Positions 1-64,000 of a DNA stretch of 64,000 nucleotides are shown piece by piece. Within the stretch, counting starts at the first letter, position 1, and every line of letters begins with the position of its first letter. The stretch is from Girardia tigrina (lineage: Eukaryota): contig MQRK01248982.1 of the NCBI GenBank assembly GCA_001938485.1, positions 1 to 64,000 on the forward strand, written 5' to 3'. The translations under genes were made by a program, and so were the position numbers. The notes below the pieces were generated by a model. That model searched no databases, was not told where the DNA came from, and worked only from the letters and a program-made list of their open reading frames with translations.

Positions 1-249
1 TCTTCAAGAAGCCGAAAACTGTCTGCAGCTTTTTTCTTTTGATTAAAGCAAAACAGTAGTGCTTCCGGCAAATGCTGTTTTGTTGGTATGAAAGTTGTCA
101 TGCTAAAACGTGATTAAAATATGTTTATGACGCATTTAAGGTCAATGACCTAATTAATTTTAATGCCTCGATTTCAGCACTTTAAAAATCTGTACGTACG
201 ACTGTAAAATAATGCTTATTACAAAGGTTACACCATCTCTTAGAAAATC

Positions 250-1190
250 CAAAAAGCTAAGTTATACACCTAATAGTTCTGCTAAATTTATGTGATTGCT
301 GTCATCCTTTTGGCGCAGCCATCCAGCATTTTCTATAACCACGCCTCCAATCTCCACGTATATACCGACCGCCAGCGAACTTACGTCGCACAACTTTGGC
401 CACCGATCGATTTGCGTGACTAACTGCCGTGTCATCTCTGCAATTTGCTGTTCCACCTCTGCCTCTCAACTACCATCGCTGGCCAATATTTTGGCAATAC
501 TGTACACCGGCCGTAACCAACTGCAAACCGGATAAATGCCATACTAAGCATTAGCGACTTTTCCATGCAAAGATGTTGCGGCAACTAATGCTATCCGGCA
601 GTAACAGGACATCCCTGTCGCATCGTATCTGTAACTGTTCATCTGCTCCAGCATTCACTGCCAGTCCTAATGCGCGTCCATAATCTATGGAGGCTGGATT
701 TTCGCTTCAAATTCAAAACTGTGCCACACTGTTTTCACTTGTTCCACTGGCATCTCGGAATTGGTGACTGCAATGTCGTAGTACGCGTCTGTGTTAGCTT
801 GTACAACTGGATCCAACTCCAAATTATATGTCGAAATATTTTACATTATTTTTGGGGCCACACTCAGCCCGAATCTGTGCTTGTCATATATCTCGATTTT
901 CCTTGGTGTTTCACCACTTGATAAGGCCATAGCGACTTGTCGACTCTGATCTCCAAGTACGCACGTCGTAGGTCAACAAATACCAGACTTCGTCCCATGC
1001 GTCACCAACTTGTCAACTTTTCCGCACACGCCAGGTTTTCTGGAGATTGATTCATTGAATTCTCGATAATCAAGAATCGATCGAATTCTTTCATTTATTG
1101 TCATTATTTCCACGATAGGGAGAGTTTTCTGTCGCTGACCTTCGCACTCTACCATCCATCCCCTCGATTTCCAGTCCTAATGTTTTATGT
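250..1190 (-). mobile_element. Degenerate Gypsy-type pol fragment (RT-RNase H)
   Basis: One reading frame with several stops: RFGLSVAPKIM, TDAYYDI (YxDD remnant), GIYPVCSWLRP, CDVSSLAVG..EIGGVVIENAGWLRQKDDSNHINLAEL. Confidence 0.8.
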
Positions 1191-2619
1191 TAACCTCAGT
1201 AGGGGGGAAAATGTATGTTCATGAACAATCGATAATTGACCCCCCTGGGGGTTACCTGTTACCACGGCAACGGTTCCGGTTACCATAGAAACGGTTCCTT
1301 TTCAGTGGCACCTAGGCTCAACCACTTGGGTCTCAAAATTTAATCAATTTTAAAAATCATTTCACTCCAATTGAAATCAAACTCTGAATCAAAATCTCCG
1401 AAAAACCTCGATTGCCGCTATTACACCAAAAAATCTACTCAAGCTCCCTTTTTTACCAAATCCTGAACAAACACTGTTTGAAACATTTCCGATGCCCACT
1501 GAATTCGGTTGGGCTGAACCAGGCCGCTGAACAAACATAGTTAAAGATAATCCTGAATCGACTGGTGTTCTAACGCACTGCTCACAAACGAAAACTTGGA
1601 ATACTGGAAGCAGTACATCAATGTTCATAGATACTCCCACTTCCCGCGCACTAGAGAGGGCTTGTAAAAAAATAAAATTTTTAAAAAATTTTTTAAAAAA
1701 AAATTTTTTTAAATTTGTCAATGGCGGTGGAGACACCTAGCCAGAAAATGATCTGGCGAGCAGAAAATGAAGCTTGTCAAAAATCTCGACATCGGCCGTG
1801 GCTTTTTCGGGTTACTAATTCTACTTTGCAATCTCGATGCAGGTAACCCCACATATTGTATTTAAAACACCGCTTCCGATCGGCGCAGGATTCGAATTCC
1901 GTAACTGTTGCCGCAACACTGTCAGTCAATGAATCGACAGTACCTGCCTTTCATCTTACGACATGGAGTAATGACCATACTATCGAGATAATATCTCTCA
2001 ATAAGGTTTTTTCCTTCAGGCTTCTGAAGCCAAATTCTTCGATATCTCTGCTGAAAGATCTGCAAATAGGGCTTGCTATAGAAACTGCTCTTTGGCTCGA
2101 GATGTCGTTGAACCAGCAACTATTCCTCTATTGATTAAAGATTTTTTTTCCGGACTGATAAGTGAGGACAAAAAAATATAAAAGAATCAGATAATTGTCC
2201 AATCAACTCTTTTACGATAATCATTTGCTTTAATTTCTCTATCATTCATGTATTGTCTCACATATTGAATAGCTAACTTACATCTTAATTAGATTAATAT
2301 GTGGATATGATTGTGATAAAAGAGAAAGATTAACAACAACTTTATAATTTAATAGAATTCGACAGTTACTTTAAACATTATTTATCTGTTTCCATTGTGT
2401 TAAATAAAGTTATATTTTTAATTTTTTAAAATTCGACCTATAACTACTAACCTTTAATAATTAAATTTATTCTAAAATTTAATGTACAAAAACCACATAA
2501 ATATATTTGCCCATAACGAAAAAATGGGACAGATTTCACAAATTTAGTTGTTTATGTATATAGGGATTATTAAAATTAAAATGAAGAATCAAAACTAAGA
2601 AGATTCTTTTTTAATAAAA

Positions 2620-3100
2620 TATTTATTGTTGATGTGAGGGATAATTTGGAATGTTGCAAGTTTGTTGTTTGTATGCTGTTTAGCTTTGTGACTCTCCTAC
2701 TCAGATGGGATTGATATATTATTTGATTGATTTATTTGAATCTAATGAAATTAATTTAATGATATTAATTTTAAGTACTAATTAATTAAAGTTTGATAAT
2801 TATGAATTTTAATAATATTTTCAGTAAATGATTTTAACTTATTAAATATAATATATTTTAAAAATTAATGTTTATTTAAAAAATTATGTAATGACTTTTA
2901 TCCAATAAAAATTATGAGAAATTAAAATTTATTATTAAACTTTCCCATTCATTGCTTTTTTAGATTTGAATATATTAACAAGAAACTATATCAATCAAAG
3001 AAAGATGACCAATGAAAATTGTTGTGAAGAAACTGTTTGTGTTGTCAATAAATGTTTGCATTCAAATTGTGATGCTGTTAATAGTTGATATAAAATATAT
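2620..3100 (+). repeat. Dispersed repeat, similar to 36240-36700
   Basis: Shared blocks such as ctctccta..cagatgga.t...atatt and ccaataaaa in the same order. Confidence 0.5.
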
Positions 3101-4011
3101 ACAATTTTATAAAACAACTTAATCTTATTTAAGTGAATTTATAAATTGGGTAAGATGGAGAAACGAAATTCGTTTACTCCGACGTGATTTTAGATATATA
3201 AAGATATATTATTGAAAATATATATAATTATATGTTAGATGGCAATATAAGCTCTACCGTACCTTTTAATATTTTTCTATAGGTTCAATAATTCTACGTT
3301 TTTATTATTATTATTTATATTCTCCTTTTTCGCTCAATTTAGCAATCCTTTTTATATTATCCCGTGCAGTAAATATATTAATGATTCTTGTTTTTATTTA
3401 AATAGCGTCCGGATTATCTTTCAACTGAAATCTCTGAATCGTTTAGACCTTTCCAAACTCTACTTTTTAATTAATGAGTCTTTCCTTTTTACAGTTCTTC
3501 TTTTATCTTTTTCCTCCTTGTATATAATTAAGGGTCCTTTTCTTGACTTAAATATAATTAAGGTTGCTTTTTTTAACTTGAAATCTTTGCCCTTAATACT
3601 TTTGTCTTGAATTTTATTCTTCTTAATTTACTTTTTTAATTAATTAATTATTTCTCTGTAATAAATATCTTTCTATAAATTTCTAACTGTTTATCTTTAT
3701 ATTTATTCTAAATTCAATTATTTATATATAAATTATATTTAATTGGATAAAAAGATAAATAAAATCCTATTTTATATGTTAATTAAAACAAAAGTTTATT
3801 ATTTTTATACTTTTATTATTTATTATCTCAACAAAGTCATGGTTTCATCTTTATCAATATTATTATGTAAGATAAATTTTTACAGTGCTTTGTATTGTTG
3901 GGGATGTGTTTGATGTTTTTATTTTATTTATTTTTGCGTTTATTTTATTTATTTTTGCGTTTGTTATTTTAATTATTTTATTGTAAATAAAAGATAAATA
4001 AATAATACGAT

Positions 4012-4782
4012 NNNNNNNNNNNNNNNNNNNNNNNNNNNNNNNNNNNNNNNNNNNNNNNNNNNNNNNNNNNNNNNNNNNNNNNNNNNNNNNNNNNNNNNNN
4101 NNNNNNNNNNNNNNNNNNNNNNNNNNNNNNNNNNNNNNNNNNNNNNNNNNNNNNNNNNNNNNNNNNNNNNNNNNNNNNNNNNNNNNNNNNNNNNNNNNNN
4201 NNNNNNNNNNNNNNNNNNNNNNNNNNNNNNNNNNNNNNNNNNNNNNNNNNNNNNNNNNNNNNNNNNNNNNNNNNNNNNNNNNNNNNNNNNNNNNNNNNNN
4301 NNNNNNNNNNNNNNNNNNNNNNNNNNNNNNNNNNNNNNNNNNNNNNNNNNNNNNNNNNNNNNNNNNNNNNNNNNNNNNNNNNNNNNNNNNNNNNNNNNNN
4401 NNNNNNNNNNNNNNNNNNNNNNNNNNNNNNNNNNNNNNNNNNNNNNNNNNNNNNNNNNNNNNNNNNNNNNNNNNNNNNNNNNNNNNNNNNNNNNNNNNNN
4501 NNNNNNNNNNNNNNNNNNNNNNNNNNNNNNNNNNNNNNNNNNNNNNNNNNNNNNNNNNNNNNNNNNNNNNNNNNNNNNNNNNNNNNNNNNNNNNNNNNNN
4601 NNNNNNNNNNNNNNNNNNNNNNNNNNNNNNNNNNNNNNNNNNNNNNNNNNNNNNNNNNNNNNNNNNNNNNNNNNNNNNNNNNNNNNNNNNNNNNNNNNNN
4701 NNNNNNNNNNNNNNNNNNNNNNNNNNNNNNNNNNNNNNNNNNNNNNNNNNNNNNNNNNNNNNNNNNNNNNNNNNNNNNNNNN
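4012..4782. other. Assembly gap (N run); smaller gaps at 33738-33787, 56781-56790 and 57755-57774
   Basis: Runs of N. Confidence 1.
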
Positions 4783-5381
4783 AAAAAATTGTCTCGTGTT
4801 GTCATTTAATAGTAATCGAATTTAATTTGACGTTTTAAACTCATAGTCTCTTAATAAATTCATTACCTTAGGAAGGTTCGCAATTAACCGAATTGTAAAT
4901 CTTCCTTTTCTGTTGAAACTTACGGAGATCGAAATTCACGTCGACCCCCACGTTTCCAACAGTATAAACGTTCGCGTGTGATTTGATAGTTACGAAATAT
5001 ATTTAGATTTTAGATTATCTCTGTTATAATACCAGAATCATCACTTAAATGGGGAGGCATGTTACATATTTTTTCAGTCACCTCAAATATATCAACAGCA
5101 AAGAGTGTAGCGTGACCTTAAAACATATTTTAACCATAGCGGCCATCATACTAGAAATGTGCCCCCGTTTTTTATGTATTCTTGTCATTTTCTTTCATAG
5201 GGATAAAGATTATTTTAAGTCTATCCGAAAAGTTGTTTACAAAAAATTGTTTAGATATTAATTTTTTAAATTATAAATTTAATGTTAAAATAAATTAGTT
5301 TCAAGCAGGATTGCCTAAATCTCATCATAAAAATTTCGAAAATGGTTATTTTGAGAAATATTTTCTGTATTAATTTAATTT

Positions 5382-5406
5382 ATGGTGTCTGGAAAGCCCG
5401 AATATC
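5382..5406 (+). CDS. Candidate first coding exon of the NF-kB-like gene (MVSGKPEY)
   Basis: ATG with an in-frame stop just upstream; strong GTAAGT donor at 5407; 48-nt intron, the same size as the gene's other short introns. No homology support. Confidence 0.45.
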
Positions 5407-8400
5407 GTAAGTAAAGAACAAGTTGTTTTTATCAAAATAAACTGATACTGACAGTAAAGGCATATTTGAGAATTGTGCCGGATTATCTTGACACAAGGTA
5501 ATTTCAAATATAGACAACCGCAAGACAAGAAAAGTATTCTAACACTCAGGAGTCACTGTACTTCCAGGTTTTTGGTTAATAATCTAATTTTCAGTAAAAT
5601 TTTTATAAACAATTTTCTTTCAGATTGACAATTAATAAACCCATTGAAAATATATTTTCTGGGATGCTGAATATATTTAGTTCCGATAATTTTAATATCA
5701 ACAAATAAATTTATGTACGAACAAACAGAAAACAACAGTTCCTTTGTTCTTATGAAAAAATACGCACAAAATAAGGCAATAAATAGATTTATAATTTCTG
5801 TAAAGGATTCATAAATTTTAAGTCGAAAAACGAAAAAAGTTCAACAAATTATAAAATTTGTTTAAACTAATCAACTAAAGTTGATTAATTTAATACTTAA
5901 ACAAGTCGGTTCAAAGTTCTTCAATAAAGAAATTCTATTATTTCTTTATGCTAATACTTTATGGATGCGGACCTTGAGGAAATAATAAATTTGAAGTAGG
6001 ATCTCGTTATTTTTTAATAATATTTTGGCTGTACTGCAATTGTCATTACTGCGGTTTTCACATATAAATTAGAATAATTTTATGAAATTGAAAAATTTTA
6101 AACATTATTAATACTTGAAATATTATTATTATTTCAATTTATTTCAATCAAATTTATTATTATTTTAAATATAATTATTTAATGAAATTTATTATTAATA
6201 CTGAGTTTTGTGAACGCTTATTCGATATTGTTGAAAAATCATTTTATTAAAGCTTTTTTAAGAAATTCATTTTTGTACATGTTTAGGAATATTATTCATC
6301 GTCAGCAATTATATTAATGTTTCAATGTTATTTTTATTTTGTCAAAGTAACATTTTATTTATTTATTTTAAGATGCTATTAGACAATAATGACAAAAATT
6401 TGAAAAATTTTAGGTGTAGATTCGTAGTGGCTCAAGTAAAAATAAAAATATGACAATATATAAAATATTATAAGCAGACCGGGGAAAATATTAAAAACAT
6501 ATTTTTAAATTTCTTTAAGTAACCTAATCTTTAAGAAAAATATCTATATTGATTGCGCAATAGATAACTTCTCTGATTTCTTTTAGAAAATATTTGTACC
6601 ACAATTTCAGATGGAAATAAATATTTAAAAATTTATTACACATTTTCAAGGTATATGTGATGTGTGAAGCATTGATGATTAAATATGTATTTTAATTCTG
6701 AAATCATTGTGCAAACACCATCTTCAACTTTATTACAAGTTTTTTATGATTTCAAAATTACATAATGATATATAAATGCAAATATATAACTGTTAGTTTA
6801 GTCTGATAATGACAGTTAATCTGTTGAAATAAAATAACAATAAATTATGTCGAAAGTTGTTTTCGAAACAATTTATCATCATTGTTTAAATATTGACAAT
6901 CTAATATGTTAGATTTTATTTTATTTAATAATAGAAATTACATTATTGTTTATGAAACATTATTTGTTTATTATTTCAGTGATGAGATATGGAATGATTT
7001 ACAATATCCTTGCTCGATTACCTACATGTCACCATTTGCTGCTGGTTTTCGCTTTCGATACCAGTCAGAAATCGATAAAAAGTCATACTCGTTATTGAAA
7101 ACTGAAGGCAACAAAGCGCCAGTTGTAAAAGTGGGAGCAATTTTGCAATTTAGCTTTTTTCTTATAAAATAAATTTTTAAAAATAATTTTAATTTAATTT
7201 AATTTCTTTTTAGTGAATATTGATTTAAAATTTAGTTCTTTTTTTTCATATAATTTTGAACTTAATTATTAAAGTAATTTTTTTTATTAATCATTTTTTT
7301 GCGTTTTATTAATGGTTATTATTGTTAATTGTTATTATTATTGTTTACTATTGCATAATAATTATTCATATTGTTAGTTGCATTTAAATCGTCTTCGATA
7401 TTCGAATTAGAATTCGCAATGATCAAAATTTTTATTAGAACAAATTAATAATTTTTGTTACAAACAAATTTTAACTGCGTTCTCAAAATCGATTCGCGGA
7501 CATTTTAATTCTCAGATTTTGATTAAATTTTTAAAAACTCAAACTTAAATAATCATGCCAAAACAATTTTTGGTGTACAAGCTTTTATAATTTGTCATAT
7601 GTTTGCGGTTCTGTATCTATTTCACCCACTTCCCACATTTTTTCACTGAATTATCAAAGCCTACTAGGCGAAAACCCGCTTACTATTTGCATTTAGATGT
7701 AGCAAATTTCAAAGCCTACTACTGAGGAAAACATGAGAACGACACTTTAATTACTTTTTTGCGGCCAAACTAAAGGCGGTAGATGAGCAGTGACAGTGAA
7801 AAAGTGTATTGTCACCTAGAATACATCCATCCTGAAAGTTTCATGTCGCTAGGTGAACGGGAAGTGGGTGAATTTTCGACCGCAAGATTTGATGCATCCA
7901 GACAGACAAACAAATGAAACGTAATAAAAGCTTGTAAAAATAATATTTAGTTCGACTTTAATTGAACCTTATTTAACCCTTCGTAACATGGTGTGACACT
8001 TCTGTAACAAACAGTTGCAACTTACAGGATCTCTAACTATTAACATATCACATTTTAAATCACTGTTGCATATCTGTTACACACCGATCTATACAACATC
8101 GGTAATTTATTAGTACCTACAGGTGGCGTTGGTGGTAGGATGATGAATTTGACAGATGAATTTTTTTAAGATATTGAGTTACGAAGGGTTAATTGGAACA
8201 AATGTTTTGTCATTAAATTAAGGTTTTATGAAAAGCAACATTTGTACAACAACAAGGGTTCGTTTTCATTAATGTAATCGCCATTACTTTCGATTATTCT
8301 TCTCCAATGAAGCTTCGACAAGAAAATTTCGCGGTGGTTTTCAGGTCGAAAAACTTTTGAAGGGCTTCTTTCTCGTGTTGATCTTTAATGAAGCGGCGTC

Positions 8401-11400
8401 CGTGAATTATATTTATTGGCCAAAAGCGTGAAAATTCTTGGGTTCGATGTGGGTCTGCTTCATACTGCATGAATCAAAATTCTTCCACCATGCCAAATTA
8501 TCTCGTCTTTGGAAGTGCTTCTTTGTTCAATATTTGATGATCAACCATTCCAGTCTATCTATCATTGGATTAAAATGAATTTATTTCATGTTTCTTAAAA
8601 ACTAAGTAAAAATACATTAACCATTTCAACACAATTTTTTTATTTCAGTAATCCATGTAATATATTATACGCCAAAATATTTTTTTCCAATTTATTTTGA
8701 CTAATTTGATTCTATTATTTTTTTTTCAATCTACTCAAAATAAATTAGAAAAAAATATTTTGGGCTATAATATTACATGGATTACTGAAATAAAAGTCGT
8801 GTTAAAAGGGTTAAACGGGATTGATTCTATTCTCACAAACCAGTCATTGGCAGCTATCGATTGCCATTTAAGAAAACGATATTTTTACTCTATCATTCCG
8901 TACTATAACAGGTGACGGAGATTGATGAAAACGATAAGTTTAATGCATGGTGTAGATTGATCCGATAACGGGATTTTTATCTCGAAACGCGTCGTTTTAT
9001 TTTTATCCCTTGTAGTAATACTTATTAATTATTAGTATTGAAGTCTTAATCATTGTTGAAAGATGAAGGCAACAAAGAGTAATTTGTAAAAGTGGGAGCA
9101 ATTTGAATATTATTTTTATAATGAAACAATTTTTTAAAATTATTTATTAATTTTTATTTTATTTTTTTCGTCAAAATAAAAAATCTCTTTTTTTAATATA
9201 TTTTTGAAACTTAATTATTCAATTTCGTTTTTAAGGTTACCTTTTCTTTTTATTATGATTATTATTTTTTAATTTTATTTGACTTCTTTTATTATATCTG
9301 TTAAAGTAAAAAATTTAACAAACTATTATATAAAAAAAATGAAAATGAAAATTAAAAAAAAAACAAATGAAAAATAAAAAGAATTGCAGAAAGTGACAAA
9401 TTAGAAACGCAAAATGGAAAAAATTAAAAATGAAACTACTAAAAAAATAAAAATGAAAAATGGCAAAAAATAAATGAAATTAAAATAAAAATGATAAAAA
9501 AAACAAAAATAAATGTGAAAAAATAAATAAAAATAAATAAAATGGAAAAAAAACATCAAAATAAAAATAAAGCAAAACAGATTGAAAAGGAGCTTGAGAT
9601 TGAACAGTTTAATTATTCCAGCGGATTAGAAAGATTCAAAAGTCACTTTGTTAGCTTTTGCAAGCTTATTTCAGGCGAAACTTCAAGATAAAGGATGGGA
9701 TCTTTGATGGAGTTAGCAAAGAAAAAAAGGAGTTCATTCAAATTAAGTGTTGTTTACAATCGTGACTACACTAAAAAGGTTTTATAAAATGTTTACCTGA
9801 TCAGTCGCTCACAAGACAATATAAAACTCATGACGTTAAAGAAGGCTTAAAACCACGTAAATGTTATTATGTACAAATACTGACGGATCATATAAACTAA
9901 AGTGTTATAATATTGGGACAAACATAAATTCTCGTTGTTTCTCTGGGTTTCCGCTTTTAATGGTGGGAAGTTGAATAACGAAAATTTAAGGTTTCAATTT
10001 ATTATATTTTTTCCAAGTATTGGATATTTATAACTACATTTATCGTAAAATTTCTTTGTTTTACTCCTTATTTTTAGGTTTCTTATTTTTAATATTTTAT
10101 ATAATTATTCTTTTTCATTTTAATATTCTCTTGAAATATATATTTTATATCTCATTTTGTTATGAAAGTTTAACGATAAACAATGTGTTTTTATTTATAT
10201 TATTTTTGCTTATAACTGGAGTCTCCAAGAGGATTTCTATAGCAATTCTATTTTATACTTGAATTCAATTGGCTATCGAAGGTAGAAGTGAGTGGTACAA
10301 ATGCAAACAAATACTTTTGGGCGTATGGCAGCACTTCTGGTCACATAATACCCTTAATTCTAACCTTAGTCAACATTTTGATAATAAATCACTCCTTGCA
10401 CAGGTTTGCAATGATTGCCAACTGGTATTCTTAAATTATGATGCAATTGTGATTAGTATTTGATATTTTTGTTTTACTGGTCATATCCATTTGTAGAATT
10501 AGACTGTATTAATTGCGAATTAAATTTCTTTTATATTTATACTGTCTTATGTTATAAATTGTTTTTCATACGGTTATTTATCATCCAAATATTTCAAAAA
10601 AACTGAACCAACTTTAAAAGGTTAATTTTGTACAATATCAGAATAAATTAAGAATAAATTTCAAATACAAATTTTGTTTCCATATACACCGCACTCGCAA
10701 AAGTATCTGACCACCTTTTTTAAAATATTGGCATTGAAAAACTGTTATCTATGAAGCAACAAAAATAGAAGAATGAAATGACAATTTATTTTCATGAATT
10801 CGAAAATAAGATTTTGTTGAATATCTATAAGTCTTTATAATCTCATAAACTTTCTCAGGGATGGTGTTTATAATATTATGCGTAAATTCCATTGAGATCG
10901 AGGTTCACTATTCCTGCAAATAATGACTCAAAGAAACTAGCGTCGTAGGAACACGCTTTCTCCTTTTTATTGGCTTCTCTAACTCATATAACATCTCTAT
11001 AGGATTTAGGTCTGGGCTTTGAGGTACCCATGATTTTACAGTAAATTCTTTAATCTCAAATTAGCTCTTCATCACCTTGAAAGTGTGACAAGTTAGTTGC
11101 ACTGTCTTGTTGAAATATTGTTGCGCTTACCTCCGGCAAAAAGGGAATGCACCATTCTCAACAATATTGACATACTCCTGTCTATTGACTCATTCGAGAA
11201 ACAAAAGCGATCAAATCGTCTCTCAGGTAAAGCAACCCCATACTATCACCCACCCTCTACTGTGATTTACATTTGCGTCCTTAAAAACACCATGAAACTT
11301 ATATTTCGTATACTAATGTGTATTGCAATGAATGTAATCTGAACATACCTGACAGTTAGGGTGATAACACTCTATGACTCACAAATTCGAATATTTGACT

Positions 11401-14400
11401 TGAATGACATAGCGTGATTCGTCAGATCAAACGATATTAGTCCACTGTGGCTGCATCCAAAACTTTCACTCTTTGTACCACGATAATCTTCGTATTCTGT
11501 TTGTCTCACTAACATATGGCTTTTTCTTGCCATATCTTTCATAATAATTCATTTAATGCAGACCTCTCTTCATTGTCAATTTAGTGACTTGAGGTGTGGT
11601 ATATAGATAAAAGATTTGGATGAGGGAACCATTTCTGTTTCTTTTCACTATTTTCTTTAAGTTAGGTTTCCTTCTGTTGGAAATAAGGGGAGGACAGCCA
11701 TTCTATACTAGCAAGAAACATTTCCGCTCGTTTTGAATGAACGTATTGTGTTTGCTATAATAGTTTTAAGGTGTCCAGTTAAGGTGATTATCTGTCTCTG
11801 AGATTTTCCATTTAAATTGTAGCTAAATATAATGTCGCGCTGAGTTTCAGTTAGTTCACGGCCCTTCATTTAAAAAAAATTACATCCATGAACTATACTA
11901 TATGTTAGGAAAACGATATTTTAATGATGACATAGTAAATAATTAGTATTTGAGTTTTTTATTTTTATGTATATTTTGTTATATTCAAACAGTTGGAAGT
12001 TTATTATATTTTATAATAATACCGGGTGGTCGGATGCCTTTGCTAGAGCTGTCATAACAATATTCAAATAAATATTTATTAATTAACATTTTTATATTAA
12101 ATTAATATTCGTTCATAAAAATATATTTTAATAGTTTTAACAAAGTGAAAAACGAAAAAAAACATCTTCTGAGTAACCATTTATTATTTCTCAATTCACG
12201 ACATGCTTCTTTCTTAAAAGAACATCATCAGGTGGATCTTCCATTAATATAACAAATGTTTATATATTCAAAACTAAAACCAAAGAGAGTCTGTATCGAA
12301 CACAGAATATTTACTGAATTAGTTTCAGACATCAACTTTAACTAAGTAATAATAACAAGATTCTATTTTAAAACATTTTCCAGTAATTAATTTCGGCGCC
12401 TTGTCCACAACAATCTTTTGAATTGTGTCTCAGCTTATATAACTAGATAATGATTGTGTTATCATTAATATAATGTATTTAAAAAGGATTATCAGAGAAG
12501 TGTGGAACTCAAATATTAATTTCAGATCCATTTTTTAAATAGATTAATCATAATTTGAAACTCATTTTCTTCAAAATTCTTTTTATGTGGCTGTTCACAC
12601 ATTACAAGTATAACTTTTTTAATCATACATATTTTTTTAATTTTTCCAAACCATCAATAATTCTTTTATGCTATCCGGCTTTGGCAGTCTCGGTGAATGA
12701 GATAATCTGATGTTTTAATATTGTTAATGAAAAATAAAGGTAGAATATTTTGCGTTTCATTGGTAATGCCATCTGAATTTTCCATTTTATCGAAGTAAAT
12801 GATATGGATACAGCTCTTCAATTTCAATAGAAAATGTTGACATTAAAATGATTTTTTGAGCTGCACAATTAAATAATATTAAATATATTTTTTATTAATA
12901 AACCTTAAGTTTATATTTTTTTTCTGCATGGATATTGTAATGATATTCTATCAACCATTACATTTCAGTTATCCTATTATTTTTATCATCGTGTGATAAT
13001 AAACACGAAAACAAACTAAAAATTAATAATAACAAAAATTTACATCCTCCAATGATTAATCAATTTATTAATAATAGAACACTATTAATAAAACCAGTAA
13101 CTGAATAAACATAACGTCTGTTTTCGATGCGAATTAGGTCCCACTAGTAGTGTATTTACGAAGAGACGATCCCCTTTTTGAGACAGTCTTCAGAAATATT
13201 TACTTTCAAAATGTATAATAATTGCGATGTACGCGATTGATTTTGAACGGGTAGTAAACATCACTTTGTGAAAAGTACTGAAATAAAATCGAATATTGAT
13301 CTATGTTTGAAATAAAAAACATAAGTGAAGTTTTATTTACATATGAAAAATAATGACTATTATAACTGCAATCTTAATTTTTTTTAAATCTCTCCTGATC
13401 CTAACATATCTTAAACGCTACTGGGTTCTAACAATAAAAATTGGGTATCAGTCGTAAAATCACATCACATCTGTTGAAAGTGAAGTTCAAGTTCGAAAGA
13501 ATAATAACAACAGTAAAAAATATCTCACTTAGATTAATTCGGTTTTCTCCCTTATTTAATGGTTACTTTTGGAGATATCAATAGAACTAAGAGAATTATT
13601 TTACTATTAAGAATGCACAATATTTTGTATTTTATAGAACTAAAATTTTGAATTTAATGGATAACATATATTTGTAAAACCAGGTTAACACTTTATTTTT
13701 GAGACGAGTAAACTCGTCATATCCATTTTTGTAGTATAGCACGGGAGCCGAGTTTACTCGTTTTCTTGCGCGAAGCGGTAAGGTGCGGTAAACAATGGGC
13801 TCCAGACAAGTGTGGGTGGTGCGTTTTATATTGTGGGCAGTATCAAATCTATCTACCTGCCGAGTGTGAGTTTCCCGCCATTTGGTTGGAAAATGCCCGC
13901 GCACAATTTTAAGTTTGATTTAAAACTTCAAAAAGTGATAAGTAATCAACTGAATAAATAGTTTGGCATTAAAACAGGTTTAAAATTTAATTAATATTCA
14001 CATGCTACGATATTCTTTATTCATCATTGATTAATATCATTGAAAATAACCGTTTTTCCAAATTCTATAAATAGAAACTTAAAATGAAAATCATTGGTTG
14101 ATCTTTGAAAATATTCTGCATAATTTTATAATACGTTGCATATAAAAATCTACGATCATATTTATATAGCTTGTTACCACAATTTATAATACGTAAACAT
14201 CAAAGGCGTCTTATGATGATGACGTTTTTCATATGCAATAATCTATGGTCGATATTTAGTGAATTTTCGATGAAATTGCTCTGGACAAATACCCAATATA
14301 ATTTCTGTGTTTCTTAATTGTGTATTCCTATCCTTTAGGTTATTCTTCTTTCCTAACACAACAACATAATGAGAAAGATTTATTGTTTTTATTCTTTAGA

Positions 14401-17400
14401 TGATCTCATTTAATAATGATTTCTGCTCATGTTGATTTCTTGTTTTTAATATAATTATTGGTGATTATATTACTACACAAATTCATTAGGACTCGTAAAA
14501 TAATTCTTATTAAAAATTTTAAATTATAAATAATATGTACTTATTTGTATTATAGATGAATTAATTTGATATTTTACGATAATCTAAATACAATTCTAAA
14601 ATAATTTGAAGAAATCAAATAAAAAAGTTAACTAATAAAAATTTTATTCGCATTTAAAAATTTGTTCTCAAATTCAAAAGAATTCGGACATTTAATAAAA
14701 ATTATAATATAAATGTAGGCAATGAATTATTTTAAATTCAATATGGATGATTAGTAAAAACACATGTAGTTATTATTGTTTAAATATTTCAGTCGATTAA
14801 ATTTTCGTTATTTTTAAAATATGGTTCGTGGAAAAAAGATGCATACGAAAATGCATGAGAAAATATTTGCCATGCATGTTAAAGGAAAATCAGTAAGGGA
14901 AATTTCAAGAATTTTAGAGATAAGTAAATCGGCGGTGTTCGATAACATTAAAAAAGCTAAATACCGTCTGAATAACTCATCGCCAAAGAATTCTGGACGA
15001 CCAAAGTTGACTTCCGCTACTGATAACCGGTATTTGAAGAGGTTAATTCCTCAATATCGTCGTGCTACTGTTCAAGAAATCAACGAGAAATGGAGTATGC
15101 AAACAGGCATTTCTTCTTCTCCGTCCACTTGTCTACGTCGAATACAGGATTTAAATTATTCATTCTACAAGGTAAGATTTTCTTAATGAAATATAAGCAT
15201 TGCGTAACACTTTTTTAAGTCTAAAAACAAACCGTTTCTGTCACCTATTCAAAAGAAAAAGATACTTGAATGGGCTCTTAATCATAGTAAATGGAGCCAA
15301 AATGATTGGAATAAAGTTATTTTTTCAGACGAATCTCGGTTTGAATTGTCTATGGGCCGAAATGGAAAATCGGTCTTAAGACATAGTACTGAGTCATTAC
15401 TTTATAGAGGGCACAATGAACTCTACAAAGTATACCGAGATATTAAGGGAAAGTCTCATCCCATCTATTACACAATATTTTGACAATGGAGATTTCATTT
15501 TTCAACAAGATGGAGCATCTTGTCATACTTCTAAATTTACAAAAACTTGGATGATGAAAAATAATGTCGTTCTGGACATGGCCTTCAGGAAGCCCAGATT
15601 TAAGTCCCATAGAGAATGCTTGGGCAATTATGAAAAAAACATCCTAAAAATGAAATTGATTTGAAGAATAAAATTTTAGCAATATGGAATAGTTTTCCCA
15701 TTGATAAATGTCAGGATTTATACAATTCAATGAATAGAAGAATGGAAGATGTCATGAAAGCAAAGGGCGATGTTACAAGATTTTAAATAGCAGATGTCCG
15801 AATTCTTTTGAATTTGAGAACAAATTTTTAAATGCGAATAAAATTTTTATTAGTTAACTTTTTTATTTGATTTCTTCAAATTATTTTAGAATTGTATTTA
15901 GATTATCGTAAAATATCAAATTAATTCATAATACAAATATTATTTATAAAACGATTTTAATTAATCGAATAATATTAATTAATATTTTGTTTAAAAATAA
16001 ACTTGTTAAAAAATTTTATTTATTTATTGTCTTGTGATGTAAAATGAATGAGATGAGTGAACATTTGATTAATAATTGATAAATAATGAATAAAAAAATT
16101 GTATACAAAATAGGAAAAGTTAAGTAACCTCAATTTTAAATATTTTTAATAATTTTTAATACTATTTTGATCATTGAATAAAATAAAATTGAACTCAAAT
16201 TTTTGTAATATTTTTCCTTAATAATATTATTTTGTAATAGTTTTTTTATTAAATATAATTAATAATTTTGAATTTTGCTACAACTTATTTAATATTGTAG
16301 CAAACCAATTTTCTTAATGCTCGTTTTAAACATAATCATTGTACATGTTTCAATCTTACATGTATCATCCTCATTAATTAAACAATTTTTAAATGTAAAA
16401 TAAAAAAACAAAAATGTTACATAAATAAATGCAGTAATTAACAATAGTACTTAATAATAAAATATATAATTAATAACAAGTACTTAATTACTGGTGATGA
16501 TAAATGTAAATCTAAGCATGCCAACAATAATATTTCAAAATATCTTTTTAATTAATTAATAATAATATTATGATTTATTGTTTAAAAATTTTAGACTTCA
16601 GCTTGATTGAATTGTATTTTGGTTTTAGGTTAGTACTTTTGTACCAGATGCGATCTTTGTTCTTCAATTAGTTACTGATAAAGAAGATAATCCACATTTT
16701 AATATGATATACGAAGTACTGAAAGATAAAACTGTCAATTATGTAAATGATGGAATGTTTTCTCTTCATCTCTCGAGTCCTGGTGACCATGAAATCAAGT
16801 TAATTTTCTTCATCAAAAGTCGATTAATGAACAAATAAAAAAAAATTTAGTAATGTTGGACTCTAATAAATAAATATAAATAAATTCTAAAATACTTTTT
16901 CAATTTTTGTTAATTGTTTTAAATTTTTATTTTAAGTAAATTATTTTTTTTTAATTATAATAACATTTATATCATTAAAATTAGTCAAAATATGTAATTA
17001 TTGGAAAACTAAATCTTTCATCTCAAGTAGTTGAAAACTTTTTGTAAGATTCAAAAAAGATATCAATAGTAAGAACATTGAAAGTGTATTCGAAAGCATT
17101 TTATAGTCAATGAAGAAATCCGAAAGATGTTGTAGTAAACAATTTACAAATAAAAAATATTAATATAACTACCACGGTTGCATAGTGGTTGTAGTGACCC
17201 AGTCAATTATTATATATAAATTATATATAGTAAATTATATATAAAATTATATATATATAAAACAATCGATAAAAGTAATCATTAATATTACTGTTTACAA
17301 TTATACTATATTGCCTGCGGGGCGTTTTCTTGTAAAATCGGTTCGTAAAGGAATTTTCTGCAAACCCAATCAATATTCCCCCTGAAAGTGCTCCTCTTCA

Positions 17401-20400
17401 TGTGATCTATTTTCTCAAAATTTCGTTGTGCAACCGAATGATTCTCTGACGTTTCCATCGATATTGTTACAACAGAAGATCATTCCTTGAAACCTTTGAA
17501 CAACAAACACAAATCGAAATCGAGATTTATCTGTGCCGTTCTCTCTTTCTCGTATGTGATTTTTTTTGTTATATATGTTTATTTATATTGTGCAAAATAA
17601 AAGTTTTATACATATTTATCTTTATTTTTTTGTTACGTTAAAGGAGTTCACTGAAACACGTTTTCAGTTAGCTCTTTTACAGTGGTATTGGTATTTTCAA
17701 TACAATTAAATTTATTTGTCTTAACAATTGTGTTATACTGTCTTATAAAAATGTTCCATCTTAGTTAAAGTTTTTAATGATTGGAAGTTCATATGAGTTA
17801 TATTTAAAGACACTTTATCAAATAATGAAGGAAATGAAAAATTTTAATAACATTGGATTTATTAATTAGCAAAAAAATCGAACTTAAAAGTGGTCGTTAC
17901 ATAGTTGCATATTCTAATCTGGCGATTTGTAAAAATTAATACATATAAAATAAATTGAACTTCAAACTCAAATTTTTGAAAATGGAATTTCGTAAATATT
18001 TAACTTTTAATATATCCTATTTCTTGTAGGCTTGAGAATTTAGGTATTCGCAAAATGAAAAGTAAAGAAGCTATTGAAAGAATCCAGAGTGAGTCCATGA
18101 TTTAATATTTATTTTATAATTTATTTATATTATTTTGCAATTTATAATAAAATCTGTTTATCAATTAATATGGTATTCATAATTTAATACAATAAATTAA
18201 TATTATGTTTCCAGAAAAGATTAGGGTTTTCAATTGGCCAACTTAAAAGAACTATAACTTTCTTAATGTTTATCGGATTGAATCGAAATAGGCACTGTTA
18301 AATTTATAGTTATACAATTCAAAATATTCTGTCCTTATACAAACTATACTTTCATCATAGTCGGATGGGGTCAGAATATTTTTCTTTAATACATATATAT
18401 GTCTAAATACGTCTAATTAAGTTCTAAATATACTTAAGTACTTAATGATATTTGTGAAGGACAGGTTCACTCTTAAAATTTTTGAAATAATTAATTTTTA
18501 TAAATAATCTCTAAAATAAGGAAATATTTAAAATAAAAAGTTTTCTAAACAATTATAACTAAAAAAATAAAATTTGGTGTTAATGAATCTTAATTTTGAC
18601 CAAGAACCCAACATGTCGACCATCGCCAATAGCTCCGAACAACTAATTTCGAGGCTCATATCTGACAAATTTAAGCGGCAAGATAATGTGGAAACATTCA
18701 TTTCGGCTTGCGCAAGATACATCAAAGTGGCCAAAGTATGCAAGAGATAATGGTAATTGGTTTACTGTCACACGAACTCGTACCAATATACGAAAAAAAC
18801 CGAAGTGAAGGGATATGAAGCCAGTCTACGACAAGCTTTTCAGACGAAAAGCACGTTAATGGAGCATTTGATAGAGGCGGTAAACTTCGAGAGATCTGGA
18901 GAATCAGTGGAGGAATTCTTCGTTAAGCAAAAAAGGTTTGCGGCAAAATTGATGAAACATAAGTGGACAGAGACGGAGGTAGAGAAATGCTTTCTGATTC
19001 ACGGGTCAAAAGATAGTGACGTGAATTGTGTCACGCAGGATCAGAAAAAGTATACGAATATCGGAGGGACAAGTTTGACATCGATGAAGAACCCATCACT
19101 TCGCCAACAGCGACAAATCAGCTACCTGTCCCAGTTCGACATCGCGATCAAATTCATCTCCGGAGCTGACAATTTCGTCGCCGACTGTTTTTCCCGCATC
19201 GAGCTGGCATCTCTGTGCTTCGAACCCTTGTTCACTCATGAAGTCTTGGAGCAGAATCCACCATCGGATAAAGATCTGACAATGTTCAAGCAACAACCAA
19301 CTGCACCTGGCTTCATTTATTTCGATACATATATCGGAGGTTGTCTCCGCCCCGTTCTAGGCACGGCCCTCCGTGCAGGCGCATTCAAGGCCGTTCACTC
19401 AATGGCACACGTGGGAGCCAAGGCCACGTATGAATTACTGCGCACCAAAGTGGTGTGGCCCTTCATGCTACGCGACGTCAAAATATGGTGCCAAGCATGT
19501 TTCCAATGTCAGTCTAATAAAGTGACCCGTCACACTTAACCTCCGATCATTAATTTTCTAACTGGTGGTCGTTTCGATACCGTTCACATCGATATTGTCG
19601 GTCCCCTCCAACCACGCAATGAATATTTGTATCTCTTACAATTATTGATCGCAACACGCGTTAGCCGGAGGCATTTCCCTTGAGAAACATTAACACCGAG
19701 ACAATCGTCGATTTATTTGTCAACAACTGGATAGCCAGATTTGGTTTACCCAAACGCATCATCACGGATCAAGGCCGTCAATTCGAATCTGGTGTCTTCA
19801 CAAATCTCCTGAAACAATTAGGTACTCAGCGGCTTCGGACGACGGCGTTTCACCCTCAGTCAAATGGCCTTGTTGGAAGATTCCATCGAACGTTGAAGAA
19901 TGCGTTTCGTACCATGTCCATCAACAAATATTGGTGCAAACAATTGCCGTTCATTCTCTTAGGTTGGCGTAACATTCCCAGCAGTCGCCACGGGACATCA
20001 CCTTCCAAGTTACTTTTCGGATCTAGCACATACCTAGTTAACGAACTCTTCTTCAACGATTGCCACAGTGATGACCTACATTTACAACTTGCCCGGCAAC
20101 ATTGATACCTCATCAACCGACAAAGGAACTTTCCAGGTACATGTACCGAGGGATCTCATGACAGCAAAATTTTTTTGGCTTATACATGAGCAACCCTCCT
20201 CTCTTCAACCTAGATACTCAGGTCCTCATTGCATGCTACAACTCAACCCCGCCAATAACACGACCACAATAGAATTCAACGGCACTTCTCGCACAGTTAA
20301 TTTCTGCAAATTAAAACCTTGCATATCCCTCAAGGACAACGACACAATCCCTCTCCTCAACATGCCAGTAACCCAGCAGTCCACAACATGTGCTCCGCAC

Positions 20401-23400
20401 TTCCCAGGGGGGGCTGATGTAGTGAACACAATTTTCAAATTAAAATTGTGTAAACTAAAAATAATTAATAAAAAGTTAATTTTTGTAAATTTACTCATTT
20501 TTAAATTTTAATTTTTTTACAGTTAATTTTTTTTATTTTTTCGATCATCGTCAAAATCTTTATATTGAAATTAATCAAGCACAAAAATTGAATAATTAAT
20601 TTTCAATCAATTTTTGTAAAAAAAATAATCTTGTATGAATAATCGTTTTTTGATACAAAAAAAATTTTCGGCTCATGTTTCTTATTACAATTTGTTTATC
20701 AGCAAACTATACGTGTAGTCTCTGCCACGATACCTTCCTTTGTCAAGGAAATCAATTTTTTATGATTCCGCGACTGTCCTAAAACATTTACTATTGCGAA
20801 TGGTTCGAAAATTGACTTTGCCTGTTGCACGTTAATGAGGGAGTCTCCATTAAACTAAATCTCGTTTTTACTTTCAGTGTATTTGATCTTCCGTGATTAT
20901 ATTACCGAGAAATATTTCACCATGTTATTTAAACAGTTTAAAATTGAAACACTGCGATAGTTAAGATGATAGTTACATATGTCATCAGACAGAAAATTCT
21001 ACAATAAATCTCGAAAGAAATTAGCGAACCTTAAAGTATGAAGTTATCTTTTACTAATATTGAGACATAGTGTGATCTCACTCAAATCATTTCCCCCTCC
21101 TTTGTGGTTAAGCCCCGAATCCAATTGTCGATGTGCAATAATTTACATAGGCGTAATATATCATTTTCTGAATTTCGGAACTTTTAATCTTTCTGAAGGA
21201 AGAAACTTGAATGAGTTTCTATACTCAACCCATAGCAAGTCAAGTTCCATGGAAAAAGATTTTTTCTGTTATATCTCTAATTGTACATGGACTATATATC
21301 CTCGTTGACTTTAATATAAAATCAATTTCATTTATAGGTTAGTTTATAGACTACCACATAAAAGAATAATCCTAATTAATATAAAAACAAATCCAAATCA
21401 TTAGTTTGTAAGGATCAAACAAAACAGCTACTGAGAATCTTTCAGATATTTACAAATTTAGAAAGAAATTCTAGATAAGTATCTAAAACTGGATTTTACT
21501 TGAAATGGTGGTAGTGTATATTTGGAAGATTTGGAATATAATTTGGTTGAGGTGGACTTTCAACCTGCATGTCGTTCAATTTTTAGACGATGATTAGCGA
21601 AACATGCAGTTCGGCGTTGTCATGCATTAGAATAGGACCACGTCTATTGAACAGTAGGCTGGTGCTGATGCAATTTATAATACATTTTGTCAATTTTCTC
21701 ATGGTAAGACACTTGGAAGAAATTAAGTGTTTAATGACATACTAGAAACATATTGTGAAATCTTCCCATTACATGTAACAATCTACTGTCAGGTTATTAT
21801 CACTAATTGAGACATTTCAGCAACAAGAGTTGTAACCCAACCTACTTCAATGACCCAAGAAAATATTGAGTAGATAACTACGCTTATTGTATCAGATTAA
21901 AACCTGCCTATAAGGGGTTTGGAGTAAATGACTGGTACACATTTTTAATTTGCCTTTGAAATCCTAGTTAATCCCCGATGAGACGATTTAGTTGTGTTGT
22001 TATGGATTGTCCAGAAGAAATCTGAAGTTGTCGATTCAAAAGAACCTTAGCTGTTGGCAAGAAAAAGAATTTATATACGCTGTGAATAATATATTGAGGT
22101 TTATTATGATCTTGCTTTAACAATGACGGAGAACAAGGCCTAGCTTTCATGTAATGGAACGATTCTGGAGTTGTTAAGATTATGTCGTACATCTTGAAAG
22201 TTCATGCTATCCATAATTTTCACCTTCTTCCAGACTCGTTGACATTAACAGAAGAAAGTTGATTCTTATGACGTCACCAAATTCTTTCATTAAACAGATG
22301 CGAAGTGCTGTGAATTTCATTTAGACCAAATCTGATTGAAGGAAATTCTTCTCCAACTCGACAATACTAAACTACATTCTGCATGCAAATTGAAAATTTT
22401 CTTGAGAAACGAGGATTGAGAATACTCTTACAAGCATCGTATTCATCAGATTTGAAGGCGTGTAACCGGTAGCTATTTTTTTAGCGAAACAAGAGCTCTG
22501 CTAAGAAATTTTCAACTATAAGAGATGAAACAATTTTGATGGATACTCAATGGTAAAATGGCTATTGAATGGACATGTTGGTAATTAACTGATATCTGAA
22601 GGTTCATTTTAAAATACACGTGATGTACAGAAGTCTATGAATATAATTACAAAAATATATTATTTATAATAATATAATTAAAGAAAAAAGATCCCACGTT
22701 TAGTAAGAAATGTCATTTACGACATTCTCGTGGAAAAAGTAATCAAATAAACATATTTTTCTACCAAAATAAATGAACAAATTATACCTGGATATATTTG
22801 AAGAGTGTAATGACAGTAATCATATTTTGTTAAGTAGAAACAAGAGAAATAAGTTTGATAATTTCCATTTTAGTTAGAAAATTTTTAACAAGTATTTGAA
22901 CAGAGAAAAAGTGGATAATAATGCAACGAAAATACTGGAACATCAATTTATAAGTGGTCTATCTCTAAATGGGTTTTGGTCCTGGATCACTTGAGAAACG
23001 GATTCAACAAAAATACTCATAAATTTAATCACTCGGAAAGTTTGTAACAACTTTTACAACTATTTTTAATTAATGTTTTAAAAAGTAAACAAAATCATGA
23101 GTAAAATTGGATACTACTTGCTTTAAATAGTGAATATTTAAATGTATATCAATGTTTTTCCAATTGGATTGTATAATTTGGAAATATATTAATCAATTTG
23201 TTCGAGCCAGGAGAGTTACTGAGAAACTTTGTAATTTATAACTATTTTTAATTATTTTGAAAGAAGCAAGATTTCATAATTATTGTAATGTTTGTACTGT
23301 TCAAATTACGCTATTATTGCAATTGAACTCAAGCTCATACTTTTCAGTACAGTTAATTGAATCAGAATATGCTCTCAGTCTTGCAAACGTTCTTGTGTCC

Positions 23401-26400
23401 ATTCGTTATATTGGAGTTGCGACAAAAGATCTATTCTTTTGTCACTCTATTCCTGTCAATGCTAGTTTGACAGATATGAAATTCAAAAGTGAAAAGGCTT
23501 AGCAATGCGTACAGGCAACACAGATCATTGGTTGGATAAATTTCAGAGTTGTTTTTTGAACCCTAATCTCAGACAAATATTAGGAATCAAGTTCATCCCA
23601 AAAAATGGCCAGTCTCCGGTAAAACTTTTAAATTTCATTAAAAGTCGTTTTATGAATCAAGAATTGTTCATTTTGATATGCAATAAGATGGGCAGTGAGC
23701 ACATACAGCTTCTGCTACAAATTGAAATTTGTTGAAAGTGCCTTGAAGTTTCTATTTAGATAAATCAGTTTTAACTTACGTGGGATACATCAATTGATTT
23801 AAAAAATTATGAAACTATAATCGATATTTAATCTCAAGTTGACGCTGACATGACATCAAAATCATATTTTAATAATTTGACAACAAAAGAAATAAAAATG
23901 TCATGCTGAAAAGTGAATAAGAGAATAGAAAAGCTCGTGTATAAGTCATTGACAATACATTCATCCAACAACAGAAGGATAGCATCGATCCATGGGAATC
24001 ATCCATCCTTCCCGTGTATGCAAACATGTTAGTTGCTTGGCTGTAATCCCATGAAATCCATTTTCGGGATGTGTTCAATTCAATTCGAACACTCACTTTC
24101 AATACTGTTTTAGTTTCATCTAAAATAATATCATTTGTAATTTATTGAACCTTGGTTCATTAATGTCATAGTGTTTGTCAGATTTTATCAGCTTTATTAA
24201 CAAAAATTAAATCAAGGTCAACATGGAACTTGGTTTAAAATTTTTTATAATATAAGACCCCTTAGATTTCATTAACTTTTTTAAAAGCATAATTTTTAAA
24301 AAAAATTATTAAAAAAAAGTATCGGTTGGTTGCAGCACGGATGTTGATGATGTGCTATTTGTTAAATTCCATCACAGAATTTAATAGATTCTGAAATTAA
24401 CAATCCAAACGGAACTGGATATATTCTATGTGGAATTTTTGATTCTGTGGAAATCATATATCTATGATGGTGGCAAATATGAACTAAGATCATATGGAAA
24501 TTATAAAAAAATGCATCCGTTTGTGCAAAATATGCTGTAAAGAAATACAATTTAGGTCCAATCTGCTTGATATTCTTGTAAAAAATTGCATTTCAGTTGA
24601 TTTTGAAGTAAATATTTGTTATTCATTTGTGTATCGTGAATTGTAGATGTAATAATTGAAATCATTAAAATCTGTGGAGATATATAATAATAATAGTAAT
24701 AATAATAATGATTATAATAATGATTATATATTGAACTTCCTCGGAATCTATTCACTTATTTGTCACAGTCTCTATTACATCAAATAGGTAACAGGTATAA
24801 ATTTAATGATGAAAGGAAATGTTTTACAATATTTTCTTTGTCATCTTAATATAATCTTCATGATGTTTGAAATTCATGTATTTTAAATCTGTGGTGCTCT
24901 GCCCAATGGTAATGAATATCACATTTCTGTTGAAAGTACATATATCGTTCCTCTGGATAAGTTTAATTAAAAAATGTATTATCAAATCTATAAAAATTAG
25001 CTTTTTTTCTACCAACACTAATAAAAAAGTTAACTGCAAATGGTTGACAATCAAATCTGATAAATTTTTCTTCATTATTTTTCATCTTTAATTTCATTTT
25101 ATTAAGAATAAATATTTTTCTTAAAATTATTTTTAATGATTATCTTATGCCATGTTATATTTCTTCCCATATTTATTTATATTTACAATATTTTATTTTA
25201 ATTTTGATATTTTCAGAAATCTATCCTGATATGAAAGTTTCTGATGCAAAAGCTTTTTTTAACAAACATAAAGATGTAGTACGACTGAAAGCCACAATTT
25301 TGATTCAAGATATTCCATCAGTGTATACAATATCCGATCCAATTAAGTCGCAAAGTGAGCTTGAATCATGTTGATCAGTTTATTAAGATCATTATCTCTT
25401 AGTTTCAAAAGAGAATAAAAACATAAAAATCAAACATTTTTCTCCAAAAGTTGTAGCCGAAATGGGAGAAGAATTGATTGTTGTTTTAGAGAAGAAAATA
25501 ACTAGTAAATATTTTTATATTGGATTGAAGGAAATGAATTTTTAAATTGAGTCTATATATTATTTCCTATTAATTATCATAATAAATCAGATTTCGTTAA
25601 TATAAAAAGTAGTTATTGACAAAATAGTGTTCTCTCAGAAGATTAACTCAGAAGAAATCATAATTTTATTTTCGTTTGTATTGTTTAACTAACTTTATAA
25701 TCAAATTGATTTCACAATTTTTAAGATACACTCCTTAAAATACAAGTGATTGAGGTAAGCCTCTAAAATTAGTCAATAAGAGTCATTTTAAACAATGTTC
25801 TATCCGCACTACATATCCAGTTATATAGAATTTGACTCTATCTATTCGACTATGAATGACAGTCAATTCAGTTTACCGTTTATTAAGGTCCATATACTTA
25901 AATAACTTTTCTCTTGCATATTCGTGAGTCCTAAATCAGCTACTTCATTTGTAATTGTGATATTTCACGAGAACCCGAAGCAGATGAGAACAAGTCATTA
26001 ATACTACTTCTACATTATATTCTTGTTTGACTTGTCTTTGATTTGATTGTCGCTTTCAGCCGTCTACCTGCTTTTTAACATTTGTTGCAGTTGTCAATAG
26101 AGCAATTGAATGATTTTCCTTCTTGAGTTTTGGTTTTCATATAGCGTGCTTTTCTGATGTGTTTGTTTAGTTCTTTCCATGAAACAATTCGGTTGTATGT
26201 ACTGGATTGTTTTAATGGTACCACGTAAAACGTCGAAAAAACATCGAAAATAAACATCAAATATAAAACGTCAAAAAAAAACGTGGAAAAAAACGTGGAA
26301 AAAAACGTGGAAAAAAACGTGGAAAAAACGTGGAAAAAAACGTGGAAAAAACGTGGAAAAAAAACGTGGAAAAAAACGTGGAAAAAAACGTGGAAAAAAC

Positions 26401-29400
26401 ATGGAAAAAAAACGTGGAAAAAAAACGTCGAAAAAAAAACGTCGAAAAAAAAACGTCGAATATGAAAAGTCGAAATTCTAAAACATCGAAAAAATAGTTT
26501 TAATAAAACATTAAATAAAATGATGTGTTATTAAATAGTGCTTATGTGAATAAATGAATAAATAAGTTAATGAAATTTCTAAATATACATAAATTATTTT
26601 TTTTGAAAAGGAACTTACTCTATACATATTTACTGGGTACGGATTCAATTAATTTTAAAATTTATGAAATCATATGATATTTTATTTTTTTATATTTATG
26701 TTGATGCATGTAGGTGATTGATATAGATTTCGTAAAATAACATTTTTTTTAAAAAAAGTTAGAATAATAATAAAACATATTTAATTAATTATAAAATTTC
26801 ATTTTTTAATTATAAAATTATTTTGATAAATAAAATTTTTAAAAAAAAATTTAGTATATTAATAAAACATAAATTATAAAACATATAATAAAAAACATAA
26901 AATGAACTTATAAGAATATACACCCGTGCTATAACAGCATTGACATTTATTGAAAGAAACATATTAGAAATGTTTTCAACTTCTTAAAATCAGGTGAGTC
27001 TTCCCCAAATTCCCTTTCAGAAATTTACTCATATTTTCACGAATATTATATCGGAACGGAACTTGATGAAATTTTAGGTAAGGTAAGTTTTCCATTGTAT
27101 TTATGTAATGCAAGAACACGTCTTTTTAATGATATTCTAAGAACTAATAATGCCTGTTGGGAGCGTTGTTGAGTTCATAAAATTTTTGAAGTTACAATCT
27201 TATCAAATTAATAATCAAACAATTACATTCCGTAAAATATTGTTATAGATATGTTAAAATAAGATTTTCAGAAATTTAATGTAAAAAATTAATTCATGTA
27301 AGAAATAAAATAAATTTACGGTAGGTTTATTAAAAGATTTCTTATAAAGAAAAAAGTTATTTTCAAATTTGATGAAAAATATTTAAGTGAAATAAAATCA
27401 AAACTAATATAAAGTTTAATATTTTATTTACGAAATGAAAGTAAACGAAATTGCGATTTTAAATTCTACTTTCACATATTATTAAATCCAAAGTAATTTT
27501 TAAATTTATTATAAAAACGAAATGAAAAAGCTATTGTATAGAATTGGGAAATTTAATTAAGAAATATGTAAATTTCAAGGTACAATAAAATTGAAATTTA
27601 ATAAAAGATGAAACAAAATCTTTGTGACAAAATTTTAATTCACTTTATAATTTTTTATTAAAAAAAGTATAGAATTTTAATTCGTAAAAAATACAATAAC
27701 CATATTTATATATTATATTTATATTATATTATTTATATTATATCATTATATTTATATCAATTATTATTTATAATGGTCTGTGTAAAAAGAAAGTGCAAAA
27801 GTTCCTCGGAAATATTTGTTTAAAAAAATTCAAATTTGTGGTAGAAATAAAGTTTTGTTTTCATGACAACGTCTTTTGATCAAGAACCCAATAATGCCAT
27901 TGAAGGATGGCACAATTCATTCAGAAATATATTTGGTAATTTGAATCCAACACTTAAAAATTTTATGCAGAAAGTAAAAGGAGAAAAAAAGAATTTAGGA
28001 GAAAAAAGAAATATGTTTTTCTGACGAAAAATTAATAACTTTTTTAATAGACCGAGCCAATAGAAATCCAGAAACATATATTTTGAAATTGGCTGGTTTT
28101 AATTATTATTAATAAATATTTTTCGACATTTTATTTTTCGGTGTTTTAACGCGTCACGGTTTTAATACGAGACTGCAGCATTTTTGGATAAGTAATATTC
28201 ACTTTTTAGAATCTTTCTGGAAACAATCTTTTGAGTGGTTTTTGAAAATTTCAATCCCTAGAATAGAAGCTGCTTCATCTATCATTTCTTTTGTTTCTTC
28301 TCTCCACTAAATTGCACCAAAAATCATGTCTTAATTTATGGGTTTTTTGATTAGTGGTTTCTATGAGCTATTAATATTTATACCTATGTGATTGCTTATT
28401 TATTATTACTTATGTTATGATCAGTGAAATGATTATTAAAATAGAAAAAGAAGCGAGCTTATTTATTTGAATTTTTGTACACAATGAACTTATTGGGTTC
28501 GAGATTAAAATCCAGATTCATTATTTGCAAACTTTATTTCTAACAAACAATGATTTTTTTAAACAAATTTCTGAGGAACAATGTTTCATTTTTAGCACAA
28601 TCAGATATCCTATTTGAAATATGAATATTGATATATAATTTTTGTTAATTTAAGTTTTATACTTTAAGTATAATAAATTATAACTTAAAATTATTTTTTA
28701 AAGAAAATGAAATCTCAATCTGTTTTTTTTATTTAATCATAACTTCTATTATAAATTGATTTTCTTAAACTATTGTTTATATTTATTCATTTTGACCAAA
28801 ATTAAATTATTCTAAATGTTAGTAATTAAAGTGCTAGGAAATTTTTGAAAGAAGGTTAAATTAAATATGTACAAATTAAAATTTTTATATAATTAAATAT
28901 GTAACATTAAAAAAAATAAATTACTAAAATTATGAAGATCTAATTAAATTGTTAATAATTTAAATTTTTTGAGAGTTTTAAATATAATAAAAGATTAAAA
29001 TGTATAATTTTTATATGTGGAACGATTTTTAAAAAACTAATAAAATTAAATGAAACGATTAAATATTTTAAATTGTTTTCGTATTTTAAAATTGATTTAT
29101 AAAAGTAATAAAAAATATCAAATATGAATATTTATAAGTATTTTTATTTATATCGGTTTAAGATTTATAAAACAAATTGTTTCTCAAAACAAATAATAAG
29201 TTTGTTTAAATAATAGATTTAAACATTTTTTTGTTATATAATAAAAGTTTTGATGTCTGAAATAATTCATATATTATATTAATAATTCCGACGATGTTCC
29301 AAGAACCTCTAATACTAAAAATTAATCTTTTACATAAAAACTTATTTAATAGTTCATTCTATTAAAAATTTATATTAATTAGTAAAACATTATTTTAACT

Positions 29401-32400
29401 TACCTTAACTATAAATATGATTTTAAAGTTCACCAAAAAACCCTAACAAAACTTATATAATACATTCGTTAAATTATAACTACGGATATAAATGCTAACA
29501 AAATGGATATTATCGGGCAATATCATAACAGTTCTGATTTTTAACTTGTAGAAAGGTAAAGTAGTGATAAAACTTAATAAATTGATAAAATTGTTATTTG
29601 TGATGATTATTTTAAAACAAAATGATCTTTTTTGTGATCGATTCGTGTTATATTGACAGAAATAAATTAAAGATAATATAATAATCTTTATTTGCAATGA
29701 AAATATTTTTATGTTTACAATTTTTACTTATTTGTATGATTTTTGTCACTTATTTTCATAATAATTTTATTTTCAGCTAATGAATTCAATTCTTTTTTGA
29801 TTATTGAAGGCAACAAACATCTATTAAAGTGCATCGAAGAAGATGGAGTAATAATTTTTAAAGTTATATTTTGAGATTTTTCTTTTTTTGTCTTAGCAAA
29901 CGTTTGTTTTTAATATCCCAAAAATTGCAAATCCAAATGCAGTCGACGCAAAGTTTGTGATGATTTGTGGAGACAGTCAAGATTCAAAATTAATTAAATT
30001 TCTTGCAGCAACAAACGGTATGAAAATTGGAGATTATTTTTTATTATTATTTTTTTAACAGATAAAGAATTTAATTTATAACAAAATTAAAATAAACTAA
30101 TTTTTTAAAAAACAAAAATTAATCGAATATTTAAATTATAATTTTTTTTAGAAGCAAATAACAAAGTTATTTTAGATTTCAGAATCTGTACATTTGATCT
30201 CAAGAAAAACTCATTTTATTAGGTTGAGGAATATGTTCCCGCCGTTTTTTGAATTTTTAATCAATTTTTAATCAATTTAATATTTAAATCAATTTTTTTG
30301 ATGTGGTGTTATATGTTATTTTAAAGCTATTGTTTTGCTCTAAACAATGGTGTGTTTTGTTTTTTTATTCAGATTAATTTTTGCCGATTTTTAGACCATT
30401 GAAATGGAGTGTCAAGTCGACAAAAATGAGCATTTCCGACACCATCTATTGTTTGCGTATAATCGAGGCGCCGAAGCCGCAGACGCTGCCTGAGAGCTTT
30501 GTGCTGTATACGGAGACGGTGCTATAGCTGATAGAACCGCTCGTGATTGGTTCGCAAAATTTAAAATTGGCAATTTTGACCTCAAGGATGCACCTCGTTC
30601 AGGACGACCAAATGAATTCGATGAAGAGCGTTTGAACAAATTTTTGTATGAAGACGTGCGTCAAACGACTCGAGAATTGGCGGAACAAATGGATTGTGAT
30701 AAAAAAACTTTCGTGAACCCCCTGAAATCAATGGGAAAAGTTCAAAAATTGGAGCTTGGGTCCCACATCTTTTGACCGAAAACAAAAACCAGCGATCCAC
30801 AATTTCGGCGAGTTTGCTTGCCCGTCATCGCTCTACTCACGGTCATAAGCAAACAATTTCTTCCAGTCAAGACCGGGCGATTTCTACCAAAGAGGCATTG
30901 AAAAACTCGTTGAACGTTGGGAAGAAGTCGTGAACAATGGCGGAGATTATATTTGTGATTAATTTGTAGCTAATTTTTCACAAAACGACGGGAACTTATT
31001 CATCAACCCAATAATTTATTTTTTAAGAGGCATAATCAAGGGATTATCAGACAAACATTACGTGAAAATAACAGTAAATAATAACGGATTAAAACCGATA
31101 TCTTTTTTGAAAACCAGATTAGGTTTCATCTTTTCTTTTTTGTCTTGACTACTTACGGTTTTGAAATTCATATCGTAAATATGAACCATAGATTTCGGTT
31201 TAGTATCTTTTTTAAACATACACAAAACGATGGAAACCGTATCGGTATCCTTATCGAAATACGAATCGATTGAAACGACCTCAGATGTCACAGTAAGATC
31301 GGGAAATTCTAATTGTTTAACTGTCGCATAAATCGACTTATTGTTGGATTCGGTCGATAGGAAATCACAGTGTTTAATGATAGATTCGCTCGGTAGAGCT
31401 GGTTTCAAATAAAAAATCAAAAGATAATTGAAAAATTCTTTGAAATCGCGAAAGTTGTCATTGGAAATATAATTGGAATGGCATATGAAATATCATTTTA
31501 GGTTGCTGAATATTTCTTCAGAAGAAATGTTTGGAAACAATTCCTGCTTTAAAATTGCAAATCTCAGTACGTAAACCTGAACAATAAACTGGATTGGCTT
31601 CAAAAAATTCTGCCCCGTCACCAGCAGTTCCCAAATCGCCGATTGTTGTTGATAAATCTCATTTGTAGAATTAACTAATTCATTTGATACAAACTGTGTC
31701 AGAACAGAGTTCTTTTCTGATGATCCAGACCGCCTTCTTTATAATGTTTACATTACTCATGAAATAGTCGATATAATTTTGCAAGACTTCATGTTATAAT
31801 CATTTTAAACTCTTATTTTTTCTTTTGGTAATATTTAAACAAACATTAAAATACTCTACTAATTAAATAGCATGTAGATATGTTTAGAGATTGAGATTTT
31901 AAAATTTAAAACGTGAAAAACATTGTTAAAACCATAATATTTCCTGAAGACAGAATATATCGTTCAAGGGACACAGATGCAATGGAAGCATAGTTATCGA
32001 ACCAGAAATTCTACTTGTCATTGAAAGAAACTTAAAAGAGCTTCTTCGTTACAGAGGGAATGACGGCGACCGCATTTTGAAAGAACAATTAAAAATAATA
32101 ACTAAAAAGCTTCATACATTAGTAAAATAATATAAAATTAATTAAATGAATGCTAAGGTAATCGGAATACTTGTATAGTATTATAATTATATAATCCAGT
32201 TAACTATTTTTTTGGGCTGTCTTAGATGAAACAACAGATTTTATTTACATCTCACAATTAAATATATAAGTAAGCTATCTTTATAAAAGTAAGAATGGAG
32301 AAAAGTTTTGTAAATATTTTAAAGACGTACTTAAATTCTTTGATTCCAAAGTTACAGATAAAGTTCTTTGGAAACTTATTCTTGAGAATTTAAGAAATAC

Positions 32401-35400
32401 TGACATAGATATCATTTAATACATCAGTATTTGAAGAGTAAGATACTCAATGATGGTTTCTAAACAGACTAGTTATTTTGTTGAAGTAAAAAGTAGCAAT
32501 ATTTGCTTGTAAATGTTTTTTTAAATACCATCCTTTCAGGCCATATGTTATTCTGTAAGAGAAATTGAAAACATGTTATCTTTTATATGTATCTGCAAAG
32601 TATCTGCAGCGTGAAGATGGTGGAAAATCACCAAAATATATAGCAAAAATAAATTTTACTTTTTTGAATTGCGTTATCAATCAGGATCAATGTTATGTTT
32701 CTTTACTAAAATGTTTTGTTGCGGTCAAGTACCAAAATCATCTTTAAATTTTATTTCAGAACCAAGAAAAAGAAAAATAAACGCAGTTATGAACAGTAAG
32801 TACAGTTGAATTAATTTTTAATTTTAGATTTATATTTAATTTCAAATTTTTAAAGTGTTCATATAGTTTCTGAATGCTTTAATATTTTGTTTTAAATGGT
32901 GAAATATGTAAGTGGAATGAGGAAAATGTACATATTTTATCAAATAATTTAAGATTTACTCAAATAAAATCAAGGTTTAAAGTTAATATCTTACGTTAGA
33001 ATCTTAAATTATAAAATCAAAAAAGATAAATTCGGAAATATTTTGACACAATCGGTTTTTACTTGTTATAGAAGATTATTTTCTGGGATGAATATCTAAT
33101 TCTACAACTAAAAATAATCGTATTTTTAAAAATTCTTTTAAAGAAACTGGTAAATCTGATTTCTTTAGTTAAGGGTAATAGAAGACCGACCAAATGAGGG
33201 CATGACAATTAAGGCTTAAAAAATTAAACCTCAGACAAGTGAGTCTTAGAAAATCAAGTCTTGAACAATTAAATCTCAGATGATTAAGTAGCAACATGTT
33301 TATTATTTACAATTATAAAGGAAAATCATAGGTCCATTTTTAAATTTTGTGTAAGGCCGCACAAGTATTCAATAATGGTTCGCTGGCTGCTTCTTGATAC
33401 TTTCGACGTTCTTGTGGTCGCTGTTGGTCACGAATAAATTCTTCATATTCATTGTCGCGAGTGGCTTGAACAGCTTACAGCAAATCGATAAAACGCCAGA
33501 TAGTCAGTTGGTCCGCACAGAGCTCCGTTTGTAATCGTTTATTAGTTGATTTAGAAAAGTTATTTGTGTGATCGTTGTTGTCCTAAAAAATAAACTATTG
33601 GGTTGGCCAAAAAGTCTTTTTTTTTACTAAAATATTTATTATCAAAAAATGACATGGATGCACAAATATTTTTACACGATATACTGTCCATTATTTTCAA
33701 TCACTTTCTTCCACCTTTCCGGTAGCTTCATTATTCCNNNNNNNNNNNNNNNNNNNNNNNNNNNNNNNNNNNNNNNNNNNNNNNNNNGTCATCATCACTG
33801 GCGAATGTTTTTCTGTTTAAGGAATTCTGCAGTGATCTAAATAAGTGAAAATCCGATGGGGCCAAGTCTGGAGAATACGGTAGGTGCGGCAAAACCTCCC
33901 AACCCAGTGATAAGTTTCTGTCGAGTGGTCAATCTTGTATGTGGTCTTGCGTTATCATGCTGAATTACAACTCCTTTTCGATTTACCAATTCAGGACGTT
34001 CCTGTTGAATTGAATGAGCCAATTTCTCCATCTGTCTGAATTGATGGTTTCATTCCTCGGAAGGAGTTCAAAAAACACAATTCCTTTAAAATCCCACCAG
34101 ACGGAAAGCATAACCTTCTTTTGGTGAATTTCTGCTTTTGGGATCGTTTTGTAGATGTATATATATATAGTATGGATCCTTAATATTGGATCATTAAATG
34201 TAAAAATATGTTTTTTTAATGTGTTTATTAAATATTTTAAAATTAAAAATAATATAATTAAGAAAATCATTAAAGATTAAATACTTATTTAAAAATAAAA
34301 ATTTTTTACAGCCATATATCAATTTATATATTTTAATAAAAAATGAAATAATTTTAAAATAATTTTTTTGTTTTAATGTAAAAATTATTTTATAAATTTA
34401 AAGTTTTAAAATTTATTAAATTTTAAAAGTTGAATCAAAAGAAAAATTTAATATATTAATTTTTGGCGAGATAATTGAATTAACAAGAAATTTGTTTAAA
34501 TATGTGAATTGTTGTTATAAATATACAGGGTGTTCCACAGGTTATTTTTTTATGTTAAATTGAAGTTTAGGGTCAATATATTGAGTATTGACTAATAACA
34601 TTTTTTTCAAAAATCTAGAATCATATAACAACTTACGTAACAAAGTTTTTCAAAAGATTTTGGAAAAACAAGTTAAATAATGACTCATTTATAGATTATT
34701 CAATTTTAAACAACTTTTTTGAAATAAACAAATGCTCTAAAATGAACAGTTACAAAGTTATTCAACAAATTATAAGTTTTAAAAATTTTGATTTATCGAT
34801 ATTGTTGGGGTTCCGAAAAATATAAATTAAATTTTTAAATCTAATAAAAAATTTAAAATAATTCGCTGGTTAAAATTAATAATTTTTTGATTAATATAAT
34901 AGTATTTTAATAAAATTTATAAAATATTTGTAAATATTTTGAGATTTGTTTTAGTTATTCAATTTTCAAGGTTAGGAAAAACTAGTATATAAGCAATAGT
35001 TATTTCAGTTACAGACGCCCCATTTGATCACTCAAAAGAAATTTAACTTTAAATTATATGTGTGGTAAATTTGTTGTTTGATTTCTTATATTATTATTTT
35101 TTAAACTAAAGAAATAATAGAAAAAGTTTTTTAGTATCCTGTAAAGGAGAAATTAAGCTTTAAATAAATTGTATATTGAGAAAGTAATAGTATCCTGTAA
35201 AGGAGAACATAAGTTTTAAATAAATCATTCTATCATCGCTCGAACTAAGAAGTTGTTGTAACTATTTGATCGAAGTGTGATCTTTGAATTTTAGCGTATT
35301 GATAGAGTTGAATTTATATTTGTACTTCAATTGTTGTTTGCAGAATAAATTATTATTAAAAGGTCTTGTTCATTCTTCATATATTATTGTTGGAAGAAAC

Positions 35401-38400
35401 CTTTTCTTTCATTTGGAGTCAGATTAGTAGTTGAATATAAATAAAGAATAAAACGAGTTTTAATTGTAATACCCAACAATATTTAAATTAATTTCATCGA
35501 TTAAAACAATAAATCGATTAATTTGTGATTAAATTTTGATCCATAGAATCCATATTGTTTATTTAGTGTGTTTTAGTTTAGACAGTGCTCAAGTTTCATC
35601 TTTATTCAGCGAAAATGAACCGATATTCTACAGAACAACGATGTTTTATGGTTTTATTTTATCGGGATACGAATTCACCATCAGAAGCGGTTATATTATT
35701 CAAGAAAAAGTTTGGAAATCACCACAATATAGATCCAAAGACATTTAAAAGGTTAGTAAAAGGTTTGTAAATTACATATTATGCTGGTGTAAATTTAACT
35801 GAATCGCCCTGTATTTACATTGATATGTTTCTAACTTAATATTTATTAAAAATTATTCCAGAAAATTAGTCTCGCATTACATTTTACAAAAGTTACATTT
35901 CAAAATAAAATTTTGACATGATAATCTTTTATTCACAATTAATTAGTTATAAATTATAATTATTTCTTTCATAAAAAGTCTTTATTTTTTATTTTTACAT
36001 AAAAATGATTACAATTTCTTTTAATTAATTTTGATTGAATAATTGGAACAAGGAAAGTTTGTTAAAGAAACCATTTAATGAAATAAAGGATTTTATCATA
36101 AAGTTTTTTGAGAAGAGTAAACTTATAATTAACTCTCTTCCTAATAATATCAAAACTTTTCAAGAAATCCGTCTTAAGTTTGTGTTAAAATGAAAAGATA
36201 ACTTTAAATCTACCAATGAATTTAAAGTAAAGCTGTATTCTTTGTGAGGAATATTTGGTGTGTGGATGTTTTTGTGTAGTGTTTGCATGTTTAAATGTTG
36301 TATGTTGATTTGTGATTGTGCCTCTCCTAACCAGATGGATTATCAATATTTAATTTCTTATAATCTGAAACTAATTTATATAAATTTAGATTTAATATTC
36401 AAATTTTTAATTTTTATTATTACAACTTTTAAATAATTTTATTGATTTTATTTTTGTAAATTTTTAAATAATTAAAATCAAATTTATGTTTAAAAATGAC
36501 TATAAAAATATTTTATTTCAGCCAATAAAATTTAAATTAAATATTTTAAAATAAAGTGGTCTTCTCAAGTTAGTTCAGATTATAATGGGAGATATTGAAA
36601 ATTGATTGATGGATCTAAGTGAAAGCAATACTATTGATCATCATAAAGATGATAAAAAATGTGAATATAATAAATGTTCTGGCAAATGTGTGAGTTCTCT
36701 TAATAAATTTATATATATATATATATATATATATAAACTTATATAAACTTATATTTAAACAAGAATAAAAGTTTGATTTGATCAAGGACGTTATCAGTGA
36801 ACTGATCTAAGTTCAATGCTGATGGTAATATATAATTTATTTCTACCTAAATATTTTCGAGATTGAGTAGTTAATTGTTACATTATTTTTCTAAAGTAGT
36901 TTTCGAATATCTGTTTTCTAGATGAGTGTCCGTTAAAACGACCTACAAACGACCGTGGGGAGGCAGTTACACAACCATGCCCAGAAACTACTTATATTGA
37001 AACCGATGGGGCAATAATTGATACACCTTTACCGAATATGACTGGGGATTATCCTAATGACAGTGATTCTTGTCATGATTCTGGCATTCATTCTAATGAT
37101 AGATTGTCGGATAAAAATCTTAGTGACGATGAAATGGATTGCTCAGATGGAGAGAGTAGTGATGAATTCGTAGAAGTAGAAGGATTCAGACGACGTAAAG
37201 ATAATGTAAGTCCTGAGAGATTGATTCGTGTGAATGGGAAAGTCAGATCCAGTGAAAGTCGATTGGACTCTGCTAATACATCGAGTGAGTATATATTTTT
37301 TAATACATAAAATTTTATATTTTAATATAAAAAGCGTTTAAATTTGAACTTTTTCGAAAAAATTTAATGATTATAAATTTAATGAAATCAATGTAAAAGG
37401 ATGTTTATCAGTAATTTCGAGACCAGATTTTATCTTAAATATTTTATTATAGTTTTTCAAATATTAGGCCATGAAAACCTATTTGTTGTTTTACATTTAT
37501 TTTGTTCAATGCAGTCTCTATGTTTCCCCTAGATACTGACCGGTGGTAGCAGTGAAGCAATTGTGTCGTTTATCGGTTATTTCGTACTGGGTGCATTTTA
37601 TATTATTGTTCATACAAATCATCATTTTGATTAATTAAAATATTGTTAATGAATCAATCAAGTTCCAAACAAAATTCGTTTTCAAAGTGAATTTTTTTTA
37701 TTCGTTTTAAATTCGACTGGGAAAAATATTTCGATTTCAAATATTAAATTCAGAAAATAAAATTATTCGGCTCACAAAATATCAGATCGTTCTTAAAAAT
37801 CAGTCGATATATGTAAATTCAATCGTCAAAGTAATAAACATAAATTCAATCTTAAAGATTGAGAATCGACAAAAAACAGTTACTTCAAATTATGAGGGGT
37901 TAATTTAAATTTTCATCTCACCAGAATAATTTATTATTTTTTCAATTTAAAAGGTAAAATATTTTAATGTTAATATGCTTATTAAATATTTTAAAATTAA
38001 AAATGATATAATAAAACAACTATTAAAAAATCAAATACGTATTTAAAAATAAAATATTTTTTAATGTGTTTTTAAATATTTTAAAAAATTAAAAATGATT
38101 AACAAAAGAAAATCATCAAAAAATAAATATCTATTTAAAAATAAAAAAATATTTTTTTAATGTGTCTATTAAATATCTTAAAATTAAAAATGATAAGAAA
38201 ACCATTAAATATTAAATATTTATTTATAAATAAAAATATTTTTACAGTCATAACAATTTATATATTTTAATATAAGTTATGAAACAATTTTAAATAAATT
38301 TTAAAATAAATTTTTAGTTTAATGTGAAATGTATTTAAATTTGCAAGATTTTGAAAATTGAATCGAAAAGAATTTAATAGATTAATTTGTGGCGGGATAA

Positions 38401-41400
38401 TTAAATTAACAGAAAAATTTTCTTAAATATGTGAATTGTTATTATATTAATATATTTTGATGTTAAAAAAATGAATTCAGATATTGATGTCTATGTAATA
38501 TCTGAAATCAGATATTGATGTCAGATATTGATGACTATGTAACATTTGAATTTTTTATCATTGTCGTCGTATTGATGAAAGCAACGTATCATCGAATATT
38601 AAAAATATCGAATTATATTCCCGAATCGTTTTTGTTGTTGATTATTGGAACCATTTTCGGAGTGTTAGTTGAATTCATTTTTAAACGAGAAACTTATAAC
38701 TTTGCCGTTTACGATAAGTTATTTGTTTCCTACAAAGAAGAGTGAATTATGCTCTCAATGGGCTTAGTACACTGATGATGATTCACTGCGTAATCCTGAT
38801 ACTTCCGTCCGGTTCTTGGGGAAACTCAGGGATCGGGTAGAACACTTTTGGAAAAGATCAATCAATTTCTGAAATAGATATTTAACAGTTTTGTTTTAAT
38901 TTGCATATTGAAAGTCTACTTTAATTATTCGGAAGAAATCGAAGAACTCTTTATTACTAAAGTTGTTTGTTTCCGGTGGTTGATATTTCAATCGATAATT
39001 TTTTAACAGATTCTCCATCATCAATTGAAAATATAAAATATACAGAATCGTTTTTTTTAATCTAAAAAAGGCGACAGTTACAATCATTCGAGATATTTCC
39101 ATTTGATTCTCGAACATATGTCAATATTAAAGACAATATTATATAACGCTTCAGCTTACTCCTCTGTTAATTGTTTTCAGGTTGTTGCCACCCTTTGGGG
39201 ATATCTTTTTATTTTTCCCTCAGATTAAAAATTTTCTATATCATTAAAACTGAGATTTTCTTAACAGAAAATCACTTCTTGCAACTGTTTGTAAATTTCG
39301 GTGCGGTCAATATTTCTTAGAAGAAACTTGATAACACTATTATACTTGATTCCAATAAAGTCCTGTTACACAACAAAATAGTTTTCTGTGATATATATAA
39401 CTGTACATGTACTATCCACATCGTTGCATACAATATAATATGATAACATTGTGGTTGTTGATATACATTAAATTATAGAATATTCTAAAGACTTAATTGA
39501 CCACACAACACGACTGCTAGTTTAATTTAGAGGATTTTAACCACTTAACACTAGGCTACGAATTAACTCGTCAGATCTTTATCGTACAAAAATGTTTTTA
39601 TTTAAAAAATATTCGTATATTAAAAAATTAGAAATTTATATATATTATTGTTATTTTATTTTTATTCTCTATTTTAAATAATAAAATTATGAAAAAAATA
39701 TTTTTACTTGATGAAAATCCTGAAATTCACTGTTAAACATTATTTGAAACATACGTGGTACGATCCATAAGTCCTTAGACTCCACAAGAAAGCAATGTCC
39801 AATCAACTTTATTTTTTCAGAATCAGTAAATGACATCAAAGTAAATCATTTCTCAATGTATGAGCTGTGTACATCAACACACTTGCACCAGAGAACAACA
39901 AGCTCAGAGAACGCATTTTTGTAAAAATTTGGAGGCGAAGAATTGAGAATATCAATGAATTTCACCTTGAGAACATCAACTGAATGAAAGTGGATATCTT
40001 TCAAATGTTTCTTTAGGTGTTCAAACAACACAAAATCACTTGAGGCTATGCCAGGGCTATAGGGGGGTGGGTGGGGAACCAAATGAAAATCCCAGTCATC
40101 CACAGCAGTCAAAGTTGCTCGCAAAGTGTGAATGGGTGCATTGTCTTGAAGGAGCCACAAGGGATCCCTCTTGGCTTCCTACGAGACTTTCTCATATCGC
40201 AAAGTAATTCAACATAATACTCACTATTCATTGTCAGTCCTTTCTCAAGGAAATCAATTTTAATAATGCCATAGGAATCCCAGAACACAGTCAGCATTGC
40301 TACTCGCTTGTGCGAGGTGCCACTTCGAAGTTTTTGGGGAGCACTTTCATAGGGGAAGCACCACTCAGAAGATTGACGCTTGCTCTCAGGCACATACCAG
40401 CTCACCAGGGTTTTATCTTGTGTAACGATGTTGTTGATGAAGCGATCACCATGAGTGCGAAGCAACTTCAAATTGTCAGTGCGACACTGCAATCGTTTGT
40501 CGCACATTTCACCGGATAGGAATCGCGGAACAAAACGTGAACACAGTTTACGAATTCAAAATGATTGCAGAATATCATTTGTAGAATGGTAGCTGATGGA
40601 TAGACGCTGTGCAAGTTCACGGATGCGTATTCATCTGTCTTCCGACACGATCTTCATGCACAAATCACTTTTCCCGGGTAAAATTTCACACGGTCTTCCT
40701 GATCTCTGAGCATCAAAAACGGATTGTCGGTCACGTTTAAAGTTTCTGATCCAATTATACACTGTTGCACGTGATCAGCACTGGTCACTGTAAGCTTCCT
40801 GCAACTGCTGCAAAATATTGCAGCTTTTAGTATTGCGCAGGAGCAGAAATTTTATCACGCTGCGATATTCGACGTTACTGTCCATGTCTACAGTAAAAAG
40901 TGAAATAATGGCTGTACGCACCACTCATACACACAGGTTGGATATGGTGAGTCATATCTGTAACCAATGATAGCTCATCTATTTATAGTATCAACGGCAT
41001 ATACGTCATAATCTTATTTATCAACGATTCTAAGGACTTAGGAATCGCAACACGTAGAACGCATCCTAATATTCCAACAAGATCTGATTACTTCTTTACT
41101 GAAGTACGAAGAACAAGGAAACTTTAAAAACATTCATTTCGTTTACAAGGTTCTTGAATTAAATACAGATTTCATTTCATTTTATACGGCTTTTGTCTTA
41201 CAAAGAACGTTTTTAAAATTTTACAATGCAAACTTTACTTTTTTTCACGTTTTTTGTAATGTTTTTCGTAGAACGAATCTTCGGTGGAATAAGTCTAATT
41301 ATCGTACAATTTATAATTTAATTTAAACAACAACAGCGTGACACTCGAGAGTACATGTATTTTTATAATTTATATTTTCATTATTTTGGTTTATATTAAT

Positions 41401-44400
41401 AATATTGACATGAAACATAATTTGTGTAATTGATGCAATAACTTGACATAATCTATTTTATCATTCTTTTTCAATTAAGGTGTAGCTACAAAGAAGATCT
41501 TCAGTGAAGTGGCTCGAATTGGTCATGACTTTGCCTTTGGGAAGACATCATCAGATTTGTTCGAAAGAATAGAAAATCAATTACCAGTTGTTTTTACTTT
41601 GCAGGATGATGTCGGTGATACGTAAGCTTATGCCATATTTATATAAAATTTTTAGTTTGAATCATTTTATTTAAATTTGGCTATTTTTTAAAAGAAATCT
41701 TAAGTATCTTTTTTAGATATTAGATGATAATAAATTTTTCACAAAGATTTCTCGACAGCTCTCCCGAATATTGATGATTTTAAAATATTTTGGCATAAAT
41801 CCGGTATTAATTGTTCTGCATTCACCATCTGAATCGGTCTGAATTTATTGTCATAGTGAGTCATGTTGGTATGATTCTGCATTTAAGAATCATTCAAATT
41901 AGAATTTTCAATCATGTCAAAAATGAAAATTTCCCAAGCAAAAGTCTTTGGTAAAATTCAAAAGGTGGAATTAGAAATAAATTTATTAGATAATACAAAA
42001 CCTGAAGTCAAATCATATAGTACATTATTAAAAGATGATGACTTAATTTATCAACAAAAAGAGAATTATCAAAGGTAGTGACTGATTTCAGTGATGTTAT
42101 AGCTACTCATGAAGTCGATTTTGGGGATGTACGAATAGTGGAACACGCTATCTTCACTACAAATGAAAGACCTATTAAGCAAAGAGTATATTTAGCTCCA
42201 CCAAAGATACAAGAAGAGATAAAGAGACAAACCAAACTATTATTAGAGGAAAAGTCATAAGAGCAAGCACCTCACCATGGTCATCATCAATTGTTCCTGT
42301 TAAGAAAAATGATGGAGAAATTCGCATGTGTATGGATTATTTGACACTAAATATCGTTACAAAAAGAATTATCTATCATCTACCAAAAGTTCAAGAGATG
42401 TTCGATAAATTGGGGAATGCAAATATTGTACTAAGCTAGACTCAAATAAAGGTTTTTACCAAGTAAAAGTTAAAGATTCAGATATTAAAAAAAGTGCATT
42501 TACTATTAGAGAAGAATTACAAAAGTTTATGAAATGCCATTCGAACTAAGTCACTTTTCAACGTACTATGAATGCAACTTTAAAGGACATGTTTTACGTG
42601 ATAGTGTATATCTACGATGTAGTAATTAAATCAAAAACCTGTGAGCAACAAAAAGATACTATCGATGTATTTTAAAAACTGAAATATTGTTCTGCATTCA
42701 CCACCTGAATCGGTCTGAATTCATTGTCATAGTGAGTCATGTTAGTATGATTCTGCATGCAAAGTAAAGTAATTGGCGATAAAGTAATGAATATTATGCA
42801 ATGTCTTTTAATAGAAAGCAGAATCATACAAATTTGTATAATCTAATATACCGCAAAGTTATTTTAATAACCGCGTTTCAAATTGTAATGATACAGCAGC
42901 TAAGCCAATTAAAAACTATGTCGAATTTTACTACTCACAGTATTTCATGGGCCATGTCTTCACATTATTGTGCCTTGTTTACCTCACCTCAAGTTAAGAT
43001 ACATGAGAAATTCCTAGAATCAGATTCATTTAAAGAAATCCAATCCATAATCTATAAATTAGAAGGATCTATCAGGTCAAATAAAGACATGAAAAAATAA
43101 AGACGAATTCACATATGGGCATTTGTGATATTTAGTGCTGTATTATTTTCGTTGAGTTCATTAATGATATGGCACATTATAAGTCAATATAAATATACAA
43201 ACGAAACATACGGCTTTAAACTTATATCGTACTTTTGGAAATACCTGCCAGGAATGTTCGTGAATCTAACACAGGTGTTTTTAGTCGTAAGTGCATTGAG
43301 ATTTTAAGTTTCACTGTAAGTTTTTGTTTTCACTTCTATATTTTGCAGATGGTCGAGTCAAATTGGTTAATCAAAAATTTGGTCGAATCTGGACTATCAA
43401 ACTGACAAAGAAAAATCTAAAAATAATTTGATTCATTCTGTGAATTTTATGAAAAAATTTTTTCGTTAATTAAAAAAAAAAGAAATCGATGTATGTAAAA
43501 TGTTTGGTTAGATCGATTGTGTACAAAATAATTTTGAAAATTAAAACTTTTGAATATCGAATTTGTTTTAAATTGAATAGAAAATAATTGTGACAATTTC
43601 AAATAATGAATTTTAAATTTACTACAATAGTTGATGTAAAGAATCTAAATTTCCATCATGGTATCGAACCGTGCTTGGGGTTAAATGGGCCCATTCATAC
43701 GAGAAGTCGACAGCAATTACTCAAACGATTAGTCGAAATTCGCATTGATTTATTCCTCGTTCGCGGCTGTTCGGGAGGTGTTGTGAGTGGTTGTTTGCTT
43801 GGTCATTGTCTTGGAGGTGTGTTCGGGGAGTCGTGTTTCGGCGTTGGAGGTGTTACTGAATTGTCCGACAGAAGTGAACATCTGGGCCCATAGAGACGCC
43901 TTCGGACTCCAGGATACACAATACGCATTCGATTTCTGATTTGTAATATCGATTTTGTTTTCTTTCACACAACACAGTGAGTCCGTATCGTTCAAAACCA
44001 TTAAAAACGACTCTTTCTAATTTGGATGCCACCGCAAATCGACCAACTGGCTCTCAGTATTCGGTTTCTATTCACAAAATCTCGATTTTCCACTCTCCAG
44101 CAGCGATCTCTCGACATGGAACAGCCCTACAGTCGCCAATCGACCATCATCGGTCACCAAAGCGACCAGCAGAATCGACTCATTGCAATTGAACTCGATC
44201 CAGGCGACATTCAATTGGAATTTGATCGAGAAAATCAGATCGACACTCACGAGTTTGTCTTTCGAGTCGACCGATTCAACACTCGCTCTCGTACGAGAAG
44301 ATACAGCAGAAATTCACATCGTTGTTGGCGATCGACGCCAATAATCCGGCCCGACAATCGATTGCATTATATCGGATGTTTTTCGTGTATTTAGTCGATG

Positions 44401-47400
44401 ACGGTTTTAATGGATGAAGCGTTTGAAAATTAACGTTTATCGAATTCGATTTGTCGTTAAATCTTTTGAATCTTTCACAGAATATTTTAACCATTTCAAT
44501 ATCGATTTTTAAATTGATTGATTCACATTTCACTTTGTAAGAATTAATCGTGATGAGATAATTTTCTCTAAAAGCATTTTGCTTTCTATTTAAATCATTG
44601 TAAGTTTCATTCAACACCGACATTCTTTGATCATACAGAAACACTGCCGTTTATTTTATTTCTATTTAAATTTTGATTTAAAATCGATTCGAGTTTAATA
44701 ATATCGACGAGAAGAATAGGCACATCGAAAGTCGTATCATTCAATGTTTTTACAATTTCAATATTTGAGGTTTTTCTCAACATCGCGATTAACACAATTC
44801 AGCTTCCAGAAAAGAAATTCACTTTTTAATCAATTCAAAACGTTATTAAGTCACGTATCGCATTTATTTTCATCAATCAAATACACACTCGTATTTACAT
44901 GTATCTCAATTTGCTCCAACCAAACAAAACTCAAGGTCATAAAAAAAATCATTTTTCAATCTCAAAAAAATTAAAATATTACAATTAAACTGGATTTTGT
45001 CCTTTTTAATTACAATTATCAAAAATTTTCCTTTATAAAAAAACCAATTACAAAATTTGATAAATATATATATATATATATATATAATTTTTTTCTACCT
45101 TTAATTTTTAAATTTTAATAAAAATTAAATATATATATTTTCTCCTTTATCAATTCGTAACAGGAGGCTAATTGTCGGTTTTGCGCGATGGTAGTGCTAT
45201 TTTTGGTGCGGTTAGCTACGATGAATTGACAAATAATTATGAAAAATTCATAAACACAAGTCAAGACTTCCCAATTTTTATGAAAATCGACTCCGAAAAA
45301 ATATTTTTAGTTAACTTGAAACCTCAATTGACAATTGAAAATATCAAAGTAAAAATTCATAAAAGGAAAGAATTTCCACAAACTCACAAAAATTGTGTAT
45401 CAATGGAAAACTTTTACAAGATCAAAAGACAATAAATGAGAGTCGTGTAACTAAGAACGATACACTCTTCCTTCTGTTCGGCGTCAAAGGAGGCATGGAA
45501 ATAGACGATGACGAATTGGACGAAAAAAATGTTCTCCCGAAGAAGTTCAAAGGGCAAATTAAATCTGATAAGAATTAAATTTGGACTCTTTATTGCCACC
45601 AGAAAAAATCAGTACAACAATTGATTTGTATAATCAATATTATAATGAAGTTATTAAAGATTACGAATCCATAGCAATTAATGCTAAACGATTGAAATAG
45701 AAAGAATACAACTCATAAATTGAGAGAGCTGATAAAATTAGAAGAAGAAAAATGAAGAAATATTGACATTGCTTATCAAAAATTCAAAAATAATTCAGGA
45801 AAAATCAAAGAGGATAATTAAATTTAGATGGTGGAAAAGAGAATTTTCATCAAATTCCAAGCAGTCGCCTTACGCACATTTTCCAGAAATGTGAGTACGA
45901 TAAATGGATGAAGACCTTTGAAGCTTGTATTAACTCCTCAAAAATGTCTGAGGTAGCAATCAAATTATGCTTGATCAATGCTTTTCCAGTGAGATGATAC
46001 CGAACAATCCGTTTATTATACTTACCATTCAAATTGGTCTTGAAAAAAATATCCGATAAATAAATGTTAGATAGAGTTGAGGAAGCAGAAAATGTTCATA
46101 AGGAGACTGAGTTTGAATTAGCAGAAAAAAAAGAATAAGTGAAGATCAAAATAAATGGTTTAAATCGCATATAGAATTAAGGTAGGAAAAATAATTAAAG
46201 CAAAAGATTCAATATTAAAAGCAAATCCTATGATTGCAAAAGACAGACTGTTGAGAAGCAACAGCATGATAATGAAATCTGAGTATCTTCCTTGGAATTT
46301 ACGATATCCGTTAATACTATCTAATGAAAGTCCAATAACGAAATTAATAGTGGAACATGTTCATGAAGAATTTCTTCACTGTGCTGGCGTTAATCAACAG
46401 TATTGTTAATTATCAGAAAGATTTTAGTTCCTGAAAATGCGAAAATTTTTAAAAGAATATCAAAAGTTTTGCAAGATCTGTTCTAGAAAATCAGCTAAGG
46501 GAATTTCTCAAATAATGGATGATATACCGGAATTTCGCTTTCGAGAGCAGTTAAGAGCATTTGATAAAATCGCGATTGGTTATCTTGTCCAATATACACT
46601 AAACAAGGACGAGGAAGGGCGAAGAACAAACATATGTCTGTTTCATCACTTGTCTTCAGAGTAGGGGAATTCATATTCTTATAAGAGCCTTAAAAGATTC
46701 ATCACCAGAAGAGGAAAATCATCTATCATAGTTTCTGATAATGGAGGAAATTTTCGGAGAATAAACAGAGAAATTATGGAGATAAAACAAGGCACTTATG
46801 CAGCGTTAAAAAGGGCTGAATTGCGGAGAGATAAAATGGATATTAAATCCTGCTATAGCACCCCATATCGGAGGAGTTTATGAATACCCATTCAAAACAG
46901 CAAAGAAGGGTTTTTTTGCGGGAATCAATAAACCATAAAAAATAGATAAATAATAAAATCAAAACAGTAAATTAAAACAAAATAATCGAAAACGATCATG
47001 AATTATAAAAGAAGATGAGCGTAGAACAGGAGCAGTCATAATAAAATGTGATATAATAGTAGAAAATACATTAAAAATGATATAAAAAGTGTAAAATTTC
47101 GATAAAAAGAGAATAGTTACAAGTCAATAATCAATAAAATGGAAATGATGTACGAAAAATTTCATAAAATTAGTATCAAATTCAAAATAATTACGCGAAT
47201 AAAATAAAGTAAAAAGTTTGAAATTCTGTCAATAAATGGCCAAAAAATAACAAAAATGAAAGAAAAATAATGAGAGCGGGCACAGTGATTGTTCGGCCGC
47301 GACGCTCTAGCGTTTAAGGGCAGACTCTGGGTTAGAGGGATAAACAGAATCGTATCTCACATTTTTTCGGTCCATGATACACCAGGTCAATTCTCGAATC

Positions 47401-50400
47401 GGTCAACTGTTATCGGATTTGATTGCAGAAATTCTTCCACTCCTCTAAATCGCAAGATTGGGAGCAAGAAACACCGCCTGGGCTGTGGGCTCGAAATTGG
47501 CATTGGAGGAATTATCAATTTCCTCTATACAATCCGCGATGGATTCACCAAGTATGAAATCAGAATGAGTTCCCTCACGATAAAGATTGGAGAGTGTCTA
47601 AGACGCGTGGCAATTCATCAAGCTCTTCGTTCGAAAACCATGAGTTGCGTGACTGAGGTTCAATATGTATCTCCACGTAAACTCTGGCACAAATTCTCGA
47701 ACTATTCCAGTATTGATTTACATTTATAATCGAATAAAGAATTTGAATTCAGCAACATTCCAAAGTATTTTTCGTGACAATTGCGCAAGCACACCAACAA
47801 GCAGTCCCAATAACTGCTAGTCGACACTTGGAATCGATCGAGATTTTTAAGCAATTTCTCAAAAAAATTGAAGAGATAAATTCAAATTCTGACTAATAAA
47901 TTTTCTGAATATTTTTGACTATAATGTACAATTTATTGATATCTAATTCAGTGTTGATTCGCTGATCTTTGAGAAATGTAACAATCTTCATCTCTCGAAG
48001 ATATTCATATAAAAATGGTGGAAAAATATTGCAATTTATTTTCATTTTAAAGTTGCCAGCAATATTGCTAATCTCAACAACAACAAAGAAAATTTCAGCG
48101 CAAAGATTTATTTCTTTCACTTCATATAAACAAACAACAATCAAGTACATATATCAAAAGTTACGTAATTTAATTCGATTAAACAACGCTCGCCAAATCA
48201 ATTTTTTGATCATAATAATAACAAAAACACAATAATGTCGCACGATTCACACCAAGCCAAAAGATTGATTTAACATTTCTTTTTTTTGATAATCGTTATC
48301 AATTAAAATAGGATACAAATAAAATGAAAATAAAACGGTAAGAATGCAACGAGACGAAATGGTGAAATTAAAATAAAATAAAATTATATGTTAATGAATG
48401 GATAAGATGAATATTAGTAAAGAAAAAAATGTTTTAATGAAGATTATATTATAGAATAATGAACGACAACGAGCAGCCAGGAACTTCCAGTGTAGTAATT
48501 CATGACGTATTTGAAACCGAATTAAACTCAGACGATGAGGATCAGACAAATCAAACATCGCGCAACAATAATCGAGAGATACCAAAATATATGACCCTAT
48601 GGAGGATGGAAAGGCGAACCAAAGGCGAATACATAATCATAATGTACAACAGAGCAACTAACAGTCTATATGAAGATCGCACGGAGGTCAATTTTCGTTT
48701 TGAAGTATGCGAAATACGGGGAACTCGAATGTTAATGCTACATCCAAGAGATTGGCCAAGGGGAGCCGAAGCCGAGGGTTATTCATTATTCGCAGCATGG
48801 ATGGAACCTACAAAAGTCCGAGAAGTATGCCAAACTCTGATAGGAATGCGATGGAAGACTTTCAGAGATTTTCATATCAGCTGGAATAGTCGATATAGCA
48901 TAATAGAAACGAACCAGAGTTGAAGAACACTGACGATTGTCGCGACAAACGACGACAAAGAGGAAATCATCAAAAATATAGGAGGAATCAAGTACGAACG
49001 CAAATCACAAATATGGATGCGGTGTAATCAAGAAAATCGTTTCCGAGTACAAATAGGGAATCTGAAGGGAGATAATTACGCTGAATTTTGGATTGTGAAC
49101 TCCATATTATATCACTCTGTTGAGGAACAGTTATTACCGACTATGAGAGGCTTAGCATGGAACAATACTGAGAGGGTAATCAAACATCAAAGAATACAAG
49201 GACCGTTATACGTGACATGCACTAATCGGCGACGAAGGCAGAGTCAAGAGATGTCACACCTTCAAGTTGATGAGGATTTCGAAGGTACCATATACGGAGT
49301 ATGCGAACAATCCTTGAACAAAAAGAAAAGAAACAATGAACTTGAAACAATCCGAGAATACTCACTGCTAATCCCTGACAGGCCAGATATCAATCGAACA
49401 GTGCCATACTACGAGTATGGGTTGTACAAACCAACACATTGACAACAATACACTTCAGGAAAAGGACCGAAGTTGGAGAACTATTTGTATAAGACCTACA
49501 ACTTATCAATATCCGAAGCAATACTGACAAAAGAATATATAAAACACGCTGAGGAATCATCCGATCAGTTAGTACAACAATGGCTCGAGCAGAAAAGAGC
49601 GCAGACTAGGCCACAGACTTTTCGGAATACAACAACACACCACAGATTAAAAACTACCAGAACCAGTATTGAGGAAAAGATAATAAATGGAGTCATAGCA
49701 ACCGCAATAGTAATCGCAGTAGTCGGCGTTGGTATAATGATAGCCATATTAAAACACTCAAATCGAACACATCTCAGATACACCAAAGGAAAAGGTATGA
49801 ACCCGGCCACGTTGATGCTTGGAATGAGGACTATAATGACGATAGAAATCATACCAAAAAATGAAGCGGCAGAATACCAATTTATTTGGGGAACAATAAA
49901 AGTGCAATTCGGGAGAACGTATATAAAATCAAAAGCGGAAATAGTGTTAGAAGACCCCCAAATACCAGAATGGATCTGCTTAGCCGGATTAGATCACGGA
50001 TTACGAATTCCATTGTTCAAAACTGACTTCACCACAGAATATGGCAACATCAGCGGTAATAGTAGCGTTACAACTGACGCCCACAGGAGTACCCACCAGT
50101 GAACGCAGAGCACTAGAGATAAATTGGTATACTAGTGTAATCGTATATGATGACAAAATAGAATGGGATATGACACCTTTTTATCTGAATAGTGAGTGGT
50201 TGGTTAAACTATTATACCCAGAAAGTACATTCAACCTTAAAAAGCCCCATCATCAACATGCAGTCCAAGTTACAGCCGACGAAGTACAATATACCGCTAG
50301 TCTAAGTGAGCACGAAAAGGCATGGATAAACTTCAGAGACGATTATGACGGACAATGGGAACCAAATGCTGGAATTGGAAAGTATCGTTTGAGCTTAAGA

Positions 50401-53400
50401 AACGCACGTGAAAATAGCCAGACGCAATTATCGGTATTGATAACAAGAAAAATCGACAGTGTGGAGTACAGCACTTCCTACCAGGAATATGTCATCAATA
50501 AAGGACAAGTAACAACGACCAATTCTCGAAGCCTATTAAACTCAACATATTCGCTACATCAATACAACCTACCATCTTATGAACTATTACCAAAGATGAC
50601 CGAATTATTTAGCGTAAATAGGTGTGAAGAACAAAAGCTGACAGAAAACAAAGAACGAGAGGATATCGACAAGCATATACGAAGAACGAGGATCAACGAT
50701 TACGAAATCCGATACACAACACAACGACTCGGGGTAAGACGAACAAACCCCAACAAACAGTTATCAATGATCGTTTTATGCGCAACAAGAGACATGCAAG
50801 AAATACACCACTCCAACGACCCGTGGGTGTATTGTCGAATGTCACCCGATCTGATCAGAACGGGCATACTATCAATCCACATGGAAAGGAAAGCCGTTAC
50901 TATCGAGAAGCATAACGAATTCGTGATACAAAACCATACATTATATTACCCAGTGAAAGTACGAATGAAATCGACGTTGTACCGAGAATACTACTATAAG
51001 TACCATCCGGTACTACGAGAGCACATCAAAGGGCTGAGAAGTTTTCAAGACGTAGCCAATGGACAAGCAAATAGACTAAAGGGCAGTATGATCCTTTCCT
51101 GCAATACTTTTACCAAAAAATATCAACAAGCTTTCCGAGGTCGACCCAGATCATTAATTGCAGAATACCGAATATACTTATACGCACCAAGGAGAATACC
51201 GATCCGAATAATGACAATGTACACCACACAATATAACGGCGATTACGTGGCAGCATATTACCAAGAATATCTAATAACGGGTGATGAAATACGAATTGTG
51301 CCTCCACAACACGAGGACGAGATCTATGAACAGAATCACAAGTTGTTAACGCCAATGGATATCTTTTCCCACGAATAAAACCAGCATTACGAGCGAGGCC
51401 GCTGATTATCGAACCGATAACGGAGAGAGCAGTGATACCGACAATAACAAGTATAGAGTCGACACGAAATGCCACGGCAAAGTCACTCAAAGAAACAGCA
51501 AAGATAGCGGCATTAACAAGTAAATTTATAACATTAATCGTTCTTACAGCTGCCGGCATACTAATCCTGATCTGTATCAATACATGTCTATGTTACCGAC
51601 AATGGCAGCGAAAGAAGAAAAAAGCCAGAACCAAAAACTCACCGGTGGGCGACAATACGAGGCCCCAGAGGGTCCCGACAACCTGATCCCAGAATCTATA
51701 AAACAAGAGATCGAATACGATGCGCAAGCGCGAATCGAAAGAAAGTTGCGCGACATCATCGCAAGAGTGCCGAACTCAAACGAGTTCCCCGATGTGCTAC
51801 GAGAGACGGCGGAACTAAATGGCTACAGTTACGCAGAAATCCGTCCACCAATACGAACTACGAGCGCAATGTCGCCCCAAATGAAACGAGCGCTGGCGGA
51901 CCCTTACTGCGTCACCAGCTACTGATGAGAGAAATTTCATGAAAGTAACACTGTAAATATGACAAAAATGTGATCGATAGTGAATATTGATAAACTGGTA
52001 AATTGAACTCGTTATGTATTTTTTGTGAAATATTAGTGTAGATGATTGACTGAAAACCTTGCTTTACCGTAGCTGACACTTATCTTGTATCTTGTGTGAC
52101 CTTATCTTTCACTTATATTTTTATGTTTTATTCTGTTGTAAAATCTCGAGTCGAGATTTCAATGGTACCCGAAGGAATGTTGCGGTCCGTTATAGATCCC
52201 TTACAAAACATTAGGTAACAAATACATTACATAAAGATCAAGAACTAAGACAATTAGGTTTAATACATGTATTTGATAGTATTAAAAACAAAATAATACA
52301 CATTCTTTACGGCGTGGCACCCGTGGAACCCTTTGCGACCCCAAGGAACGGTATTGAGATGTTTTGGAGGCTGAAATAACCATGTGAATGAGAAAAAATA
52401 CCAAGTCATGTCAGGGCTTACCTAGTGACAGAAATCGAGTAGCTGGCCCTCTTCGGAGAGGTCTTCGCGCCCCGACTCCGTTTTTTCAATCTACGAGCTG
52501 GTGATAATTTCTTGAGCAGAGATATACACCTGTAAAGTTAGAAGAATTAATTAATAAATACAAAGATTAATTAAAAAACTTACGTGAGTCAGCAAAAAAT
52601 CCACGAAGAATCACCGCGTGATTATTCACGAGATTAGTCCGTGATTCACAAACCTTGTGACACTGGCGGCCTGCAAACATACAAGCATCAGTTTCTATAT
52701 AAAATCGAAAACTTACAAAAAATTTTAGAGACATACCAACGAATGCACCCAGACAATGACAGTAATTGACCAATTGATATTGTAGAAATTGTGGAATGAT
52801 TCGTTGGCGAACTAGGATTGGACGGGGCCGAGTGACGAGATGGCAGACCCGTACTATAAAAATTACAATTAATTTCAGAATAATGCACAAATTTTGACGC
52901 ACAAGAATTTAACGCGAAAGAAAAATCATTGACATTTTATTGAGAATAACCGAAACTAGAGAACCCTTGAACGAACGACAAACGCCACACTGAGACGAGA
53001 GAACAGTTAACGACTGCACAACGAACTAGCGAGAAGCGACATAAATTCCAAACGAGAGATTCCGAATCCTCATTACTATTGACAATTCGAGTTGCCGATA
53101 GATCATCCTTTTTATTTTTCTTATTTTATTGTTTACGTTTTATTCGGTTTAATTATCCTAAATATATGTATTGTAAATATCGATTTCCTTTCATAATTGA
53201 CTTTCACTAACCTTTAGTCTGTAACAAGACTCCCCGAAAAATGTCGAGGCGACACACCAACTAGTTATGATTTTTTAACTTGAGTCAGCAGTACAGTGTC
53301 AGTCTACTGAAGCTAAGTAGCTAGACCTGCTAATATATAGATAATAGCAACTTATAAATAGCGATAAATTATAATAACTTTTGTTAACTCCATAATACTC

Positions 53401-56400
53401 CGATAAATTATTAGTTCTATGGTAATTTGTCGATTGAACATGACGTAAAGTCAGTTAACAGAGGGAAGTATTAATTAATGTGAATGTAAATAGAAAGACC
53501 TGCTGTTACTATTTTAATGTTAATGTGTTTCATTTAAGTTGTATATATCGCATAGTTTAAATTGGGAAAGAATATTCTGAACATAAACTTCCCTTCACTC
53601 TGAAGTCACTCTCCTTTAAATCAGCAGCTTCTCCGGAGAATTTACAGCTGGCGATATTGTATCTTACCTTCCAACGATCAATTAAAGAACGGTTAATCTG
53701 TCGGTCAGAATCAGCGCCTAAAACTTACGTGCTTTTTCCAAGAGAATTGAGCTTGTAGGGCTGGTGACATTCTTTTCCCGCATTGTTCTAAACGACAAGA
53801 TAAATGCTTAGTCAACGTCCTCGAAAGTTGATTTTATTTGACAGTGTGTAGTTATGTTGATGCCGCCACTTTAAAATCTTTGCAAAATATTCAGTTTTTT
53901 AGACTAGATTTTGCTCACGATGCTGCGATCGATGGCATACTCGGTTGCAATATCTTTCATCGCTTTACTGCTTCTAAACTGTTGTAGGATTACATATTTC
54001 TGCTATAAAATCAAATCATTCCTCTTACGTTTGCTTGCCATTAGTACAGTGTGATGTAAGTTGTGATGTGTCTTGCTTATTCAACCACTGAGCATCATAA
54101 AACAGCAGAATATCCAAGTGTTTCTTTATTTTACCATGGCAACAATTGGTCTTTGTCATACCACGATTCACTAACCACTTAATCCACTTAACTTAACATA
54201 CCCACCCACTGTACTATTAATCTGGAACAAAGGAGGCGTCATGACAGAATAACATGTGTTATAAAACGAGTTGTGCCAGTAACCGAGCAGAACTCACAGT
54301 AAACTCGGGCTTCCAAAGTTCATGCCACGAAACCCCATGTTATTAATCGGGTTCTCCTATTAACCGAGGTACTATTAATCGAGTTCTACTGTAGAAAGAT
54401 TATAAATAAAATAATGAAACAATCTCAAAATAGTATCTCTGAATTTTCTATATACACCCATAATACAGAAGATATTTAGAGTAGTTTAATTAATTCGAAG
54501 AATAATCGTTGTAAGATTATGTTGTGGGATCGCTGAAAATGGGTCAGCGATTCGCTTAGAGTACTAGAAAACTTGGATCGAAAAATAGTATTATGCAGAA
54601 AAAATATTGTTTGGATAAAGTTTGGTTGGATTACCAGAAGCAGTTTTTATTAATATTTAACAGATTGTGTTTTCGCTTTCTTAACTTATGATCATTTGAA
54701 TATATTAATTTCAAATTATTAATATTTTAAATGTCCTTAATTTGACTCATGAATCACTAGAATTCTAGGGTTTCATTGTTTTTTATTTGTTAATTGTTAA
54801 TCATAATGTTTGTTTATTTACTCATAAATTAATTTTAAGACAATTAGTATCATTTAAAAATATTACAGACCACTCAATAACGCCATCCTAAAAGGTAATG
54901 TTGATAATGCTCGAAAGATTCTGCACATAGTTCAAAAGCATTGTGAATGGGCACTGGATTTAGTTAATACTAGCGGGCATTCTGCATTAATACTGGCACC
55001 AGCTTGTGATGTACCACCAGATTTTATTGAAGATCTTCTGAAAGCTGGCTGCAAGCTTGACCTTTGGGATGATACTGGCAAATCGGCAATTATTTACGCA
55101 ATTGAATATCGAAATACACAAGCATTAGAAGTGTTACTGAATCACGGTACCTACTCAATCTTTGCTCGTCATTCAATGATTGTTTCTACAATTTAGTGAA
55201 AAAACTTAATTTGACAAGTCTTCTAAGTCGATATCAAACGTGCTATTATACACCTTTGCAAATAGCTTTGATGCATGGCTTCAAAACTGGCGTTCAAATG
55301 TTATTGGAGCTAAAGGACTGCAATGGAAAATACATGGTCGATGTAAATGAAACTGGTTTGATGAATGCTGAGTCAGCACTCCATATCGCTGTTAGTCACG
55401 AGTGTGACATAGAAATGATAGAAATGCTTCTATCTCGTCCAGATTGTGAGAATTCTGTCCAATTATTCTTTTATCATAATGTCTATTATTTAATTTTTAG
55501 TTTTTTATTTATATTTTAATTAGTTTTTATAATTTTTCCATTCTTTTTATTAGCTTACTTTCTATATATACTGTCAGACCTCTCGTATCTGTATCTCTTC
55601 TAACCGTCACTTTCTCATTCCATCGCGATTTTCATTTGACGGAGCTTCAAATCGCCATTGAAAACTATCTCTCAATCCGTCACACTTTCGAAAATATACA
55701 GGTCTAACTGTATATATATATATATATATATATATAATTATCTTCAAACTTGGTACATTTACTCATTCTCGATGACAATAAATGATTATCGAAAATTTGA
55801 TCAAAAAAACTTCTTAAGGTCTCAAAATGGGAAAAAAACACAGAATTCGGAGTTCCAGAACAATATTAATTTAAAAAGATCTTATAAATTATAAGTAGAT
55901 CATATTAATTTTTTGTGTTTTTTAAATCATTTTTTTAATTAGAACTTTGTTGGCAAAGTAGATTTCTGTCTGCATAAAGAATAAATATAAAAAAATTATT
56001 TTTTTAATAATTCTGAACACTTTCTCAAATTTCTTAAATTTTAGTGTTTTAATTTGCTCAATTCTGATAATACTTTTTCCTTTCCATATTAAATATTGAT
56101 ATATTCAGACATAATAGAAAAAGTTTGTTGTAAAATAAGATAAAAGAAATTAATTTACGGATATCTTGTCCCATTAAAATATACGATCCTGTTGAGAAAC
56201 GTACCCATTTTAATCAAATAAACTTTTATTCATTAAATTCGGGCCGTTAAATTTCATGAGTATTTTCAGAACGAACGTAAATTATTTTATCAAAAATGTT
56301 TTCTTTTTATTTGTTATTTTCAAAAATTTTGAAAATGTCATTTGAAAAGTAATAGTCAATTTTGTTTCCTCTTATAAATAATTTTTAGATTTGTTTTCCT

Positions 56401-59400
56401 AGTAAAAATTAAAGATCAGACAGAAAACCAATGCGTTTTTTGGAATAGTGACTCGACATATGCATATAATATAATAATAATAATAATAAGAAGAAGAAGA
56501 AAAGAAGAAGTTCTAATGAGAAATTATAACAGTGACCCAGACTTTACACTTCATGTGCGCATGATCGGCGCAATTGCATTTGTACCCCCTGATAATATTG
56601 AGGTTGCAAAGGAGATTTCCAAATTTTAATGGTGCCTTTTCGATATTTTGCTTCCTTCGACCTCTATATAGTTTAAAGTGATGCTGAATGCCCACGGTGT
56701 TCATTGCATTTGTATTCCCTGATAATAAACAAGCGGGGTCAAAACGGTGGGGTCAAAACGGTGGAGTCAAAACGGCGGGGNNNNNNNNNNAAACGGTCGG
56801 GTCAAAACAAAGCAGGGTCAAAACAAGCGGGGTCAAAACGGTAGGGTCAAAACAAAGTGCTTCTAAGTAATATTATAGATAGAAAATGAATGTCAAAAAT
56901 ATAATTTATTTATAAAAAATATCAGAATTACAACAGTAAATAATTCCAAAAGAAACAAAAAAATTAAACTGAGAAAAAACATATCAGTGAAAAATTGACC
57001 TAAACATATGTCACAATGTTATTCAGGTCTTCTGGAAACAGCTTTGACTGAACCAAGGTATTTATTGTGTTCCGTGGGTAAAACATGAGGGAGTTTGCAA
57101 AGATTTATAACAAAAAACAATCGATAAAGATCGAAAAATTTATTAAACTGTCGTACATCGAAATAAAGTTATGGTTGCCTGGAAGGTTCGTGCTGATTTT
57201 TTAAAAAAATCTGAAGCAAAATGTTTATGTATAAACGATTAATTAATCAACAATGTATGCACCATTTTTTCAACAATCATTTGTTAGGTTTTCGAAAAAT
57301 ACTTATGAACACTTTTGATAAAATTTTATGTAAAAAAATTTTTAATAATTCTTTTGGCAAAATTATTAATTTCAAACAAAATAATCAAAATTTAGAATTG
57401 AAAATTAAAAATATTTTAGTCTTTGTTTTATTCTATCAATTTTCAAGGCTGATGAAAACCACTATATAAACAGCAGCAAATTTAGTTTAGTTTGCCCAAA
57501 AATTTCTAATCTAAAACTACAAGAAGTAAGAATCGTAAAGTTTATTTTTATTTTTTTTATTTATTCGATTAATATTCCTCTATTGAAAGTTCTGATCGAT
57601 AGTACCCTGTATAGGAGAAGTAGATCATTGTAATTTTCAATTGTTTACGGTTATCGTTCGTTTAGAAGATTTAGAGTTTGAAAATAAACAAACTGTGATC
57701 TGATAAACTCGCATCGAATATCCGTTTGTGAATACGTCTATTGATACTATTGAANNNNNNNNNNNNNNNNNNNNTGCTATTTTGTGTTATTGAAAAATAA
57801 AGTATTTGGAAAAAGAATTTTGTGTTCATTCATTTATATATTTATGTTGGAAGTCCTTTCTGATTAATTGGAGTCAGATTTCAGATTAAAGATTAAAGTT
57901 TAAAGAATAAAGATTTGTGTTTTAAAAAAGTAAATATTTAAAGTTAAAGATATGTAATACTCAACACTTTTACCATTTTTCTTGTACCTTCAAAAAATCA
58001 TCCTTTCAAAACTTCTTAGGTTTTTCGTCAAAAGGTTGTTCAAGATGGGATTTCAAGACATCCAAAGACTCCAAGTTCTTGTCTTTAATATAATTTTTCA
58101 GCGATCTAAATAGCTGATAATCAGAAGGGGCAATGATGGAGGTATGGTGGGTAGAGTAGCACATCCTAACCGAGGTCCAACAACTTTATACTCTTTGGAA
58201 TTATCATGATGTAACGCAACACCCTTCCTGTTTGCTAATTCTGGGCGTTTCTCGTGGATCGCTATCTTTAATTTATCTAGTTGGTAGCAGTACTTGTCTG
58301 AATTAATCGTTTGGTTGTTTGGAATGATGTTATAATATAAAATTCTTTTGAACATACATCACACACAGAGCATGACTTTCTTAGGATGAAGACCGGCTTT
58401 GGTAATGATACATAGGGGTTCATCTGGTTTACTCCAAAATCGTTTTTGCTTCACATTTTTATAAAAAAATTCATTTTTCATCACCCGTCACTATTTGTTC
58501 TAAAAAAGGTGCATTTTCATTGCGCTTGTAAAGCGAATCACAATTGGATATGTGATTTAGCAGATTATGCGGGCGATTCATGTAATTGTGCTTTACTAAA
58601 GGCTCATGGACGGTGGTTTTCGGTGTCTTCAGTATTTCCTCTAATTCATTATTCGTTTAGTGAGTATTGGTCTGGACCTGGTAATCATGGGTGTTGGAGG
58701 GTCTGCCAGTGCGTTCTTTATCTTTGAGGTTGAAATCACCAGCTCTGAACTTAGAAAATCACTTGCAAACTGTTCTGTCAACTAGGTTATCCTTACACAA
58801 AACATATCTTATTTCTTGCTTTAGTAGCATTCTTGTCTTTCTTGAAATAGCTCTTTGTTTTCTTCCATTTTCAAATCGGCGACCAGCAGATACAAATCAA
58901 CTTAGAAAAAAGGTTTCTTTTCTAATGATGAGTCAGACAATCACTTTTCATCATAACTAAACCATTTACAATTTTTTTATGCCTTTGACATATTCTGTCA
59001 CATGCCCGTGGCATATTTGGACAATCGGCCTCAATTTTCCGGACAACCCTATACAAATATCAGTGTACTGTTTAGAAACATTTAGAAATGAGTCACTGTA
59101 AAAAGTTATAACGAAGGGATAAATTTGTTCTTTAATTTATTATCATTATTATAAAAATAATAATTATTATTAATGTGAATCGTATTATTATTAATAATTT
59201 TGTTATTATTATTGTTAATGTATAGATTATCTTTTTTGTATAGTTGTTATGGTGATTATTATTATTACTACTACTACTATGATTATATTTATCAGTTTTT
59301 TTATATTATGCTCCTTTTAGTACAAATAAATCAGCCATTGTCTAATAACACAACTGCATTGCATGTTGCAATAAAGATGAAATTAATTGAAATTATATAT

Positions 59401-59962
59401 TTATTGAAGTCTCATGATGCGGTTGATCTTTCTCCTCGTTCGGAACCCGATCATAATGTATTATAAAGTCAAAGTACCAAATAATTATTTACATTTGATA
59501 TTTTAGATTGATGATTCCGAAGATGAAATCGATGAAGACAATGATGATAATTCGATGAATTGTATTGAAAGTGATCCGTTAATACCGAAAAGAAATATAC
59601 CAATTGAAATGAATGTTTACCAAGAAAGTCAAACAAATAATAACGTAAATGGTTTGACCGAATCAATGAGGCAAATGAGTTTGAGTGGAGATTTAAAGCA
59701 CCGATTGATAAATCTTTTGCTACTTTCACACGAACCCACTTTGAACATTAATGAGTTACAGCAAATTGTGAAGCCACAAATGAATGTAATTTTCAAAAAA
59801 TACGTCAACACAGAAAACCATAAAAAAGACGTATCTGAGCTTTTGGATCGGATGAATTGTTTACCGGATTCTGTGGGGCAGTTAGTTGAAAGTCTTCAAA
59901 AAATTAGGCGCTTTGATTTAATTCAAAAGATACAAAACAATCTAGCGAGCACAGTAGAGTGA
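5382..59962 (+). CDS. NFKB: Spliced NF-kB p105/Relish-like gene (RHD-IPT-NLS-linker-ankyrin repeats-death domain), about 846 aa from 16 exons; the first two exons are tentative
   Basis: Exons 5382-5406, 5455-5497, 6980-7130, 16629-16798, 18030-18088, 25217-25354, 25403-25504, 29777-29847, 29897-30017, 32760-32795, 36922-37284, 41480-41621, 54869-55146, 55197-55445, 59321-59457 and 59507-59962 join through GT-AG introns with compatible phases (2541 nt, no internal stop). Motifs appear in the order expected for p105/p100/Relish: GFRFRYxSE, LVT..PH, NLGI, VVRL..SDPI, IPT, RKRK, HDFA..QDDVGDTPL, ankyrins, death domain. Confidence 0.9.
5455..5497 (+). CDS. Candidate exon 2 of the NF-kB-like gene ([14 protein letters not shown])
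   Basis: CTGACAG acceptor and AG|GTAATT donor; phase 1 in and phase 2 out, which fits the exon at 6980. Confidence 0.45.
6980..7130 (+). CDS. NF-kB-like exon: RHD DNA-recognition loop ([50 protein letters not shown])
   Basis: GFRFRYxSE matches the Rel signature RxxRFRYxC/SE; TTTCAG acceptor, GTGGGA donor. Confidence 0.9.
7576..7936. mobile_element. MITE-like element
   Basis: Terminal inverted repeats tacaagctttt...aaaagcttgta; no coding capacity. Confidence 0.6.
7977..8188. mobile_element. piggyBac-type MITE
   Basis: TTAA duplicated on both sides; TIR CCCTTCGTAAC / GTTACGAAGGG. Confidence 0.8.
9055..9230 (+). repeat. Diverged copy of the 3' end of exon 6980-7130 plus its donor and adjacent intron
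   Basis: tgaaggcaacaaag....ttgtaaaagtgggagcaattt matches 7103-7143. Confidence 0.75.
10687..12053 (-). mobile_element. Decayed Tc1-like transposon
   Basis: Imperfect TIRs (gcaaaagtatctgaccacc / ggtggtcggatgcctttgc); transposase starts at 11869 ([14 protein letters not shown]...) and has frameshifts and stops. Confidence 0.8.
14543..15939 (+). mobile_element. Tc1-like (DD34E) transposon with long inverted repeats; transposase 14821-15786 has a 48-nt intron, an internal deletion and frameshifts
   Basis: HTH and GRP motifs, [29 protein letters not shown]; identical inverted repeat at 14556-14691 / 15794-15929. Confidence 0.9.
16629..16798 (+). CDS. NF-kB-like exon: RHD ([25 protein letters not shown]...SSPGDHEIK)
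   Basis: LVT....PH motif of the RHD; TTTTAG acceptor; phases 0 and 2 fit the neighbouring exons. Confidence 0.85.
18030..18088 (+). CDS. NF-kB-like exon: RHD ([19 protein letters not shown])
   Basis: NLGI..K motif of the RHD; TTGTAG acceptor, GTGAGT donor. Confidence 0.88.
18570..20520 (+). mobile_element. Internally deleted Gypsy LTR retrotransposon (gag-like segment joined to RNase H end and integrase)
   Basis: [17 protein letters not shown]...C..CQ zinc finger, [23 protein letters not shown]; polypurine tract agggggg followed by TG at about 20418. Confidence 0.88.
22200..22600 (+). mobile_element. Mariner transposase remnant
   Basis: Degenerate DN...H and YSSDL..C (YSPDLAP) motifs. Confidence 0.5.
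23250..23760 (+). mobile_element. hAT (Buster/ZBED5-like) transposase remnant
   Basis: FSVQL(D)ES..LA..LV.IRY...DLFFC and [10 protein letters not shown]...F..IC..MGSEH.QLLL. Confidence 0.7.
25217..25354 (+). CDS. NF-kB-like exon: end of RHD-N (...[28 protein letters not shown])
   Basis: VVRL and SDPI motifs; TTTCAG acceptor, GTGAGC donor. Confidence 0.88.
25403..25504 (+). CDS. NF-kB-like exon: IPT start ([33 protein letters not shown])
   Basis: Follows a 48-nt intron; resembles IPT 'LKI....G...GEEI.LL..K'. Confidence 0.8.
26215..28165 (+). mobile_element. Mutator/MULE-like element remnant with a tandem-repeat terminal region
   Basis: Array of aaaacgt(g/c)ga at 26227-26490, with an inverted counterpart at about 28120-28160; transposase remnants YIG..FP..RTNNA (about 27030-27160) and [11 protein letters not shown] (about 27890). 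Confidence 0.65.
26275..26460 (+). repeat. Tandem repeat of about 12-nt unit (aaaaaaacgtgg)n
   Basis: Directly visible array of about 15 units with variable A-run length. Confidence 0.95.
29777..29847 (+). CDS. NF-kB-like exon: IPT ([23 protein letters not shown])
   Basis: TTTCAG acceptor, GTAATA donor, phase-compatible. Confidence 0.72.
29897..30017 (+). CDS. NF-kB-like exon: IPT end ([40 protein letters not shown])
   Basis: Follows a 49-nt intron; resembles the IPT pattern 'Q.AIVF.TP....S.P..F.Y'. Confidence 0.8.
30219..31011 (+). mobile_element. Internally deleted mariner
   Basis: TA-flanked TIRs ttaggttgaggaatatgttcccgccgttt / aaacgacgggaacttattcatcaacccaa; transposase starts at 30404 ([14 protein letters not shown]), with WVPH and a C-terminal ERWEEVV remnant. 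Confidence 0.9.
31058..31370 (-). pseudogene. Kaptin (KPTN)-like gene fragment
   Basis: [27 protein letters not shown]...HIY...IGFNPL resembles kaptin [26 protein letters not shown]...NIY...LQFTPF (recalled from memory). Confidence 0.6.
31440..31790 (-). pseudogene. RhoGEF DH-domain (PLEKHG5/7-like) fragment
   Basis: Manual translation [26 protein letters not shown]...EEIFSNL resembles QQEAVWELLHTE..YI...LFSNI; in-frame stops present. Confidence 0.6.
31900..32480 (+). mobile_element. hAT (ZMYM1-like) transposase remnant
   Basis: [14 protein letters not shown] and [11 protein letters not shown] remnants. Confidence 0.6.
32760..32795 (+). CDS. NF-kB-like 36-nt exon carrying the NLS ([12 protein letters not shown])
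   Basis: TTTCAG acceptor, GTAAG donor; basic RKRK directly after the IPT domain, as in Rel proteins. Confidence 0.82.
33598..34150 (-). mobile_element. Truncated mariner (3' half)
   Basis: [20 protein letters not shown]; TIR ttgggttggccaaaaagtc. Confidence 0.85.
34190..34520 (+). repeat. AT-rich dispersed repeat, also present at about 38050-38445
   Basis: Shared blocks ttttacag.cat, ggcg.gataatt.aattaaca and taaatatgtgaattgtt. Confidence 0.7.
34526..35811 (+). mobile_element. Non-autonomous Tc1/mariner-superfamily element
   Basis: TA-CAGGGTG...CGCCCTG-TA ends; transposase N-terminal remnant [13 protein letters not shown]...FKKKFG. Confidence 0.65.
35330..35478 (+). repeat. Solo-LTR-like fragment, related copy at about 57780-57966
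   Basis: Shared ttggagtcagatt and aaagaataaa blocks; both end in tgtaatac.caaca. Confidence 0.55.
36922..37284 (+). CDS. NF-kB-like exon: acidic/Ser-rich linker with IETD|G and DSGIHS motifs
   Basis: TTCTAG acceptor, GTGAGT donor; open in frame with ORF 37038-37310. Confidence 0.82.
38525..38741 (+). pseudogene. Na+/H+ exchanger (SLC9/NHE)-like exon fragment
   Basis: [13 protein letters not shown]....[16 protein letters not shown] matches the NHE TM2-3 pattern 'LAK..FH....VPES.LLI..G'. Confidence 0.7.
39754..41054 (-). mobile_element. Full-length but inactivated mariner
   Basis: TA-flanked TIRs cgtggtacgatccataagtccttaga / tctaaggacttaggaatcgcaacacg; transposase 40885-39846 with [22 protein letters not shown] and [10 protein letters not shown]; frameshifted. 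Confidence 0.92.
41480..41621 (+). CDS. NF-kB-like exon: pre-ankyrin helix ([47 protein letters not shown])
   Basis: Resembles p105 'ALFDYAVTGD...AVQDENGDS'; GTAAGC donor; splicing to the next exon gives GDTPL. Confidence 0.88.
41717..43400 (+). pseudogene. Multi-pass membrane protein (possibly gustatory-receptor-like) gene fragment interrupted by an RT insert
   Basis: [12 protein letters not shown] followed by hydrophobic helices ([31 protein letters not shown]); GTAAGT...TTGCAG intron at about 43287-43348; stops and frameshifts. Confidence 0.35.
41882..42687 (+). mobile_element. Isolated Gypsy reverse transcriptase fragment flanked by 70-bp direct repeats
   Basis: [53 protein letters not shown]; repeats at 41812-41881 and 42688-42757. 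Confidence 0.85.
43890..44644 (-). pseudogene. Nup214-like N-terminal beta-propeller fragment
   Basis: [21 protein letters not shown]...AYCVSWSPK resembles Nup214 VIDMKWNP...VTSVCWSPKG; stops and a frameshift; truncated after WSPK. Confidence 0.55.
45268..45494 (+). pseudogene. Ubiquitin-like domain (one frameshift) ending in GG, leading into the Gag-like region
   Basis: FPIFMK...[10 protein letters not shown][fs][44 protein letters not shown] aligns along the full length of ubiquitin. Confidence 0.85.
48459..51925 (+). pseudogene. Disrupted ~1150-codon accessory/env-like membrane protein ORF of the retroelement
   Basis: ORFs 48459, 49017 and 49473 share one frame separated by single TGA codons; frameshifts lead to ORFs 50041, 51432 and 51584; TM helices at about 49689-49751 and 51525-51596. 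Confidence 0.6.
53560..54391 (-). mobile_element. Truncated pogo/Tigger transposon (5' part)
   Basis: TA-CAGTAGAACTCGATTAA TIR; [10 protein letters not shown]... CENP-B-like HTH remnant. Confidence 0.7.
54869..55146 (+). CDS. NF-kB-like exon: ankyrin repeats ([10 protein letters not shown]...GHSALILA...GKSAIIYAI...LLNH)
   Basis: Three ankyrin consensus units; TTACAG acceptor. Confidence 0.9.
55197..55445 (+). CDS. NF-kB-like exon: ankyrin repeats (YTPLQIAL...ESALHIAV)
   Basis: Follows a 50-nt intron; ankyrin motifs; GTGAGA donor. Confidence 0.9.
56728..57300 (-). mobile_element. MULE-like remnant with (ggggtcaaaac..)n terminal tandem array
   Basis: Tandem array of about 15-17 nt at 56730-56855 spanning a gap; degenerate transposase C-terminal remnants nearby. 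Confidence 0.45.
57970..59051 (-). mobile_element. Decayed mariner
   Basis: [25 protein letters not shown]; TIR end ttttccggacaaccc-ta. Confidence 0.85.
59321..59457 (+). CDS. NF-kB-like exon: last ankyrin repeat ([11 protein letters not shown])
   Basis: TTTTAG acceptor; TALHVA motif. Confidence 0.88.
59507..59962 (+). CDS. NF-kB-like terminal exon: acidic stretch plus death domain (...[21 protein letters not shown]), TGA stop
   Basis: Follows a 49-nt intron; the C-terminal helices match the death-domain pattern 'TV..L..AL..I.R.D....I'. Confidence 0.85.
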   Translation: MDDSEDEIDEDNDDNSMNCIESDPLIPKRNIPIEMNVYQESQTNNNVNGLTESMRQMSLSGDLKHRLINLLLLSHEPTLNINELQQIVKPQMNVIFKKYVNTENHKKDVSELLDRMNCLPDSVGQLVESLQKIRRFDLIQKIQNNLASTVE

Positions 59963-60367
59963 CTGTAGTTTCGAGCAACCATAATTATCTATGTTTACAT
60001 TTTGACTTCATCATTAACAATAATGACTTAAATTAAATCATTTTATCAAAGAATTTCTTCATAATCATGTCTTAACGATGGAACCGTCGATATCGATTTC
60101 GTTTTTTTTGGGGTTTACTTTCTATTGAATATGATTTTCTTTTTAGGAAAGCTCATTTCAATAACTTAACTAGAGACTGTACTAGAAAATTTTCATTTTC
60201 AATAGAAAGACACCCAAAAAGAACAAAAATCGACTTTATTTTCGTTGGATATAGAGATTATGAAGAAATTGTTTGAAAAAATGGTTCCTGGTTTCGTATT
60301 GATGTCTTATATTAACAAATAAATTTAATTAATAAATAATTAGAATTTGTTCTTTTGTTTGGAAATA

Positions 60368-61000
60368 CAGTGACCTCTCGCTATAACGCGAAGCTCGGGA
60401 GCCAAAGGTTTCCTCGCGTTATACTGAGGATCTTATTGCGAGGATCTTTCGGTTGTAAAAATGATAATTTACACGTCTCTAAAATCCACGCGTTAAAAAC
60501 AATTCGATTAAGCTTACTTGACTAAAATCATGAAGAGAAATTCCTGCAGCTAATGAATTTATTGATTACAATATAAAAGTTAAGTACATACAATGTTGAG
60601 ATATAAATGAGGATAAGGTTTAGTTGTTAAAAGTTTAAAAAAATCGGTTATTTTTGTTTGTTTATGCTGACTATGCGATAGATTTTGAATAGTTGCAATC
60701 AAGCCTTTAAGTTTGTAAAACTTCATATCATCGATTTCAGATTTTTGGGCTTCAAGAAATTGCTTGTGCGGCTGTTAGAATTGTTGAAGTCGCAAAAGCA
60801 ATGAATCTTCAGTATCTGTTTCACTGTGTGTTTGATTAACCGAAGCATCTTTTAAATCATTATGAATAATTTCGTTGTCACTTAACATTTCACTGGATAT
60901 TATATCCTCATCGAGACTAATCCATTGCTGTAGAATCTCCTCCCGTTGTTCATTGTTTCCTTAATCGAGATCGAAATTCTCACAATTCACTTATTCCTCC
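60368..61000 (-). mobile_element. pogo/Tigger 3' remnant
   Basis: TA-CAGTGACCTCTCGCTATAACGCG TIR; KQKITDFF C-terminal motif on the minus strand. Confidence 0.6.
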
Positions 61001-62355
61001 TTCAACAAAAAAAGAAACTAGTACGGTGTTCATAATGGAAGTGAAAAAAATATGCCTTGAAAAGTTTTGTTTTGCTGCCACGATGTGGAGGACTACGTTA
61101 ATCGTGACAATTTATCTGTAGTATCGCACTTTTTTACATATTTATTGATATTCATTTGTACTTACAATGAAGAACAAAATCCAAAAAATCTCAAGTGGCG
61201 ATAAATGCTCGCAATGTAATTTCGACAATATCATTGCAACCAATGTTTGTGAACTGCGCGCAATAAAAATAATCATATCCTTTGTTCGCCGTCCTGGCCA
61301 CGTATATGCTCAAATTTCTGCAGTGTAATTGTGATATTTATGAGAAACCCCGGGGTCTTATCTTATGTGCAGAACCCTCTGGATGCGGTATTTTGAAATT
61401 CAATGAATATCCTAAAAAATGTCGATTGTTCGGTACAGTCCAAAGGTAGCCAGGAAAATGACCTGTTGTAGAAGAGTTATGGCCCTGGATTTTCTGCGGT
61501 TTGTGATGGGTCCATTTTAAATTTGTTGTTAATAGTATTGTTGTTCGATTCATCATTTTAAAATAATCGTCTCCGACAATTATTCAAATTGTTTTTCTGA
61601 TAATTATTAAATCAGGTACGATATTTAAGTTGAAATAATTGTTAGTCGTAATTTAATTATTCAAATAAATGAAACAGAACTTGAACTCAGAAAAATTGAA
61701 AAAGGGGATTTAGGAACAGTAAATTATTATACGTTCGCATAAAAATTGTTATCAGTTATTTCATACAAATTCGTTTGAAAATCTTTGTCACAAAAACTCG
61801 TTCATAAAAAAGATTTTCAGTAACCACAATTTTCGTTCATTGAAATTAGTATCGAAATTCGTCAATCAGGCAAAATCGAAATTTTGTGAAATTGAAAAGT
61901 TCAAGTTCGTTAACAAAAATATCAAAAACCAAAACGTAAGCATATTTTCCACAATTGTATATTCGTTGCCTCTTTTACCTTTGGGGTTTCATTTTTTAAG
62001 TAGGTAAAGAATCGTCGCACTTTTTTGTTAGAAACACGATAATAATATTAGTCATAAGTATATGTTTTATTGGACACTAATAGCTATATCAATTACGGGT
62101 GAGTCAAAGGACCGTCTTTTTATATGCACGAGACTGACTGGTCTTGTTGCGTTTGAGAACGTTTTTATATGACGAATTACTCTCGTTCAAAGGGTTAAGG
62201 TGATTATTAAATTATTTAAGAAAAAAAAATAAATCATAAATTTGAACATCTCCAAAACAAATTTCAGTATTCGAAAAATAAAATTGAAATCAGCAAATTA
62301 ATAAATCACTTTTGTAATTCAAAATTTTCGGCAGTCAACTCACCAATTCGTAAAG

Positions 62356-62476
62356 GGGGCCATCCAAAATGAGGTCACACAGAAAAGCGGGACATAATTT
62401 TGTGACAAAGTATGACGTGGGGGAGGGGGCGTTGGAAATATGCTAAAATTGTGTGATTTCATTTATGGACAGCCCC
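62356..62476. mobile_element. Short MITE (PIF/Harbinger-like termini)
   Basis: Inverted termini ggggccatcca.aatga.gtcacac / gtgtgatttcatttatggacagcccc. Confidence 0.65.
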
Positions 62477-64000
62477 AAAGGCAAAAATATAAAGGAAAAT
62501 TTAAAATTCACTGTGAGCAACTAGCTAGCCAATTAGAGCGAGTTAAACGATTGAAATAATTTGATTATGGGACAATTACTCGGCCTGATAACATAACGAT
62601 AATAATAATAATTGTTTTCCAATTGAATTTTATCCATAAATGAATTTTAAATTCATTTTTAAACATAGTTTTCTTATTTAATTCTTTTAAATTATTTTAA
62701 CTTAATTTAAATTATTTAATTTCTTTTAAATTACTTTTATTATTAAATTATATATTATTTCATGTATCTTTTATATAAAGCGACAAATAAATCAGTAATT
62801 GTTAATCAACCAAAGTATTCGAACATAACATACAAAAAATCAATTTTTTGACAAACCTAAAACACAATACTAAATTGAGATTATCTTTTTGACAAGGAGC
62901 AGAAGACTTTAAATATAAATAAAAATATATAAATACAATAAGGACTTCTAACTTAAATTCCGAAACATATTATTTACAGTTTTATTAAGTAAACAAATCG
63001 ATGTTAAATTTAGTAAAAATATTATTTTAAAGCATTTGTTTCAATCAAATTAATGTAATGAAGAAAAAAATATATTCGGAGATTTATTTAAAATTTGGAT
63101 TTTCAATTATTGGTAAGACCTGTCATTGATGAACACAATGTGTTTTATTTAATGCTGTTCTTAGTGTTGAATCTCTGAAACCATCAACGCTCAAACAAGT
63201 CTCTTAGAAACAAAACATTAGAAATATGTTGGAAGACTTGGAATTTTTCAAAAGACACGAGACATCGCATTCCAAAAAGAAGACGTTGCAATTATCCATG
63301 TATCATATTAAATTTCTCTGGAAGTTATAAAATTTTAAAGTTCCATAAAAGAGTATAAACCCTCATTAATGTCGCTTAAATTAGTTTTTAGAGAATCATT
63401 TGAAATTAAAATGGGTAAACATACCTTTGCTCAACAACATAATTCAGAGAAGTATTTCAGACATGTCCATGGACGTGACGGAAATAAAGGAATCCTCATT
63501 ATTTTCCTGTAAATTTTATGAGTCCAATGATGTTACTTCATGTTCCAAATTACTCATCTTCGTGATATATATTCACTTAAATAAAATCAAAAACATTAAT
63601 GATTACACTAACCGACACTCAAATTTAGACAAAGAAGTCTTTATCTCTACTATATGCATAATTTGATGCTGAACACGAATATGATAGTCATTTTCCTCCT
63701 ATACGTCCATATTTTTTGTAAATTGAGAAAAACTGATAATTATATAACTTTTATATTTTAAAGCAAACTTCGATGCTTACACGTTAAAACAATAGAATAA
63801 ATTAATTGTAAATATAGTATAGTATTATTAAATTAATAATTAACTGCCCTTAATTGTATTCTTATTATTCATGTAATATTTTTATATATTTTAAATTATA
63901 ACTTAAAAGAAATTAATTTCTAAAATAGTAAAATAATAGAAAATAGTAAATATTGCATCAAATATATATTAAGAATACAATTTACGGGCAATTAATTATT

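Follow-up and report, generated by a model that had tools for sequence, protein, structure and literature searches.

Conserved caspase-type and β-TrCP-type motifs in the linker of a putative class I NF-κB precursor from the planarian Girardia tigrina

Exon structure and domain identity

The analysed stretch of DNA (the window, 64,000 nt of Girardia tigrina contig MQRK01248982.1) harbors an NF-κB gene whose 14 exons extend from 6980 to 59962 on the + strand, with AG/GT ends and matching phases according to a splice and phase check. When joined, these exons give an open frame of ~844 codons, to which an unlocated first exon has to be added. The gene is single-copy in an AT-rich genome of 1.43 Gb. 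The encoded protein is best read as a divergent class I NF-κB precursor of about 850+ amino acids with a predicted RHD followed by an NLS, an acidic linker, six ankyrin repeats (ANK) and a death domain (DD), encoded as follows.

5961-5995: candidate coding exon further upstream of 6980, where at least one is expected
6980..7130, +: RHD exon with DNA-recognition loop GFRFRYQSE (7044-7070); sequence, AG/GT ends, phase
16629..16798, +: putative RHD exon 2; splice sites and phase, no informative database match
23573..23694, +: tentative RHD exon 3 with LGIKF motif; sole phase 2-to-1 candidate in the gap
25217..25354, +: putative RHD exon 4, closing the N-terminal subdomain; splice sites, phase
25403..25504, +: putative IPT/dimerisation exon 1; phase, 39% identity to the paralogue exon (shuffle p 0.0005)
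29777..29847, +: IPT exon 2, a phase-compatible candidate
29897..30017, +: putative IPT exon 3; phase, weak likeness to the paralogue and P0143
32760..32795, +: 36-nt NLS exon with PRKRK (32762-32776); contigs of four runs splice it to the linker exon
36922..37284, +: acidic linker exon, predicted disordered, no glycine-rich region (GRR); translation, contigs, single copy in the genome
41480..41621, +: first part of ankyrin 1 (QDDVGDT), preceded by the helical cap; contig-joined to the linker exon, 85% identity to P0152
54869..55146, +: ankyrin repeats 1-3; Pfam Ank_2 E 8e-07, 77% to P0152
55197..55445, +: ankyrin repeats 4-5; Pfam, 67% to P0152
59321..59457, +: ankyrin repeat 6; 67% to P0152, phase
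59507..59962, +: acidic stretch, death domain and stop; Pfam Death E 0.009, no DSG-type degron in a motif scan

Read support is confined to the two junctions flanking the linker exon. For the ankyrin and death-domain exons, support comes from an orthologue, P0152, and for the RHD exons from splice sites, phase and motifs; the tentative exon at 23573-23694 occurs once in the genome and keeps the frame. The region 36400-36700 appeared exon-like at first and is in fact a repeat, and the candidate exons 17300-17640, 26954-27169, 31948-32127 and 37533-37631 were dropped on account of stops, phase or being skipped by the contigs. The introns also hold broken remnants of Tc1/mariner and gypsy-like transposons (14821-15783, 18757-20511, 30395-30960, 39846-40507), an antisense gene-like fragment (31058-31790) and, between ankyrin exons, a large retroelement-like insertion (45268-52900) with long ORFs at 48459-51925 that gave no Pfam matches.

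Searched exon by exon, the RHD returned no match in Pfam, the PDB or the Atlas, nor against the conserved RHD gene of the genome. Its assignment is supported by the FRFRYxSE loop (here GFRFRYQSE), by the length of ~290 amino acids up to the NLS and by literature on the ankyrin family. As in class I NF-κB, a basic NLS (PRKRK) stands at the end of the RHD and is spliced to the linker; RKRK is likewise found at the start of P0152. The frame stays open into IκB-family ankyrins recognized by Pfam, which thus belong to the same polypeptide as NLS and linker; via the orthologue, their best PDB match is Bcl-3, with IκB-α and IκB-ζ also matched. A death domain follows at the C-terminus. Its Pfam Death match is weak, and a fold search with a model of the orthologue's domain gave the FADD DD at a moderate Z of 7.9, with death domains on top and matches that were nearly all death folds. 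The model of whole P0152 is poor (pLDDT 40) and served merely as a hint of linker disorder, residues 1-135 being devoid of secondary structure at this low confidence. The earlier note had placed the motifs discussed below between RHD and ankyrins, a position that holds with an RHD recognized by motifs and family membership instead of a profile match.

The linker exon and its conserved motifs

The linker exon measures 363 nt (36922-37284) and has the boundaries ag/ATGAGT...TCGA/gtgagt. Contigs of four public runs cover exactly 36922-37284, and their overhangs map to 32760-32795 and 41480-41621. The runs are presumed to be RNA, and the intron-free joins reveal spliced molecules in which the exon is not skipped, a possibility that the earlier note had raised, but spliced in between the NLS exon and the ankyrin 1 exon. 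Four features of the exon are relevant here.

36996..37010, +: IETD/G, candidate caspase site; translation and orthologue alignment (IETD/S there)
37056..37094, +: 13-residue block in which DSGIHS (37077-37094) is a consensus β-TrCP degron; degron table in PMC10317156
37173..37199, +: EVEGFR(R)R, third conserved linker block, absent from the earlier note; orthologue alignment
37266..37283, +: DSANTS, probably not a degron; not conserved

IETDG and DSGIHS are translated in one + strand frame, and the absence of a glycine-rich region is confirmed by a maximum of two Gly in any 20 exon residues of both species. DSANTS, put forward as a weaker motif, is present in the same frame but is not kept in the orthologue and was rejected as a second degron. 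A motif scan of the last exon and of P0152 residues 400-552 found no C-terminal DSG/DSA-type degron.

Three of the four runs are identical to the window across the linker exon, and the fourth (X10) carries 12 substitutions causing eight amino-acid changes, none of them in the motifs; since the chance of missing the motifs is 0.31, this sparing is uninformative. The X10 differences (37195, 36957-36958, 37044-37045 and others) include two Gly-to-Met double substitutions, indicative of a fast-changing linker. In shuffled exons, DSGxxS arises with a chance of 0.014 and DSG-hydrophobic-x-S with 0.003, compared to 0.004 for IETD and 0.04 for [ILV]ExD[GSA]. As these figures are post-hoc, conservation is the stronger test.

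P0152 is the sole orthologue found that covers the linker. Its ankyrins and death domain are 77% and 45% identical, respectively, and it groups with the window exon in a tree (support 91/93). Both IETD and DSGIHS are kept in P0152, so that the conservation on which the earlier note had made its idea depend is observed, if in two species: protein searches and a metagenome scan yielded no further linker-bearing orthologue. Under four alignment settings, the two linkers share just three identical runs of at least four residues, namely IETD, DSGIHS and EVEGFR; their identity outside the conserved blocks is about 28%. The residue after IETD is G in the window and S in P0152. The degron block reads ND(S/T)DSC(H/K)DSGIHS(N/D)DR across both species (NDTDSCK-DSGIHS in P0152) and is the longest conserved linker stretch (12/16 identical).

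One or both motifs might be conserved for another reason, for example as a docking site, or IETD might have been kept by chance between two related species, an explanation that we consider improbable. It would fit that only two sequences are compared, that a run of four residues at 28-41% identity has a probability of about 0.006-0.03 per site, that EVEGFR is as conserved with no known role, and that both IETD-G and EVE-G follow a hydrophobic-E-x-acidic-small pattern. Yet IETD and DSGIHS had been singled out ahead of any comparison with the orthologue and both proved conserved, while the weak DSANTS did not; for the halves preceding the degron, a shared 4-mer of any kind has a chance of 0.014. 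Within the third block (37173-37199), (V/I)EVE/G echoes IETD/G, with Glu at P1 and basic residues after it.

The genome contains two RHD-ANK genes, the window gene and a paralogue on contig C250332. This paralogue and P0143 possess short linkers with neither caspase site nor degron. The candidate first RHD exon of the paralogue (G000:C250332:484-14153; L030, L031) displays an eroded DNA-recognition loop. Where PSCNV and LTR elements carry copies of the ankyrin module, these copies open with the cap helix and likewise contain neither motif; among viral sequences, the ankyrins are closest to the 41,178-nt planarian nidovirus contig. LTR-retrotransposon-like polyproteins (RT, RNase H, integrase, protease) from freshwater assemblies (L034:1-6660, L035:3-7106, P0019, P0025, P0028, P0029, P0131, P0017) carry an intron-less copy of the NF-κB ankyrin module that is 46-63% identical, with a membrane-like tail behind it; a DEDD exonuclease ORF is also present in L034 and L035. 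Judged from these polyproteins, this looks like repeated capture of an IκB mimic by LTR elements, parallel to PSCNV. Planarian Burro elements contain ankyrins according to the available part of PMC6431247. In addition, P0151 and P0014 fuse a ubiquitin-like domain to the same NF-κB-type ankyrin module.

Cleavage, degradation or both

The motifs could encode a Relish-like caspase cut followed by β-TrCP-mediated clearance of the ankyrin-DD half, a reading that we hold to be not quite an even prospect. An initiator caspase of the caspase-8/Dredd type would cut behind IETD, some 35-40 residues beyond the NLS, and separate RHD-NLS from degron-ANK-DD, the latter staying bound as an IκB. Phosphorylation of both DSGIHS serines would then recruit SCF-β-TrCP, which would destroy the inhibitor half and spare the no longer linked RHD for entry into the nucleus. 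The cut may thereby replace the missing GRR by keeping the proteasome off the RHD. We can only infer that the cut would come before degradation.

This cut followed by destruction is favored by the presence of IETD and DSGIHS among only three conserved runs on a 28% background, by the motif order of cut, degron and ankyrins, and by the lack of both a GRR and a C-terminal degron, as in the caspase-using Relish. The IκB-family ankyrins and the occurrence of β-TrCP and a QACQG caspase in the genome point in the same direction, as do the motif-less PSCNV/LTR copies, which is what would be expected of non-degradable IκB mimics. The change from G to S after the cut also agrees with it, both being small residues that caspases accept at this position.

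As to the components that the earlier note had invoked, β-TrCP is encoded in the genome (D domain, E 1e-12). Among its many caspases, one on contig C210159 has the caspase-8-type QACQG motif; Pfam did not confirm a DED prodomain for it. The upstream ORFs of this candidate caspase-8 (G000:C210159:57247-78736, − strand) are DED-like by eye. A CARD-caspase that lacks introns and has SCCRG as an unusual motif at its active site was also observed (L002:1099-2247; G000:C232091). The IKK-β scaffold domain and NEMO found no match in the genome, which does not imply their absence; as they were not detected, the kinase could well be one other than IKK. The DSG degron of Cactus, for instance, is served by the non-IKK kinase Pelle (PMC3781037).

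Several observations count against the favored sequence of cut and destruction. It relies on one orthologue, the paralogue manages with neither motif, EVEGFR is equally conserved yet unexplained, and the RHD has no profile match. The unmatched IKK-β scaffold domain and NEMO and the unconfirmed DED weigh in the same direction, with the caveat that absence is not implied. The cleaved ankyrin half in Drosophila is, moreover, not degraded (PMC8677719).

A further objection concerns the lysines, which are located at exon residues 5, 64, 92 and 106, with the degron at 52. The 23-29 residues from cut to degron contain no conserved lysine and, in the window protein, none at all; the lone lysine in this interval of the orthologue sits directly ahead of DSG (-1). 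In IκB-α, acceptor lysines precede the degron by about 10 residues. The fragment that the earlier note had called IκB-α-like does have DSGxxS N-terminal to the ankyrins, but it does not have these lysines. The proposed two-step switch is thus partly supported, by both conserved motifs, the splicing, the absence of a GRR and of a C-terminal degron, and the presence of β-TrCP and a QACQG caspase, whereas DSANTS is not conserved. Since the fragment of the window protein carries lysines only on the downstream side of the degron, ubiquitin would have to attach there. A GSK3 relay in the style of β-catenin is unlikely, as neither species has S/T four residues after the second serine.

The lysines conserved upstream (NLS, PLK) are N-terminal to the cut and could be used in the intact protein alone. 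They would suit the main alternative, judged rather unlikely, in which the degron acts on the uncut precursor and IETD serves solely in apoptosis or never. Conceivably, β-TrCP ubiquitylation destroys the whole protein, similar to the signal-induced degradation of p105 that releases bound Rel partners, or the proteasome processes it partially from the disordered linker and spares the folded RHD, comparable to the partial processing of Ci/Gli3. The degron block, as the longest conserved stretch, resembles p105 SVCDSGVETS; it also resembles NRF2 NDSDSGIS (both PMC10317156), and the p105 likeness may therefore be convergence. No separate IκB with a DSG motif was found among the ankyrin matches scored, which does not imply its absence, and the precursor may hence itself be the inhibitor. 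On the other hand, degron action on the uncut precursor leaves unexplained why an exact IETD with a small next residue persists where the linker diverges most, and processing would have no GRR at which to stop.

Alternatively, activation could be purely Relish-like: the caspase cut activates, phosphorylation within the DSG block permits cleavage or adjusts activity, the C-terminal half remains stable, and β-TrCP has only a minor role. The missing upstream acceptor lysine would be in line with this, as would the facts that Drosophila IKK is needed for Relish cleavage or activity and that Rel-49 persists undegraded in the cytoplasm (PMC9496462, PMC8677719). However, D, S, G, the hydrophobic residue and the second S are kept exactly, as β-TrCP binding would demand, whereas a simple phosphorylation site could vary more freely, and we regard this option as quite improbable.

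Should the cut indeed be followed by β-TrCP-mediated destruction, triclads might, tentatively, use a third route of class I NF-κB activation, in which a caspase generates an IκB in situ and a β-TrCP degron on its N-terminal side removes it. Such a two-key switch would provide a living model for the origin of free IκBs from the C-terminal half of a precursor, and the degron-less PSCNV/LTR copies would represent non-degradable inhibitors of it. If both motifs work, the caspase route of flies and the proteasome route of mammals would not be exclusive but could be chained in one polypeptide. With two conserved, point-mutable motifs, this can be tested directly in an animal amenable to RNAi.

Comparison with known NF-κB systems

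Little has been established on class I NF-κB activation beyond insects, vertebrates and cnidarians. A literature search, with most subscription journals outside its scope, found no class I NF-κB described with a linker combining caspase site and degron. The RHD-ANK gene type itself is already known in planarians. As stated in the available part of PMC6211748, the ANK domain of PSCNV is closest to the planarian RHD-ANK proteins SMU15016868 and SMU15005918. The accessible portion of a 2026 paper (PMC13563047) reports seven divergent RHD genes in Schmidtea, including the class I homologue SMEST009320002.1, and describes planarian NF-κB as hard to identify, with the best candidate essential on RNAi and knockdown of the most Relish-like RHD gene lethal. 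At the level of layout, and as far as these partial sources go, the Schmidtea proteins share with the window gene the RHD-ANK arrangement, two paralogues per genome and ankyrins near those of PSCNV; the same parts of PMC6211748 and PMC13563047 describe neither linker motifs nor an activation mechanism for planarian RHD-ANK proteins.

The predicted RHD-NLS-ANK-DD layout is that of p105/p100 and of cnidarian (Aiptasia) NF-κB, and a β-TrCP degron is a further common trait (p105 SVCDSGVETS). p100/p105 and Aiptasia NF-κB rely on C-terminal phosphosites and a GRR as stop signal (PMC5700166, PMC8677719); unlike these proteins, whose degron is C-terminal to the ankyrins, the window protein has its consensus degron N-terminal to them and no GRR. 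DSGxxS ahead of six ankyrins is instead reminiscent of IκB-α and Cactus. These are separate genes with no death domain, in contrast to the window protein, which in turn differs from IκB-α in having no acceptor lysines upstream of the degron.

Relish is cleaved at LQHD/G. With Relish, the window protein shares the absence of both GRR and C-terminal degron as well as a putative caspase consensus in the linker (IETD/G, and IETD/S in the orthologue). Drosophila Relish has no GRR and no C-terminal IKK sites and carries its caspase site in the RHD-ANK linker (PMC5700166, PMC8677719); its ankyrin half escapes degradation after cleavage, and the proteasome takes no part (PMC8677719). Unlike Relish, the window protein has a consensus β-TrCP degron after the cut site.

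Follow-up and report, generated by a model that had tools for sequence, protein, structure and literature searches.

Does the ubiquitin-like domain (Ubl) that stands before a retrotransposon Gag remnant in Girardia tigrina belong to the element, and what would it do there? The question arises from the window, the whole stretch of 64,000 nucleotides analysed here (contig MQRK01248982.1, positions 1 to 64,000), in which an earlier note had recognised a full-length Ubl ending in Gly-Gly (GG) ahead of a BEL-type Gag remnant. Both were recovered. The Ubl lies at 45268-45494 on the plus strand, begins FPIF, ends LFGVKGG and is matched in both halves by Pfam ubiquitin (PF00240; E 0.004 and 3.7e-6); the Gly-Gly/Met junction at 45489-45497 (plus strand), where VKGG is followed by MEIDDD, is a putative deubiquitinase cut site. 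Downstream on the same strand, a Gag remnant (45495-46030; helical N-terminal domain and start of DUF1759), traced through several breaks by tblastn with the natural copy L030, is joined by a deletion to the end of Pol with a BEL integrase remnant (46031-46917), the rest of Gag, the protease, reverse transcriptase (RT) and RNase H having been lost. The proposed reading of the Ubl on into Gag survived in part: the junction is real and in frame in the family, but in the window copy three-frame translation reveals a frameshift near 45363-45375 that splits the Ubl, and the Gag reading is broken again soon afterwards. The window element is a decayed, dead BEL/Pao copy.

The 5' boundary had to be redrawn. 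The gtaaca at 45157-45162, taken in the earlier note for the BEL LTR end, closes a nested solo-LTR-like insert of another family (43851-45162; TGTTAC..GTAACA, 1312 bp) that is flanked by GGAGG target duplications at 43846-43850 and 45163-45167 and is absent from the sister copy L168, which is continuous across the empty site. This insert has 52 matches in the genome, and each of five further copies examined showed TG..CA ends and a 5-bp duplication (one mismatched, one within a TA run); its parent element was not found. The same repeat is nested in L037, L143 and L155, and in L016 (757-1320) it contains a Nup159/Nup214 beta-propeller-like fragment (Pfam E 3.8e-5, below cut-off). The BEL 5' LTR spans 43426-43655 on the plus strand (start approximate), ends ..TTTCCA, matches the 5' end of L168 continuously and, at 75%, the LTR found downstream of Gag in the sister copies L169 and L170; no 3' LTR of the window copy was found. 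A degenerate primer-binding site, TGGTATCGAACC.., follows at 43659-43676 (plus strand), where L168 has TGGTATCAGACC; 'tttttggtgcgg' near 45200 was rejected as primer site, the true one lying at 43659 beside the BEL LTR. The Ubl therefore does not directly follow the LTR, whose end and primer site are at ~43655-43676, but is preceded by a leader of ~115 codons in the window subfamily. Part 1 of this leader (43606-43850, plus strand, within an open frame at 43594-43893) starts at an ATG within the end of the LTR and continues across the primer site, and part 2 (45163-45267, plus strand) is an 82% match to L168 and L009 upstream of their Ubl. The Ubl is not the N-terminal leader that had been supposed but an internal cassette, with either a leader or captured cargo in front of it. 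A single frame, interrupted by nothing but stops, takes in leader, Ubl, GG and Gag start in L168.

The window holds further features. A separate multi-copy repeat (47272-48310, 82-90% matches) lies directly after the BEL remnant and is followed by an A-rich region (48441-51925) with long plus-strand frames (160, 172, 219, 461 aa and more) and two hydrophobic segments. These frames, which gave no usable Pfam or Atlas match, found no support as the env of the BEL element, because a different repeat begins at 47272 and the 3' LTR of the full-length sister L031 comes soon after integrase; they may belong to another multi-copy element as an envelope-like gene. Elsewhere we noted a 1374-bp element with perfect 136-bp inverted ends (14556-15929), a 12-bp tandem array (26241-26460), a mariner-like transposase remnant (39846-40555), a gypsy-like RT start between 73-bp repeats (42042-42439) and ankyrin-repeat exons (54858-55519).

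The suggestion that the Ubl has long resided in this BEL/Pao family was borne out; other copies have the same cassette with its GG fused in frame to Gag. Searches of the genome with the Ubl-Gag junction returned at least 42 matches at the DNA level (40 of 220 candidates scored) and at least 150 at the protein level (best 150 of 1982 scored); the Ubl is thus not missing from other copies, and the junction is not due to chance. One member of this family (family A), L031, is bounded by 317-bp LTRs that are 95.6% identical, with 5-bp flanks bearing one mismatch, and encloses the Ubl, Gag, RT and integrase. What precedes the Ubl varies within the family: a short leader in the window copy and L168, a second coiled coil in L013, L018 and L030, a coiled coil with HSP90 scraps in the L031 group, a longer HSP90 piece in L044 (Pfam 7.8e-12) and cadherin repeats at 11 loci, the subfamilies having DNA in common only from about ubiquitin residue 26 onward. 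A frame start inside the LTR end that runs through the primer site (FGSR / HGIE motif) was seen in L031 (2467-2500), L047, L174 and the window (43606-43680). Intact natural Ubl copies match Pfam ubiquitin with E values down to 1e-20, and the predicted model of L042 has a Ubl beta-grasp (pLDDT ~88-90, rmsd 0.8-1.0 Å to ubiquitin), a coil at LKGG and then the Gag helices, the pTM being low (0.41), as would be seen with two domains that are not linked. Contigs from sequencing runs under other coded species labels span the GG junction (X3 record 27, X10 record 13), and another spans the HSP90-Ubl junction (X10 record 12); that these runs are RNA is a guess, and such contigs are all that bears on expression.

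The earlier note was right to see a family feature but underestimated its reach, as all nine BEL families that we sampled, along with external relatives, have the Ub-Gag layout. In a survey anchored on Gag (PF03564; best 150 of 1330 scored), ubiquitin and the Gag start were both present at 42 of 59 loci examined, while 17 were unscorable, two ending at a contig edge and 15 having no probe-matched Gag start owing to gaps, truncations or families missed by the probes. A readable Gag start without ubiquitin occurred at 0 of the 59, a figure to be read with the bias against Ub-less relatives of Gag probes and an external profile built from Ub-bearing families. A ubiquitin search of the genome likewise uncovered many near-perfect ubiquitins in long frames (best 150 of 3445 scored), and most of the 20 such loci fetched were other BEL families. 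Together these loci establish a layout common to all nine families, leader/cargo-Ub-LxGG-Gag-Pol, with the junctions LGLKGG then ME (family A), LRLCGG then SS (B), LRLRGG then SN/SD (C and D), LRLQGG then ME (E), GKLLGG then MD (F), LRIRGG then ME (G), LRLKGG then MD (H) and LRLRGG then SE (I). Compared with a single family-B copy, the RTs of families A, C, D, G, H and I mostly show 36-48% identity; E and F contributed no RT row, and the RT tree, a quick search, does not place family G. Longer HSP90 pieces and the junctions LHINGG then ID and LRLNGG then MD mark L186, L187 and P0165 as a likely tenth family.

Several peculiarities of individual families were recorded. The 3' LTR of the family F copies L122, L123, L137, L142, L145 and L152 begins ~2.2 kb after the Gag start, too short a distance for RT and integrase, so that family F may be non-autonomous, Gag-bearing and still in possession of its Ubl-GG. 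Direct-repeat pairs in the family B copies L086, L088, L089 and L130 are 98-100% identical, a value that assembly gaps may inflate, which suggests recent insertions of this family with near-authentic ubiquitin. Gag of families A, B and D contains zf-CCCH (Pfam) zinc fingers (L010, L079, L089, L116, P0016, P0164), and that of family C and P0021 other Cys/His patterns. Finally, in L051 (847-1779) and L050 a perfect ubiquitin is followed in the same frame by a degenerate second unit and then a CCHC knuckle, perhaps the product of another retroelement's fusion to a ubiquitin gene.

The element is BEL/Pao by its LTRs, DUF1759, Peptidase_A17 and domain order. LTR pairs were also found in families B, C and F, PF03564 (DUF1759) in A, B and D, and PF05380 (Peptidase_A17) in L044 (E 3.8e-38), L082, L085 and L089; the order is RT, Peptidase_A17, integrase along the frames of L085, protease followed by RT and Peptidase_A17 in L082, and Gag, RT, integrase in L031. 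The RTs are 38-48% identical to external Peptidase_A17-bearing polyproteins and were placed among these in a tree built without a gypsy/copia outgroup. LTRs, an 18-nt primer site, a 5-bp target duplication, one continuous frame and the order Gag (DUF1759)-protease-RT-Peptidase_A17 region-integrase are all as in Belpaoviridae (PMC8742986). Not shared with that family are the captured host fragments and Ub/Ubl-LxGG cassette in front of Gag, the frame start in the LTR end, the CCCH fingers (A, B, D) and the primer site. In copies of A, C, D, E and F this 18-nt site, TGGTAGCAGAGCGTGGTT, is complementary to the 3' end of an initiator-Met-like tRNA and is matched by truncated copies of such a tRNA, with a CAT anticodon, at their 3' end; a complete gene for the primer tRNA was not found by ARAGORN or Rfam. 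One truncated copy with an encoded CCA end lies near a 5.8S rRNA fragment (L192, ~1460-1524). Belpaoviridae typically use tRNA-Arg or tRNA-Gly (PMC8742986), to neither of which the site corresponds, and we take it as a variant that does not exclude the elements from BEL/Pao.

Among the best 150 external Gag relatives, six had a ubiquitin match and five of these end in GG, the tail of the sixth (P0025) being LKEG; P0016 begins at ..KLKGG then SE, and many other external relatives with a full N-terminus have a Met start and no ubiquitin. Word-indexed protein searches gave 11, 2 and 3 matches, with ubiquitin and DUF1759 together only in P0001 and P0165. External P0023 has the order HSP90 piece-Ub-GG-Gag and no match above 44% in this genome, and the layout is therefore present in other organisms. 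In a midpoint-rooted Gag tree of 41 chosen rows, again with a profile from Ub-bearing families, 25 Ub-bearing rows stood apart from 16 Ub-less rows (split 100/99).

Host polyubiquitin, ubiquitin-ribosomal fusions and FAU/FUBI-S30 are precursors that follow the same Ub-GG-then-X logic, and the element ubiquitins are 34% to 97% identical to host ubiquitin, with 34% in family F, 49% in A and 51% in G and H. Young element ubiquitins were traced to one GC-rich three-unit host polyubiquitin gene (L053): the start of family B ubiquitin is 95-98% like host unit h2, that of C and D is 91-96% like h4, and L085 has an additional upstream unit with 97% identity to h3, against 72-83% for the other units. 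The third-position GC of this donor is 0.62-0.70 versus 0.17-0.32 in other ubiquitin genes, and upstream of it, in L185 (same gene), are nGAAn/nTTCn repeats that we take to be heat-shock-element-like. Unlike polyubiquitin, host FUBI is the source of no element Ubl; a FAU/FUBI origin of the most diverged one (family F) was rejected because its ubiquitin scores beat its FUBI scores, as they do for every element Ubl (117-359 versus 25-57). Judged by these identities, several families contain nearly authentic, recently re-captured ubiquitin. Turnover of the domain is established by family D, where fresh and old ubiquitins sit on the same Gag lineages (L116/L144, L084/L154) and ubiquitin was therefore replaced independently of Gag.

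Other host sequences have been captured as well. HSP90 pieces adjoin ubiquitin in families A, B, D and E and in external P0023; those of the four families mostly match host DNA at 81-94% identity (72% for one older piece), differ in their breakpoints, and are partial and riddled with deletions. Identity to the host genome marks the ubiquitin and HSP90 pieces as host-derived. At the family D junction an HSP90 piece (..EEYSVQ) passes into ubiquitin (KESTL..) at a short likeness between the two mRNAs, GAGTACAGCGTCCAG versus GATTACAACATCCAG, and this microhomology fits template switching as the putative mechanism. Family F has an LRR cargo between primer site and ubiquitin, L082 an HSP70 cargo whose exact position is not fixed, and pieces of PRMT, Vac14 and RPB10 are found still further upstream, the first two before the primer site. 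Because Vac14 and RPB10 pieces also occur downstream of Gag in other copies, they likely lie in LTRs. The HSP70, LRR, PRMT, Vac14 and RPB10 cargo is in frame with ubiquitin in the copies seen, and open frames of 360-478 codons run through LTR-borne cargo into ubiquitin (L116, L072, L076).

From these sequences we consider it probable that the element makes one polyprotein which a host deubiquitinase cuts after GG, freeing Gag with a defined N-terminus from whatever has been captured upstream. Translation would start upstream, often inside the LTR end, and proceed through the primer site; the folded Ubl would then be cut at GG, as in polyubiquitin or the pestivirus strain BVDV CP Rit. Such a cut would uncouple Gag from everything upstream, and in-frame scraps of host mRNA would be tolerated; scraps of abundant mRNAs could be picked up by template switching during reverse transcription, and ubiquitin could be refreshed from co-packaged polyubiquitin mRNA. 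We propose that the varied cargo and the refreshed ubiquitin arise from this tolerance and from the co-packaging of abundant mRNAs. A cleavable fusion should have a beta-grasp fold, an LxGG in frame with its partner and a next residue other than Pro, all of which are found here (with IRGG in family G), and the authentic R72/R74 tail, which is replaced by G72/K74 in the window family. In the L042 model the tail forms a coil that links two separate domains, which also speaks for cleavage.

Conservation of the fold and tail was established over 12 diverged lineages (mean 57% identity to host ubiquitin; B and C were dropped as near-identical to it), in which G76 is kept in 12/12, G75 and L73 in 11/12 each, and the core residues as well. 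A naive probability of 3e-6 for this pattern was discarded, as glycines are often conserved and the lineages are related. R72 (8/12) and R74 (6/12) are less constant; the R72/R74 tail is intact in C, D, G and I and changed to G72/K74 in A and K72/L74 in F. Recognition of the A and F tails by deubiquitinases that read R72/R74 is therefore uncertain. The Ile44 patch, the surface read by most ubiquitin-binding domains, is poorly kept (I44 5/12, H68 5/12, V70 4/12), and K48 and K63 remain in 9/12 and 8/12. These counts bear on the possibility that the Ubl stays on Gag as a module for ubiquitin-binding or ESCRT recruitment, as a folding aid or as a means of tuning Gag turnover. The maintained fold, K48 and K63 and the departure of the family A tail from RLRGG would suit such a role, and passages of PMC10144533 relate that ubiquitin on retroviral Gag aids budding; but a retained module should hardly have the Ile44 patch among its least conserved surfaces and the GG tail, needless in an uncut fusion, among its most conserved parts, and very different cargo would remain on the capsid protein. 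We regard this explanation as unlikely.

Cleavage after GG also agrees with the residues around the junction. The residue after GG is, at the family level, M (A, E, F, G, H) or S (B, C, D, I) and never Pro, and M before E/D or a bare S mirrors normal N-terminal processing. In families B, C and D the first 19 residues after GG include no Met, and Met1 of ubiquitin has given way to another residue in part of D and in representatives of A, E, F, G, H and I; translation should therefore start upstream, while the Met right after GG in five families makes internal initiation possible there. In two-unit C/D copies, the upstream unit ends GS/GN in 7/7, probably through one inherited event, and the Gag-proximal unit keeps GG in 6/7. 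Overall, 8 of 86 copies have a broken GG (of 105 probe-matched loci, 19 were left out as duplicates or truncated); each break is confined to a single copy, and their frequency is about that expected from neutral decay of dead copies. The codons used for GG vary from family to family (GGAGGC, GGAGGA, GGTGGA), and family A Ubl versus host ubiquitin has a pS of at least 0.74 (near saturation) and a pN of ~0.30. Within families, selection on the Ubl (omega of shared versus singleton changes) was significant in none, A (0.41/0.78, p=0.11), B (0.14/0.45, p=0.15) and E (0.26/0.49, p=0.21) being in the expected direction, F giving 0.48/0.49 and A-cadherin 1.40/0.53 on few changes; the same test on Gag was significant in A and F. 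It is with this null result that one may argue for ubiquitin as a tolerated relic, a recombination hot spot by its likeness to abundant polyubiquitin mRNA whose GG is kept only by refreshment, Gag either starting at the post-GG Met or being freed by the element's own protease. The refreshment and module swaps seen in family D and the common DNA of family A from about residue 26 favour this as well, but families F, A, G and H, though far from host ubiquitin and equipped with their own GG codons and changed residues 72/74, have kept L73, G75, G76 and the core, and B, C and D have no nearby Met. We judge the relic idea improbable, marginally more so than a retained module.

Cleavage might still occur for the sake of a different product, if the upstream Ubl or cargo-Ubl, notably the HSP90 piece, affected the host, say by decoying ubiquitin enzymes or by countering silencing. 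The HSP90 pieces next to ubiquitin in four families and P0023 and the 360-478-codon frames could be read in this way, as could the omega of the family B HSP90 piece (shared 0.23 versus 0.64, p=0.04), but a low value here can come from re-capture of host sequence, the pieces are partial and deletion-riddled, omega of other cargo is near neutral (A-coil 0.95, F 1.07, cadherin 0.62), and cargo varies even inside family A, down to the ~115 codons of the window subfamily; we give this possibility less credence than either of the preceding ones. An independent host ubiquitin pseudogene that landed before the window copy, conceivable in a genome with 3445 ubiquitin-like candidates, is refuted for practical purposes by the same in-frame junction across nine families and external proteins and within LTR-bounded elements such as L031.

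The favoured explanation, release of Gag by a host deubiquitinase, has a precedent in cytopathogenic BVDV CP Rit, in which, according to the relevant passages of PMC8310069, an S27a piece plus ubiquitin is cut by host hydrolases to yield an authentic viral N-terminus, as the putative cut here would for Gag. In both cases host mRNA pieces have been acquired, in BVDV via RNA recombination, and a non-ubiquitin scrap lies upstream of ubiquitin; BVDV differs in that these are individual variant strains with near-authentic ubiquitin and documented cleavage (same passages), whereas here the arrangement is fixed and clade-wide in an LTR retrotransposon, with Ubls down to 34% identity and repeatedly refreshed. 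The planarian Ty3/gypsy element Burro, as portrayed in sections of PMC6431247, is likewise an LTR polyprotein with a Ubi2/SUMO-like motif and many host-like domains, but it is a gypsy element with an N-terminal Gag and the motif deep in the polyprotein between MATH and BCL2, and those sections propose no GG cut for it. The ICTV Belpaoviridae profile makes no mention of ubiquitin (PMC8742986), nor is the word used anywhere in the main text on BEL/Pao of PMC3118150. We found no description of a Ub-capped BEL Gag in the literature covered, subscription journals, Repbase and GyDB being outside its scope, and some Repbase/GyDB entries may already note ubiquitin. Non-LTR elements linked to ubiquitin genes are perhaps also known.

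Tentatively, and a little short of an even chance, we suggest that these elements form an ancient BEL/Pao clade in which a host-cut ubiquitin junction is obligatory in Gag maturation and the 5' end is an exchangeable slot for host mRNA, a standing platform for gene capture. We are just as guarded in suggesting that this slot mainly takes up stress-induced HSP90, HSP70 and polyubiquitin, and that its contents pass continually from family to family and are renewed from the host. If true, a retrotransposon lineage would depend on host deubiquitinases for capsid maturation, a new form of host dependence and a possible control point, and a pestivirus oddity would become a stable evolutionary strategy. 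The clade would also be a record, in dated layers, of co-packaged mRNAs and template-switch capture, with a visible HSP90-ubiquitin microhomology junction. Its diverged tails (LKGG, LCGG, LQGG, LLGG, IRGG) are a natural substrate panel for deubiquitinase specificity, and many 'ubiquitin' and 'HSP90' matches in this genome are to be annotated as parts of transposons.
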